Below are positions 1 through 64,000 of a DNA stretch of 64,000 bases, piece after piece. Every line of letters starts with the position of its first letter. Within the stretch, counting starts at the first letter, position 1. Location of the stretch: positions 49,331,195 through 49,395,194 of the forward strand of contig CM074513.1 of NCBI GenBank assembly GCA_037379345.1, given 5' to 3'. Both the position numbers and the translations under genes were made by a program. The notes beneath the pieces are model-generated. The model saw only the letters and a program-made list of their open reading frames with translations, did not search any database and had not been told where the DNA came from. This DNA comes from Perna viridis. Lineage: Eukaryota.

Positions 1-401
1 ACCACAGCAGCCACTCCTGTGACCACCAGCGAAGGGACAACTGTCATTCAGACTACTCGCACAACACCTACTGCTGGCACCACTGAGACCAGCACCGCGG
101 CAAGCACTCCCACACCTGGCACATCGGAAAGTTCCACAGCAGCCACTCCTGTGACCACCAGCGAAGGGACAACTGTCACTCAGACACCTGGCACCACACC
201 TACTGTTGGTACCACTGAGACAAGCACCGCGGCAAGCACTCCCACACCTGGCACATCGGAAAGTACAACAGCAGCCACTCCTGTGACCACCAGCGAAGAG
301 ACAACTGTCATTCAGACTACTGGCACAACACCTACTGCTGGCACCACTGAGACCAGCACGGCGGCAAGCACTCCCACACCTGGCACATCGGAAAGTACCA
401 C
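1..401 (+). repeat. Mucin-like Thr/Ser/Pro-rich coding tandem repeat (132-bp / 44-aa unit, ~3 copies visible, open from position 1)
   Basis: GACCACCAGCGAAG recurs at 21, 153 and 285 (period 132). Frame 1 reads TTAATPVTTSEGTTV..STAASTPTPGTSES without stops. The repeat ends abruptly at ~401. Confidence 0.85.
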
Positions 402-905
402 GATCGATGCTTGGTGGTATTATACTGGCGGACGAGATCGTCCAGGACGGGAAGGTAGGCCCGCGTGGAATTGGCCGAGAAGTATTTGAACATCTTTTCC
501 TTCTTGGTACGATTCCAGCGCTCCACCACGCTCGATTTTTCCTCGTTCTCGGTGGAGTAGATATCGACGTCGTGCTTCCGGAGCAGATCCTTCACCTCGC
601 GATTGTAAAATTCCGTACCCTTATCGGTCCATAGCTTCTCGGGCGTGCGATCCTGGAAGACGGTCCGGAAGGCATCTCGTATCGTAGCGCCTTTCTTATC
701 CTTCAGCGGTACCAACCAGCCGTACTTTGAAAAGACGTCGATGATGCTCAGGAGATACTTGAAGCCTCGGTTATCGCGGGAGAAGGCGCTCATATCCACG
801 AGATCGGCAGCCTCATCCACCCCACCTACCACCACGCGACGCTTCTGAAATTTGCGTCAGACTGGCCTATGCAGCTCTTCGGCTAGTTCGTCCGACCATC
901 GTACT
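402..905 (-). pseudogene. Retroviral-like (RVE, DDE) integrase, 3'-truncated
   Basis: Reads WSDELAEELHRPV*RKFQKRRV..ADLVDM..YLLSIIDVFSKY..LWTDKGTEF..KSSVVERWNRT..YNTTKHRS. One in-frame TGA; cut off at the mucin junction. Confidence 0.92.
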
Positions 906-1398
906 TTTTTTCCGCACTCCCAGCCCAAATCGTGCTTTGGTGCTGATGATGGGCTTGACGATGCTGCGGTCCATGCGCTCCCGGACGGTGGGATTGGGAA
1001 TGGCGTCCAGTGAGGCTAACATGGCCTTATCGCAGATGGAATTGCGAGCGGCAGTATCCTTATGCTTGGCATAGCATAGATCGTAACGATAGGCAGCCTG
1101 ATCCACTCAATTGATGGGCATTGACCAAGGTTTGGGAGTACCATCTGCATTCAAGCGCTTTTTGAGGTTGGTCCCGGGTCGGTGAAAATATGCCCAGGAA
1201 GATGCATCTCGACGGGCATCTAATTGGTCACCTTATTCATGAGTCCGGCGCCTGAAGCAGCCATGAACTGAGACTTCCAAGCCCCGCATACGGCGCATAG
1301 CCCACCTCTTCGCCGCCTCCCGTTGCTGGTGGTGGTCTGGTCTCATAGCGACTTTCTGTCTCGGTCGGCCGCTTGCACTTCAAGCAATACATTCCCAT
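906..1398 (-). pseudogene. Zn-ribbon plus parvovirus-VP1u-like phospholipase A2 domain (N-terminal part of the integrase ORF)
   Basis: ATG at 1398: MGMYCLKCKRPT..(fs)..NGR..CAVCG..KSQF..GAGLMNK..EMHLPGH..(fs)..PGTNLKKRL..DQAAYRYDLCY..DKAML. Matches the Ca-loop GPG and HDxxY-like PLA2 motifs (H replaced by Y here). Confidence 0.82.
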
Positions 1399-1411
1399 TT
1401 TATATAGATAA

Positions 1412-2149
1412 ATGGACGTTGAAGACCTTAACTACGATGAACCCACCGCGAGTCGTCGGCATAACCACTTTCTCCTCCCGCAGCGATCCATCCGAGGTCT
1501 GATCATCGGAAAGTCGGACTGCGGCAAGACGACGCTGCTGAATAACCTCCTCCTGCGCGATGGATGGCTCGACTACGATCGTCTCTACGTCTTCGGAAAA
1601 TCGCTCCACCAGCCCATCTACCAACTACTGCGGCAGGCGCTGGGAAAGGGGTTTTCGAAAGACGATATCCGCGACCTTCTCTCCATTAAGGATCGCAGCC
1701 CCACTCTTTGGTCGACGTAGTGCAGATGATGAAGCCGCCGACCAAGCCTAGCGGTATCGAACCTGCCGGATCCTCGAGAGCTCGATCCCACCCGCAAGAA
1801 CCTCAAGGTCTTCGACGACTTGATGCTGAGCAAGCAGAGCAAGTGCGAAGACTACTACGTGCGCGGTCGCAATAATAACGTGGACTGCTTCTACCTCTGC
1901 CAAAATTACTTCAAGCTCCCGCAGCAATCGATCCGGGAGAATGCCATCTTCATCTGCCTCTTTGAGCAGGATGCCAAAAATCGCGATCATATCCGCCGGG
2001 ACCATTGCGGCGATCTCACCCCGGCTCAATTCGATGCCCTATGCGATTACTGCTGGGTCAAGCCTCACGGATTTATGACCATCGATCTCACAAGCCCCAA
2101 GACGGTTGGGAAATATCGATGCAATCTAGACGATTTCTATCGAGTCTAA
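1412..2149 (+). pseudogene. A32/FtsK-like DNA packaging ATPase (frameshifted)
   Basis: Walker A IIGKSDCGKTT, Walker B VFDDLM, RGRNNNVDCFYLCQNYF, IRENA and PHGFMTID. Split over ORFs 1412-1720 and ~1730-2149. Confidence 0.9.
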
Positions 2150-2157
2150 GATAAAGA

Positions 2158-2705
2158 ATGGATCACTTGCAGGAATTTTTCCTGGAGAATCAACGGGACT
2201 TTGATCGGGAGAATGCCCCCAAGCCCCCACGACCACCCCCTGAATGTAAGCACCGGTGGGAGCGCATGCTTATTAATGGCGATATCCCGGGGTATTGCTG
2301 CAGTACATGTGGAGCTGAAAGGTACGCTCGCCGCATCGATGATCAGGATTTCGAAGGAAGGACCTATAATTCTCACTCCCGCCGCAAACCTAAGCAGCCG
2401 CCCGGACCCCCGTGCTGCATCAAGACCGTCCGCGGCCATCAGTGCACGTATCCCTCCATATCGGGCAGTGATAAGTGCAAGAGGCATTTGAAGCTTTTCC
2501 CCGAGGTATGCTATCGGTGCGGCGCTAAGATTGCCCGCGGTAAGTCTTGCACCGTATCCACGAGGGGACTATATACGTACCCAAATTTACCACCCTCTGG
2601 CCGGGCGTAAAAGTGAGGATTGTGGGAGAGTACGATCTCCGCAAAGCCCAGAGGAGGATCGGCCACGAGCCTTTCTGCTCCTCCAAATGCATGGAAAGTG
2701 CGTAG
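2158..2705 (+). pseudogene. Cys/His-rich multi-zinc-finger viral protein (frameshifted)
   Basis: CKHRW..CSTCG; C..KTVRGHQC..CKRH; CYRCG; after a frameshift near 2565 it ends in FCSSKCMESA* (TAG 2703-2705). Confidence 0.6.
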
Positions 2706-2787
2706 GATCCGCCATCACTTCGGGAATCCACGGTTTTTGCATCCCGCTGAGGCAGGAGGCAAAAAGCATGGGAGAATGGTTGATCCA

Positions 2788-2890
2788 ACGCTATGGGGCG
2801 TTCGGCTGAATGCTATGGGGCGTTCGGCTGAGCGCTATGGGGCGATGGGAGGCGATGGGTCGAACGCTATGGGGCGATGGGACGATGGTG
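2788..2890 (+). repeat. Short intergenic tandem repeat (CGCTATGGGGCG core, ~22-bp unit)
   Basis: Four GCTATGGGGCG copies plus GCGATGGG sub-repeats, directly upstream of the TAAATG at 2901. Confidence 0.8.
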
Positions 2891-2903
2891 AAGCTATAAA
2901 TAA

Positions 2904-3761
2904 ATGACGTTTATCAAGATCACCGATCCCAAGCAGCGTGAGGCGCTTGCTAGGGACTTACAGGAGACCAAGCGTAGCATCCAGGCTAGCGATATGCAGC
3001 GTCGCCTAGATAAGATCGGACTCAGCCGCGACCTCTCAAAGATATTCAAGCCCGTGGTCGAGACGCAAAAGGAGACTGCCTTCCAGACCACCAAAAAGAT
3101 CGAAGATATCCCACATGCTCTGCCCTCCCCGATGCCTACCCTTCCCCCTCCTACCTCTACCGCTGAGGACGACGACCCACTAGCTATCGAGCAAGCATTG
3201 AGTACCAGCCTCGGTCCGCGAGCGACGCACTATCTCCAGCTCAGTATGACTCCCAAGGCCGACCATACCTTTGGATTGCGAGTGGAAGACGGCTCCATCA
3301 TGATCGGAAGTCTGCCCGTCACCTTCGATGGAGACGATATCTTCGTCGATGGCGAGCGCTATAAGGGTACCCCCGGCCTGTGGGAGCTTATGGTCCTGAA
3401 GCACCCCAAAGATTTCGACGTGGAAGACCTGAATACCTATGGTGATATCCTTCGAGTGTCGAGTGTCATGTATCAAGGAAATCCCGTCCTATCGAGGACC
3501 CCAAAGGCCAACAGAAGCCGCAAATGGAAGGAGATCGTATCCTACCTTTATAAGCAAGATAAGTATTGCAGCGGGGTGCCGACCGTCTTCCTCCCCAAAT
3601 GCTTCGACCAGCTGCTGGATCGTCTCGATCTTTGCGCCGCCGCCTACCAGGCTGGAAATAATGGGGTGCGCAACGAAATTGTGGCCATCCTCGACGCCAT
3701 GAGGAAGTCCGGTCATATCAGCAGGGAGGAGTACGAGAAGCTGCATCGGGGGCTCCTCTAG
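2904..3761 (+). CDS. Conserved uncharacterised Maverick/adintovirus protein (285 aa, intact)
   Basis: FIKITDPKQRE..DLSKIFKPVVE..DHTFGL..IGS..YKGTPGLWEL..KWKEIV..LDRLDL..AGNNGVRNEIVAILD, a motif string typical of Maverick accessory ORFs. Confidence 0.75.
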   Translation: MTFIKITDPKQREALARDLQETKRSIQASDMQRRLDKIGLSRDLSKIFKPVVETQKETAFQTTKKIEDIPHALPSPMPTLPPPTSTAEDDDPLAIEQALSTSLGPRATHYLQLSMTPKADHTFGLRVEDGSIMIGSLPVTFDGDDIFVDGERYKGTPGLWELMVLKHPKDFDVEDLNTYGDILRVSSVMYQGNPVLSRTPKANRSRKWKEIVSYLYKQDKYCSGVPTVFLPKCFDQLLDRLDLCAAAYQAGNNGVRNEIVAILDAMRKSGHISREEYEKLHRGLL

Positions 3762-3772
3762 ATAAATTTACG

Positions 3773-4120
3773 ATGCCTTTAGTAGTGAATCACGGTTATC
3801 GTCGGAAGTATGCAGTCGGCGGACGAGGACTATTCGATGCCATCACCAGTCTGGCCGGACGCGTCCTTACCTCTTCCGCCGCGAAGACGCTGAGTAGCAA
3901 GGCATTGAGTGCCGCTTCCAATGCAGCCCTGAAAGGCGTGGAGAAAGGTGCGGCCAAGGCCGTTGACCACGTTGTCCATCGAGTGACTCGCAAGAAAAAT
4001 GCTCCCCAAGCACCATCCTCTAAGGTCAAGAGGACCTCACAGCAGCAGGTCCGTCTCAATAATCTCATCTCGGGTGGGGGCATCGCCACCATCCATGACT
4101 TCGTCCAGCGCTATAGATAA
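3773..4120 (+). CDS. Small basic putative virion core protein
   Basis: 115 aa, K/R/A-rich, with GGRGLFD and ISGGGI motifs; lies directly upstream of the major capsid gene. Confidence 0.6.
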   Translation: MPLVVNHGYRRKYAVGGRGLFDAITSLAGRVLTSSAAKTLSSKALSAASNAALKGVEKGAAKAVDHVVHRVTRKKNAPQAPSSKVKRTSQQQVRLNNLISGGGIATIHDFVQRYR

Positions 4121-4124
4121 ATAT

Positions 4125-5410
4125 ATGATGGTCGATATGCTCACTATCACCGAAGGATTGACTTTCGACGAAAGTCTCCAGGAATATCAGGTTCACGAAT
4201 ACGAACCTCAAGCCGGGGCGCAGCTGAATAATGCCGGTGCAGAGTCTCGACTCAAGATCTCTTCCTCCACCCCGCCGAAAGCTATCTCTTGATCGAAGGC
4301 CGACTTCAGAACGATGGCACCGCGTATGCCAACGGTGATCTGGTATCGCTCGTCCATAACGCCGCCATGTATCTATTTCGTAGCATCAGCTACCGACTTT
4401 CCGGGCAGCAGATCGAGCACCTCAACGGTCCCGGCGTCGCCACCACCATGCTGGGTATGCTGAAGTACCCCAACGACTTCTCCAAATCCCAAGGCCTCAA
4501 CCAGCTATGGTTCAAAGACTCCACGGCCGATGCCGAGGCAGAAAACGTCGGATTCGCAGCACGCCACGGATATATCATCACCAAGCCAGCCAATAAGGGA
4601 TCCTTTTCTTTCGCCATCCCGCTCAAGCACGTCTTTGGCTTTGCGGATTCAAGCACGAGCCCTCCCTGGTGCGCGATTCGGATGCAAATGCCATCCTCCG
4701 AGCTGCCGCCGTCAACGACGTGGCCAAGGTAATCCTGAGCAAGGTCTCCTGGTTCGTCCCCCACGTCATCCCTTCCGACGAAAAGAAGCTGCGGCTCTAT
4801 AATACCATCCAGAGCAAGACCAAGATCGATTGCGGATTCCGCATGAGGCAGTGCGACTCCATCGCCGTGCCCCAAACCTCGCAATTTCACTGGCGTCTGA
4901 CCGCTAAAAGCGGACGCGAGAAACCGCGATGGATCATCGTCGCCTTCCAGACCGATAGGGGTAATAACCAGCTGAATAATGCCGCCGTCTTCGACCACTG
5001 TCGACACGTTTTTCGCGTGGATATTTCGCAATCGACAGTGATTGCGAAATATCCACGCGACCCTCAATACGGAGCGATATCCCGCCGTGGATTCCAATGC
5101 CGGCTTCACATAGTGCAGGGTCGCCAGGGTCTATAAGGAGGCCGCCGAATTCCGCAAGAAGTTCTACAGCATGGAAAGTCTGCTGAGCAATGGTGGCATC
5201 AATCCCTCCGACTTCATCGATCTCTATCCCCTATTCGTCATCGACGTGAGCCATCAGTCTGAGCGGCTGAAAGAGTCGACGGTGGATATCCAGATCCGAG
5301 CCGACTTTGAGCGCAACGTCCCTGCCAATACCCAAGCCTTCGCCCTGGTCATCTGCCATCGAATTCTCCAATTCGAATCCGACGGTCAGAAGATGAGCGT
5401 CGTCGTCTGA
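4125..5410 (+). pseudogene. Double-jelly-roll major capsid protein (hexon-like), multiply frameshifted
   Basis: DMLTITE..FDESLQEYQVHEYEP..; IEGRL..NAAMYLFRSISYRLSGQQIE..PGVATTMLGMLKY..; IPLKHVFGFA; ISWFVPHV-like VSWFVPHVIPS; EKPRWIIVAFQT; PLFVIDVSHQSE..VDIQI. Confidence 0.9.
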
Positions 5411-5424
5411 GGAGGGATAGATAA

Positions 5425-6194
5425 ATGGACGCTTCACTTTTGCGGAAAATCGCCACCAATACCGAACCCAAGCATGGGTTCTCCTTCATCGTCTCTGGGA
5501 ACGACAGCCAGATCTTGACCCGCTTCAATCCACCCCTCCAATTGCGCGAGGAGAAATCTTACGAGATGGCCCTAGTGAATCTGGAGACCTACTACTCCAT
5601 CCCCAATATTCATGCAGGTAATAATTCCTTCCGCTACTCTCCCGATGACGGTGCTAACTGGTTTTCCGTCGAGCTGAGCACCAGCTTTTACGCATCGACG
5701 ATATCAACGATGAGATCCAGCGGCAACTGTGGCTGCATAGGCACAAGGCTAAGGTCCTTCTCGATGCCAATCGTGCGACGCTGAGAGCAACCCTCACCCT
5801 CGCCAGAAATTATCGAGTGGATTTCGACGTGCCCAATAGCATCAGTACGGTGCTTTGATTCGAGCGCCGGACGTATACCTACGACCGAAGCACCAACGGC
5901 TACGCGGAGGGTGAGAATATCGTCAATATCATCAGCATCAATAGCATCCTGGTGAATAGTGATATCATCCACAGAAGCTACGTCAACGGCACGCAGCAGT
6001 CCACCATCTATAGCTTCTTTCCCGCTGTCGATCCGGGTATGAAGATCATCCAAACCCCCAAGAATCTCGTCTACTTACCCGTGACCCTGAGGACCATCGA
6101 CCGCATGCAGACGTATCTGACCGATCAAGACGGCCGCCCCATCGATCTACGAGGAGAGAATCTCACCATCCGCTTCCATATGCGTGAGGTATAA
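5425..6194 (+). pseudogene. Minor capsid protein (penton, single jelly roll)
   Basis: FNPPLQL..YEMALVNLETYYSIPNI..NNSFRYSPD..; VNIISINSILVNSDII..SYVNG..IYSFFP..PGMKII..NLVYLPV..LTDQDGRPIDLRGENLTIRFH. One frameshift and one TGA. Confidence 0.88.
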
Positions 6195-6198
6195 ATAA

Positions 6199-6809
6199 AT
6201 GGATTATCAAGAGTACGGTCTCAACTTGACGAAAGGTCAGGCGGAGAAGATCAAGCGTGCGGCAAAGAAGGGTTGTCCCGTGAGCGTCCGATTGCTGCAT
6301 GCAAACCTATCCGGTGAGCATAAGATGCTCTTCACTCACCGCCAGATCCAGCGCATCACCAAGCTCTTACAGAGTGGGAAGGGTGGTATGGTCTTGGAGA
6401 TGAGTCCGAAGCAGGTGAGGCATAATGTGCAGAAAGAAGGTGGATTCCTCCCCATGCTAGCAGGTCTTGCCTCTGCTGCGCTACCCATGCTGGCCAAAAC
6501 CATGCTACCTGCTTTGGGCTTGGGTGCATTTAGCGGCTACCTGCTTTGGGCGTGGGTGCATTGAGCGGTTTGGGTAGTGCAGCCATCCAGAAGGCTGTGG
6601 GATCCGGATTATATCTCAAGAAGGGTGGGAAAGTATGCTGCGTGAAACCTCGTGGTCGTGGTCTGTATTTGAGTCCAGGCACTTTGCCCAATACATACGG
6701 TGATGGGCTATACTTGAAGAGCGGACGTCAGATCTACGATGGAAGTGGACTGATCATTGGTCCCAATAGCCCCTTCAAAAGCATCCCCATCTTGGGCATG
6801 CTCCTCTAG
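6199..6809 (+). pseudogene. Putative core/membrane-lytic virion protein with repeated GxGL motifs, broken by a 32-bp tandem duplication
   Basis: LNLTKGQ..GGFLPMLAGL..GSGLYL..GRGLYL..GDGLYL..GSGL..SPFKSIPILGMLL. GCTACCTGCTTTGGGC.TGGGTGCATT.AGCG is duplicated at 6504 and 6536. Confidence 0.7.
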
Positions 6810-6819
6810 ATATAGATAA

Positions 6820-7341
6820 ATGGACGACGTAGACTTGGGGAAGCAATCCTACCGAGAAGCTAGAATCGAGTCGATCGAGAAAGAGCTTGAATCCGAAAAG
6901 CATAAGTATGCTCGACTGTCGAGGAACTATAAACGAGTGGAAAAAGCGGTGTCTTTTGCTCTGGGTACCTGTGCAGTACTCAACGTAGTTTGCACCACTG
7001 GCACACTCAGCACCGCGGCAACGGGGATAGGCGCCGTGGCATGCATTCCGTTGAGCTCACCAGCCGTCGTGAATTCCATCACGATGGCGGGGTTGGCGGT
7101 ACTAGCCAAGCGCATCCGCCAAAAGCGTAAAAAGCATTAAGATACCGTGCGCATCGTCAGATCCTACCAATCCAAGATCGAAGATGCAGTGAGCAAAGGC
7201 CTGGAGGAGGATGATATCGATAAATCTGAATTTGCAGGGGTTGTGAAATGTCTTAGCTTCTACTACGACGAAAAGCAGCAGCTGCGAAAACCTTCCACGG
7301 CTACCACTTTTAGTGAAGACCTTACTGCGCATGCGCCATAG
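6820..7341 (+). pseudogene. Coiled-coil / two-hydrophobic-helix viral protein (one internal stop)
   Basis: ORFs 6820-7140 and 7147-7341 are in the same frame, separated by TAA (KKH*DTVRI..SKIEDAVSKGLEEDDIDKSEF). Central hydrophobic GIGAVACIPL segment. Confidence 0.65.
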
Positions 7342-7511
7342 GGAGGATTCTTCCAACGCGCGCCTTGCTCGGCTACCCCTCGTTCCCCACGCTTATTCCA
7401 GAATCCTTCAGATCAAAGTTCCAAGTGACCAACAAAAAAATTTCCGTATCCAGTAATTTGGATTGGGAAATTTCGAACCCCTTACCCATAGCCCTCGATT
7501 ATTTTTTTTTA

Positions 7512-7877
7512 TTACTTCCTCACCAGATCATAGGAGAGGTACTGCTGCTGAGATTTCTTGCTCACCTTGAATCCAGTGCTCCGAACGAAAGCTCCTTGCA
7601 AAGGACCCTTCTCTTTGTTGAGCAAAGGGCAGGCCCATATCCTGGTGGTCTGTCCGTCTCGATCCTTCAGGGTGAGGATTCTACTTTTGCCGAATTTTCC
7701 ATCCACTTCTACCACCTCCAAGATCTTATAGATCACACCGGTGGGTAAGTCCTTCCATTTGAATGCTTCCTGATTCTGATCCTGCAGCTCCTCCTGGAAG
7801 GCGTCTTCGCTGATGAAGTCATCCCCATCTGTGGGAATGTCAACGAATCCATTGTGTACGAGACATAATTCTTGTAT
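7512..7877 (-). CDS. Small beta-rich viral protein, possibly OB-fold/SSB-like; start codon apparently mutated (TAA-ATA for TAA-ATG)
   Basis: Open frame of 121 codons: (I/M)QELCLVHNGF..FKWKDLPTGVIYKILEVVEVDGKFGKSRILTL..RIWAC..YDLVRK*. Confidence 0.55.
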   Translation of the reverse strand: MQELCLVHNGFVDIPTDGDDFISEDAFQEELQDQNQEAFKWKDLPTGVIYKILEVVEVDGKFGKSRILTLKDRDGQTTRIWACPLLNKEKGPLQGAFVRSTGFKVSKKSQQQYLSYDLVRK

Positions 7878-7879
7878 TT

Positions 7880-7994
7880 ACCCTATGCTCAATAGGAATG
7901 CCGTCCGTTTGCATTTGGCCGTCCTGGTCGGGGGTCCTATGCAGGATTTCCCCTTGAAAATGGCGTGCGGCAGAATCGGCCTTTTGAAACTACT
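7880..7994 (-). repeat. Probable right terminal (TIR) region of the Maverick
   Basis: Minus strand begins AGTAGTTTCAAAAGG at 7994. Polinton termini canonically start with (AGT)n or (AG)n. The partner TIR is not in the window. Confidence 0.6.
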
Positions 7995-8802
7995 GCGAAC
8001 GTCCGGCACACCCGCCCTTGGATCCGCGCCTGGCCTGAACCCTCGGTATGTCCAAGATAATGGAATATCTGAAAAAATATTTAGAATCTTTTAAAGGAAC
8101 AAAATTAATATGTATCCGTCTGATTTGTAAAGAGGGCACGGAATAAGCTTTATTTAAGACACCTTTATACGAACTATTGTACACAAAACGAGAGATTCTA
8201 TTTTTTGCACTTTTTCAATACCAAAAACTAAGATTACTAAGTAATAAGGCCGTATGATTTGCCGAGTCTATTAAAACAAGGACGCACTCGCTTTCAAACT
8301 TTTAGTTTTTGCGATGCTTTCCTACAAATCATCAAAATTTAAATGATAATCAATCACGATGCCTAGAAGTTCGTCACAAGTAAGTGCTGAGTTCTGAATA
8401 TATATATAAAGTTCTTTTACCAACTGCCAAAATTTGCCAGGATTTTGTTAATTTATAAGAATTCACTGGCATCTTATTACAATTAAACTAGTTTTTAAGA
8501 ATACATGTATTTGAAACAAGTTTATAAAAATCAAGACTTCAAAAAAGATAAAGTGTTGTGATCTGCATTATTATACAACATACCATTTTTTACAAATATA
8601 AAAAAAATGTCATTAATGAATACATAAAATAACAAGGTACCCAATATCAAGCCTCGGGAACACCTTTGTCAGCCCAACTGTTCAGGACGCTATTGACTTA
8701 GATCTGTTGTTTTCGAATATTAGATAAATAAGATCGATGGAGTGAAACTGAATTATTTGCAGAATTTACAATTGGCTATTATATCCAAAAGAATGCCTTA
8801 AA

Positions 8803-9095
8803 ATACTATACTATACTATACTATACCATACTTTACTATACTATACTATTGTCAGTGACTCAAGTAAATCATACTCATTTTTGTAACGTTTCAAAGCGTG
8901 CTGTAACTATGTACCCTTTGTAACGTCACGTAATTATTGCATGTATTAGCTGAATATACATTACGTTTTTGAGTTGAATACACAGTTTTAGAGAGCTACA
9001 TATATGTCTTTGTTATTCCAGATTTAGGAAGTTTAAAGCAGTTAATATATCTACACTATACTATACTATACTATACTATACTATACTATACTATA
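8803..9095 (+). repeat. Two (CTATA)n microsatellites (8803-8849, 9052-9095)
   Basis: Direct pentamer repeats. Confidence 0.9.
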
Positions 9096-9320
9096 TGGAG
9101 AAAGGGTTTAACAGGAGGCTAAATTGCCCGACCCTACCCACCTCTCCCTATTTCCAGTGGCAATCAAAATTTGTCGACCCCATTGTCCTTGTGTCCCATC
9201 CCTTTTTCATTTCATCATCATTTCATGTTCATTTTATCATCAATTTCATGTTCATCGTCTGAATATAGCTGAAATATTGCTGCTCGGACGTTAAACCCCA
9301 ACAAACAAAACAAACAAACA
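9096..9320 (+). mobile_element. 3' fragment of a SINE (same family as 37131-37623)
   Basis: Shares AGGAGGCTAAATTGCCCGACC..TTTCATGTTCATCGTCTGAATATA..GAAATATTGCTGCTCGGACGTTAAACCC with 37445-37600; (AAAC)n tail. Confidence 0.85.
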
Positions 9321-10319
9321 TTTATTTATGACGTTATGTCTATGACGTAATTGTAAAAGTGCTCGTTGTGGTTGAGTTAGCGTAAAAAAATGTCAGGAAT
9401 TTGGCTTCAGGAGTGTTCCCACCAGAAGAAAGAAATGTACGACGCCTGGATGCTAATCCTTGACCAAAACACATGCCTCAAGTTCGGGCTAAGCCAATCG
9501 CTTATTTTATGTTGATGTTTACACTTAATCTAATGAAGAAATGTGTTAAAGAAACTAATAGGTACGTTTACATATTGATGACCTTTTAGTAAATAAATAT
9601 TTTGGGAATTGATAGTACTCAAGTAGGCTTTAAATCTCATTCCAGTCGCAAGATGGACAAATGGACCTTGGTCCCAGCTACCGACTTTTAAGTTGGTGAA
9701 GAAATAACAGGTTTTTTTTTTATATATAATTTTTGTAAGTGTTTAAATCGAACTCGATCATTATTATTTCTTTTAGGTTTTCCGAAAGAGATTGAAATCA
9801 TATTGTCGTCTATATAGGCAAATAGTACCGTTTTATCAGCTACCAATGCCCGTTGTTCTTTTCTATATATTCATCCGGATAAGACAGTCTTTCACTGTCG
9901 GTTTCTCAAGTTTTCTACAAATGCTTAGACGCATACATTTAACAAGCCATTTAATAGAAATAGATTAAAAATAGTAATCAGTTTGGTTACAAATTGCCTA
10001 ATATCCACTTCACATACATACGTATTTTCTTACGAAACCTTGTGAGTATCGATTCGTAGTCATTCCCAAGCTTTCGTATTCAATTATCCGTATAAGCTGG
10101 GAACCAATCGTAACGATACGTACAATGTATTCCTGCCATAATAATCTTTCTAAAACTCTTATACATTCCTAAATCGCAATGAAACGTAAACTGTAATTAT
10201 CGAAAATAGGCTGCATTCATTCTAAGTATATTTCAAAAGTGATAGTTGTATTCGTAACCAATCGTAAACAGTCGCATATCACTCTCACAAGTCACTCACA
10301 AGAGTGGCTTTTTCGGAGA

Positions 10320-10960
10320 ACTCATTTTCTGTGTTAGAGGGTGCCGGTTAGACAAGGTAGTGTTTTGTCAGTTTTTTTGGTATTTATTAATGATTTAATT
10401 TGTAACATTGAGAATCACAGTAAGAACATAGACATTTTTAACATTGTAAGTTCATCACCTTCTGTAGCTAATGATATATCATGTGTGGCAACTACCCCTA
10501 TTTCGCTCCAACGTATACTCAATATTTGTTTCAAATATTCGAAAACATGGAGATTCCGATTTAATGCGAGCAAATGTCACATAATTCAGTTTTAAAAGAT
10601 CACGAAAGAACGTAGTGACCAGTTTGTTTGGCGAATGGGTGACGAAATAATTTCAGTGGTCGATGAGTATACTCACTTAAGCGTAAAACTAAATTCTCGT
10701 TTAAAATCAAAGAAGAGAACTGAAGATGCTTGCAGGAAAGGAAAAATACTTTCTATTCATTAAAAGGTGTAATGTCAAGTTCGACACATCCATACGTCAT
10801 AATTAAACTTTATGAAACTATAATCCTACCGAGTGTATCTTAAATAGATTTCAACATATCATTATTAAATATATTTTGGATTTACACTCATCCACAAGAT
10901 CCGATATGTGTGAAAGTATCATTGGACTGCATCCGATCGTCAGTTGCATTCACAAAAAAA
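10320..10960 (+). mobile_element. Decayed L2/CR1-group LINE RT fragment
   Basis: VRQGSVLS..FINDL..SPSVANDISC..LQRILNIC..WRFRFNASKC. Same family as 46577-49735. Confidence 0.8.
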
Positions 10961-13900
10961 CTTTCTACTACGTTGAATTCATGAAGTTGTGCCACACACA
11001 CGTTGTTAAAACTATTGCCGATTCGATCCCACACATGAGAGAGATATAATGTTTTTTTCTCTTATTATTGATTGCATGCATTTTTAATCATTTTCCATTG
11101 TAGACTAGAAAATGTTGACACAAATTAGCCATTATTTCTTACGCAGTAAACAAACATGGTTATTTGGGTCGTCAAATATTCGTACGCTGTTGCTTGTATG
11201 TAACGCGAGGACATAGAAACTAGCGATAATTTTCATTCTCACTCGACTGGCGTGACATTGAAAATTATCGTATAGCTAGATCAAAGGGATTTTATTTAAA
11301 CAAAATAGCAATAACAAAAGATCTCTAATGTTTGCATTTTATAGAATATTTCACCCTTCTACATGATAATGCTTCTATATTTTTGTAGGATTTCCTTTAT
11401 TTTGTTGGGTATCATAAGATGTGGAAAATTAAAAATGTTTTCTCTTACATCAAACTGACATTTAACATTAACCGATCGTCTGATTTTCCCATAAAAATAC
11501 AATCAACTATTATCTTATAACAAACCCAACCGATGCACAATAGTGTACTCTCGGTAATCTCGATATACATAATCACTGTATGTACTGAGTGGAGACTGTC
11601 GTGTTAACGCTTGAGCTCTTTTTTTATTTTGTTTGTTTGTTTGTTTTTGGGGGGTGTTTGTTGGTGTTGTAATATTACACAACACATTAAGTATCACTTA
11701 GGAAACACGTCGCCTTACATAATGAAAGAGAGTGTGGTTTTTTTTCGAGAGTGAAAGGGAAAAAAAATGGACAATTATGCCAACGACGAGATAAAACTCT
11801 TTCATATGCTTTACACTGGTATATACATATACCTACAATACTACAAAAGAAAGCATAAACAATTCAACACATGTGCAGTTGAGGTATGCGAGTTTTCTGT
11901 TGGTTTGATGGCAGCTAAGAAACGTCATAGGAATATGATATCTACACATAGTTAATGAATTTTTAATACCTCATCATTGAATAAGAAAGTTTGAAAATAT
12001 CATATTTTAGTAAAAAGTGGAAATATTTTTTTATTTATTTATTAAGAAAATAATGATAGTTTTATATTTATTATTATAAAAGATGCATACTGTGTTTTGT
12101 TTGTGTTTTTAACTTTTAAAATAATAAAGGATATCCATAATGCTAATTTAATAAGTATTCACATTTGAACTTATTTTCGAATATGTTAAGCACAAACCAT
12201 GTGATGTGAAGGTTTACAACTTTGTTATAAAACTATCATTATCTTCCATACTAAGTTTTTACTCTGTTATTGTACTTTCTTCATCTACTTATCATATGAA
12301 AAACTTAGCAATATTTTGTTTACAATAAATAATAAAGAGTAAAGGAGCATCGACATATTTAATTTCTGTAATAGTTATTAATCTTTGCAGACCACTAAGT
12401 CACCTGTGAAATATACAGGTATTTTTTTCATAAGCTATTTAGAATTAGATTATAGAAAGTTAGCATCTGTATAAACAAAGTAACTTGGTAAGTTTTATAG
12501 TTGTACGAAATAGATAGTTTGAGTCTTTATTTGATTCGATTATTTTTTTTAATACTTAAATTTAAAATTCATCTATATATGTAATAGTTGTTCGTTTGTT
12601 GTGTCTTATTTTTTCCTGGTATTTAATTGTGATACCTGGTTTAATAAGAAATGTCAGGCGTCCAAAGTTTCCATTATTTCTCCGGGTTAAAATGCCCAAT
12701 GTAATTAACAGGCTCACTCTACCGTCTAAGCTTTTTTTTTAATTCGACATCGACTTCCATTTTACATAACCAATAACCTGTGGTAGGTATTGTCTTAATA
12801 TGAGTGAAGCAGTGAGTCCATAAGATTGATTGGTTACACTGGGGTGATACGATATGAGTAAGAAGGTAATATTTTTCTTGATTCTTGTAAGATGGTTTCA
12901 ACATATCCATAACTGATGAAGGATTGTTTCGAAATAACCTGGTTTGCAGCAGTTAACACTTATATTTAGCAGTTAATTAAAGTGTAAACTACACAAAAAG
13001 CCTAAACCATATTACCTGATAAAAAAATACAAGAAACAATCCTTATAATTACAGTTCAGACTCTTTGTTGAATCGTAGAGTAAGGCCCAGTTGACGTCGG
13101 TTATGCATAATTTGGATACTTAAAGAACCTTCCAATCAGAAAGCTTATTACCAAGCAAACGAAATGTTGAAGGTGATTATATATCTGCATTTATCATGTT
13201 GACATTACTTTTAAGTACATCTCCGTCTCAAAATCAGGCAAAATGTGGCACATGAAGAAAACGCAGATTTTTTTTGCATTTTCCAAGTATTTATACCTTG
13301 TAACATACAGAAAGAAACGATGGAAGTATTTGTAAAATTTGCCCTTTGAAGATATTGATAGGTCAAATTTGATTAAAATGTGCTACGGAAAATGGCGGGA
13401 AACTTATTTTTAAGTCGTCAAAAATTATCTATGTCATAGATACTTCATTATAAATTCAAGTAGCAGTTCGGTGTTTTCTAGATGTATTGAATATATTTGA
13501 GGCAAAGTAAAGAACAATTTCAGAAAAATGACGTGCCCCTCGTGACCGGCGCATTTTCGCTATCGTGATCCGTTTTTCTACAGATTTATTTTTTTCGTGA
13601 TTCGTGATGAAAGCATTGTTCGTGAATCGTTTTCATTGTAGTTTTCTGTTCGTTCTTCTTGATTGGGACATATATTTAGTTCTCGTGATTTTTTTCCATT
13701 ACGGAAATAAAGAGTTCCATTGAGTTGTCTTTCTTGGCTTAAAAAGTTGAAGTGGCGATTTAATTTAGAACATGGGAGAACTCAACACGTAAACAAATAA
13801 TGATCCAGTAGTGTATTTGATTGTAGCTTAATTGAACCAATCTACAACACAAACAACCAGCTTCGGAATCTCTAATATCGAGATTGATTGGGGATACTCT

Positions 13901-14104
13901 TTTTATATTTTCGTGATCCGTGATCATGGTAATTTATTTTCTGTGAATCGTGATTGACAAAACAATCAACTCGTGAATCGTGATGAGACCCCCACCCCAA
14001 TCAGGCCCCTCATTGCCTGATAACCACACAGAAAGGTACTTTAAAGATATCGACAGTCTCTCTTGGCGATATTTCCGTTGTAGATCACCTTTCTACACAC
14101 TTTG

Positions 14105-14505
14105 ATAGGCTTCTGGAACAGGGTTATGTTGCTACAAGATTGAAGTCATCACTACAGGAGATTTATGGTCGTCACCATGAACTTGTGGATCGTTATGGTG
14201 TATCCATCTGCACCATGAAAACTGATTTATTCAACGGGTCATAGTTTCCTTTCCTCGTTTGTTTACCCCGTACTTGACTTTTTATGAGCAACTCGGCGGG
14301 TGTTTCTAGAAAAAGCACAGGACGCTTACCCTACCGGTGCACCTGGTCCATGATCCCAGTTTTTAGTGGAGTCCGAGTTGCTCATTTGCTTTTGTTAATT
14401 TGTATGTATGATTTTAGTTCCTTTATGTTCTTTGTTGTGTATGTCTGTTTTCCATGTCTGGTCTTTGTCCCTGGATTACATTATTTTGATTACCGCTATA
14501 ACCTT
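14105..14505 (+). mobile_element. Penelope-like retroelement 3' fragment
   Basis: RLLEQGYVATRLKSSL..YGRHHELVDRYG plus a 3' UTR near-identical to 54600-55000. Confidence 0.8.
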
Positions 14506-14519
14506 TCAAAGTAACAAAC

Positions 14520-16160
14520 AAGACATAACGACCGAGACAGTTGCTTAATGACTTAAAGAACATTTTCTTGAACTCTGCTGCAGAAACTTTTGAGACTCGT
14601 GTTATCAAAAATACGAAAAATGAAAATCTGATAGAAAACAAAACAAATAAGCCTTGGTTTGATTATGAATGTAAGAATTTTTATCAAGCTAAAAGAAAGT
14701 TAAAATCAAAGCCTACGATGCAAAATAAAACACTCATGTTAGGAACAGAAAAGCAATATAAAAATATAGTAGACAATAAGTATAAATCATTTTGTAAAAA
14801 GTTGTCTGACGAACTACATGGTGCATTAAATGATAATCCGAACAAATTTTGGAAAATGCTTGGATCGCAAAAAAGAAGGAAACAACCAAATATTGAACTT
14901 GAACAGCTATTTGACTTTTTAAAAAACTTGAATTTTAACTCTATAAATAGTGAAAATGTGGATGAGCTACATATTGAAAACCCTACACTGAACGCTATCA
15001 AATAAATGGTCCAATTTCAAGGGATGAAATACGAAAATGTGTATTGAATTAAAAAAAAACGATAAGGCGTGTGGAGACGATAATATTATAAATGAATATA
15101 TTAAAAATTCGTTAGACAAATTCTTAGATATCTACAAGAAATTATTCAATATAATACATGTATTTAACACCGGTGTAATACCGAGCAGCTGGTTAAGTGG
15201 AATGGTAAAACCAATATATAAAAATAAAGGAGACTTGAATTAGCCATAAAACTATTGAACAATTACTATCGTAAGTTGTCTCGGAAAATTGTTCACAGCT
15301 ACATTTAGTAAAAGATTAAATAGTTATTCAGACGAATTTGATATTTTAAAAGAAAACCAATCCGGCTTCAGAGAAAATATTCTACTCTCGACAACATATA
15401 TAATATATATACATTGTTTCAAGTTTTGAAAAATAAGAAGAAAAAACTATATTGCGCGTTTATAGACTTCAAAAAAGCTTTTGATACAGTATGGCGCGAC
15501 GGTTTATTTCACAAACTACTTCAAAATAATATCAATGGTAAGATGTATAATGTTATCCATAATATGTATGATAACATTAAATCATGTATTTCCCACAATA
15601 ATTCAAAATCTGACTTTTTCAAATGCGAAATGGGTGTCAGACAGGGAGAAAATCTTCTCCTTTTCTATTTTCAATTTTTCTGAAGACTTTTTCGTGTCGC
15701 GGAAAAGGAACCTAAAATTTTTTAAGTTATTTTTGCTTTTATACGCTGACGATACGGCCCTCTTGTCTGACTCCTCAAAAGACTTGCAAAAAAGCTTAAC
15801 GCATTCGGTGTATATTGTGATATGTGGAAATTAAAAGTAAAAATCGATAAACAAAAATAATGATTTTCGGACTTGGAAGAATTAACCCAAATGAAGAATA
15901 TTCTTTTAAAAGGATCGGAAATCGACATAGTAAACGAATTTGAATATCTCGGAATTACTTTCACCAGGACATGCACTTTTGATTTAACAAAAAAAAAAAA
16001 AAAAACGTCTAGCCGATAAAGCTTACAGAGCAATGTATGAAGTATTAAAAATTGGACATTTATGTAGGCTTTCAGTTAAACTACAATTGGAGCTATTTGA
16101 TAATATGATTAAACCAGTACTGTTATATGGATGTGAAATTTGGGTCTTTGGAAAAAATTG
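14520..16160 (+). mobile_element. CR1/L2-group LINE ORF2 (5' part), decayed
   Basis: KPWFD..C; KACGDDNIINEYIK; LYCAFIDFKKAFDTVWR; GVRQGENL; LLYADD; KPVLLYGCEIW. Confidence 0.88.
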
Positions 16161-16164
16161 AATT

Positions 16165-19100
16165 TATTAGTAAATTGTTTTTTAGCACAATGTTTGAATT
16201 TGTCGCGCATGCTTTGGGTTTTTTCGCTAGGCCTCCATACGATCCCGCAGTCTCGTTTTGACGAGCCGCGCTGCTAGTGCAAAAATATGCTAATGGCGAC
16301 ACACTGTTTTTGTCAGCTTTGAAAGTAATATGACGAATGGAGCCGATACTCCGGGTAAACTCAAAGACCTGATAGAAGGGTTAAGACGAGGAAAGGGCAG
16401 AAGACCCGATTTAGACGACGGTGCAAATGCGGCTGACGAATCAGCCGAGCAAAATGATGTCGACCTACAACCCGAAAGCCCCAAATCAGACGGTGCACAC
16501 GATGCTGTTGAAGAACTGCAGGATCTAGAAAAACAGTTGAGGGATCTCAGACTTGAAAGGAAGAAAGCACATTTACGCCTGCAAATTAAACAAGAAAAAG
16601 ACAGTTTGCGGACTTTGCAAGCCTCGACGATGAATTCCGGAATGCATTCGCTCAAGACAGGACCAACGATGTCATCTTCACAGTTTCCTTCAAATACAGG
16701 TGAGCCTATTAGCTTATTAGTTACTTCCAAAGAACAAAAAGTGCTTCAGATTTTGTCATTCATCTAGCCAGAGCCCGTTGAACAATTTGAAACGTTTACT
16801 TTGGGCGGTGAAGTTGAGTTTCGCATAGGCAAAAAGAAATCTTTGGATAAGGTTACAATAGAGGAGTGGGGCTACGCGAACATTAAAATCATGCAGGAAT
16901 TGGTGAAACAAATGCGGCTTAACGGATATTAATGGTTCCCTCAACTATACCGCCGATGTCTATCGCTTAGCCGCCCGGAATGTATAGTATTCAGTTTTGC
17001 TATACGACAAAGAATATCGTCAAAAGCAGGCCGATGAGTTATTCGAATGGGGAACATATAGACAAGATTTGCGTGACTTTCAGTTAGTGTCTATAGCATT
17101 CGTAGAAGCTTTTAAAGTCGCCATTAAGGGTAGAAATCAGAAACAGATTACTGATGATCGGTGGAAAGGTCCGTTTCTGTCCGATGGACGCGAGATCTGT
17201 CGAAGCTTCAATTACAATTCATGTTATCGTGTAGATTGCAAAATGATGCATAATTGTGCAGTTTGTTTTTCTAGTGCTCACTCTGCGTTAAATGGTCACA
17301 ATCAACCAATGACGAGACCAAAAAACCAGGAAGTGCCTAAAAATCGGGACTAGTTGTGGAGCCGAAGGCGACATCCGCGATTAACACCCTGCATTTCGAG
17401 GCTTGGTGTCGCCTATTACCTATGGAAACAGAGGACCGAGAATTCATTTTAGATGGAGTAAAAAATGGCTTTCGTTTATGTACAAAATTTGGCCTGCATT
17501 ATCCAACCAATCGTGAAAATTATGCATCAACATTTAAAGTACGCGAAAAAGTAGAAATTCAGCTACGAAATAAGCTTGCTTTAGGAAATTATGTGATTAC
17601 TAAAAAGATTTCAACAATTGTGAGCTGACTAGGGGCTGTCCCAAAACCAAATGGTGAAATACGTTTAAGTCATGACGTTGTTCAGCCTGTAAAAATTTCC
17701 CTCAATTCTTATACAAGTGATACAAATTGTTCATATATGGATATGCGACACGCTTCAAAACTTATTAAACCAAATAGTTTTCTTGTAAAAGTTGACCTTG
17801 AAAGTGCGTATAGATCCGCTAAATATCACAAGTTAGATCATGAAAACACCGGCTTAAAATGGACCTTCACAGGTGATGATGTTCCTACTTATATGTATGA
17901 TTCTAAACTTCCATTTGGCCATTCGCGAAGCCCAAAATTTTTTCAAATGTTGAGTGGGTCAGTTTGTAAAATTATGAAATGTGTATACAATATAACATGT
18001 ATTGCTTATCTAGACGATTTTTTAATTATTTCAGAAACTATGTATGATTGTTATATGGATTTGCTTTTATTGGTTCGCACATTGAGACAATTAGGTTTTA
18101 ACATAAACTGTTCGAAGGTAGAAGGTCCAGCACAGCGAATAACTTTTTAGGCATAATAATGGATACCCGTGATTTGACACTTACCATGCCAGAGCAGAAG
18201 CAATCTGAATTTTTTAGCCTCCTGTTATCCTTTGAAAAACGCAAACGTGCAAGTGTTAAACAACTTCAGTCACTTTGCGGCAAGTTCTTGTCAAACGGTG
18301 AAAGGTGGTAGAACGTTCTTCAGACGTTTAATTGACGCTATTTCTAATGTAGAAAACCGCAGTAACAAAGTGTTATTATCTGCCGATTTTCTTGCTGACA
18401 TTTCTTGGTGGATTAAATTTATGAAGGTTTTCAGTGGCACAGTGAAATATATGGACTCGAACAAAATCATTTCGTTACAAACTGACGCGTCTTCATTAGG
18501 AGACGCTGGCTATTACAATGGAGATCTCTTTTATGTTAATTGGTCTATTGACTTGCCAGTTATTCAAAATGAACATATCAATATTAAAGAAACTGCTGCT
18601 GTCATCTTAACTGTACTTCGTTGGGGACATTTATGGACAAATAAAACTGTTATAAAGTTTACGGACAATATGACGACCAAATGTATTTTGAATAAGGGGT
18701 CGACAAAGAACAAGTGGCTGATGAGTTTACTGAGAACTTTGTTTTGGTTGTCCACTATGTATAATTTTGACATTCAGGCAAAATTTTTGAGAGGGCGTTA
18801 CAACGTTATTGCCGATGCTGCCTCGCGTTTTCACGAAGAATGTCAACTTTCGAGACTTTGTTACATTAACTAATTACAGTTACATTCCATTTACGGTACA
18901 TGAACTATTGAGACATGTTTCGTTTGCCTTTTATCTTTTTAGATGGTGCAAATATGATAGCGGACTTGGAGATAGCCGTTGGTAGATTGAAAGGAAAGAG
19001 GTGGGCTTAATCAACAGCTGGAACGTACGCCACGCACCTGCAGACGTATCTTCAGTTTTGCGACGAGTACAAACTGCAGCCGGTATCATGTGACCAGAAG

Positions 19101-19975
19101 ACTATTGAGATTTATATCGCATATTTAGTGGACAAGAAACATTTCGCATATAGTTCTATTCGCTCCTACTTGAACATTATTTCTGTTTTACATAAGATGC
19201 ACGATATACAGGATCCTATTTCTAACTCTTGGAATATACAGCACTTACTAACGGGTGTGAAAAGAGAACTAGGAACAAGTCAATCCTGCAAAGCGCCAGT
19301 TACGCCGGAACTGTTATTGAATTAAGGAACATTCTTGATTAGTCAAACCACAACAATATTGTTTTTTGGGCAGGTTGTTTGACAGGATTCTTTGGCTTTT
19401 TAAGACCAAATAATTTTCTTGTAAAGGGAACGTTTAATCCCGACCTTAATCTTCGCAGGGTTGATGTATTACCATGTAGCTGGGGCATGCTTTTACGTTT
19501 AAAAGTAGTTAAAACGCTTCAATATCGTTCAAAACCAATAGAAGTGGTATTGCCTTGTTTAAGTAATCACCCGTTATGTCCAGCTACAGCCATGTCTCAT
19601 GTATTAGCTTTAGCCGGAGATTCTCTGGACCCCCTTTTTCTCTTGTCAGATAAGTCATGTTTAACATACTGTATTTTTAAATGCCTTCCGGTTTGCTTTG
19701 CAAAATTTAAATGTAAATACCGCAAGCTATGGTGGTCATTCCTTTCGCCGTGGAGCCGCTACCTGGGGCTCAAAAGCAGGTCTCTCTGACAACGAGATTA
19801 AGTTACTAGGATATTGTTCAAGTGATTGCTTCACAAGATATATAGATAGTGATGTTATTCAACGTTTAAAAGCAGGTTCTTCCTTCTGTACCCTCTTACC
19901 CCGTTAAAATTCTTCTTCGGGTTTGGGACTTTCGAAAAAGATATTTGACCTGGGAAATAGAACTTATAAATTGTT
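16165..19975 (+). mobile_element. DIRS/Ngaro-type tyrosine-recombinase retrotransposon, near full-length, decayed, nested in a LINE
   Basis: Gag-like ORF with CCCH finger (CRSFNYNSCYRVDCKMMHNC); RT (KVDLESAYR, LPFG, YLDD); RNase H (TDAS, HINIKE, TDN, NVIADAASR); YR (FFGFLR, CPA, HSFRRGAAT, TRY). Boundaries approximate. Confidence 0.9.
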
Positions 19976-19979
19976 ACTT

Positions 19980-20610
19980 TTTATTAAATCAATTTTTGAT
20001 GAATATGGTTGTTGTTATATATAAGAGACTAATATACCACCTAGTGTATCGGCCTTGAAACATTTTATAAAACAACGACTCCATGATCAGTTTAGACAAA
20101 GTTGGAATACACTTATAATGGACTCGGCAAAGTCAATCAATTACAAATTATTTAAAAATGAATTAGAATTTTATTTTAAAAATTTTAAAGATGCTATGAC
20201 GTTTTGTAGGTTTAGAACTACCAATAATTATCTACCTGTTGAGACAGGCAGGTGGAGAAATATTCTAAGAGAAAATCGTAATTGTAATTTATGTAATTGT
20301 GAAAAATTATATTTTGGAATGTAGTGCCTTAAATGAGGAACATAAACGATTTCTCTCAAAATATTATCTTTGTAACCAAAACATACTTAAATTTTCAACT
20401 GATATCCACAAGAAAACCGGTACTGCTTGAAAAACTGTAAATTTACCAGGCTTATCAATTTATCTATATAGGGGCTTTCTTACACTGTACCATAGTCTCC
20501 TGTATACGTTATTGTAAGTATTGTATATAGCTATTGTGCTTATAGTATTGTATGTTGCATGCAGTAATCTCTGTACCAATGTATATTGGCTTTATGAGAA
20601 TAAAGATATA
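19980..20610 (+). mobile_element. 3' part of the interrupted LINE
   Basis: IKQRLHDQFRQSW..FRTTNNYLPVETGRW..RNCNLCN, then a 3' UTR ending GAGAATAAAG. Confidence 0.82.
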
Positions 20611-21665
20611 GTTCACTTGATTACTCTTTGATAAATATAATTAGTACAAATTACTGAACAATATGACCAAGTTTACAAATATCAGGGCTAGGACAAGACA
20701 AGACATTTACTATTATGTTACTATTAGGTACTAATTGAGACAAAAGTCACTGCTTACAACTCTTATACGGAATAAATTGTGTATACCAAGCTTAAAGGGA
20801 ATTTTTAGAGCAACTGCCTTGTCACGCCAATTTACATGTACTTGTAGGGTGTCTTACAAGCTCGAAATATATAAAGCGCGATTTATTTTTTTCCATCCGA
20901 TATGCACGTATTTAGCTGCTGCCTTACCAATTAGCTTTTATTTTGTTACTTTGAAATATTGAAACAAGTATGATTATTTTTGCGTAGATTTCAGCATTAT
21001 AGATAGAAGTAAATTTTTTTAAATAATGAATCAGAAATAATAATTCCTTCCGCTTTGCAGGCTGCAGTAGATTTCATGCACTTTCTAATACCTACACTTT
21101 TCCTCGCTGCCTTGTGGCAGGAATAGGATATTGTCGGCTAATTTTCACAGTGATCCAGAGACAAACAAGAAAACAAGTATTGATTTTTTAAGGATTGCAA
21201 ATTTTTCTAGATAAACATCTCTTGTGTCATTTTGTTAAGGGTTTTAAATATGTTTGCTTGCCTTTATGTTCAGTGTTCTTAATTTTTTGCTTTTCTTCTG
21301 GGTTCTATTTTTTTTTCTAGATAAAACATTATCTTATGTGTCGTTTTGTACAAAATTCTAAATCCTTCCAAAATTTTTTTTATCTTTAATGATGTTTGGT
21401 TTTTTGTTCTAAATCTCTAGACTAAAATTAGTTCTGTTGTTGTTGTTTATATTCGCAAATTCTTAAACATAAACTAATGATATAGAAAGACTTTTCGATA
21501 GAATTAAAGTGGATAGAAAATTGTAGCAATGTTTCGTCAAATAACAGCACAATTCTGTTTTAAATTGACATCTTTTGACATATAAAAAATCATTTCAATG
21601 GTGATATAGTACTGACAGTTGTGTATCACAGCGCTCGCCCGAGTATCAACTCTGATGATAACAAA

Positions 21666-23068
21666 TCAATGACTTTTTACTCGACTATTTCGTTTCTTAC
21701 TTTTTCGACGTAAATTTTTAATTAATTTCTCCTGTTCCTCCAAAGATTCCGGAAGTCCGTACATATGACGGCTCAATTTTTCATGTTCTAAGACGCGCGG
21801 AGTGATATATTGCGTATGGTTTCTATACCAACAAAGAATTTCGAATTTTTCACGAACATCCTTTAACTGTTCATATTGTTCCAAAGCCCTCTCTATCTTC
21901 TCCCTTCTTTTGTCCTTTTCTTCTGAATGTTTAAGTTGTTCAATTTTTTTCATTCGCTCTTCTCTTTTTTTCATACTCTTGGCCGTACGGTCATCCTGTG
22001 ATTTATAATCTGCGTAAATCCCACTAATGTTACTGAATACTTTCGCTTCTCGACGACTCATTTTCTTTTCTGGAACATAGTGAGATGGATATTTAGGTCT
22101 GATGTCATACACAAATTCCAATTTAAAATCCTTATCGCGCTTTGGATAACGATTCAAAATTTTCTCCGTGTCATCAACATAAACTTTATTAATACTGGAA
22201 GTAGAATTCAAAACTGGCAGTGTTACTGTGCTACAATCACTACTTCCCCTGGTAGGATGTCGGTATATCGATCCATTATTCAGCATCGTAGACATGAATG
22301 ATAATGGTTTCGGAGATTCGCTTCTCAAGATACTTTTGCCCTTTTTAAGTTTGGGTGATTTTGAACGCGATTTACTTTTCCCTTTGACACGAGTTCTTTC
22401 TTGGAAACTTCGTGGGGTATGTCCTATTGACGACCTTCCACCCGTTGTATTGCTATCTGTGTATCGGTCGCTATCAGTTACATCACTGTTCGATTTCACA
22501 TTCGATTTTGATTGTGGTGTCTTTTGAGTACCTATTTTACTTTCTTTCTTTGTAGACTGTGACCTATTAGTCTCGTGACCAGTGTTTCCGGTTTTCGCGT
22601 GCTCACTAGAGGGAGTTTCAAGTCTTCTTTGTTCAGGACTTCTTTGTCTTTTATGGTCCAAGTCGGTTTCTGTATTGCTAACTGAACTACCGAAATATGG
22701 TGCTTGGTCTGATTTATTTATGCTGTCTCCTGAGCTCGGCGGAAGGGTTTGCTTTTGATCAGCAGGTTCAGACAAACTTAACGTAGCTTCGGCGACATCA
22801 TTGTTGTCTGTCTGTTCAGTTGATGCATTTGACATGATTTCTTTATCATCACCAGACTCACGCAGATTCTCTGTGGTTTCACTTACTAATGTATCTTCAA
22901 TGTTTTCAGAATTTGTGTCTTTCAGATTAACACTATCAAAAGCTTTTTCTTCTTTTCTCTCTGTACTGGGTTCGTTGTTATATAGTCCAACAGCAGTGAC
23001 TACGTCCAGACTTTTCTCGTCTTCGCTTCGAAAACTTAGTGGTGGTAACGGTGACTTGGTGTCCGCCA
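21666..23068 (-). CDS. Large terminal coding exon of an unidentified host gene (disordered S/T/E-rich N-part, basic coiled-coil C-part)
   Basis: Uninterrupted frame of 467 codons in AT-rich DNA, preceded by a plausible acceptor (ttatctaatttcaag). The track start is GTG, so upstream exon(s) are implied. No recognised domain. Confidence 0.7.
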
Positions 23069-23825
23069 CTTGAAATTAGATAAGACAACAATTATAATGC
23101 ATCTAACGTGTTATTAAAAAAACAGGCAAAAGTGCTACCAGTAAGGTAACTAGAATAATAGTATTTTTTTATAAAACACACGTACTTGGTACATTTGGGT
23201 GTTTATGTCATTTTAGGGAGACCTTTGGGAAGGACGTGCCAAATCTGTTTCAAATCTTAAGCATGTGTGTTAATTCAAGAATACTATCTTCAAAAATAAA
23301 AGGAGGACCTTACCTTTTTGACCTTTTCTGCACAGATAGATACGCTGGCAACCTATAACTGACTTGTAAGTCTATTTGGCATATTTCTTATTTAAACTTG
23401 ATCAAAACGCATTATAATGGGGATTAATTTTAACACTCGGAATTAAATTAATTCTTTTCGCAAATATAAAATACCTTCTACCATTTACGTTAAAGGGAAA
23501 CAAATAAACGATAATGAGACAATTCGTTCAGTAATTTTAAGTTACAATTTATCTCAATATTTACACACCAACGAACATATGGAATAATGAATGGTTTGTG
23601 AGATAAGTATAAAACTTGGACCAACAACTAGGGCGTTACCTATTCACTTAAACCCTTAGTTTTCATACAAATGTAATTAAAGTATGTTGCCACTGAGAAC
23701 TTGAGTTGCTTTTTACCTTTTTAACACAAATACTGCTATTTCCGTTTGAGGAAGATTTCATGTCGATCCGCCCCTAGTGGATGCATCTCCAGTAGATCCA
23801 CAAATACTGATTTGATGTCGATGAG

Positions 23826-24120
23826 AGAGTTATCAAGGGAAATCAAAGGACAAAGACCAGACATGGAAAACAGACGCACACAACAAAGAACATAAAGTAA
23901 CTAAAATAATACATACAAAGTAACAAAAGTAAATGAGCAACTCGAACTGCATTACAAATTTGGAGCATGGATCAGGTGCACCGGTAGGGTAAGCGTTCCG
24001 TGCTTTTCTAGAAACACCCGCCGAGTTGCTCATAAAAAAGCCAAAAAGTCCTGGGTAGACGCAAGGGAAACTATGACACGATGAATAAATCAGTTTTCAT
24101 GATGCAGAGGGATACACCCA
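23826..24120 (-). mobile_element. Penelope-like retroelement 3' fragment
   Basis: Reverse complement of ATGAGCAACTCGGCGGGTGTTTCTAGAAAAGCA..CGAGTTGCTCAT and the downstream UTR. Confidence 0.8.
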
Positions 24121-26565
24121 TAAAACTCGATGCATTATGAATTCATGCAATTAAAATATAAAAAAATGTACAATATAAATGAATAGATCATAGTTCATAA
24201 TTGAATACAGTTTAGAGTTATTATATATAATTATTAAATTACAAAATTAAAAGTAATTATTCAATTGAAGTTATTTTTCATCATTAAAGGGTTGTTGTTA
24301 TCCATTTACTTGTTTTTAGTCACGTTTTTTACAAGTTCAATGTAGCATCCAAGCCTACCCAAAAATAATGGACATCAAACAATTACTCAGAAAGGAAAAA
24401 AATCCGTTCTTTTTTTAATATAAGATGAAAATGGAGAACTTCTCCCGTTTCAAATATCGCCATGCCGTATCCATGACCGTTGTCGTAAATAAAACTGTCT
24501 GTACAAAATAACAGGTTTCAGTATATGAAACTGAATTTAATACACATATAAATTTATACAATATAATTATTAGAGGAGACGAAACAACCTGAGGACGGAT
24601 CGACTTAGGAATTCATTAAGTATCTTGTCTTTTCTTGCCTTACGGAAACGTTTGATGCGATGGAGCTATAACAAAACGTTAAAAATTATTTTGGAAATTT
24701 ATGTATTTATTTATTTGATTATTAATTTAATCATTTTTTGGCTTTTTAAAGTATTTATAACTTCTAAAATCATAGAAACAAAATAAAGAACATAGCACGT
24801 TTCAATATGCTGGCACAGTTTTCAGAGTATCGATTGTTTTCTTTGATTCATTATGAATTTGCTTGAATTTTAAATATATTGTACTGTGTAAAGAATTTCC
24901 CTTACCATTGCATGGTCCATGTGAGTCGCCTCTCGACTGTCAATGTTTTAATCTTATAATTTCCATTTTTCATACAATGATAATATTTTTATTTAGTCTT
25001 TTCCATAGGTACAGGTGTGTCCAAGGAAACATAGCCTGAGGGTTCACATTTAAATACAATTATCAGTTAACAGTTAATTATTGATCTATATACCAGGACA
25101 AAATACATTATTTTACTGCAAAGGGTTGATATCTCTTACCTAGACTGCAATCGAATTGTTAATTTATAATATTTCCTTCGACCCATTGTTGACTCTATAG
25201 ATTTTTTTTTCTGTAATTAACCAACGGTTTTGTTAGGTTTGGAGAAAAAAATCCATTTAGATCAAATATTTGATTATTAAAACACTTTTATGTTATAAAG
25301 TGAAGCAAAGATGGTAAAAAAAGCCAAGTAGATAAACGATCCCCTTAAAAATCAAACAGCAGATACTAACTGTCAAATCGAGCATTGTTTTCAATCAAAA
25401 GAGACCATAAATGTTATAAGTATTAATGTTAAAAATATAATTTATATATACAATATACGTTTAACTTACTTCTTGTATATGGCAGGTTTACTTTTTATTT
25501 ATTTTTTCATCTAACAAAATCCACTAGACATGTTATCCATTAAGATCAAGTATAAGTATACAAGGGAATCACAGTGATCCGCGGCCAGATTTAATGACAA
25601 GTGATCCAGAAAAAAAAACCCATTAAATTGTTGATTTAGACCTTCGTCATGGATCGACAATTAGATATATTTTAAAATCTATAAAATCGTGTTTGTTATA
25701 ACATAATTCTACTTGAACTGGAGTTAGGTATTCGTTGAAAAAAAAATAATGACTGGGACATTGTTAATACAGTTAATATGCGACTTGATGTAAGTCAGGG
25801 GGCTGGATGTAAATAGCCCCACCTGGATATAAAAAGCCCCCCCCCCCTTCTGGATGTCCGAGACCCGACAGGGTAGTCAAGGATGTTAAAAACCCCTTAG
25901 TAGTGGATGTAAGTAGTCAATACAGAATTATAGTGTTCAATTAGTCTTACTTCATCTGACCAGAGAGAAGAAAATAACTTACTTGAATGTATGCCATGCA
26001 ACTCTGTAAATTTCTCACGAAGCCAAATGAATTACTAAAAGACGAACAAACAATACTGACAGTTCTGAAAATGTCTGTGATCTGCGTTTTTAAACTTCAT
26101 TAAACACCTCATTCAGTGGAGGAAATTCCACAACAAATCGGTGAAGAAGCACCACCTCCGTAGTGTGTGGAAATTCCAGGGACAATTTTTCGACAACTTG
26201 GTCAACCAGAACATATTCGATGAAGCGACTATCATTTATTGAGTTAATGTTTCACTAAATAATGTATAAGTACATGAAATATTAATATAAAAAAAGATCA
26301 ATATATATATAAAAACTTTACAAATTCTTCAATTGACGATCTTCTCAATAAAAATATCTTTAAATAGTTTCAATATGTGGGGTGAAGTTGTGCAACGTTT
26401 ATCAAAAGAAATTGATATTAATTTCTAAAATCTGAAAGTAATAGCATTTCAAGTAGAGAAAGGCAAACTTCGAATTTAGAGTCAGGTTAGCGGGGATTGG
26501 GTGGAGCAAACATTTTGTTCCTTATTCTTCTGCTGATTAACATGCATCAATTACCCATTTTCACT

Positions 26566-26775
26566 TACTGTGAAAGTACTTTAATTCGAAGATACCAATT
26601 TTCGTGGATTAGGGAAGAAACAAAAATTTGTGAATTCTCGAATTCGTAGTTTTGAGGTTTTCAGTACAAAGATCAAAGGGAATCTCATTTTCGTTGAGAA
26701 CCAATTTTCGTGGTTTGGCCTACCCACGAAAACCATGAATATTGGTACCCCACGAACAATAGTACTTTCACTGTA
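26566..26775. mobile_element. Tc1/mariner-type MITE
   Basis: TACTGTGAAAGTACT ... AGTACTTTCACTGTA terminal inverted repeat (1 mismatch) with TA ends; internal ATTTTCGTGG/CCACGAAAA sub-repeats. Confidence 0.75.
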
Positions 26776-28355
26776 TTTGTAAGGCTGCTATAAATAATGA
26801 GCAATTTAATGGTCATTTAATACAAATACTGTATTTTCTTGTCGATATTGCAATGTTTCAATTTACCAATTTTTTTTTCTCAGTGAACAAAATTCGAGAT
26901 GGGATGATTCTATAGATTTTTTTTTTGAGTACAATTTAACTGCTAAAACCATGTTTATAGGTCGAAGTGTTTCGTAATCTGTCGTTTACAGTTTAGCTAA
27001 AAACGAAATGACAGGGAAACTATATACCAATCCCCTGGAATTAAATCTTATTCAGTGCATCAAGGATTAAACCTTATATGGAGCGACCTAATCTTTTCAT
27101 TTCTTTGTCATTAAATGACAATTTGTTTGTATATAGTGTCGAAGCAAATGCAAAAAATGTACAGCGCAAGTAAAGAAATCAAAAATTTAAATTAATACCA
27201 CATCGATGATTTTCACACACACGATATGAATATTAATGCACATAAAATCAACCGTTGTCAAAAATACACAACGCGTATTAGTCAAAAAGAAAAGTCCATA
27301 TAACAGTCTTAACCCTGAAAGTGTAATATTCCTTACTCGGTTCAGGATGGATATAGTTGGTAAAACCAGGGTTTACAGTGCGATAAATCCCCCCAAAAAA
27401 ATCTGATCTAGTAAAATGTACTGACAAGAAAAAATGCGGCATCATGGCATAACACTACTGTGTGCTCATGTTTACTACTAAATAAATAAAATATTCTACA
27501 TTGATGTAGTTTCAGATGATACAATGCACACATATTACACATTGGTACTAGTCGAGAAGTTTTAACGCATTTACAAGTCCATGGACTCTGATGGGAGGGT
27601 CCATCGTGCATCGCATTTACGTCGCCATAGATTATAAATTATTTCCATTTTGTATTGTTCGACTGATCATTCCCTTTTTTACGACTATATAATGATTGTA
27701 GCCCAAACAGGAAACAATTAAGAGATTCATCGATCGTTACCTTAATTATACATGCCCAAAATTCTTTGGTAACCTTTTGATACGGAGACCTTTTTTATAG
27801 GGGTAGGAGAAATATTTTTAGTTCTTATTAATTCTTTCATGAAGTCTAAGTTATGAAATTGAATTACCAATCGAATGATACAAAATTTAAGACGTTTTCG
27901 ACATACAAGAAATTGTAGAGTTGAATTTATTCGACTTTTTATGGAAATATTGAAATTCAGTTTATACCGATTTTTCATTCTGACTATGAAACTCTTCACA
28001 AGTTATAAAAAGAGCCACTAAAGCATCAATTGTGAGAAAATGCAAAATAATAAGCCATTTTTTATCGAAGCAGAAATATACTAAGGACTGTGACATTCAA
28101 AAATATGTCAACTTAAGCAATTTTTCGGTGGGGGACAGGTACACTTTTGGTTACATTTCAATTCTCATCGTTCTGTAGAATGTAGTCTAGGGGTTTGAAT
28201 TAAAAATATGTTTCTGCGTCAACGAGATATGACAAGTGGCAAAAATGTCAAAATGCTTTAGTTTTTGTATTGGCGACAAATTAATTCGTAAATGGGTAGG
28301 GTAAATGTCCATGAAAATCATATATCAAGGATATTTTCGTTCGTCCAACGTGTCG

Positions 28356-31300
28356 CTAGAGTACTTCAGTAATTTTTTTATGTCTTCTTCCTACATGCTG
28401 TTCATTAATTTTCTTATGAAGGGTCTTTTTTAAATCAAAAGGTGCATTCTTCTGATAAACTGGTCTTCTTTTCATAGATTTTCCAAGTTCGATCTTTCTA
28501 CCGCCATTCATAAAATTTTCATATATAGGATCCACATCTTCTTTATCTGGACCAGAAGTATTCGACATGTTATTACCACCCATCCTTTGTCTAGAATTTT
28601 TATCAATGACGAATTCCTGGATGTCATCTGTACCTTTACCTTTAATTTTCTGTATGATAGTTTCAGGATCTCCTCGCCTTGGGAACATATTAGTAACAGA
28701 CAAAACATGCAGTAGCGTTCCGTACCTGTGTCGTATCATTCCAAAAAACTGCAGTACTAGGAGAATAGCAAATATTAACAAGAAAAGAAGACCTAACGGT
28801 TCAATTGTCGTATTACCACCTGGTGTCGGAATCTGAATATTCAAAACACCTTTCACTTCATTCATAGCTGACATTATGACTGCCCATAACGCGTTAATGA
28901 AGAAAAATGCGAACGTCACTTTATTTCGGAATTCTTTTAAGCTTTGTGCAACTTCCTTTTCCTTTTCTTTATTTGCATCTATCGGTTTTAAGTAGTGTTC
29001 AATTAGTTCCGTCCAAAATTGTACTTCATCTTCTTTTAGACGTTTTATTGAACCGTTATCGTTAGCCCATGTTTCATCATCAATGCCATCACTGTCTTCT
29101 GATTTGGATTTTAGTACCACTGATTTGGCAAAACTAAGCCTTTTTTTTCGAGTTCGAACGAGTGTAGATGTATTTCCTTGTCCTTCATCTTTTTCTTCAT
29201 CGATATTTCTAAAAATGTTCTGGGCACTTTCTAACGATCTCAATAAGGCAAGGTTGTTATACCACTGGAAAGTATTGGGTATCATATCTGTATAAGAAGT
29301 GTCCTTTACCTTTGTGGTTTTTATTTGTTTTAAAATGTCCTCAAGAACATCTTCAGAAATAATGCCGAATTCCTCCTCTGTCTGCTTTTTCCGAAGTTTT
29401 TTACTTTCCGGTTGTTGCTCTAAAACGGCCTTTTGTGTCTCCCTAGTTCCCCACGAAACGTTGTTCAAATTACATATTGCATATACAATAAGGAACAGGT
29501 ATCCGGCAGGAATACAGACAAAGTAGAGAACTCCCCAAAATAAATCTCCTAGTTCGTGCGGATGGAAAAGTCCCGCAATGAGAAATATTCCAATGATTAC
29601 ATACATAAAAACTGCTGTAGGTGCAAAAAACCCTTCTTCTGCTATGTTGACAATGGTCCCAACCAGGACAGCCATCATTGCCATTGCATAAGCCGCACTC
29701 AGTACCATAGCAATGGTCAACTGAGTCTGAGTCTTACATTTCAGACAGATATAAATAAAGATTACTGTTGGGAGATAAATGATTACGTATTGTAGCCAGT
29801 TGCTGATACCATCTTTAATAATTGTGGTAACTGCTGACTTCATGGCTAAGAGAACAAGAGATGGACCGAGAATGGACGACAGAAATAAAATCCATTGGTA
29901 AATAATGTATAATGAAGAAATATTAGAGTTGTGTCTGGTTGTTCTTCTGTGGCTTATGAGTAGGTCCAAAATGTTGGCCATTGTCGAAGGAAGCCATCGC
30001 CTTCTTTGGTTGAAAAACTCACGAAAGTCTTCAGGAGCAAAGGTAAGAGCTTCAGCAGCGGCACAGTATTCTATCTTGTGTCCTTGTTGTAACATGAGAG
30101 TGCACAGCCATCTGTCTTCACCTATAAGGTATAGTTATCAACTTTTTAGGACATTGTTGTATTACATATTGTGTTCAAATGATAGCAAATCAAAAGCTTC
30201 AGGAGGATAAAAGTTGTTACCATGAAAAGAAAATGAATAAAGAACAGATATTGTGATATGATACAAATTTAATTGTTTAGTGAAACTGGTACTGCAAAGT
30301 ATCATGCTTGAACGGACGGGAGGACAGACACTATGACCACAACATATTATCTTCCGATTTTATTACATGAAGTTTGTATTCTTCAATTGAAGCCTTTAAA
30401 TATTTAGGGCTTAAACTCTACAAATCTCACTCTGTTTACCAAAACTAAGTAGCTATAGAGTATTTTGTAGTTTAACGGTGTTCAAATAATTCTGTTTTAT
30501 AATTTTAACATTTTACCGCGTTGTCAGTCTAACTGTATAAAAATATTTCGAACAGGTATAAAAATGACATTCGGATGAACTTATTCCATTATATATATTT
30601 CATATTTCAGGGAAGAAACGATGGTGTATTACCTTGATCATACTGAAGATAATGTTCAGGTTTGGTTGGCATGCTAGCGTAGGTCCTCATCACATTATCA
30701 TCCATTAGTGCCTTAGCTCGGAAAAGACTAAAGCAACCAGGACTACACAACACACATCCAAACACGTGTTCCGCAGATTTCTGTAACCAGTGTCCTATGG
30801 CATACTCAAATGTTTGATACCAGACCACGGGTCCTTAAATCAAAACCGGTACAATATGTAGGCAATATATTTACTCATCTTAAATTGCTATTGAAAACAG
30901 AAAAAAAACAATCACAATGAATTTAAAAACAAATAATTTCTAACATTTGCGATGTTTATATTATGATTAAACATGCAACTGTGGACCAATCTCAGTAACT
31001 CTATCTTTGTCTAAAATAATACACACAGTGTACCATCATTTCAATGGTCGTCCGAAGTCTATCGTATGTACCTATAACCAAGCGTTTTCATGCTTGTTAT
31101 ATATGAATTTGGACTAAGCATTTCAATTTCCGGACATTTGGACACTATAATCTTTATTTGTTTTTCATTGTGGTTCTTCATTTTAAGTCATTTACTATAA
31201 TTTAATTAAGGAATAATTATGTGTTAAATTAGAATTTCTACTTTTATATCCATTTGGATTAAGTGACACATTTGAGACTATTTTATAATTATAGACAATA

Positions 31301-34300
31301 GACTCTAAGTTCGGTTTAATCCATAGTGTTAATCTGTTGTAGTCTCATTTTGTCATGCTAATTAACTTTGTAATTTGTCTTATCGTATAAAAAGGCATTC
31401 CATGTTGAATTAATAATTCTTTGCAATAAATACGGTCAAAGCATCGCCAGTAAGCTGGCAGCGGCTAATTGTCAATCACCCCGCCTATCCGTAGTCATCA
31501 GTGGTGTGATCGAGGGCATCACATCAACACAGTCACCACCAGCCATCACTCGGGCTCCCAGGGTTACACACAACCAGCAAGGTTATATATACCATTTTCA
31601 ATGGTCACCCATAGATTATCGATCGTATGTACCCATCAGTGTACGACCATTTCAATGCTTTGCGAAGTTTATTGTATGTACCCGTCAGTGTACGACCATT
31701 TCAATGCTTATATATCCGAAGTTTATTGTATGAACCCGTCAGTGTTAATCGACGTTTATTGTATGTACCTGTCAGTGTACGACCATTTCAATGTTTAGCC
31801 GAAGTTTATTGTATGTACCAGTCAGTGAACGACTATTTTACTGGTTCATCATAGAAGTTTTTTTGTACCCATCTTCCTGCGATTATTTTGTTACCCTAGA
31901 TTTATCATCGTACATATTAATGGAAGTGTGTCTTTGACAGGCATCGGTTAAGATGCATACAAAACTTGATGTTATCTTACCTGATCCCCCAGGTTTTATT
32001 CGCCCACAGGCTGCACCCACTTTAGGATTTTTCTTCATTCTGTCAATCAAGAGTAGAAGGGCTTCCGGTGAAAAATCTACATCTCCATCCAAAGCCATGA
32101 CGTACGTGTTCTCAGCCTATGAAGAAAGGAACAGTTAAATGATCAAATGCACGACTTAACACCCCGATATATTTTCCTCATCTGCGGGGCTTGCTTCCAC
32201 TTTCAAATACGCAGCTCGATTATTTATGAACATGTTCATATATAATTGGGCTGCATATTTGATGGTTGGAGCAAGACCTTGTGCCTCAACTTTCATTGAA
32301 GCTGATGTAACGTGTTAAAGACGAAAAAAATATTTTAACACGATAAATTGGAATTAAATTTTCAAATAGGCTTTTAGACTATCAACATATTTAAGAAGAA
32401 GGTAAGGAATGGTAAAAATTGAACAGGAATACACACACATTTTCTTTTTCAAGACACTAATTGCACTGAATTTTGACTCCTGACTTTATTCGCATTTTCA
32501 CTCCATAGTTGAACAGTAGATAGTATTAGGATTTTTCAAATTCATGGAGTCTGAAGTTTATCATTTGTTTTACCACAGCCTGGTCATTTATGTAGACTTT
32601 CTTACCCCAGCCATTGCATTAATATTACGTAAATTTAGAAGAAAAATATGGTACTTGTCTAGTATCATTTATATGAACAATATCTTTTTCAGCAGTTTAC
32701 CACCATGCATGTTATAAAATATCACATGTTGCAAAAATGAAAAAAAATATATTAATACCCTTTTTAGAACCTTCATTGGCAAAGCTTCATATATTGAAGC
32801 GACCTTTTCAATGTTTTTCTCAATCGGGTTTGTTATTTCCTTCTGAAGTAGTTTGAATCCCAGTAGGTAATACATATACATTATCTGCAATGATAAAAAA
32901 ATGAGTTCTGAGGCTTTCAGATAACTTATTAAGAACAGTTTATTAAATATATTCCAATGTGCCACTAAAATCCTATCATGGTCAAATTTTTTATCACTTT
33001 AATAACAATCAAACCAGTTTCAGTTTTCTTATTCTGCGTTCCCTAGTCCCTGTGACAGTGAACACAGCGACTCTACCGATGCAACCGTTAAAGTGAAATC
33101 TTAGAAGACCTCATTGATTTACATTACAGTTGTATTACTTTTTGGTTTAAATATATACATTTATGTATTATAGGCAATGTGTCTGTTAATTTTTTTTTAA
33201 ATGCAAAAAAAAAATAATAATAAATAACAACAACAAAAAACAACGCAAATCTTGCTTCGAAAAATAGATTCTCTGTTTTTAAAGATGTCCACAGCATTTC
33301 TATGTTAATTGGTAGAAATATTAAAATTCATTAATATTATAGAGTTTCCTATTGTTTGAAAACAATTAGCAGTTTATATATGTAATTTTACTATCGGCAA
33401 CTTATGAAATTTTTGTCTTTGATCTCACCTGTGACCATCTTTTTTTGTGTCTGATCTTGTCTTTATCTTTGAGATGAACAATTAAGTTGTTATGTCCCGG
33501 TAGTTTGTAGATCAGCCTACCACCATAGGGAGTGACCAGTTTATCTGGTTCGTTCATGTTGGTTGGGAAGTCATACACCGCACTAAATGGATATTAAGAT
33601 GATTCTATACAACAGTGTGACTGAGGTCAATTTTTGGAAAGGCTTTACCTATCTCAACATGACTTGAATTTTGACAGAAAATCCTATGAAATATTCAAGT
33701 AACTTTTGTTTTAAAAATAAAATAATCCATTTCAATTATTGTTCACCGTTACATTGACGCAAATATTTGTCAAAACTTACGTTCCTGCTTCAGTTATGAT
33801 CTCCATCATTTGTTTTACAAATTCATTTGGTTCTCGTTTACCATCAACAGTTTGCATGGCATCATCAAACAAAATATGAGCTGGAAGAAAAATTTAAAAC
33901 TTTTTTTATCATCCACCAATAAAATCTAAACTTAAATGGAAATATAATCAAGGTGCACCGTGCTTTTGAGAATATCAAATGATCCGCACAGATTAGGTAG
34001 TTTATGCATGTACAAGTAAACCCCTCGACATTGAAAAAAACGATCTATAACATCAAAGAACACAATAAAACACGTTAGACTTCACGGCCAACTAGAAGTA
34101 GTCTATGTATACTGGTAAAGCAAGGTCTCTTTGTCCAAGTACAAACAGCGGTCTTACTGTCCATGTACAGAGGGAGGCTGCGTTAAAACGCTTCAAAATC
34201 GATCTTTTTTATAAAGTTTAAGTTGAGCATGGTATAAAAATCCGAGTAAAAAAAAAAACAAAAACAACAAGAAAAGCATATACATTGTTGAATGAATTAC

Positions 34301-37300
34301 CTTCAAATTCGTAATAATCACTACCATCTTTCAAGTCTTTTACCTCATCTTTGGCTATTTGCCGCACAGCCTGGTCATAATCTAGCCTGTAATTTGTTAA
34401 ACTAAAATAATACTTCGCCTCTTCAGACATTCAGAACTTTTTAACTTTCCAGAAAATGGGGACCAATTATAACTTTGGATGTTTGCAGTAAAATAGCTAA
34501 TGTGCTCTCTGTTTGATTAATCTGATTCCATTAATCTGTCCTTTTATTGGAGTCGAAGTAGAATTAGGTCGTAAAGTAAAACTGAGGGAAATTAAGGCCA
34601 TGGTGATTTCAATGAAAACAAAGTACATGTAGAACGTAAAGATTCACAAAGGTATAGAAATACATTTTTTAAATACAATTCTGAATTAATGAGGTGCCAC
34701 TTTCATTTACCGGAAAAGTGTTTTCATGATCTGTTTCATCTCCGTTCTATTTTCATGCCACATAGTAGCACAGATGTAAACTTTTGTACAAATCTGTTCT
34801 TCATATTTTGTAGATTCAGCTTCTGAAGACTGAACGTGTCTACTGTGGAGTAAGGATATATCAGCCAGCGGACTGCAGTAATGTGGCAAAACAAACAGTC
34901 TGCAATGTATCATACAGAAGGCTGTTTTAATAACCTCAGATAATGAAATAGAGAATAGTGAAGTAATAAGACAAATAGCCTGAAATGATTGAATGTGTCT
35001 GTCAGGTGTGAACAAACTGCAGTGTGGCTGTTTTACACAAGAGCCTGAACTGACAGAAATAACCTAATTGATTAAAAAGATTTATCAGTTACCAGATTGC
35101 TAAAATGTGGAAAAACAAGCTGTTTGAAACGACAGATATATTTAAGAAAACAGACGGATTAATATGTCCTTATATGAAGAAAATGCCGCAGCAAGCAGAC
35201 TGCTATGATGCAGCAAAAATGAAACATTATGAAATGAAAGAAATGTAGCAGTATATATAAATGTGGTAAAACAAAAACAATGACGAAATCGTTTGAAGTA
35301 TCATTGCATTAATAAATCTATATTTAGATTCAAGTAATGTACGCTACTTACACTTTTGTAAGTCTAACAACGTTGGAAAGACCATTATAAATTTGCCCGT
35401 CTAATGCACGTTGGATTTAGATTTATTTGTGTCAAACCCTTTTTTTAACGAAGAATAGGTGAAACCATGGTAAACATCTTAAAGTTTCCGCTAACAATTA
35501 CCTACCGCAGTGTATGTATGTCTAAATCGCTCTAGAATACTTACTTGTTTTCAAACATTATCCGGTTATGAGAACTATACCAGATATGACGGCAAATCCA
35601 AAGCTGACCAAGCCACGCCACAAAAAACAATCCCGCCATGATGTAAACATCACTAAAGTTTGCCTCTGGAATGAATTTATTTGATATCCAATTGTGGTTG
35701 ACACTGGATATGAGAATAGCTATTACGTATACGGGGGTAGATACTGCTAAAGCTATGCCAAAACAAATTCGATCCATACAAAGCTTGGTAGCAAGGACGG
35801 CTGAGTAGTACAATGCCATACACGTGAAGAAATGAACAAGAAATGGATTCATTATACTTTCATCGGCATACCTAGTGCATCTTATGGTGCTCTGTATTGT
35901 TGCATTTGCGACATTCAATGGGCAATCTATGTACATCTCTGGTTTGGGTGAAAAAGCTTTGCTCGGTTCCACTATGTCTTTTGCGAAGAAAGTTGGAAAA
36001 AGAATAAGCATAAGAACAATGCGCATAAAACTAGACACAAGAGTTGATACACAGTGTGTTTCACTGTGATTTTTGTAGTCAAAAAGTTTCCTGAAAATAC
36101 TTGATTCACGTGAGGTCTGCAAATATGTCTCGCACCAACGAACGCTTACCAGCAACGATGCAACTATCATCCAGATCGCCTCTCCTGTGTCAATCTGATC
36201 TTTAAACAATTTATACAATGGAACAGCCGTTATTCCAATTGCCTGTAAAATGATTGCCAGAATATTCAGTATTTGTTTACAGCACCTTTTAGTGCATTTT
36301 CTCCCATAAAATATTGAGTACATTATAGACGGAACCAGTGGCATCCCAGCAGTATATGCACATACTTCCACTGAGTTTAATTTGGGCATCACGATGAAAA
36401 CTATTACAGCAAGGCAGAACATATGAAGGCATTCTTTTATCACAATCTGAAATTATTCATATATATCTAATCATAGTTTTGATGTGTAGTAGTTTAAGAC
36501 GAATGTTTTTTTTTTCAAATTAATTCCAGAACAAAGTTTGACAAGAAAAGCCGATTTACTATTCATACATGAATAGCCCATATGGCACACAACTGAACGC
36601 ATGTTGTTTTTTTTTACATCTGAATTTGAAATAAGCAGCCAATGTTTTAAATGTACATCTCTAATAACTTTGTGTTGTCTCATATCATTACTTTTACTCA
36701 CCACAATCATTCTGACAATAGATGGTGAGTTCCTTTTACCAAATATAACCCTAAAGAATGACAACATTAGCTTCACTCCATCTGGTATAATCAGTAGAAA
36801 TAATAAGTAATATGAAATAGCGTCTTTGGCAAGATTATTCTGCAAGAGATATTATGAATATAAATTTCATTTTCCAACGGATATTTTTTTCGCTATTATA
36901 ACGTTAATTAAATTCATACATTGTACAAACAGGAAATGTGGCCTAACAGGTTGACAGTGTACCAGAGGTTAGAACACAAAATATCACCTACAATAACCAA
37001 GCTCAAGCAGTATCAATATTGTAATGCTGGCTCACAATTAAAAACGAGTGCGTTGTTATCTTGTCCGTCCGTTATTTTTTTTCCATTCATTCGGTCACTC
37101 CGCCAGTCCAAATTCCTTCTCGATTATCTCGCCCCGTGCAGGTCCGGGTGTCAAAAGAATAGGCCTGCAGCAGCGCTAAGCTTGTAAAAGGCGACATAAT
37201 AGTGCTCAGAAACCTGAGCAGGGGCTAGGCGCTCTGCCCACAGAGCAACTGGGATGTGTGCCTCATGTGGTGGAATGGGGTACCCCTGACGTGTTGCATG

Positions 37301-40300
37301 CTGGGGTTGTCAGGCTATAATACGGAAAACCTGACCGCAAACCATAGGGATGCATCGTGTTGGGAAAGATGCCACGTTCCTTGCACGTTAAAGAACCCTG
37401 CTGTGGTATTCGATAGGAGTAGGAACTTTTTGCGCTCCGGCACAGGAGGCTAAATTGCCCGACCTTACCCATCCCTCCCTTTCTCTAGTGGCAATCGACC
37501 CTATTATCCTCGTGCCCCATCCCTTTCTTTTTAAATTTCATCATCATTTCATGTTCATCGTCTGAATATACATGAAATATTGCTGCTCGGACGTTAAACC
37601 CTAACAATCAATCAATCAATCAATCTCGATTATCTCGCCTTCTACCCATCGAACTGATTTTAAATTTGGTTTGTAGCTTTTAGTGATTAAGTATTTTTGT
37701 TGCTTTTTGATGTCAACACTTTGACTCACGAATATTTGAATTTATCAGCTTTTGAGCAGAAATATAAATTTTATCAAACAGGACGTGAAATTTCAATAAA
37801 GCTATTAAAAAGCAGGAAGGAAAGGCTAGAAAAGCAATGTATAAATTTCTAAATAGAGGAAGAACGCATTCGTCAATTGGGTATCAAATCGATCTTTTCA
37901 ACAAAAACATTTTTTACTATATTGAGCTGAAATATGGGGTTTTAGCAAATCAATATCATGCCTAGAACAGGTTCGATATTGGTTACTCATATTCACTGCC
38001 TCCTACGGAAAGTAGCGGCAATGAAAACACGCATTATTAATCCAACTTCTAAGGGGGGGGGTAAACGGAACAGCCGTTATTTTGGCTTCGCCTAGGGAAA
38101 TTTTTGTCACAAAAATTACCGTATTTGTCATATTAGAAAAGAAATAATTCGTGGAGGGGGTAGATTTGTACTCATTTTAACATGGGTTTGGCTGTCGCTC
38201 GGTGTTATATAATCGAAGATAAATGCCGTACCCATGCTAAAATGAGTACAAATTTACCCCCTCCACGAATTATTTCTTAAATACCAAGCAGTTTTTAATA
38301 CCGATTGGTTAATAACTCCATTAAAAAGACCGATTTATTCAAGAGTGGCATGCTACGATCCGAAATTCCCCTAAAGCAGTAAATTATAGGTTATTTATTT
38401 GAAAATTATCTAACAGTTCTTGAAGACAAGGATTTATTCACTCTTAACGCTTTCAGAACCACAAATCACCAATCGAAACAGGGCGATGGAACGGGTCGAA
38501 AGAGGTAAACGACTCTGTAATAAGTGTAATGACACTAAATTGGAGACGAATTTCATTTCATAATGGAGTGCACCTTTTTTCAGTGGAAAAAGAAACAAAC
38601 TTATTAATAAACGCCCGTCAGCACGACCTAATATCTTAAAATACCGACAAATTATGTGTTCTCAAATAGAAGAAGTAGGAAAAACTATGTAGATTTATAA
38701 AATGCATCACAAAAACAGATTTTCTCTAGGCTTACCTTTTATCCTTCTTAAGAATGAAATGTTTCCCTGGAGTATGAATGGGTGAGTGTGTGAAGTTAAT
38801 TGGGAGAGTGTGTGTGTCTTGTTTTGTCTTGTTTTTTGTTTGTTTGTGCGTATTTTTTTCATTATTATGTAATGTCTCTGTACCATGATTAGCCTTAACG
38901 AGTCATTGAAAATTAATTACACGTTAGTTAACGCTTGCGTTATATTAAATGCCAAGACAAGACAGACAAGACAACTTTATTTAAACCTCAGACACAAAGG
39001 TGTACAAGAGGACATGATATAAACACAAACATCACATTATAGCATACAAAGCAACACATAACGTATAAATCCATACAAGATATAAATACATTTACACATA
39101 CATGTATATTTAAGTCAAAATACAGGGAGAATACAACGCAGTATACCTATAATAAGTACGATATGTAGGGGTACTAAACCACATAATTTTAAAGCATTTA
39201 CATAAACAGTATACATTGAATGAGATAATTTATAAAGTACGAATAAGAATTTTTAAATAACTTGCAAGATTTTTGCAAAGTTCAACATGGCAAAACATTA
39301 ACAGCCTTTTTAATTTGTGATCCCTTGGATTTTCAGTGCAGTATTGAGGAATATATTTTTTACGGAATTTCTTTAAATCTGGATTATTACAAACAAAAAG
39401 ATCATGAAATTCATCCCCAAGACCGTTTTCACAAAGATGACAAATTCGCTCTTCTTTTGGAGTATTTGTCCACCTCCTCGTTTCAATGGGAATCTTTAAA
39501 TTAGAGCATCTCAGTTTTGCTATATATAACCTATCGCCCTGTTTCAACTTTAGTAAATATTTTTCTAAACCAAACTCGGTTTTGTATTCTGAATAGAAAA
39601 GACCTCTAGATGAATTGCTCATTTGGGCAAACCACTGTTGGATAAATTAATCATGTAATTGTTGTGTAATTAATTTTTTCAAAGCCAATCTCTGCATTGG
39701 AATCTGACCTTCCCAAATAATACTCAAGCCATTTTCGTCAAGTATTGACTTAACATAAGATATCCATTTAAATTTCTGCGGAGATTCTAAATGCAGTGCT
39801 AGCATTGCTCTGTACATAATAGATGATAATTTAGTATTTTCTAGTAATAAACTATTCCAGAATAGGACCATCTTACGTTTTATTATGGTCTCCATAGAGA
39901 ACCTACTTAATTCACCATACACCATATAATTTGGTGTACTAGATCGAACGTTTAAAATGTTTTTACAAAACTGAAGATGCATCTTTTCTATTGCGTCTTT
40001 ATTTTCAAATCCCCACACTTCAGAAGCATACATTAAGATGGGACTTACAAGTGAGTCAAATAGTTTTAACTGTAAATCAATTGGGATACAAATATTCTTA
40101 AATTTATGATAAAGTGCAAGTTTTTTTCTAGCATTACAGAAAGAGCTTCTTGCAAACCTTCTGGGGATTCGGAGAGCAGGGCTGTGTCATCAGCATATAA
40201 AATTAAGAACAATTTTACATATATATGTAATGATTCTTGACATAAATCTGAGATTTTCCCAAGACATTCTACGTTATTTTCCGAGAAAAAAATTGTCCAA

Positions 40301-43300
40301 ATCATTGAGAAATATTGAGAAAAGAAAGGGAGATAAATTTTCTCCCTGTTTCACTCCAATATGAGATAAAAAAAAATTGTGAAAAATCATTTCCCTTTTT
40401 AATACATGTTTTGATGTTTTGATACATATTATAAATTACCGTAAAAATTTTACCTTTAATGTTTGATTTTTGCATTTTTGCCATAGTCCTGACCTCCAAA
40501 CGGTGTCAAACGCACTTTTAAAATCTACAAAAGTGCAGTACAGTTTTTTACCAAGGGAAAAATACATAGGGATTAGAGAATACAATACAAATATATTATC
40601 TACTGTAGAAAAACCTCTAAGAAATCCTGCCTGTGACATTGTAATTAAATTAACATGTTCAGCGTACATATTCAATCTATTATTAAAAACAGCGGAAAAG
40701 GTTTTACTGAAACAGGAATTCAAGGTAATTCCTCTGTACATTTCCGGATCCGCCCTTGAGCCTTTATTTTTAAAAATAGTAATCATTATTCCAGTGGACC
40801 AACTATCAGGAATAATTCCAGTTTCAAAAATTAAATTAAAAAGCTTTATGTAAACAGGCATCAAATCACTTATAGTATTTTTGATATATTCATTTAAGAT
40901 TCCATCACTACCAAAAGCCTTACCATTTTTCAAATTTGAGACAACATTTTTTATTTCATCTTCCGTAATTGGTCCATTTAAAAATGATTCAACCTCATCA
41001 GATATATTATCAAAATTAAAATCCGGTTCCTGGTCATTTTCGATATTGTCATTTTCATTTAATGCTTTAAAATGATCATATAATGTCTGAAGAGATATAT
41101 CGTCATTATCATTTTGTTTTTTGTTTTGATTAAGTTTATTCAAAAAGTCCCTTCGAATCTTTTTTAGACATATCCCGTAACTCGTCCGCAGCTTTTTGTT
41201 GGTAGTTTTCAAATGCTTTATTTATAGTACTTTTGTGTTCTTTACTAGCAAGCCTCATTTTTCGTCTATTTTCAGCATTTTTCAAAAAGCTATATCTTTT
41301 ACGTGCTTTATGAAATTTTTTCCTGCTATTTGAACACTTTCTATTATACCAAGGTTTTGAATCTTTATGTTTATAATAGTTTTTACGAAATGTTCCTTTA
41401 CCGAAAGTTTTTTTCGCTGCATCTGTGAAAATATTATTTATATCTGAAACAATATTATTCATTTCAATTTGTGTAACATTATTAGCAGAAACTGCATTTA
41501 ATTTGTTCAACACACTCTCCATGTTACCGTTAGAGCCGTCGTGAACATGATTTACATACTCGGATTTCTTTTCAGTTTTCCACTTAATAAAAAACTGACT
41601 TGTGTGTTCCTTCGTAAACGGTCTGTTGCTCATTACAAAACGTAGCCTGCAGACTAAGCTTAATCATACAGTGACAATCTGAATATAGAGGTAAAAATTC
41701 ACAAATTTCAAAATCAGAAATAAAAGGAAACATTTTTGATGATACGATTAAGTAATCAACAACACTTGAATCATTACATTTTTTTTCACCTACATTTCTG
41801 TCTATACCTACTCTAGAGTTGACAATATTAATGTTATTCTTTTTACACATCTCAAGTAATCTATTGCCATAAGTATTTGGTCTACATGTACATTTAGATA
41901 CCCTCTGTAATGAAATTTGGTTATGTATCAATTCTTGAAAATCATACAAGTATGCTAAAATATCAGCATCATGAAGTCAAATAAATTCACTATAGACTCG
42001 TCTGGAATTACATAATCTGGTAATACAAACGTTTTTGAGTTACAGTCATCGATTAGTGCAACATAACTATTTTCGTTATTAACTAAAGTTCTTAATTCGT
42101 TTTCCATTTCTTCAAAAGCTTCCAATCTAGAGTAATTCGAATTTTCAGGTGGTACATACACACATCCGAATAGTACATCAGAATCACTTAGAATTAAAGA
42201 ATTTGATATCTTAAACCACTGAACAAACTGGCTTTCAGTTTTGTAAAATTTTATTTTTTTACCTAAACTTTTTTTGGTAAATCACTATTATTCCGCCTGA
42301 CGCTTTTTTAAATTTTTGTCTATTTTTTGTGACATAATCAAAACCTCTGGTAAATCTATATTATCTAAATCTGTAAGTTTTGTTTCTACAAATACACAAA
42401 TACCATGTTCATGCAAGATATCTAAAAAATCAGGAGATAATAATCTTTTCTTTAGACCACAAACATTTAAATAACAAATTTTTAAATTACTTTTAATAAT
42501 GTTAACATCATTTTGGAAATTACTACATGTATCTATATTGAGGTCCCTGTTAAGTCCGAGGCGTCCTCTTGCACCAACCCCCTATCTGACGGATGCCGAA
42601 TGAGCAGTTACATTCGAAAAACGAGGAAACGGTCCCTGTCTGTTTTTTATAAGGCGGCGAGTTACCAGAGTGGATACTTTTGGAGACGTGTGGTGGTTAG
42701 CGGCAGAATCATTTGTTGTATCGGTGTCGGGAATATACAATTCATTGTAAATATACAGCCTATCACGGATAAGGGTAACTTGTTTTCTCTGCTGCTTCGC
42801 AGCTTTCATTACCGGATATAAAGGTTTACGAGCCTCTTCAATTTCTGTGGGGAATTGCTCCCGTATTCCATAGGGTTTACCTTTAAGTCTATTGGCTATA
42901 CTTAAAACACAATCAAGATCTTTATGGTACAGAAATCTTGCGGCAATTGGTGCTCTTCTGTCGTCGCCCCTACGTTTCCGAATTCGATCTTAAAATCGAC
43001 TCCCAACTCATTATAGAGGAAACAACGTAATAGCTGTTCAGTATCCTCATTTCGTACTCTATGTTACCCTGTAAAAATCAAATTGTTTTTCATAGAACGA
43101 CATTTGAGGTCGAGTACGGCGTCTTTGAGACTTTGAAGCTCTTCTGAATATTGTGCCACTGGTTGTATAATAGGCTGAAAGATAGGCTTCTCTTCCAGTT
43201 TACGTATTCTACTATCCAGGTGAATAATATTTCTGGTATTGGTTTTTACCTGGCCGTTTATCTGATCAAACAGGTTACTGACACATTGACAGCTTGTCTC

Positions 43301-44763
43301 ACAATCTGATATTTTTTTACTGAATTCAGTAGCTTTATTTTCTATGTTCTGACTCGGGAAGAAACAGCCAAAAAACTCTGTTTTAATTCATCAAGCTTTT
43401 TGTCAATGTTTGTTTCAATGCGCTGCATTCTAGAATCAATACTAGTAACTATTTGTAGGAACATGTTTATTATTGTACTGACATCATCATGGGAACTTTC
43501 TACAATTTTGCGGCTCTGCTCAATCAACTTTGAAGTATCCCTCAAAGACATTTTGTTTTGATTGGCTGATTGTAAAGGTTAAGAGTTCACATTTACTATA
43601 AACAGCTGACTTTACTACGAGTCTAAAGTCCAATATCATTAACAACTTGGTAAACACTTCTTGTTTGTACTGTTTAGCCCCCCGGGTATGATCAAGGCGG
43701 GTCACAATGAACTCATTTATTCAAAATTCAAATATCAACAGATGTTACAATATACTAAAATGGATTGAAGAGCTCCCAAACGAAAAGTTTTTAGCAGTTA
43801 GATAAAGTTTGAAAAGTATATTCACGTTTGGCGAAATTTAGTGTCCAACAATATCCAAAAACTAACCAAAATCCATATTTTTTTACGAGAAAAACAACAC
43901 TCCATTTTCACAATCAATCACGTGACTAGATACGTGCCTTGCACAAAAATATTAAACAATGTGTTAGCTAACATCATGTTAGCTTATTAGTGTTAAATGT
44001 TACCCATCATACTATGCACAAAAGTTCGGAAAACATATGCTTTAAATAATCTTCCGCAGAAATTTCTCATCATTAAAATCAAGGGAAAGGCAAACTCTCT
44101 CTAAAACGTCTTTCACGTCTTTGACCAGGAACAGGTACTTCCAAAAATGCAGCCATTTTAACCAAGCGTTAATTTTTTAATTAGGCATTTTTAAGTTGAT
44201 TAAAATAAACGAAAAATGAACACAGACTTTTTTGTTAAAATATTAGAACAACACTTAACGAACTCATTATTTTTAACAACAACGATAGCCTAACGATGTC
44301 TCGAACAGCTGAGCCCCTACAATTATTTGGCTTACTAATATGGTAGTGCATCGTAAGCCTCATTGACTGACTGTACAAGTTGTTTGTATTTTGTCACAAT
44401 ATCAAATATAAAACGAATTATAAATATTGATAATTGTCTTATATTTATAAATATTTATAAATATTAATAATTAGGCATTTTCGTCCACTTATGCTTGCCA
44501 TAGATATATCGTATAGGTCAATATTACATCAAGGTTGTACTCACAATTCGTTTTGTTTTCTTCTCCTTTGTATAGGTATCTGTTAGAATCTGTAACGATG
44601 CTCTGGTAACAGCAGACCCACCAAAAACCAACAGAAACAAGACAATGTATGCTACTAGTTTGACTACTCTGAGAAGATTATCTGCTACGGAACTCGTGTT
44701 TTGTTTATTGTTCTCTCCGTACACGTCCTTTCGGAACATGTCCCAGTAGTTCATGTTTTGCAT
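28356..44763 (-). CDS. CHS: Chitin synthase (GT2), 11 coding exons, ~1338 aa
   Basis: Exons 44763-44545, 36839-36702, 36446-35545, 34899-34711, 34386-34301, 33880-33781, 33582-33429, 32884-32759, 32116-31981, 30833-30633, 30121-28356. All introns are GT-AG with consistent phases (4017 nt). Motifs WDMF, CATMWHE, KIRHKKRWSQ, LDGDVDF, GHWLQK, QYDQGEDRW, QRRRW, SWGTRE. Confidence 0.95.
31620..31845 (+). repeat. Intronic minisatellite (~35-57-bp units)
   Basis: GTTTATTGTATGTACCCGTCAGTGTACGACCATTTCAATG-like unit, 4-5 copies; a degenerate copy lies near 31028-31075. Confidence 0.8.
37131..37623 (+). mobile_element. SINE-like retroposon bounded by a target-site duplication
   Basis: TCTCGATTATCTC(GCC) at 37118-37133 and 37624-37639; (CAAT)n tail; central GCACGTTAAAGAACCC motif resembling mollusc SINE central domains; no obvious tRNA A/B boxes at the 5' end. 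Confidence 0.88.
38139..38278. repeat. ~49-bp inverted repeat (mini-MITE/hairpin)
   Basis: AAGAAATAATTCGTGGAGGGGGTAGATTTGTACTCATTTTAACATGGGT versus ACCCATGCTAAAATGAGTACAAATTTACCCCCTCCACGAATTATTTCTT, ~42-bp spacer. Confidence 0.85.
38440..38720 (+). mobile_element. LINE 3'-end fragment
   Basis: FRTTNH..PIETGRW..LCNKC..GDEFHFIMEC remnants. Confidence 0.65.
38953..43920 (-). mobile_element. Near full-length CR1/L2-group LINE in chitin synthase intron 1 (ORF1 + EN/RT ORF2), decayed
   Basis: ORF1 remnants (DLKCRSMKNN.., YGIREQFPTEIEEARK..LIRDRLYI); endonuclease (LNVCGL, YVPPENS, SVVDY, SDCH); RT (FVDFKSAFD, YADD); C-terminal ERICHLC..GDEFH; AATAAA plus (TCTTG)n tail near 38953-38985. Confidence 0.9.
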
Positions 44764-45849
44764 CGAAGAACTAGGGACTCTGAAATTGGAAGAGTGTATT
44801 TGGAAATATATTTACTACCCAATCTGCTGAATCATTCTAAAAAATGGTTAATTACATATTACAAGATTCATGTTTGCGATTATAGTTAAAGACACATACG
44901 CAGGGTAGTTAAGGTACTTTCGGGAAAACTTCCGGAAAAATATGATAAAAATTATGGGTCCCTTAAAACCTTTTTTATTCCTTGAAGATATTAAATATGT
45001 CAATAAAAAAGTCCTTGTAAATGAAAATAGGAATTAAAAATCATGCTTTTTACTTCGTCTATACTTAGAAACGAAAGTTGGCACGTAAAATGACATTTTA
45101 AAACACGTGGACGAACTTCACATATAATGGAAAAACCCAGCGTGATAATCATAACAGATTTGTACAATCAATACTTTAAAAGAAGCGCCTTTCCATACAA
45201 ATTCAGAAAAGTGCTATGCCTACAATATTAATAAGGTTTCATATTTTATTTTTAATCAAATTCACGAAAAAATCGAAAAAAGTGGATTTTCCGGTATAAA
45301 ATGAGCCCCAGAAATTTTATTTGTGGTTAATATTCGTAGGCATAGCAGTTCTCCTATGGGCACATTTTGCAAAGTGCACAGGTGAACAATTCCGAATATC
45401 GGATTTCGATTCGGTATGACTACGATATAGGACAAAGCTGCATATCCGGCAATATCACGATATGTTAAATAAATTCATAATTTATAAGTTTTATTAAATA
45501 CAGATATAGAACCTATATATTTTTTCAAGCAGAGGTACTTTGTGTTGACATTCTTTAAAAAAAATAAATATACAATGTACATAGTTAATTTCGATTTGAA
45601 TATATAAAGCCTATTCATTTTATTACACAGAAAAGAACGAAAATTAAAGTAAAATATAATAATATCGAAAAACAAAAGTAAAAATAAAATAATTTAAATG
45701 ATCATAACAATTATGAAATTAAAAAAAAAAAAACGTGATTAAGACTCATTTAAAAAGGATAAATTGTACGATTAATAAAAAATTAATTCATGCAAGAACA
45801 AAAAAAAGTGTAATCATATTATTTGACAAGTAGTCTACAGATCAAGAAG

Positions 45850-46200
45850 TACCATTTTATGTGTTTAAAAGACATCACAATTAACAAGGAAATGTACTTC
45901 GTCCTCAACCTCGAAGTGACAAAACGGACAGAGTATTCGGTTTAACGCGATTCCTGGTGAACCAAATGTGTTCTTCTTGAATGTGTATTTTTAGCTTGAT
46001 TGTTGTCGGGGCGTTCGTCCTTGCATATCACCAACTCTTTAAGAACTGTATAATTTTCCTCTTCATATACCTTAAAATAATTTTCAAACTCGGAATTAGA
46101 CCTAGAGTTTAACCGTAAACTCGGCACTCCCCTCTCCATGACTTTAAAATTGTTTGTGTTATTGTGGCAATATAAATATAAGTATCTTAAAGCTGCATTA
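45850..46200 (-). mobile_element. LINE 3'-end fragment
   Basis: Minus frame reads RILCPFCHFEVEDEVHFLVNC, the LINE ORF2 C-terminal Zn motif. Confidence 0.55.
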
Positions 46201-46576
46201 GCTGCCAAATTTGTTCAGTTTTAATTCTACTGAATTTTGTTGATTCAATGAAATAAGTTTGTAAGAATGCAACTGAAGAAATAAATGTCAATAATTCCTA
46301 CAGAATATTGTAAAAACAACGTTTTTTTTTGATAAAAAAGATCGATAGCTAATTATTTTCCGCAATTACTTCCGAAGATTGCCGACGGGACATTCAACTA
46401 GTTTAAAAATACTTTAACCATGGTAAAAAAATCAATAACGGATACACAGCTGCGCACGTGTCTTGTTTACATTCCTTTTCATCTATTTCTTTATTAGTTT
46501 TCAAATAAATAATGACAATTACTGACCATATTTGTGCCACATTTTATCAAAATACCAAATTTCAAAAGGATCCTTG

Positions 46577-49500
46577 CATTCATTCATTCATTCATTCATT
46601 TATTTATTTCTTCATTAAATAATTATGAATATACATACATAATACATAATACAAAATATTAACTATATTAAGACATGACAATAATATACAACAATCGGGA
46701 TATCAAAATATAGTCACATTAAGGAATCACTATATACATTATGTCTGAGGATTTGGGGGAGATTTGGCGCACGAGATCTCTTGAATCAATTTGTCCCTGA
46801 GTGTGCCTGTTGAACAACGCTATGCATTGAATCACATGAGTGTGTCTCAGCTAAGACGCCTGAAATTAAGTAAATCGTCATCATCCATATAAGTATCAGG
46901 AATCTTTCCCAAAAGAGTCTGATAAAATGACTCGTCGTTATACAAATGAAGTCCTAGAAACAGTTCAAATTCAAAGTTTTCGGTGATGACATTCCACAAC
47001 AAATCACGCAATGGATAAGTGCATGTACAAGAGCAACACGCGTGAACATATATATCCGTGAATTGATTACCACATACTTTACAGTTTTACGTTATTGACT
47101 GGTATTTCCATCAGAAGTTTGGTAATGATGAATGAGGTTCCGATTTCACTACAAGTTTTCGATTTTCTCCAATAATTGGCAAATGACACAGCTTTATGTA
47201 TATCGCGAAACCTTGTGAATTGGGAAACACTGTCAATTGTAGTCTTCCATGGTTCATTTTGAACACTTGAAATTTTTTCGTTCACTAGTTTTTTCCAAGC
47301 TAATTTTGAGGAGAAATGCCCCGTAGATATAAATTCATGAATGTACTCCTCTAGTTTATACTTGTAGATAATGCTGCATACATCTGGAATAAGGCCACAG
47401 TGTTTATGATTTCCTTTCATCAAGAGGGAAAATAACCTAGTCAAGAATATCTGTTAGGATTTGTAGTTAATGTCCGACATACAAAGCTTCTGTAGAACAA
47501 CAGTTTCCTTTTGTCTATTTGACTACCTATAGGATGTAACCCACAATGCTCTCACACATGTGGGATCGAGTTGATGTCTTTACTTTCAAAATACGATTTG
47601 ATTATACAGTGTTGCAAACGGTTTAAGGAGGCTATCTCGTTTGTTTTCAAATTCTTCCATACTTCACAACCATGTAGAGTGGACGGAGGGACTACATATT
47701 TATATAAGTCAATAAGCACTTTTGAGTTTGTTATTTCCGACATTATTCCACTAAGGTCAAAAAAGCAATTTCTTCCTTTTCGACACGAGCTATTTGTTCT
47801 TTCACTCAAGTTCAATTTTGAGTTAAGTTCGATTCCTAGGTGAGTATATCCGCGAGCTTGTGGAATATGTTTACGGCCTATAGTCCAATCAAAAGGAAGG
47901 GGTTGGTCGGAGAAAAAAACTGTAGTACACATGACTCTCTTGCATTAAATTGAAAGCGGCAGGTACGTGCATAATATTCACATACGTCAAGCATGCGCTG
48001 AAGAGACAAAGGGGAAGTAGCAATACATGAGATATCGTCCGCTAAGGCTGGGACACAGCTGACTACATTCATAATACCTGTATTCGAATTTTTTTTGTTC
48101 TAGCTGTTGCAATAAATCATTGACAAAAAACTAAATATAAAAGACCCGACAACCTCCTCCTTGTCTAACACCTTCATTAACTTGAAAAAAAGTTTGACTG
48201 GCATTGATTTGAAACAATAGAAATTAGTGTTCGTACGTACAGTAATCAATAATTTCCCACAATTCACCTTTTACTCCTAGTCTATTTAATTTAAACATAA
48301 GACCTTTACGCCAAACCGTGTCAAAGGCCTTTCTGCTATTCAAATAAGCGACGAAAACTCTACTAGACATCTCTGTATTTTGAAAAAGAAATGTTTCTTG
48401 CAAATTAAACGAGACAGTGAGGCAGCTGAGATTCCGTTGAAATCCCTGCTGCTTTAATGTCATTGTCTAGCACAGTAAGAGGACGCGATTTTACCACTTG
48501 CTTGAAAATTTTCAGAATACACGATAAAAGGCCTATAGGTCGGTAACTGTCTGGGGATGTCTATTCTTTATTATTTCCCTTGTATAACGGGACAAGAAGA
48601 CCACATGTCCGCGCATTTGGGATATGTCCAGCTCTAATAATTACGTTATGTAACGTGGTTAGATAGATTCCTCTGAAATCCCTGCTGCTGGGAATTCGGA
48701 GATTTAACATCATCGTCTAGAAAAGAAGGAAGACGCGATTTTACTACTTGCTCGAAAATTTTCAGAATACACGATAACAGGGCTTATAGGTCGTTATATA
48801 ACGTGGTTAGACATTTTACAAGAGATGTTTCACAGTGGATTAAATGTTCATGTTGTATCCGATCTTGTCCACTAGCTTTTCGTCGTTCCAAGTTTTGAAC
48901 TATCATTTCAATTTTAGTCTATGTCACTTTAACACCTGGTAAATTTTCTTTGTTGTGTTGTACAGCTTCATGTATCTCGCTTTAGAATTCTACTGTGCGT
49001 CTGCCACTACTATCAAATGATTCGTCATCACTTTCTTCGTACAGATTTGAGAAGTATTCTTTAAATGCATCAACGACTGACTCGGGAGTGTTATATATTT
49101 TTCCGTTGAAGGTTATAGCTGGGTATATTTAATCAGATGTACGTTTGTGGCGTTTAATTAGCTTCCAAAATAAGCGAATGTCACACTCAGTTGCATCGTT
49201 TATGTCTTTATAATTCTTATGTTAATATTCTTCAGCAGCAGCATTTTAAATATTCCGAAATTCACTTTTAGCTTCTTTTTTTTTTATAGTTCTTGTAAGT
49301 GTCAAACATCATGCCTCTCGAGCGGCCTTCTGCTAGCCACAGATGACGCATAGCTCGTTCTTTATTGTGGGCTGCTTTGACTTTTGCATTCCAATAAGGT
49401 TTTGTTTGAGGGGTTATAATCACACTTTGGGATAGTTCTTTCTGCTGATTGGTGTATGATTTTTGCAAATTCATCGTTCATTTTATCAACATCACAATGA

Positions 49501-49735
49501 TCGTCTATTTGGAGATTTTTGCACAAGAAATCTAACGTACCCTGTAGCTCACTTTTGTAGTCATTTAATTGTCTCTCATTTACCTTGTGCCATGCCAAAA
49601 GGTGTATTTCCGGATTTATGATATAATGCGGAGTAGAATCAATAGTTAAATTTACAATTACTGGTAGATGGTCGGAGGTACTAGAAAATGTCCCTTCAGG
49701 AGGAATTTCATAGGAACTCACCTGTCTGAACATGG
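46577..49735 (-). mobile_element. L2-group LINE ORF2, 5'-truncated at the palindrome arm, decayed
   Basis: TSDHLPV (EN end), KPYWN, QQGFQ..SCLTVSF, KAFDTVWRKGL, ALADDISC; (ATTC)n/(ATTT)n tail at 46577-46610. Confidence 0.88.
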
Positions 49736-51394
49736 CTACTAAATAAAATACAATTAATTCTTCATATTCATTAACGTTAACTGGTTTTTAATTATTTTTT
49801 TTTTGTAAATTATTTGTAATTTCATTGTCTTGTGTAATAATGTCAAATGGATTGTACACTTTGAATAGATTTTAAATTTTTATTTGATTTTCTTTTTGTT
49901 CAATGGATTATGTAATTTGAATAGATGTCTCACGGATTAGACAGGTGTTTGAAACTTCCCATTTTACTGGTGATTTCAATAGCCCATGTATTGATTTTTA
50001 ACCGTTTTATTGTGCTTTATGAATACATTAGAGGTGTAAGGACGTGTTGCGCAATGTTTACTTCTCGGACATTAATTTTTATCGTTGTTTTAGTTATTTT
50101 TGTTTAATTATGTTGAATATTTTTTTGTATTTAGTTTGAATAATTAATATTACTATTTTGACTAACGTCTAAAGATATACTGACAATTGTAAGGTTAACA
50201 ATTGATATTTACGTTTGGAATGTTAATAGCTTTTGAATGGTGTATTGCCTTTCATATTTATTAAAATTTGATTTTTATAGTCGACTTATTCATCACCGAT
50301 GACAGACACACGCAACCTTTTCATCGATTTTATCCGTGTTACGAGGCTCTATCGGGTAAACAGATTTCCTTTTTCATACTTTCAATGTTTACATGTCGAG
50401 TGTACTAGATTTGACCCGTTATGGGGGTAAACCTACTACAGGATTTTTTTCTCTCTCCATATTTTCATTCGTGCTTTGTTTCCTTCGCCCCCTTTTTTGT
50501 ATAAGTATTGTATGATGTTTTTTTTTTATAAGGAGATCGAACTTTTAAATGTTACACAACAAGATTTATTTACAATTCATAATCATTGTTCCATTCGTCG
50601 GGGTGTCGTCTGTTTTTCGAGACCGGATCCTGCTCCATGGTCTGTTCCATAACGTGTTGCTCTTCCCCCTTTAAATGACACTTCACGATCCGATCTTCTT
50701 ATGATTCCGCTTTACTATGAGTCTTCTTTCCGTCTGAGTATCGTTGGCGTCAAGACTATTTTTCCACCCTATTTAACCTTCTCTTCCTTTTGTTCCTCGG
50801 ATTACATGACTTATGGTCTTTGGACTAGGTTTTCATTGTATATCCCATATAGGTCCTGATATTTTTGATGAACTTTCCTCTCATCATATTAGGTCCAGGT
50901 ATCGTAGTTCAATATGATTCATCTAGTTGAACTTTTGCAACTTTCTTGATTTATTAAAGTCGTTGATTCTTATGCAAAGATTCAAGGTGCTCCGCTCTGG
51001 TTTCCACTAATATTAGCTATTCTGACGTTGTACGTTTTACGTTCTTAATACAGCTACACGATCTTTGTTCTGAAATCCTCTTCATTAATAGGTGTTACAT
51101 TTGTTTTCTTGGCTTTTTTTTCTTTCCTCCAGCTGGTCTACCACGAGGTCTTCTGGGGGCCTCACTTTCTTTTGTCAGTTCATTCCTTGGTTTGCATTGT
51201 ACACTTTCTTTCGTCCATTGCACGTGTATTGCATCACGTCTGGTGACCTCTTCTAAATGAATCCCTCGAAAAGGAACTATATTGTAAATCTTCATTGCTC
51301 CGGGTGCGTCCATTTCCTTTGCGAGTCGGCCAAGAAGTGACCACATACTTTTTATCTCTATTTATACTTTTCCTCATCCAAAAACACATCCTGA

Positions 51395-52888
51395 ATTTCC
51401 CATGGGAAAATGTTTCTTCACAATCTCAAGTTGTCGGGAATGCCCTGTTTCATGTCGATCAATAAATATCCGTGAGGTTGGGCAGTGGCATACTCGTACG
51501 ATTTCATTAAGTAGTTTGTCTTTTGGGGGAACATTTGTAGGGCCATGGTCATGGCCTGTGATACTTCTCTGGGATTTTTAAACAGAACCAGGTAATGGGC
51601 ATTCAGACTGATGGTTCTGTGATACTTGTTTTTGTTGAACAGATTCTGGACCAACAACATGACACTTATATTTTTGTGGTGAGAATATTTCGTGAAGAGA
51701 TGTGAGATAGATTCAGTGACCGAATCCATCATATCGTCAAGAACAAGCAAGTGTCTTTCTCTGGGATCCAATATGTCAAGGTCGGGGAGTCCTTGTACAA
51801 AGTCGACATCCTCCATGGTTCCATAAATCGTCTGGTACACGTCTTACCACCACGTTATTCGATTGGGTCTAGGCATGATCGTGTGTTTCACGTTTTGTAC
51901 GAGTAATCAAGGGAACCAAGGTTACAGCGGTAATCAAAAGAATGTAATCCAGGAACAAAGACCAGACATGGAAAACAGACATACACATCAAAGAACATAA
52001 AGTAACTAAAATCATACATACAAAGTAACAAAAGCAAATGAGCAACTCGGACTCCACTAAAAACTGGGAGCATGGACCAGGTGCACCGGTAGGGTAAGTG
52101 TCCTCTGCTTTTCTAGAAACACCCGCCGAGTTGCTCATAAAAAGTCAAGTCCGGGGTAGACAAACGAGGAAAGAAAAACCATGACCCGTTTAATAAATCA
52201 ATTTTCATGGTGCTGATGGATACACCATAACGATCCACGACTTTATGATGATGACCATAAAACTTCTGTAGTAATGACTTCAATCTTGTAGCAACATAAC
52301 CCTGTTCCAGAAGCCTATTTGTTAGAGTTCTAGCGCGATACATAACGTCTGCGTTGTTTCAGCAAGCTCTGACATAACGCATGAGTTGTGATATGAACAC
52401 TCCATACGCAGGTGCTGAAGGGATGTTGCCACAGATGAAAGGAAAGTAATACACATCGTTTTTCCACTTCCGGTGGGTCCTGCTATGACGTTGGTAAAGG
52501 GACGAGCCCATGGCATGAAATGTTCGTCCAAGTATCTTTTGGGTACGTCGAAAGCAAGGGGATCGTCTGTCGGATGTATGAAAAAGTTTTCGTTAGCTGG
52601 GTGCTTGGGTGATCTTTCTTGAGTTTCATCTTTGATCGATTGGCATAGCCTTTTCATCAAAGTATCTTGGTTTTCTTTCCTCAAAGAATACTGGTGAAGT
52701 CCGGTCATCAAAGTATCATAGTCCGATACGTTGGTTTGACTTGGTCTAATCTGTGGGTATGGTCTGTACCTTGTTGTATCTGAATATTTACGGTGAAATA
52801 ATCTCATATATCTGTTTAAACTATCCATTCTACTCAAAGACTTTGAACACGTGGAACAGGGGAACATGTTGACTCTACGACAGTCCAT
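51395..52888 (-). pseudogene. C2H2 zinc finger plus Maverick packaging ATPase, interrupted by a Penelope fragment (left copy)
   Basis: FPCSTCSKSLSRMDSLNRYMRLFH; PFTNVIAGPTGSGKT | insertion | VQNVKH..YQTIY..LVLDDMM..LFTKYSHHKNISV..QNLF..RTISLNAHYLVLFKNPR..PHGYLLIDMK..LRL. Confidence 0.9.
51901..52447 (-). mobile_element. Penelope-like 3' fragment inside the ATPase (left arm)
   Basis: Homologous to 54471-55018. Confidence 0.85.
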
Positions 52889-52960
52889 TTACAACTGTCA
52901 ACTTTCAAGGGTAAACTCGTTTATATATGGTTTCTGGAACATTGTTTGGTTTACCTCAAG

Positions 52961-53122
52961 GTGTGTGTTTGTACGTGTACGTGTGTGTGTGTGTGTGTAC
53001 TTGTGCGCGTGTCTGTTTGTACGTATGTGTTTGTACATGTGTGTGTTTGTACGTGTGCGTGTTTGTACGCATGTTTGTATGTGTGTGTGTGTTTGTACGT
53101 GTTTGTATGTACGTGTGTGTGT
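52961..53122 (+). repeat. Compound (TG)n microsatellite (mirrored as (CA)n at 57226-57343)
   Basis: Direct inspection. Confidence 0.9.
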
Positions 53123-53149
53123 GATTGAGGTCAGATACACCCCAATCCT

Positions 53150-54362
53150 AACATAACCATAACCCTGGACAAACATCAACATCTGACCCCAACCTTATAT
53201 ATAACCTCAAGCCTAACAAACACTTACCATAGGCTTAACCTTTGTCATAGACTTGATCCTATATCTTACGGTTGAGTCTTACAACTTTCTTGATATTAGA
53301 CCTTATCTGCACTCTAACCCTAAACCTAACCCTAAGCCAACCCCTAGTGATCTTAACTCTATACATAAAACTAGGCGTAACCCTATACTTAACCATACAC
53401 CCTAAGCCAACCCCCTAGTGATTTTAACTCTATACATAACACTAGGCGTAACCCTATACTTAACCATACACTTAACCTTAACCCTAACCCTAATCCGAAC
53501 TTAACCAAAACCTTAGACAAACATCAACATCTGACCCTTACCTTAAACATAACCCCAAGCCTAATCCAACTCTTTACCATAAAATTAACTTTTGCCATAG
53601 ACATGGGCCTATATCTAAAGGTAGAGTCTAACAACTTTCTTGACACTAGACCATATCTGAAACTCTAACCCTAACCCTTGCTCTAATCTTATCATGACAA
53701 TTTCTTTCACCTTAATGCAAACGCTTTCACTATGTTCCGAACACTACCGCTAAACATAACCCTGAACCGAAACAAGTACATGTATCTTACCCTAACCACA
53801 TAACTAACTCTAAATCTAACTTTCACTAAAGTCATCATCATGGACCATCAAGACCAATACATGACATAAGACCTAACTTTAGATCTAACTTCAACCTAGA
53901 CCTAACCTACCCCTAGACAAATACTAAGATCAGGTCTCAAACATATACTTAATCACAACCGTATACCAAAACTTGGCTAAACTACAGATTTAATTGTGAT
54001 CAAATGAAGACCTTAACCTAGATCTATCTGAAACCCTAACCCTAACCTTAGCTCTGATTTTGTCATGACAGTTTTATTTTCACCTTAAGGCTTTAGCTCT
54101 ATTCCGAACACTAACCCCTAACATAACCCCGAAGCGAAACAAGTACCCGTAACTTACCATAATCACATAACTAAGTATAGATCTAACTAGATCTAAGACC
54201 TCACCCTAGACCATCAAGACCAAAACTTGAAAGTCTTAAATCTTGATCGGACTTTAACAGAGACCTAACCTAAACCTATCTCTAAACCTAATCCTAACTC
54301 TAGACAACCCATCCCCCTTAGACAAGTACTGACCTGTTCAAATAACCGTAACCCTGACTCTA
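53150..54362 (-). repeat. Degenerate telomere-like (CCCTAA/CCTAA-rich) DNA with internal duplications
   Basis: CTAACCCTAAACCTAACCCTAAG and TAACCCTAACCCTAAT etc.; ~70-bp tandem duplication at 53332-53471. Confidence 0.75.
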
Positions 54363-54422
54363 GTTGTTAGACTCAGAGTGAGAATAACAGAAAATGAATC
54401 AGAAAAATACGGAAAAAAACTA

Positions 54423-55018
54423 TTGACCAAACTTTACGACAAACGTGATGACTTTTCATTCAGAATTGTCAACTTTCCTTTCATCTGTGGCAACATCCCT
54501 TCGGCTCCTGCGTATGGAGTGTTCATATCACAACTCATACGTTATGCCAGAGCTTGCCGAAACTACGCATACTTTTTGTATCGCGCTAGAACTCTAACAA
54601 ATAGGCTTCTGGAACAAGGTTATGTTGCTACAAGATTGAAGTCATCACTACAGATGTTTTATGGTCGTTATCATGAACTCGTGGATCGTTATGGTGTATC
54701 CATCAGCACCATGAAAACTGATTTATTCAACGGGTCATAGTTTTCCTTCCCTCGTTTATCTACCCCGGCCTTGACTTTTTATGAGCAACTCGGCGGGTGT
54801 TTCTAGAAAAGCAGAGGACGCTTACCCTACCGGTGCACCTGGTCCATGATCCCAGTTTTTAGTGGAGTCCGAGTTGCTCATTTGCTTTTGTTACTTTGTA
54901 TGTATGATTTTAGTTACTTTATGTTCTTTGATGTGTATGTCTATTTTCCATGTCTGGTCTTTGTCCCTGGATTGCGTTCTTTTGATTACCGCTATAACCT
55001 TGGTTCCCTTGATTACTC
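54423..55018 (+). mobile_element. Penelope-like retroelement 3' fragment (RT C-terminus + 3' UTR), possibly Naiad-type
   Basis: TKLYDKRDDFSFRIVNFPFICGNIPSAPAYGVFISQLIRYARAC..LLEQGY..FYGRY. The ORF ends after the RT thumb with no C-terminal GIY-YIG. Clade assignment is inference. Confidence 0.82.
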
Positions 55019-55125
55019 TTACAGAACACTAGAGACTTGGAATTAGAGATTAGGTAATAGAAAAACAACCACAATGAAGATTTTGGGTGAGAGTTAGGGT
55101 CAAGAGTTATGGTCAGGGTTAGGAT

Positions 55126-56527
55126 TAGTGTTTGAACAATAGAAAAACAAAACAGAACAAGGCTTAAGGTTAGGTTAAGAGTCAAAGTAAGAGGTAGTGT
55201 TAAAACGACAGAAAAACATACAGAACAAGGATAAGGTTAGGGTATGAGTCAGAGTAAGAGGTAGTGTTAAAACGACAGAAAAACATACAGAACAAGGATA
55301 AGGTTAGGGTAGGAGTCAGAGTAAGAGGTAGTGTTAAAACGACAGAAAAAACATACAGAACAAGGATAAGGTTAGGGTAGGAGTCAAAGTAAGAGGTAGT
55401 GTTAAAACGACAGAAAAACATACAGAACAAGGATAAGGTTAGGGTAGGAGTCAAAGTAAGCGGTAGTGTTAAAACGACAGAAAAACATACAGAACAAGGA
55501 TAAGGTTAGGGTAGGAGTCAAAGTAAGAGGTAGTGTTAAAACGACAGAAAAACATACAGAACAAGGATAAGGTTAGGGTAGGAGTCAAAGTAAGAGGTAG
55601 TGTTAAAACGACAGAAAAACATACAGAACAAGGATAAGGTTAGGGTAGGAGTCAAAGTAAGAGGTAGTGTTAAAACGACAGAAAAACATACAGAACAAGG
55701 ATAAGGTTAGGGTAGGAGTCAAAGTAAGAGGTAGTGTTAAAACGACAGAAAAACATACAGAACAAGGATAAGGTTAGGGTAGGAGTCAAAGTAAGAGGTA
55801 GTGTTAAAACGACAGAAAAACATACAGAACAAGGATAAGGTTAGAGTAGGAGTCAAAGTAAGAGGTAGTGTTAAAACGACAGAAAAACATACAGAACAAG
55901 GCTTAAGGTTAGAGTAGGAGTCAAAGTAAGAGGTAGTGTTAAAACGACAGAAAAACATACAGAACAAGGATAAGGTTAGGGTAGGAGTCAAAGTAAGAGG
56001 TAGTGTTAAAACGACAGAAAAACATACAGAACAAGGATAAGGTTAGGGTAGGAGTCAAAGTAAGAGGTAGTGTTAAAACGACAGAAAAACATACAGAACA
56101 AGGCTTAAGGTTAGAGTAGGAGTCAAAGTAAGAGGTAGTGTTAAAACGACAGAAAAACATACAGAACAAGGATAAGGTTAGGGTAGGAGTCAAAGTAGGA
56201 GGTAGTGTTAAAACGACAGAAAAACATACAGAACAAGGATAAGGTTAGGGTAGGAGTCAAAGTAAGAGGTAGTGTTAAAACGACAGAAAAACATACAGAA
56301 CAAGGATAAGGTTAGGGTAGGAGTCAAAGTAAGAGGTAGTGTTAAAACGACAGAAAAACATACAGAACAAGGATAAGGTTAGGGTAGGAGTCAAAGTAAG
56401 AGGTAGTGTTAAAACGACAGAAAAACATACAGAACAAGGATAAGGTTAGAGTAGGAGTCAAAGTAAGAGGTAGTGTTAAAACGACAGAAAAACATACAGA
56501 ACAAGGATAAGGTTAGGGTAGGAGTCA
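55126..56527 (+). repeat. 67-bp satellite, ~21 highly homogeneous copies, most carrying one TTAGGG
   Basis: Unit GTAGTGTTAAAACGACAGAAAAACATACAGAACAAGGATAAGGTTAGGGTAGGAGTCAAAGTAAGAG starts at 55194, 55261, 55328 and so on. Confidence 0.95.
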
Positions 56528-57210
56528 GGGATAGGGTTAGGATAAGCCTTGGGCTAAGAGTTAACATAATAGAAAACGGGCAGCACATGATACGGATTAG
56601 ACCTAAAGAACACATTATACATAGTCACATGACTTAGGGTTAGGGTTAAGGAGGTGTGAGGGTTTACAAAGAAAAGACAAGTCTAAAGAAAGTTAGGGTT
56701 TGCTATAGAAAAAGTGTCAGAACAAAAGTAAGGATTAGACCTAAAACAAACAAACTAAAAAAATGTCAGTGTGAGTTATATACTATGTTGGGGTATGGTT
56801 ATGGTAAAGTTGGTGTTGAGTGAACACAGAAAAGACCGGACTTAAGAGATGTAGGTTAAACGCTAGGATAAATGTTATAGTGAGGGTTATAGGTCACGGG
56901 AAAGGGTAAGATTTAGTGTTTGATCTAGGGTTAGGTATTCGTCTTGGATGCAGTTAGATCTAGGGTAAGGTCTTCATCTTGATTACATTTAAATCTATAG
57001 TTTGGTCTAAGGTTAGATTCTGGGTTATGATTAAGTGTAGGGTTTGGAACAGGTCTTGTTACTTGTCTAGGGGGGTGTCTAGAGTTAGGGTCAAGTCTAT
57101 GGCAAAGGTTAAGCCTATGGTTAAGTGTTTGGTTAGGTTTGAGGTTATATTTAAGGTTGGGGTCAGATGTTGATGTTTGTCCAGGTTTATGGTTAAGTTA
57201 GAATTAGGGT
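56528..57210 (+). repeat. Degenerate telomere-like (TTAGGG/GGTTA-rich) DNA
   Basis: TTAGGGTTAGGGTTAAGG at 56634-56651, many GGTTAG; 56951-57075 is inversely similar to ~53910-54030. Confidence 0.75.
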
Positions 57211-57273
57211 GTATCTGACCTCAATCACACACACACGTACAAACACGTATATACAAACACACACAAGTACATA

Positions 57274-57311
<38 letters not shown>

Positions 57312-57416
57312 TACGTACAAACACGCACACGTACAAACACACACCTTGAGATAAATCAAACAATGTTCTAGAAACCATATATAAATGAGATTAACCTTAA
57401 AAGTTGACAGTTGTAA

Positions 57417-58910
57417 ATGGACTGTCGTAGAGTCAACATGTTCCCCTGTTCCATGTGTTCAAAGTCTTTGAGTAGAATGGATAGTTTAAACAGACATATG
57501 ACATTAGTTCACCGTAAAAATTCAGATACGACACGGTACAGACCCTACCCACAGGTAAGATCCAGTCAAACCGACGAATCGGACTATGATACTTTGATGA
57601 CCGGACTTCACCAGCATTCTTTGAGGAAAGAAAACCAAGATATTTTGATGAATGGACTACGCCAATCGATCAAAGATGAAACTCAAGAAAGATTACCCAA
57701 GCACCCAGCTAACGAAAACTTTTTCATACATCCGACAGACGATCCCCTTGCTTTCGACGTACCCAAAAGATACTTGGACGAAAATTTCATGCCATGGGCT
57801 CATCCCTTTACCAACGTCATAGCAGGACCCACCGGAAGTGGAAAAACGATGTGTTTTACTTTCCTTTCACCTGTGGCAACATCCCTTCAGCACCTGCGTA
57901 TGGAGTGTTCATATCATAACTCATACGTTATGTCAGAGCTTGCTGAAACTACGCAGACGTTATGTATCGCGCTAGAACTCTAACAAATAGGCTTCTGGAA
58001 CAGGGTTATGTTGCTACAAGATTGAAGTCATTACTACAGAAGTTTTATGGTCGTCATCATGAACTCGTGAATCGTTGTGGTGTATCCATCTGCACCACGA
58101 AAACTGATTTATTAAACGGGTCATGGTTTTCCTTTCCTCGTTTGTCTACCTCAGACTTGACTTTTTATGAGCAAATCGGCGGGGGTTTCTAGAAAAGCAG
58201 AGAACACTTGCCCTACCGGTGCACCTGGTCCATGCTCCCAGTTTTTAGTGGAGTACGAGTTGCTCATTTGCTTTTGTTACTTTGTATGTATGATTATAGT
58301 TATGTTCTTTGTTGTGTATGTCTGTTTTCCATGTCTGGTCTTTGTCCCTGGATTACATTCTTTTGATTACCGCTATAACCTTGGTTCCCTTGATTACTCG
58401 TACAAAACGTGAAACACACGATCATGCCTAGACCCAATCGAATAACGGGGTGGTAAGACGTGTACCAGACGATTTATGGAACCATGGGGGATGTCGACTT
58501 TGTACAAGGACTCCCCGACCTTGACATATTGGATCCCAGAGAGAGAGACACTTGCTTGTTCTAGACGATATGATGGATTCGGTCATTGAATCTATCTCAC
58601 ATCTCTTCACGAAATATTCTCACCACAAAAATATAAGTGTTATGTTGTTGGTCCAGAATCTGTTCAACAAAAACAAGTATCACAGGACTATCAGTCTGAA
58701 TGCCCATTACCTGGTTCTGTTTAAAAATCCCAGAGAAGTATCACAGGCCATGACCATGGCCCTACAAATGTTCCCCCCCAAAAGACAAACTACTTAATGA
58801 AATCGTACGAGTATGCCACTGCCAAACCCCACGGATATTTATTGATCGACATGAAACAGGGCATTCCCGACAACTTGAGATTGTGAATAAACATTTTCCC
58901 ATGGGAAATT
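57417..58910 (+). pseudogene. C2H2 zinc finger plus Maverick packaging ATPase, interrupted by a Penelope fragment (right copy)
   Basis: FPCSMCSKSLSRMDSLNRHMTLVH; GPTGSGKT; LVLDDMM; SHHKNISV; SLNAHYLVLFKNPR; additional frameshifts downstream. Confidence 0.9.
57859..58399 (+). mobile_element. Penelope-like 3' fragment inside the ATPase (right arm)
   Basis: Same fragment and same junctions as 51901-52447. Confidence 0.85.
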
Positions 58911-60849
58911 TAGGATGTGTTCTTGGATGAGGAAAAGTATAAATAGAGATAAAAAAGGATGTGTGGTCACTTCTTGACCGAATCGCAAAGGAGATGGACG
59001 CACCCGGAGCAATGAAGATTTACAACATAGTTCCTTTTCGAGGGATTCATTTAGAAGAGGTCACTAGACGTGATGCAATACACGTGCAATGGACGAAAGA
59101 AAGTGTACAATGCAAACCAAGGAATGAACTGACAAAAGAAAGTGAGGCCCCCATAGGACCTCATGGTAGACCAGCTGGAGGAAAGAAAAAGAGCCAAGAA
59201 AACAAATGTAACACTTATTAGTGAAGAGGATTTCGGAACAAAGATCGTGTAGCCGTATTAAGAACGTAAAACGTACAACGTCAGAATAGCTAATATTAGT
59301 GGAAACCAGAGCGGAGCACCTTGAATCATTGCATAAGAATCAACGACTTTAATAAATCAAGAAAGTTGCAAAAGTTCAACAAGATAAATCATATTGATAC
59401 CTGGACCTAATATAATGAGAGGAAAGTTCATCAAAAATATCAGGACCTATATGGGATATACAATGAAAACCTAGTCCAAAAACCGTACGTCATGTAATCC
59501 GAGGAACAAAAGGAAGAGAAGGTTAAATAGGGTGGAAAAAACAGTCTTGACGCCAACGATACTCGGACGGAAAGAAGACTCATAGCAAAGCGAAATCATA
59601 AGAAGATCGGATCGTGAAGTGTCATTTAAAGGGGGAAGAACAACACTTTATGGAACAGACCATGGAGCAGGACCCGGCCTCGAAAAACAGACGACACCCC
59701 GACGAATGGAACAATGATTATGAATTGTAAATAAAATATAAAAGAAAAAAATCTTGTTGTGTAATAAAACTATACCAAAGAAAGACCTCCTTACAAAAAA
59801 GGGTAGCTCAAAACCGATAACACCTATTAAAACCGTTAGCGACGGCATAACGAACATATTTACTATCAAAGCCTCATAACACGGGTCAAAGTTTGAGTGT
59901 AAGTAACTTGAAAACATACTATAACATTTAAAAGTTCGATCTCCTTATAAAAAAAACATCATACAATACTTATACAAAAAAGGGGCGAAGGAAACAAAGC
60001 ACGAATGAAAATATGGTGAGAGAAAAAAATTCCGTAGTTCAATTGTTTACCCCCATAACGTGTCAAATCTAGTACACGCGACATGTAAACATTGAAAGTA
60101 TGAAAAGGAAATCGGTCGACTATAAAAATCAAATTTTAATAAATATGAAAGGCAATACACCATTCAAAAGCTATTAACATTCCAAACGTAAATATCAATT
60201 GTTAACCTTACAATTGTCAGTATAATCTTTAGACGTTAGTCAAAATAGTAATATTAATTATTCAAACTAAATACAAAAAAATATTCAACATAATTAAACA
60301 AAAATAACTAAAACAACGATAAAAATTAATGTCCGAGAAGTAAACATTGCGCAACACGTCCTTACACCTCTAATGTATTCATAAAGCACAATAAAAAACG
60401 GTTAAAAATCAATACATGGGCTATTGAAATCACCCGTAAAATGGGAAGTTTCAAACATCTGTCTAATCCGTGAGACATCTATTCAAATTACATAATCCAT
60501 TGAACAAAAGGAAAATCAAATCAAAATTTAAAATCTATTCAAAGTGTACAATCCATTTGACATCATTACACAAAGACAATGAAATTACAAATAATTTACC
60601 CAAAAAATTAAAAACCAATTAACGTTAATGAAAATGAAGAATTAAAAGAGCAATATAAACAAAGAAAAACAAGTCGTAATGCCCCTCCCCCTTTTTTTTT
60701 TAACTTGCCTGTTTAAAGTATACTACATAATGACACTAATTAGGACACTTAATGAGGATACCAATGGAGGTAGTTTCTTTCCCTCAATAACATTTAAGAC
60801 CCTCTCTTCCGAGATCAAAAGGATCCCATGTTCCCTTTGTTGGTCCTCC

Positions 60850-61012
60850 ATCCACTTCCGGTTCCCTAATGTCCCTCCTCTTCCCGGTCACTTCAGGCCC
60901 CCCTCCCTTCCAGGTCACTTCAGGTTCCCCTTTATCCCCCGGTCAATTTATGTCCCCACCATCTCCCGGTCACTTAGTCTTAGACAAGCTGTCATCAAAA
61001 GGTCAAACTAGT
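60850..61012. repeat. GC-rich CCGGTCACTTC(A/C)GG sub-repeats, possible Maverick subterminal region
   Basis: About 5 copies of CC(C/A)GGTCA / CACTTC(C/A)GG just beyond the right arm. Confidence 0.45.
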
Positions 61013-63641
61013 TCATGTATGACAATCGATACTAGATCATTAGTCATCACATTGCACAACCAGGTTATGTTGAAAACTGCTCCTCACAGACCTTACGCTT
61101 GAGTGCACATTTACAATAGAAAACTCATAGAAAAGGTAATTAAAGTGATCTAGAGTGACGTCTATGACCACTCATAAGTGTAAATTGAATCTTGTACATG
61201 TAAGTTAGTATTCCCATAAAAAAGATGGTGTCGACGTTCCATGTTTGTTAATTTAATGGACTGAACTCTATTAATATGCATTGTATCATTAGGATTACAA
61301 CTACCGTTAAAATCACCAGCACAAACAAAATTTCCATATTAACAGTATTGTGTATACAATGGGTCTAGTCAATTAATTTCGTACATATATTTATCAATGG
61401 ATTCGTCTGCTGGTAATATATTTTAAAATATTATATATAATATTTAGTCCCATTCTCATTTGTGAATTCTATAACTACTAGTCGGTCTGATTGAATATCA
61501 GATATTTCAATTTTTGTCGTATCATGTCATCAGAAAACATTGTTGAGCTTGAAAAATTATGTAAATTAATCAAATGTATTTCTTCGAAACTAGCACCTCC
61601 TGGTTAACATATTATATTGTATGTATTGTATGTATTTCCACACATGCAGCAGTTACTGCATATATTATATTATTTTGTTATCTTCTCTATAACTATGTTC
61701 AGTTTATGAGAATAAAGATATCTATCTCATAAATTGAAAAGTTAAGTGCTTCTTTAACAAAATTCCTTTTCCATGCTAAGCTCTGTAATTATCTAATAGA
61801 CTCTCAGCTTTATCTATACATTTATATTCATGATCTAAAGAAGATGGTTTAAGCTTGTGCTCTGAGAGAAGCGTGCGATTGTAGACAAGTTTATTTCAAT
61901 TCAGTTATATTTTTCTGTATAGACAATATAACTTTGTTATGTCTGGCTATCTCGGAGTCAATTATATGCACAAGCGCCTGGTACGACTCATGGTCAAATT
62001 CACCGGCTGATTTGTATTGTTGGCTCAGGAGTCTCTATTTTTTTGCGTCACATTGTACACATGTTCGACAATTTCCATATTTATCTGTTGTATTAGCCAA
62101 TTCACACTTTAATTTGTCATTCTCTTTTCTCAAACAATCTATTTTTTCCCCTCTCACTGTCAGATTTTTCTAAGACGCTTAGTCTCTGTAAGGCGAATTG
62201 CAATGTTACTATCATTTCAACATCAAAAATAGGACAGGAGGTTCGCTAACACTTTTCGTGCAGTCATATTTTCTAAAAATTTCATCAATGGACGTGTGGT
62301 CACCATTTATAAACATATAAAGGCTAAAGCAGTCACGAGCGTACTTGACTGTTGCTGGGCTTCTATTAGTACTTTTAGGATTGTACAATGTACCCGATGG
62401 GCACCCGTCAATAGATTTCGCATTTATCTTGCAAGACAATAAATATATAGACACATATTTTATGTACTTAATGCATTTTATGCGTGGATATCAAATGAAA
62501 TTATACAGGAAAAGTACAAATAATTCAAAGTTAAGGCATATTTCAACAGAAACCAAAAATTACGAAAATGACAGCTAATGCAGCTTTAAGTATTAGTTTT
62601 TTAACTGTTCTGAAATTTCACACTTTGAACAAAACGATTTTTTGTTATAGGTGATACATTTTATAAGCTATACGTACAAGTTTAAATGTTTACAGATAGT
62701 AACAACTTTCGTTACCGGCACGGACAGTAGATGGAACTATACATATTTTAAATAGATTTATTAGAAGTACTACGAAGCTATGCATAGCAATATAAAAGGG
62801 TATTCATTAAAGGGTTACCATGTAATATTTCCTGCAAAGTTCACCAAAGTGAACTTTAGTGTGATCTAATGCATATAATGTTCCCCATATATTTAAATCT
62901 ATCCGAACTTACTTTGTCTCTTGTTTAGCATTATTATCAGCCATTACGCCTTCGTTTGTACTTTTTTCTTCAAATCTTCTTTTTAATTATCAACGATCTA
63001 TCTGGCTTATATGAATCCAGATATTTGACTGAAAATATAAGGAATAAAGAGAGTACAATTTTTTTTAATATATGTAGTATTCTATATCCCCAATATGTCT
63101 TCAATTTTGTATTTTTAGCTGTTTAATAAATGAAATGTTTCTTCAGTTTTCCAATAATTAATCTGATTTTACAGATGCAGGTGAACCTCACTCTTAATCT
63201 CAACCTGCAGTACCTAAACGCCCCTCTTCAGAAATCCTAGCTGCAGTAATACTTTTATTGCGCAAGTAAAATAGTTTCGTGTTAGATATAGATGTGGATA
63301 GGACATTTTCTATCTTTTTTCTCTAGTATGGAATTTGAAATAAGTAGTGCGCAAATCTTTAGTTCCTTATATGACTTTCTTATGGCAATGACATTTTGGA
63401 TGTTTAATGAGGAATTGTGAGAAAAGTGGTGGAAACGAAAAAAAACATACATATTGACAAATAAACAACTGGTACGTACAATGATTAAACATAATAAATT
63501 TTAACTCGATTGTTAGAATGATAAAACTTACCATTGGTAACGCATACGATCCAAATCAGGAAGTTTATTATTACAGAACTCAGGTATTCTTCATTCGTTA
63601 TTCATATGCTAATTGTTATTTACTTTGAACAAAAACATCAT

Positions 63642-63821
63642 CGAATAAAATAGTTTTTGAAAGTTGTGTCTTTGCCGCAGCATAAAGATAAACCCGGAAG
63701 CATTAGAAGGACCTTGATTGCAAAACCAAAAACCATCTGACGAATAAAATAGTGTTTGAAAGTTGTGTCTTTGCCGCAGCATAAAAATAAACCCGGAAGC
63801 ATAAAAAGCACCTTGATTGCA
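63642..63821 (+). repeat. 99-bp tandem duplication
   Basis: CGAATAAAATAG..GAAAGTTGTGTCTTTGCCGCAGCATAAA..CCTTGATTGCA at 63642 and 63741. Confidence 0.85.
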
Positions 63822-64000
63822 GTATCTACATGTACATTACGCACCTAATACGTCTTTTTTCATTATTTCGTTAAATCCGAAAACTTCTTTCCAAGCAAAC
63901 ATTTTGTGTTCGATTCAAAGTACTTTCTCAATGGTACTGACTTAAACCTGTCTTCCCATCACAATTTTAAGAGCCCAATATTTCTTACAACAGAGACAAT

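Follow-up and report, generated by a model that had tools for sequence, protein, structure and literature searches.

A selected TAAA island at the start codons of a group-2 Maverick/Polinton of Perna viridis, possibly a late-type initiator

Described systems and the mussel element

The initiators TAAAT of vaccinia virus and TAAAN of yeast linear plasmids have been described (PMC6211774). The late initiator of ASFV is TA(+1)TA, with a leader of 9 nt in the median and a poly-T terminator (PMC7163114), and the mimivirus late motif ends in RTA[TG]A (PMC11464507). The provirophages Mavirus/EMALE and Sputnik/Zamilon share the late promoters of their helpers (PMC8547959, PMC11464507). AHEV_PLV1 and CBEV_PLV1, whose capsids branch off divergently within the group-2 clade to which the element described here belongs, came from entomopoxvirus occlusion bodies; the words "promoter", "motif", "TAAAT" and "transcription" do not occur in the main text of that report (PMC11296320). 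Adintoviruses of Spodoptera were obtained from insect cells infected with a baculovirus, and PLA2X is a hallmark of Alpha adintoviruses (PMC8502044). According to a preprint of 2026, no virions have as yet been observed for animal Mavericks. Whether gene expression of animal Mavericks is autonomous or helper-dependent is a question addressed here by a start signal by which Alpha and Beta elements of a single genome can be told apart. Neither this start grammar nor the contrast to Beta elements is described in the accessible parts of PMC8502044 and bioRxiv 10.64898/2026.06.19.733378, where the word "promoter" is absent, and no description of the motif in animal Mavericks was found in the full-text literature (subscription journals and bioRxiv supplements lay outside the search).

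The window, i.e., the whole stretch of 64,000 nucleotides of Perna viridis DNA which was analysed (GCA_037379345.1, contig CM074513.1), contains between positions 405 and about 8033 a decayed copy of a multi-copy group-2 (Alpha-type) Maverick/Polinton (adintovirus). Its extent was taken from the GC profile (53% GC versus about 33% in the host background), and from Pfam matches, with the right end set by loose ends at 8033; the left part of the element lies upstream of the window. Terminal inverted repeats are present, the right one (7855–7995) matching the left end, which lies upstream of the window, at 94% over 145 nt. A 6-bp target-site duplication is a feature of Mavericks/Polintons. The genome holds 50 matches to the element with 79–97% identity, i.e., dozens of copies, and in addition a second, diverged family (capsid 68%, N-terminal peptides about 45–70% identical).

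The gene set of Mavericks/Polintons (Polintoviricetes) is present: pPolB, rve integrase, A32 ATPase and double jelly-roll (DJR) capsid were found, together with PLA2, by Pfam matches in the window and sister copies, and the cysteine protease, which is without a Pfam match, was assigned from its H/D/C motifs and an identity of 52% with a relative. The virion module of Alpha adintoviruses/group 2 (PLA2 domain and PF21738 capsid) is likewise present, as judged from domain matches and not from a tree; the closest named homolog of the capsid is from Mytilus trossulus. With Alpha adintoviruses and group-2 Maverick-Polintons (PMC8502044; bioRxiv 10.64898/2026.06.19.733378) the element shares pPolB, rve, protease, A32 and PLA2X, as well as double and single jelly-roll capsids and terminal inverted repeats. 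The entomopoxvirus-associated PLVs, whose association is with an animal poxvirus, have a PF21738-like capsid, phospholipase, mu-core, protease and A32 in common with it, although AHEV_PLV1 is without the integrase found here (PMC11296320). The element resembles provirophages in being integrating, in carrying rve, pPolB and a capsid module without an RNA polymerase, and in having one motif before nearly all genes; it differs from Mavirus/EMALE and Sputnik/Zamilon by its animal host, its group-2 rather than lavidavirus capsid, a motif that touches the ATG, and a helper that was not found. Membership in the Lavidaviridae (classical virophages) was ruled out by the PF21738 capsid and a host which is not a protist.

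Start codons of the window copy

Two genes are arranged head to head across a bidirectional spacer of 13 nt, TTTATATAGATAA (1399–1411). On its minus side the PLA2X and rve integrase region (405–1398), broken here, starts after TCTATATAAAATG; it has an rve match in the window and PLA2 and rve matches in a sister copy. On the plus side an A32-like packaging ATPase (1412–2149), frameshifted here, starts at TAGATAAATG and was identified by P-loop matches and by Pox_A32 in a sister copy. The plus-strand block continues with the GATAAAGA spacer and a cysteine-rich ORF (2150–2610, ATG 2158) without a usable family match, the CTATAAATAA spacer and the DUF8207 (PF26634) gene (2894–3761, ATG 2904), the ATAAATTTACG spacer and a small basic ORF (3762–4120, ATG 3773), and the ATAGATAAATATATG signal and the major capsid gene (4113–5410, conserved ATG 4128, PF21738), which is frameshifted here. 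Then follow the ATAGATAA spacer and a probable minor capsid gene (5417–6194, ATG 5425, broken here), named from its position and homologs and without a Pfam match; the TATAAATAAATG signal and a pX/mu-like core gene (6190–6809, ATG 6199, broken here), one homolog of which matches Adeno_PX below the cut-off; and the ATATAGATAA spacer with a membrane-like ORF (6810–7140, ATG 6820), shortened here. A broken minus-strand ORF (7513–7866) starts in the right terminal repeat, which contains TAAATACAAGAATT-ATG (minus, 7880–7864). The ESM Atlas gave no usable match for the proteins starting at 2904 and 2158. The protease and the MDKFG gene are lost from the window copy and present in other copies, both after TAGATAAATG.

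Exact TAAATG at five starts, as reported in a first-pass annotation, was borne out: it occurs at 1409, 2901, 5422, 6196 and 6817 and leads to the ATGs 1412, 2904, 5425, 6199 and 6820. A sixth TAAATG (6532, minus) lies away from any gene start. Variants are GATAAAGAATG (2158), GATAAATTTACGATG (3773), GATAAATATATG (4125) and TATAAAATG (minus, 1398); the starts 2158, 3773 and 1398 stand as proposed earlier, but the conserved capsid start is 4128 and not 4125, the ATG at 4125 being altered in several copies. A minus-strand start at 7877 had to be given up, there being no ATG; a minus-strand TAAAT (T at 7880) in the right terminal inverted repeat precedes ATG 7866 by 14 nt. The start at 7866 is the least certain of all, because of this distance and of an alternative in-frame ATG without the motif upstream. 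N-termini that align from residue 1, and a Met1 of DUF8207 which is invariant in 61 aligned homologs, place the true start at the ATG that adjoins the signal.

TAAA within -14 to +1 was present at 10/10 window starts versus 3/253 other ATGs, the three including ATG 7866 itself (Fisher p 8e-16). With the protease and the MDKFG gene of other copies added, the claim that every gene carries the signal could be upheld. TAAATG occurs 6 times in the element and 2.7 times in dinucleotide shuffles; this count alone was rejected as proof, since 5.8% of 500 shuffles reach 6 (p 0.058). The count of ATAAATG is 5 versus 0.76, and 0/500 shuffles reach 5.

Conservation in copies and relatives

Diversity across copies was 0.014 in the signal core (31 sites) and 0.050 in spacers (71 sites); second codon positions gave 0.047 and four-fold sites 0.143 (0.168 where these are A/T). 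The signal is conserved on a par with second codon positions, i.e., it is selected. Twelve of the 13 positions of the head-to-head spacer are invariant among aligned copies, and its counterparts in seven relatives are AT-rich and 22–45 nt long. In the second family the signal was found at 8/8 starts, between flanks which are GC-rich and unrelated to those of the first family. When both families were taken together (12 starts of the window family and 8 of the second), TAAA was present at 20/20 starts versus 3/29 Beta-type starts (p 6e-11), the Beta starts being fewer and less certain in position; the Beta counts leave out the polymerase and a duplicate integrase set, whose starts were unreliable. 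TAAAT occurs at 18/20, TAAATG at 13/20 and TA[TG]A at 17/20 of the own-genome starts, compared to about 1, 0.6 and 3 in shuffles. The island stays AT-rich in a background of 53–55% GC, with flanks of 43–46% AT.

Metagenomic relatives comprised the best 80 of 518 loci and one viral contig, with near-duplicates removed; counts cover 136 de-duplicated starts of the nine genes whose N-termini could be aligned reliably, after ORF6820, ORFa and ORFb had been dropped for unreliable starts. In this set of the best 80 of 518 loci the form TATA...TAAA(n)ATG persists: TAAA precedes 116/136 starts versus about 95–103 in shuffles fixing the last 3–4 bases, TA[TG]A is above shuffles (79/136), with its enrichment 5–12 nt upstream holding even when the last 3–4 bases are fixed, and the vaccinia-intermediate-like AAANAA-N11-13-TAAA occurs at 27/136 versus 8–16 in shuffles. 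In the same 80 loci neither exact TAAAT (28/136 versus 33.7 in shuffles) nor TAAATG (15/136 versus 12.3) is enriched over composition, the last 12 nt are 86% AT, and 88% of starts have a purine at -3. Much of the relatives' signal is AT richness. Conservation of the motif in relatives is seen in the second family and in the TAAA count of these loci. A poxvirus-late-like grammar, which had also been claimed, describes the own-genome starts by their TAAAT, but the label is too narrow for the distant relatives: the form in common, TA[TG]A plus TAAA(n), agrees with late signals of asfarviruses and mimiviruses and with the poxvirus initiator alike. Since the two own-genome families and the relatives have a common ancestry, they do not represent independent origins.

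Transcription of the element and possible helpers

With moderate confidence we regard the island as a late-type initiator, compact and leaderless, which a nucleocytoplasmic large DNA virus acting as helper probably reads with its RNA polymerase. The TA[TG]A-TAAA(T) island at each start codon is a selected per-gene signal and probably acts as a promoter/initiator of late type; transcription would start inside it and yield leaderless or nearly leaderless mRNAs, A-slippage could supply a leader which replaces the unfavourable T at -3, facing T runs would terminate transcription, and a co-infecting helper virus would provide the polymerase. If a helper polymerase does read the island, the Maverick lineage would be a provirophage-like element of an animal. 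The provirophage model would then extend from protists to animals, including farmed bivalves, and the signal could serve as a sequence handle for seeking the helper among mollusc large DNA viruses. More speculative, and in our opinion rather doubtful, is the wider proposal that group-2 (Alpha) Mavericks of marine and other invertebrates are endogenous animal virophages, with all genes on poxvirus-/asfarvirus-like late initiators and silent until infection, that the motif predicts an as yet unseen cytoplasmic large DNA virus of mussels, and that group-1 (Beta) elements residing alongside them are viruses of the nucleus that rely on polymerase II.

No RNA polymerase gene was detected among the ORFs of the copies and relatives examined, no single copy being annotated end to end; this agrees with the first-pass annotation. 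Searches of the host genome for VLTF3, NCLDV capsid and poxvirus D13 as markers of a helper, run without a positive control, gave no match.

An initiator of another kind would be a non-canonical one for host nuclear RNA polymerase II, working with an element or host factor in an autonomous, leaderless element; this appears unlikely. The octamers TATAAATA and TATATAAA resemble TATA boxes, which is a point in its favour, as are the strand bias of AGATAA (8 on the plus strand, 0 on the minus strand) and the integration of the element, with a GC shift as in residents of the nucleus. Hallmark genes of coral polintoviruses are reported to be expressed in about 40–60% of elements, with groups pooled and no helper described (PMC11131425); this expression, like the recovery of Spodoptera adintoviruses from cells with a baculovirus (PMC8502044), also weighs against the helper reading. 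However, transcription begins about 24–30 nt downstream of a TATA box (24 bp, PMC7163114), which here would be inside the conserved N-termini; since the real start adjoins the signal, a box acting over 30 nt cannot serve the same gene. A Maverick-linked TBP was also missing: Pfam matches to TBP exist at two loci of the genome only, neither among the Maverick loci found, DUF8207 showed no TBP-like fold match (Foldseek versus PDB without a match at E 0.001), and the relatives contain no unlabelled conserved transcription-factor-like gene. A very divergent factor may be encoded among the three small unassigned ORFs. Furthermore, neither AATAAA nor ATTAAA is present downstream of the plus-strand gene block, and the absence of AATAAA also speaks against polymerase II.

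The island could also be a translation signal, i.e., a stop-restart or A-rich initiation enhancer on polycistronic or read-through RNAs, and not a promoter, which we consider improbable. Stop-to-ATG gaps at the six tandem junctions are 4–14 nt, and the relatives' A run, graded towards the ATG and joined with a preference for purine at -3 (best 80 of 518 loci), would suit such a signal. Four sequencing runs, presumed to be of RNA, yielded contigs with thin coverage of the element that span several junctions; read-through or carry-over of DNA would account for this, a contig not being equal to a single transcript, and among the loose ends listed (25 further ones exist) there was no poly(A) end at a signal. 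The signal, however, also precedes starts without an upstream stop (1412, 1398, 2904) and is bidirectional within 13 nt, and the upstream enrichment of TA[TG]A with the last 3–4 bases fixed argues against a translational role as well. T at -3, disfavoured for scanning initiation, occurs at 13/20 own-genome starts (7/12 in the first family, 6/8 in the second) versus 0/29 Beta starts, which have 90% purine there. Host histone genes offered three distinct start contexts, two for H3 with a T/G-containing -3, and were discarded as a Kozak control for having too few contexts.

Kozak context, stop-codon overlap and AATAAA are insufficient to explain the signal. Frequent overlap with the upstream stop had been claimed; the core TAA doubles as stop codon at only 1/6 tandem junctions, and overlap was rejected as the cause. 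The competing account by stop codon, A-rich Kozak context and AATAAA had already been named in the first-pass annotation; against it stand the T at -3, the 13 nt shared by the head-to-head genes and the plus-strand block without AATAAA downstream. Least probable of all we regard the view that the signal is left over from an ancestral polymerase system, self-encoded or of a helper, or is an AT-biased spacer with stop, Kozak and poly(A) signal: shuffles of the AT-rich relatives reach 95–103 of the 116, and AATAAA lies inside the signal at 5/20 own-genome starts and 46/136 starts of relatives (both relatives' figures from the best 80 of 518 loci), but a core diversity ten times below that of four-fold sites disfavours it, the island survives in GC-rich DNA, and TAGATAA variants are without AATAAA.

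With respect to the family of a helper virus, poxvirus-, asfarvirus- and mimivirus-type late signals would each seem to fit in part. In vaccinia intermediate/late genes and yeast linear plasmids (PMC6211774, PMC12722222), as in the Maverick, the ATG is directly preceded by TAAAT or TAAA(n)T, with a T at -3, and the head-to-head layout is compact; the yeast plasmids are also pPolB-type linear elements; both encode their own RNA polymerase, unlike the Maverick copies examined. In contrast to vaccinia, the upstream AT-rich core, which late promoters of poxviruses and mimivirus require, is only 4–8 nt in the GC-rich families, where the poxvirus A/T-rich core (6–11 nt upstream of the initiator), sought as AAANAA-N11-13-TAAA, was found at 0/20 starts, and distant relatives do not as a rule have exact TAAAT.

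TA[TG]A at 5–12 nt before the ATG would give a predicted leader near the 9 nt of ASFV, and T runs of at least 7 downstream of the convergent genes in the window copy may correspond to its poly-T terminator; unlike ASFV, TAGA is as common as TATA, and an asfarvirus partner was not found. The candidate poly-T terminators are a T7 run (7434–7440, minus) downstream of the convergent minus ORF and a T9 run (7502–7510, plus) downstream of the plus-strand gene block, the latter overlapping a minus-strand AATAAA. Poly-T runs were absent between tandem genes and at the relatives' few convergent junctions; facing A and T runs of at least 6 were found in 12/14 copies spanning the convergent junction.

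TCTA (CroV/mavirus) was rejected as the motif, with 6/20 own-genome starts and, among the best 80 of 518 loci, 9/136 versus 9.8 in shuffles. The full mimivirus late consensus, W8 T[AC]T N4 W5 RTA[TG]A, was likewise rejected for the own-genome starts (0/20 with at most one mismatch); in the relatives (best 80 of 518 loci) the bipartite mimivirus consensus occurs at 15/136 starts versus 6.8 in shuffles.

Start signals of a group-2 Maverick

A GC-rich island (53% GC) at window 405–~8033, in DNA of about 33% GC, has, partly broken on both strands, an rve integrase and a PLA2 domain on its minus strand; its plus strand encodes an A32-like ATPase, a protein with DUF8207, the double jelly-roll capsid protein and a number of small genes. 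The right terminal repeat (7855–7995) is 94% identical over 145 nt to the left end, upstream of the window; a polymerase gene starts there whose product has an endonuclease VII domain. A 1.45-kb probe of the element had at least 50 genome matches at 79–97%; the closest named capsid homolog was a Mytilus trossulus protein (81%), which points to a mussel-like bivalve as the likely host. PLA2X is described as a marker of the Alpha (group-2) virion module (PMC8502044). By gene content, the element is assigned to the group-2 Mavericks/adintoviruses.

The window copy is split by a 132-bp threonine-rich tandem repeat with a mucin-like frame (window 1–~400 and L011:9257–10000, L011 being the stretch upstream). 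It separates the polymerase region from the integrase region, a place at which sister copies have the remaining polymerase, a protease and another gene. The PLA2X and integrase domains are encoded together in a single ORF in some copies, and most relatives have an ORF for each; a homopolymer run at their junction (905–911) differs in length between copies and was found in a second family as well.

Re-reading of the sequence confirmed the five exact TAAATG motifs (ATGs at 1412, 2904, 5425, 6199 and 6820) and the variants at the positions of the first-pass annotation, with some corrections. There is no ATG at 7877; the signal there is part of the terminal repeat and precedes the ATG at 7866 by 14 nt, and an alternative ATG exists upstream for this gene; the conserved capsid start is 4128 rather than 4125; and overlap with upstream stop codons, called frequent, occurred at only 1/6 tandem junctions, where the core TAA is the stop. 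TAAA was present within ≤14 nt of the ATG in 10/10 starts versus 3/253 other ATGs, one of these three being the 7866 ATG itself. Exact TAAATG was borderline against shuffles (6 versus 2.7), and ATAAATG exceeded them (5 versus 0.76; reached in 0/500 shuffles). Two genes absent from the window copy start after TAGATAAATG in sister copies. The head-to-head PLA2X/ATPase pair has a common spacer of 13 nt.

The element's only long spacer (2790–2890), upstream of the 2904 signal, contains short direct repeats (GCTATGGGGCG) and is variable between copies. Another signal, AAATAAATAAAAGG-ATG, is located about 100 nt inward of the left end (L011:6880–6930). The peptide after it is similar to how the 2158 ORF begins, and the polymerase-side ORF may in fact start here.

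Selection and conservation

The start signal is real, selected and lineage-specific. Among the sister copies that aligned (23/29 stretches, one pair with short alignments only), per-site diversity was 0.014 at the core signal (31 sites) and 0.050 at spacers (71 sites), compared with 0.047 at second codon positions and, for four-fold sites, 0.143 overall and 0.168 at the A/T ones; 0/20,000 four-fold-site resamples were as low as the signal, which is thus under selection. A second family of the same genome (capsid 68% identical) has CCTATATAAATG, CTATAGATAAATG or TATAAATAAATG at 8/8 starts examined, within GC-rich flanks unrelated to those of the window family. Both families combined have TAAAT at 18/20 starts, exact TAAATG at 13/20 and TA[TG]A at 17/20.

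For relatives, the best 80 among 518 metagenomic loci were used together with a single viral contig (capsid 51–61% identical). With redundancy removed, nine genes gave 136 starts defined by homology; these run into AT islands, for instance TATAAAAATG or ATAAATG. Conservation of the motif there was partial: TAAA (116/136 versus 95–103) and TA[TG]A (79/136 versus 50–56) were enriched over shuffles holding the last 3–4 bases, and a vaccinia-intermediate-like AAANAA-N11-13-TAAA occurred at 27/136 versus 8–16, whereas exact TAAAT (28 versus 33.7) and TAAATG (15 versus 12.3) were not enriched. Judged by these counts, the conserved feature is TA[TG]A together with TAAA(n) abutting the ATG, and exact TAAATG is a trait of some lineages. 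Since the motif-bearing elements are all of common ancestry, the counts are not independent origins. The signal-adjacent ATG is the real start, because the relatives' proteins can be aligned from their first residue onward and all of 61 DUF8207 homologs keep Met1. The PLA2X/ATPase spacer measured 22–45 nt in seven relatives and 108 in one; in two the pair overlaps by annotation.

Beta-type Mavericks and host signals

The other polymerase loci in the genome are Beta-type (group-1) Mavericks. Their 29 homology-defined starts, fewer and less certain than the motif-bearing set, had TAAA in 3 and TAAAT in 0, despite upstream DNA of 66–67% AT; 90% of them have a purine at -3. This near-absence in the same host indicates that the signal belongs to the viral lineage rather than to its host. 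Two of these elements (L173:7257–7919, L179:4322–5203) encode tandem PC4 co-activator domains, one joined to a CARD domain, and also a C2H2 zinc-finger protein. A third kind is represented by one AT-rich Polinton-like element that has an A32 ATPase (L164:1510–9371; G000:C15, ~5.015–5.023 Mb); its starts end in TAAAAATG or similar, with 15 nt between the genes of one head-to-head pair.

Host signals were rejected as an explanation. A TATA box would place the start site within conserved coding sequence. Plus-strand AATAAA occurs inside two start signals only, and ATTAAA is missing from the element's plus strand; together with the T at -3 and the single stop-codon overlap, this speaks against stop codon, Kozak context and poly(A) signals producing the motif. 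Pfam TBP matches were confined to two genomic loci, neither among the Maverick loci found. That the islands serve as a non-canonical polymerase II initiator is unlikely. A translation signal seems rather improbable: T, the base disfavoured for scanning initiation, stands at -3 in 13/20 starts of the two families versus 0/29 Beta starts. In the metagenomic relatives, 88% of starts have a purine there. A relic, or mere composition, is improbable beside the low diversity of the signal.

A possible viral initiator

Each island could be a late-type promoter/initiator, in whose TATA or TAAAT a multi-subunit viral polymerase would start, perhaps slipping to add A or AU heads, and which T runs would halt; the element's one convergent junction has facing T runs in 12/14 copies spanning it. 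The polymerase would be supplied, mavirus-style, by a co-infecting cytoplasmic large DNA virus. We give this reading an even chance; the observations behind it are a signal under selection right at the start codons, spacers of very small size and no RNA polymerase found. As first proposed, RNA polymerase was not detected among the genes of the copies examined, and the relatives' conserved genes held no polymerase or transcription-factor candidate; three small ORFs are unassigned. The predicted structure of the 2904 protein (pLDDT 76.5, pTM 0.44) matched only DUF8207 in fold searches.

Comparable initiators are TAAAT of vaccinia and TAAAN of yeast plasmids (PMC6211774; PMC12722222), TA(+1)TA of ASFV late genes, whose leaders have a median of 9 nt and whose transcription terminates at poly-T (PMC7163114), the late motif of mimivirus, which ends in RTA[TG]A and is also used by Zamilon (PMC11464507), and TCTA of mavirus (PMC8547959). 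None fits fully, because bipartite patterns with a longer AT-rich core were seen at 0/20 starts in the GC-rich families. Occlusion bodies of entomopoxviruses yielded a divergent branch of this capsid clade (PMC11296320, whose text does not mention promoters), and helper dependence of the group is therefore plausible. Against a helper count the failure to find VLTF3, NCLDV capsid or poxvirus D13 in the host genome, in searches run without a positive control, the expression of coral polintovirus genes from many elements, for which no helper is described (PMC11131425), and the insect adintoviruses recovered from baculovirus-infected cells (PMC8502044).

No description of this start grammar in animal Mavericks was found in the full-text literature searched; "promoter" occurs 0 times in the main text of PMC8502044, PMC10748475, PMC11131425, PMC11296320 and bioRxiv 10.64898/2026.06.19.733378; bioRxiv 10.1101/2025.10.09.676808 was also considered.

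Elsewhere in the window, a decayed reverse-transcriptase/RNase H element (16330–19789) is probably a DIRS-type retrotransposon. In protist virophages, sharing of helper promoters is known. A long palindromic structure (49830–60573) has arms about 92–100% complementary and a 67-bp tandem array at its centre (55031–56673).
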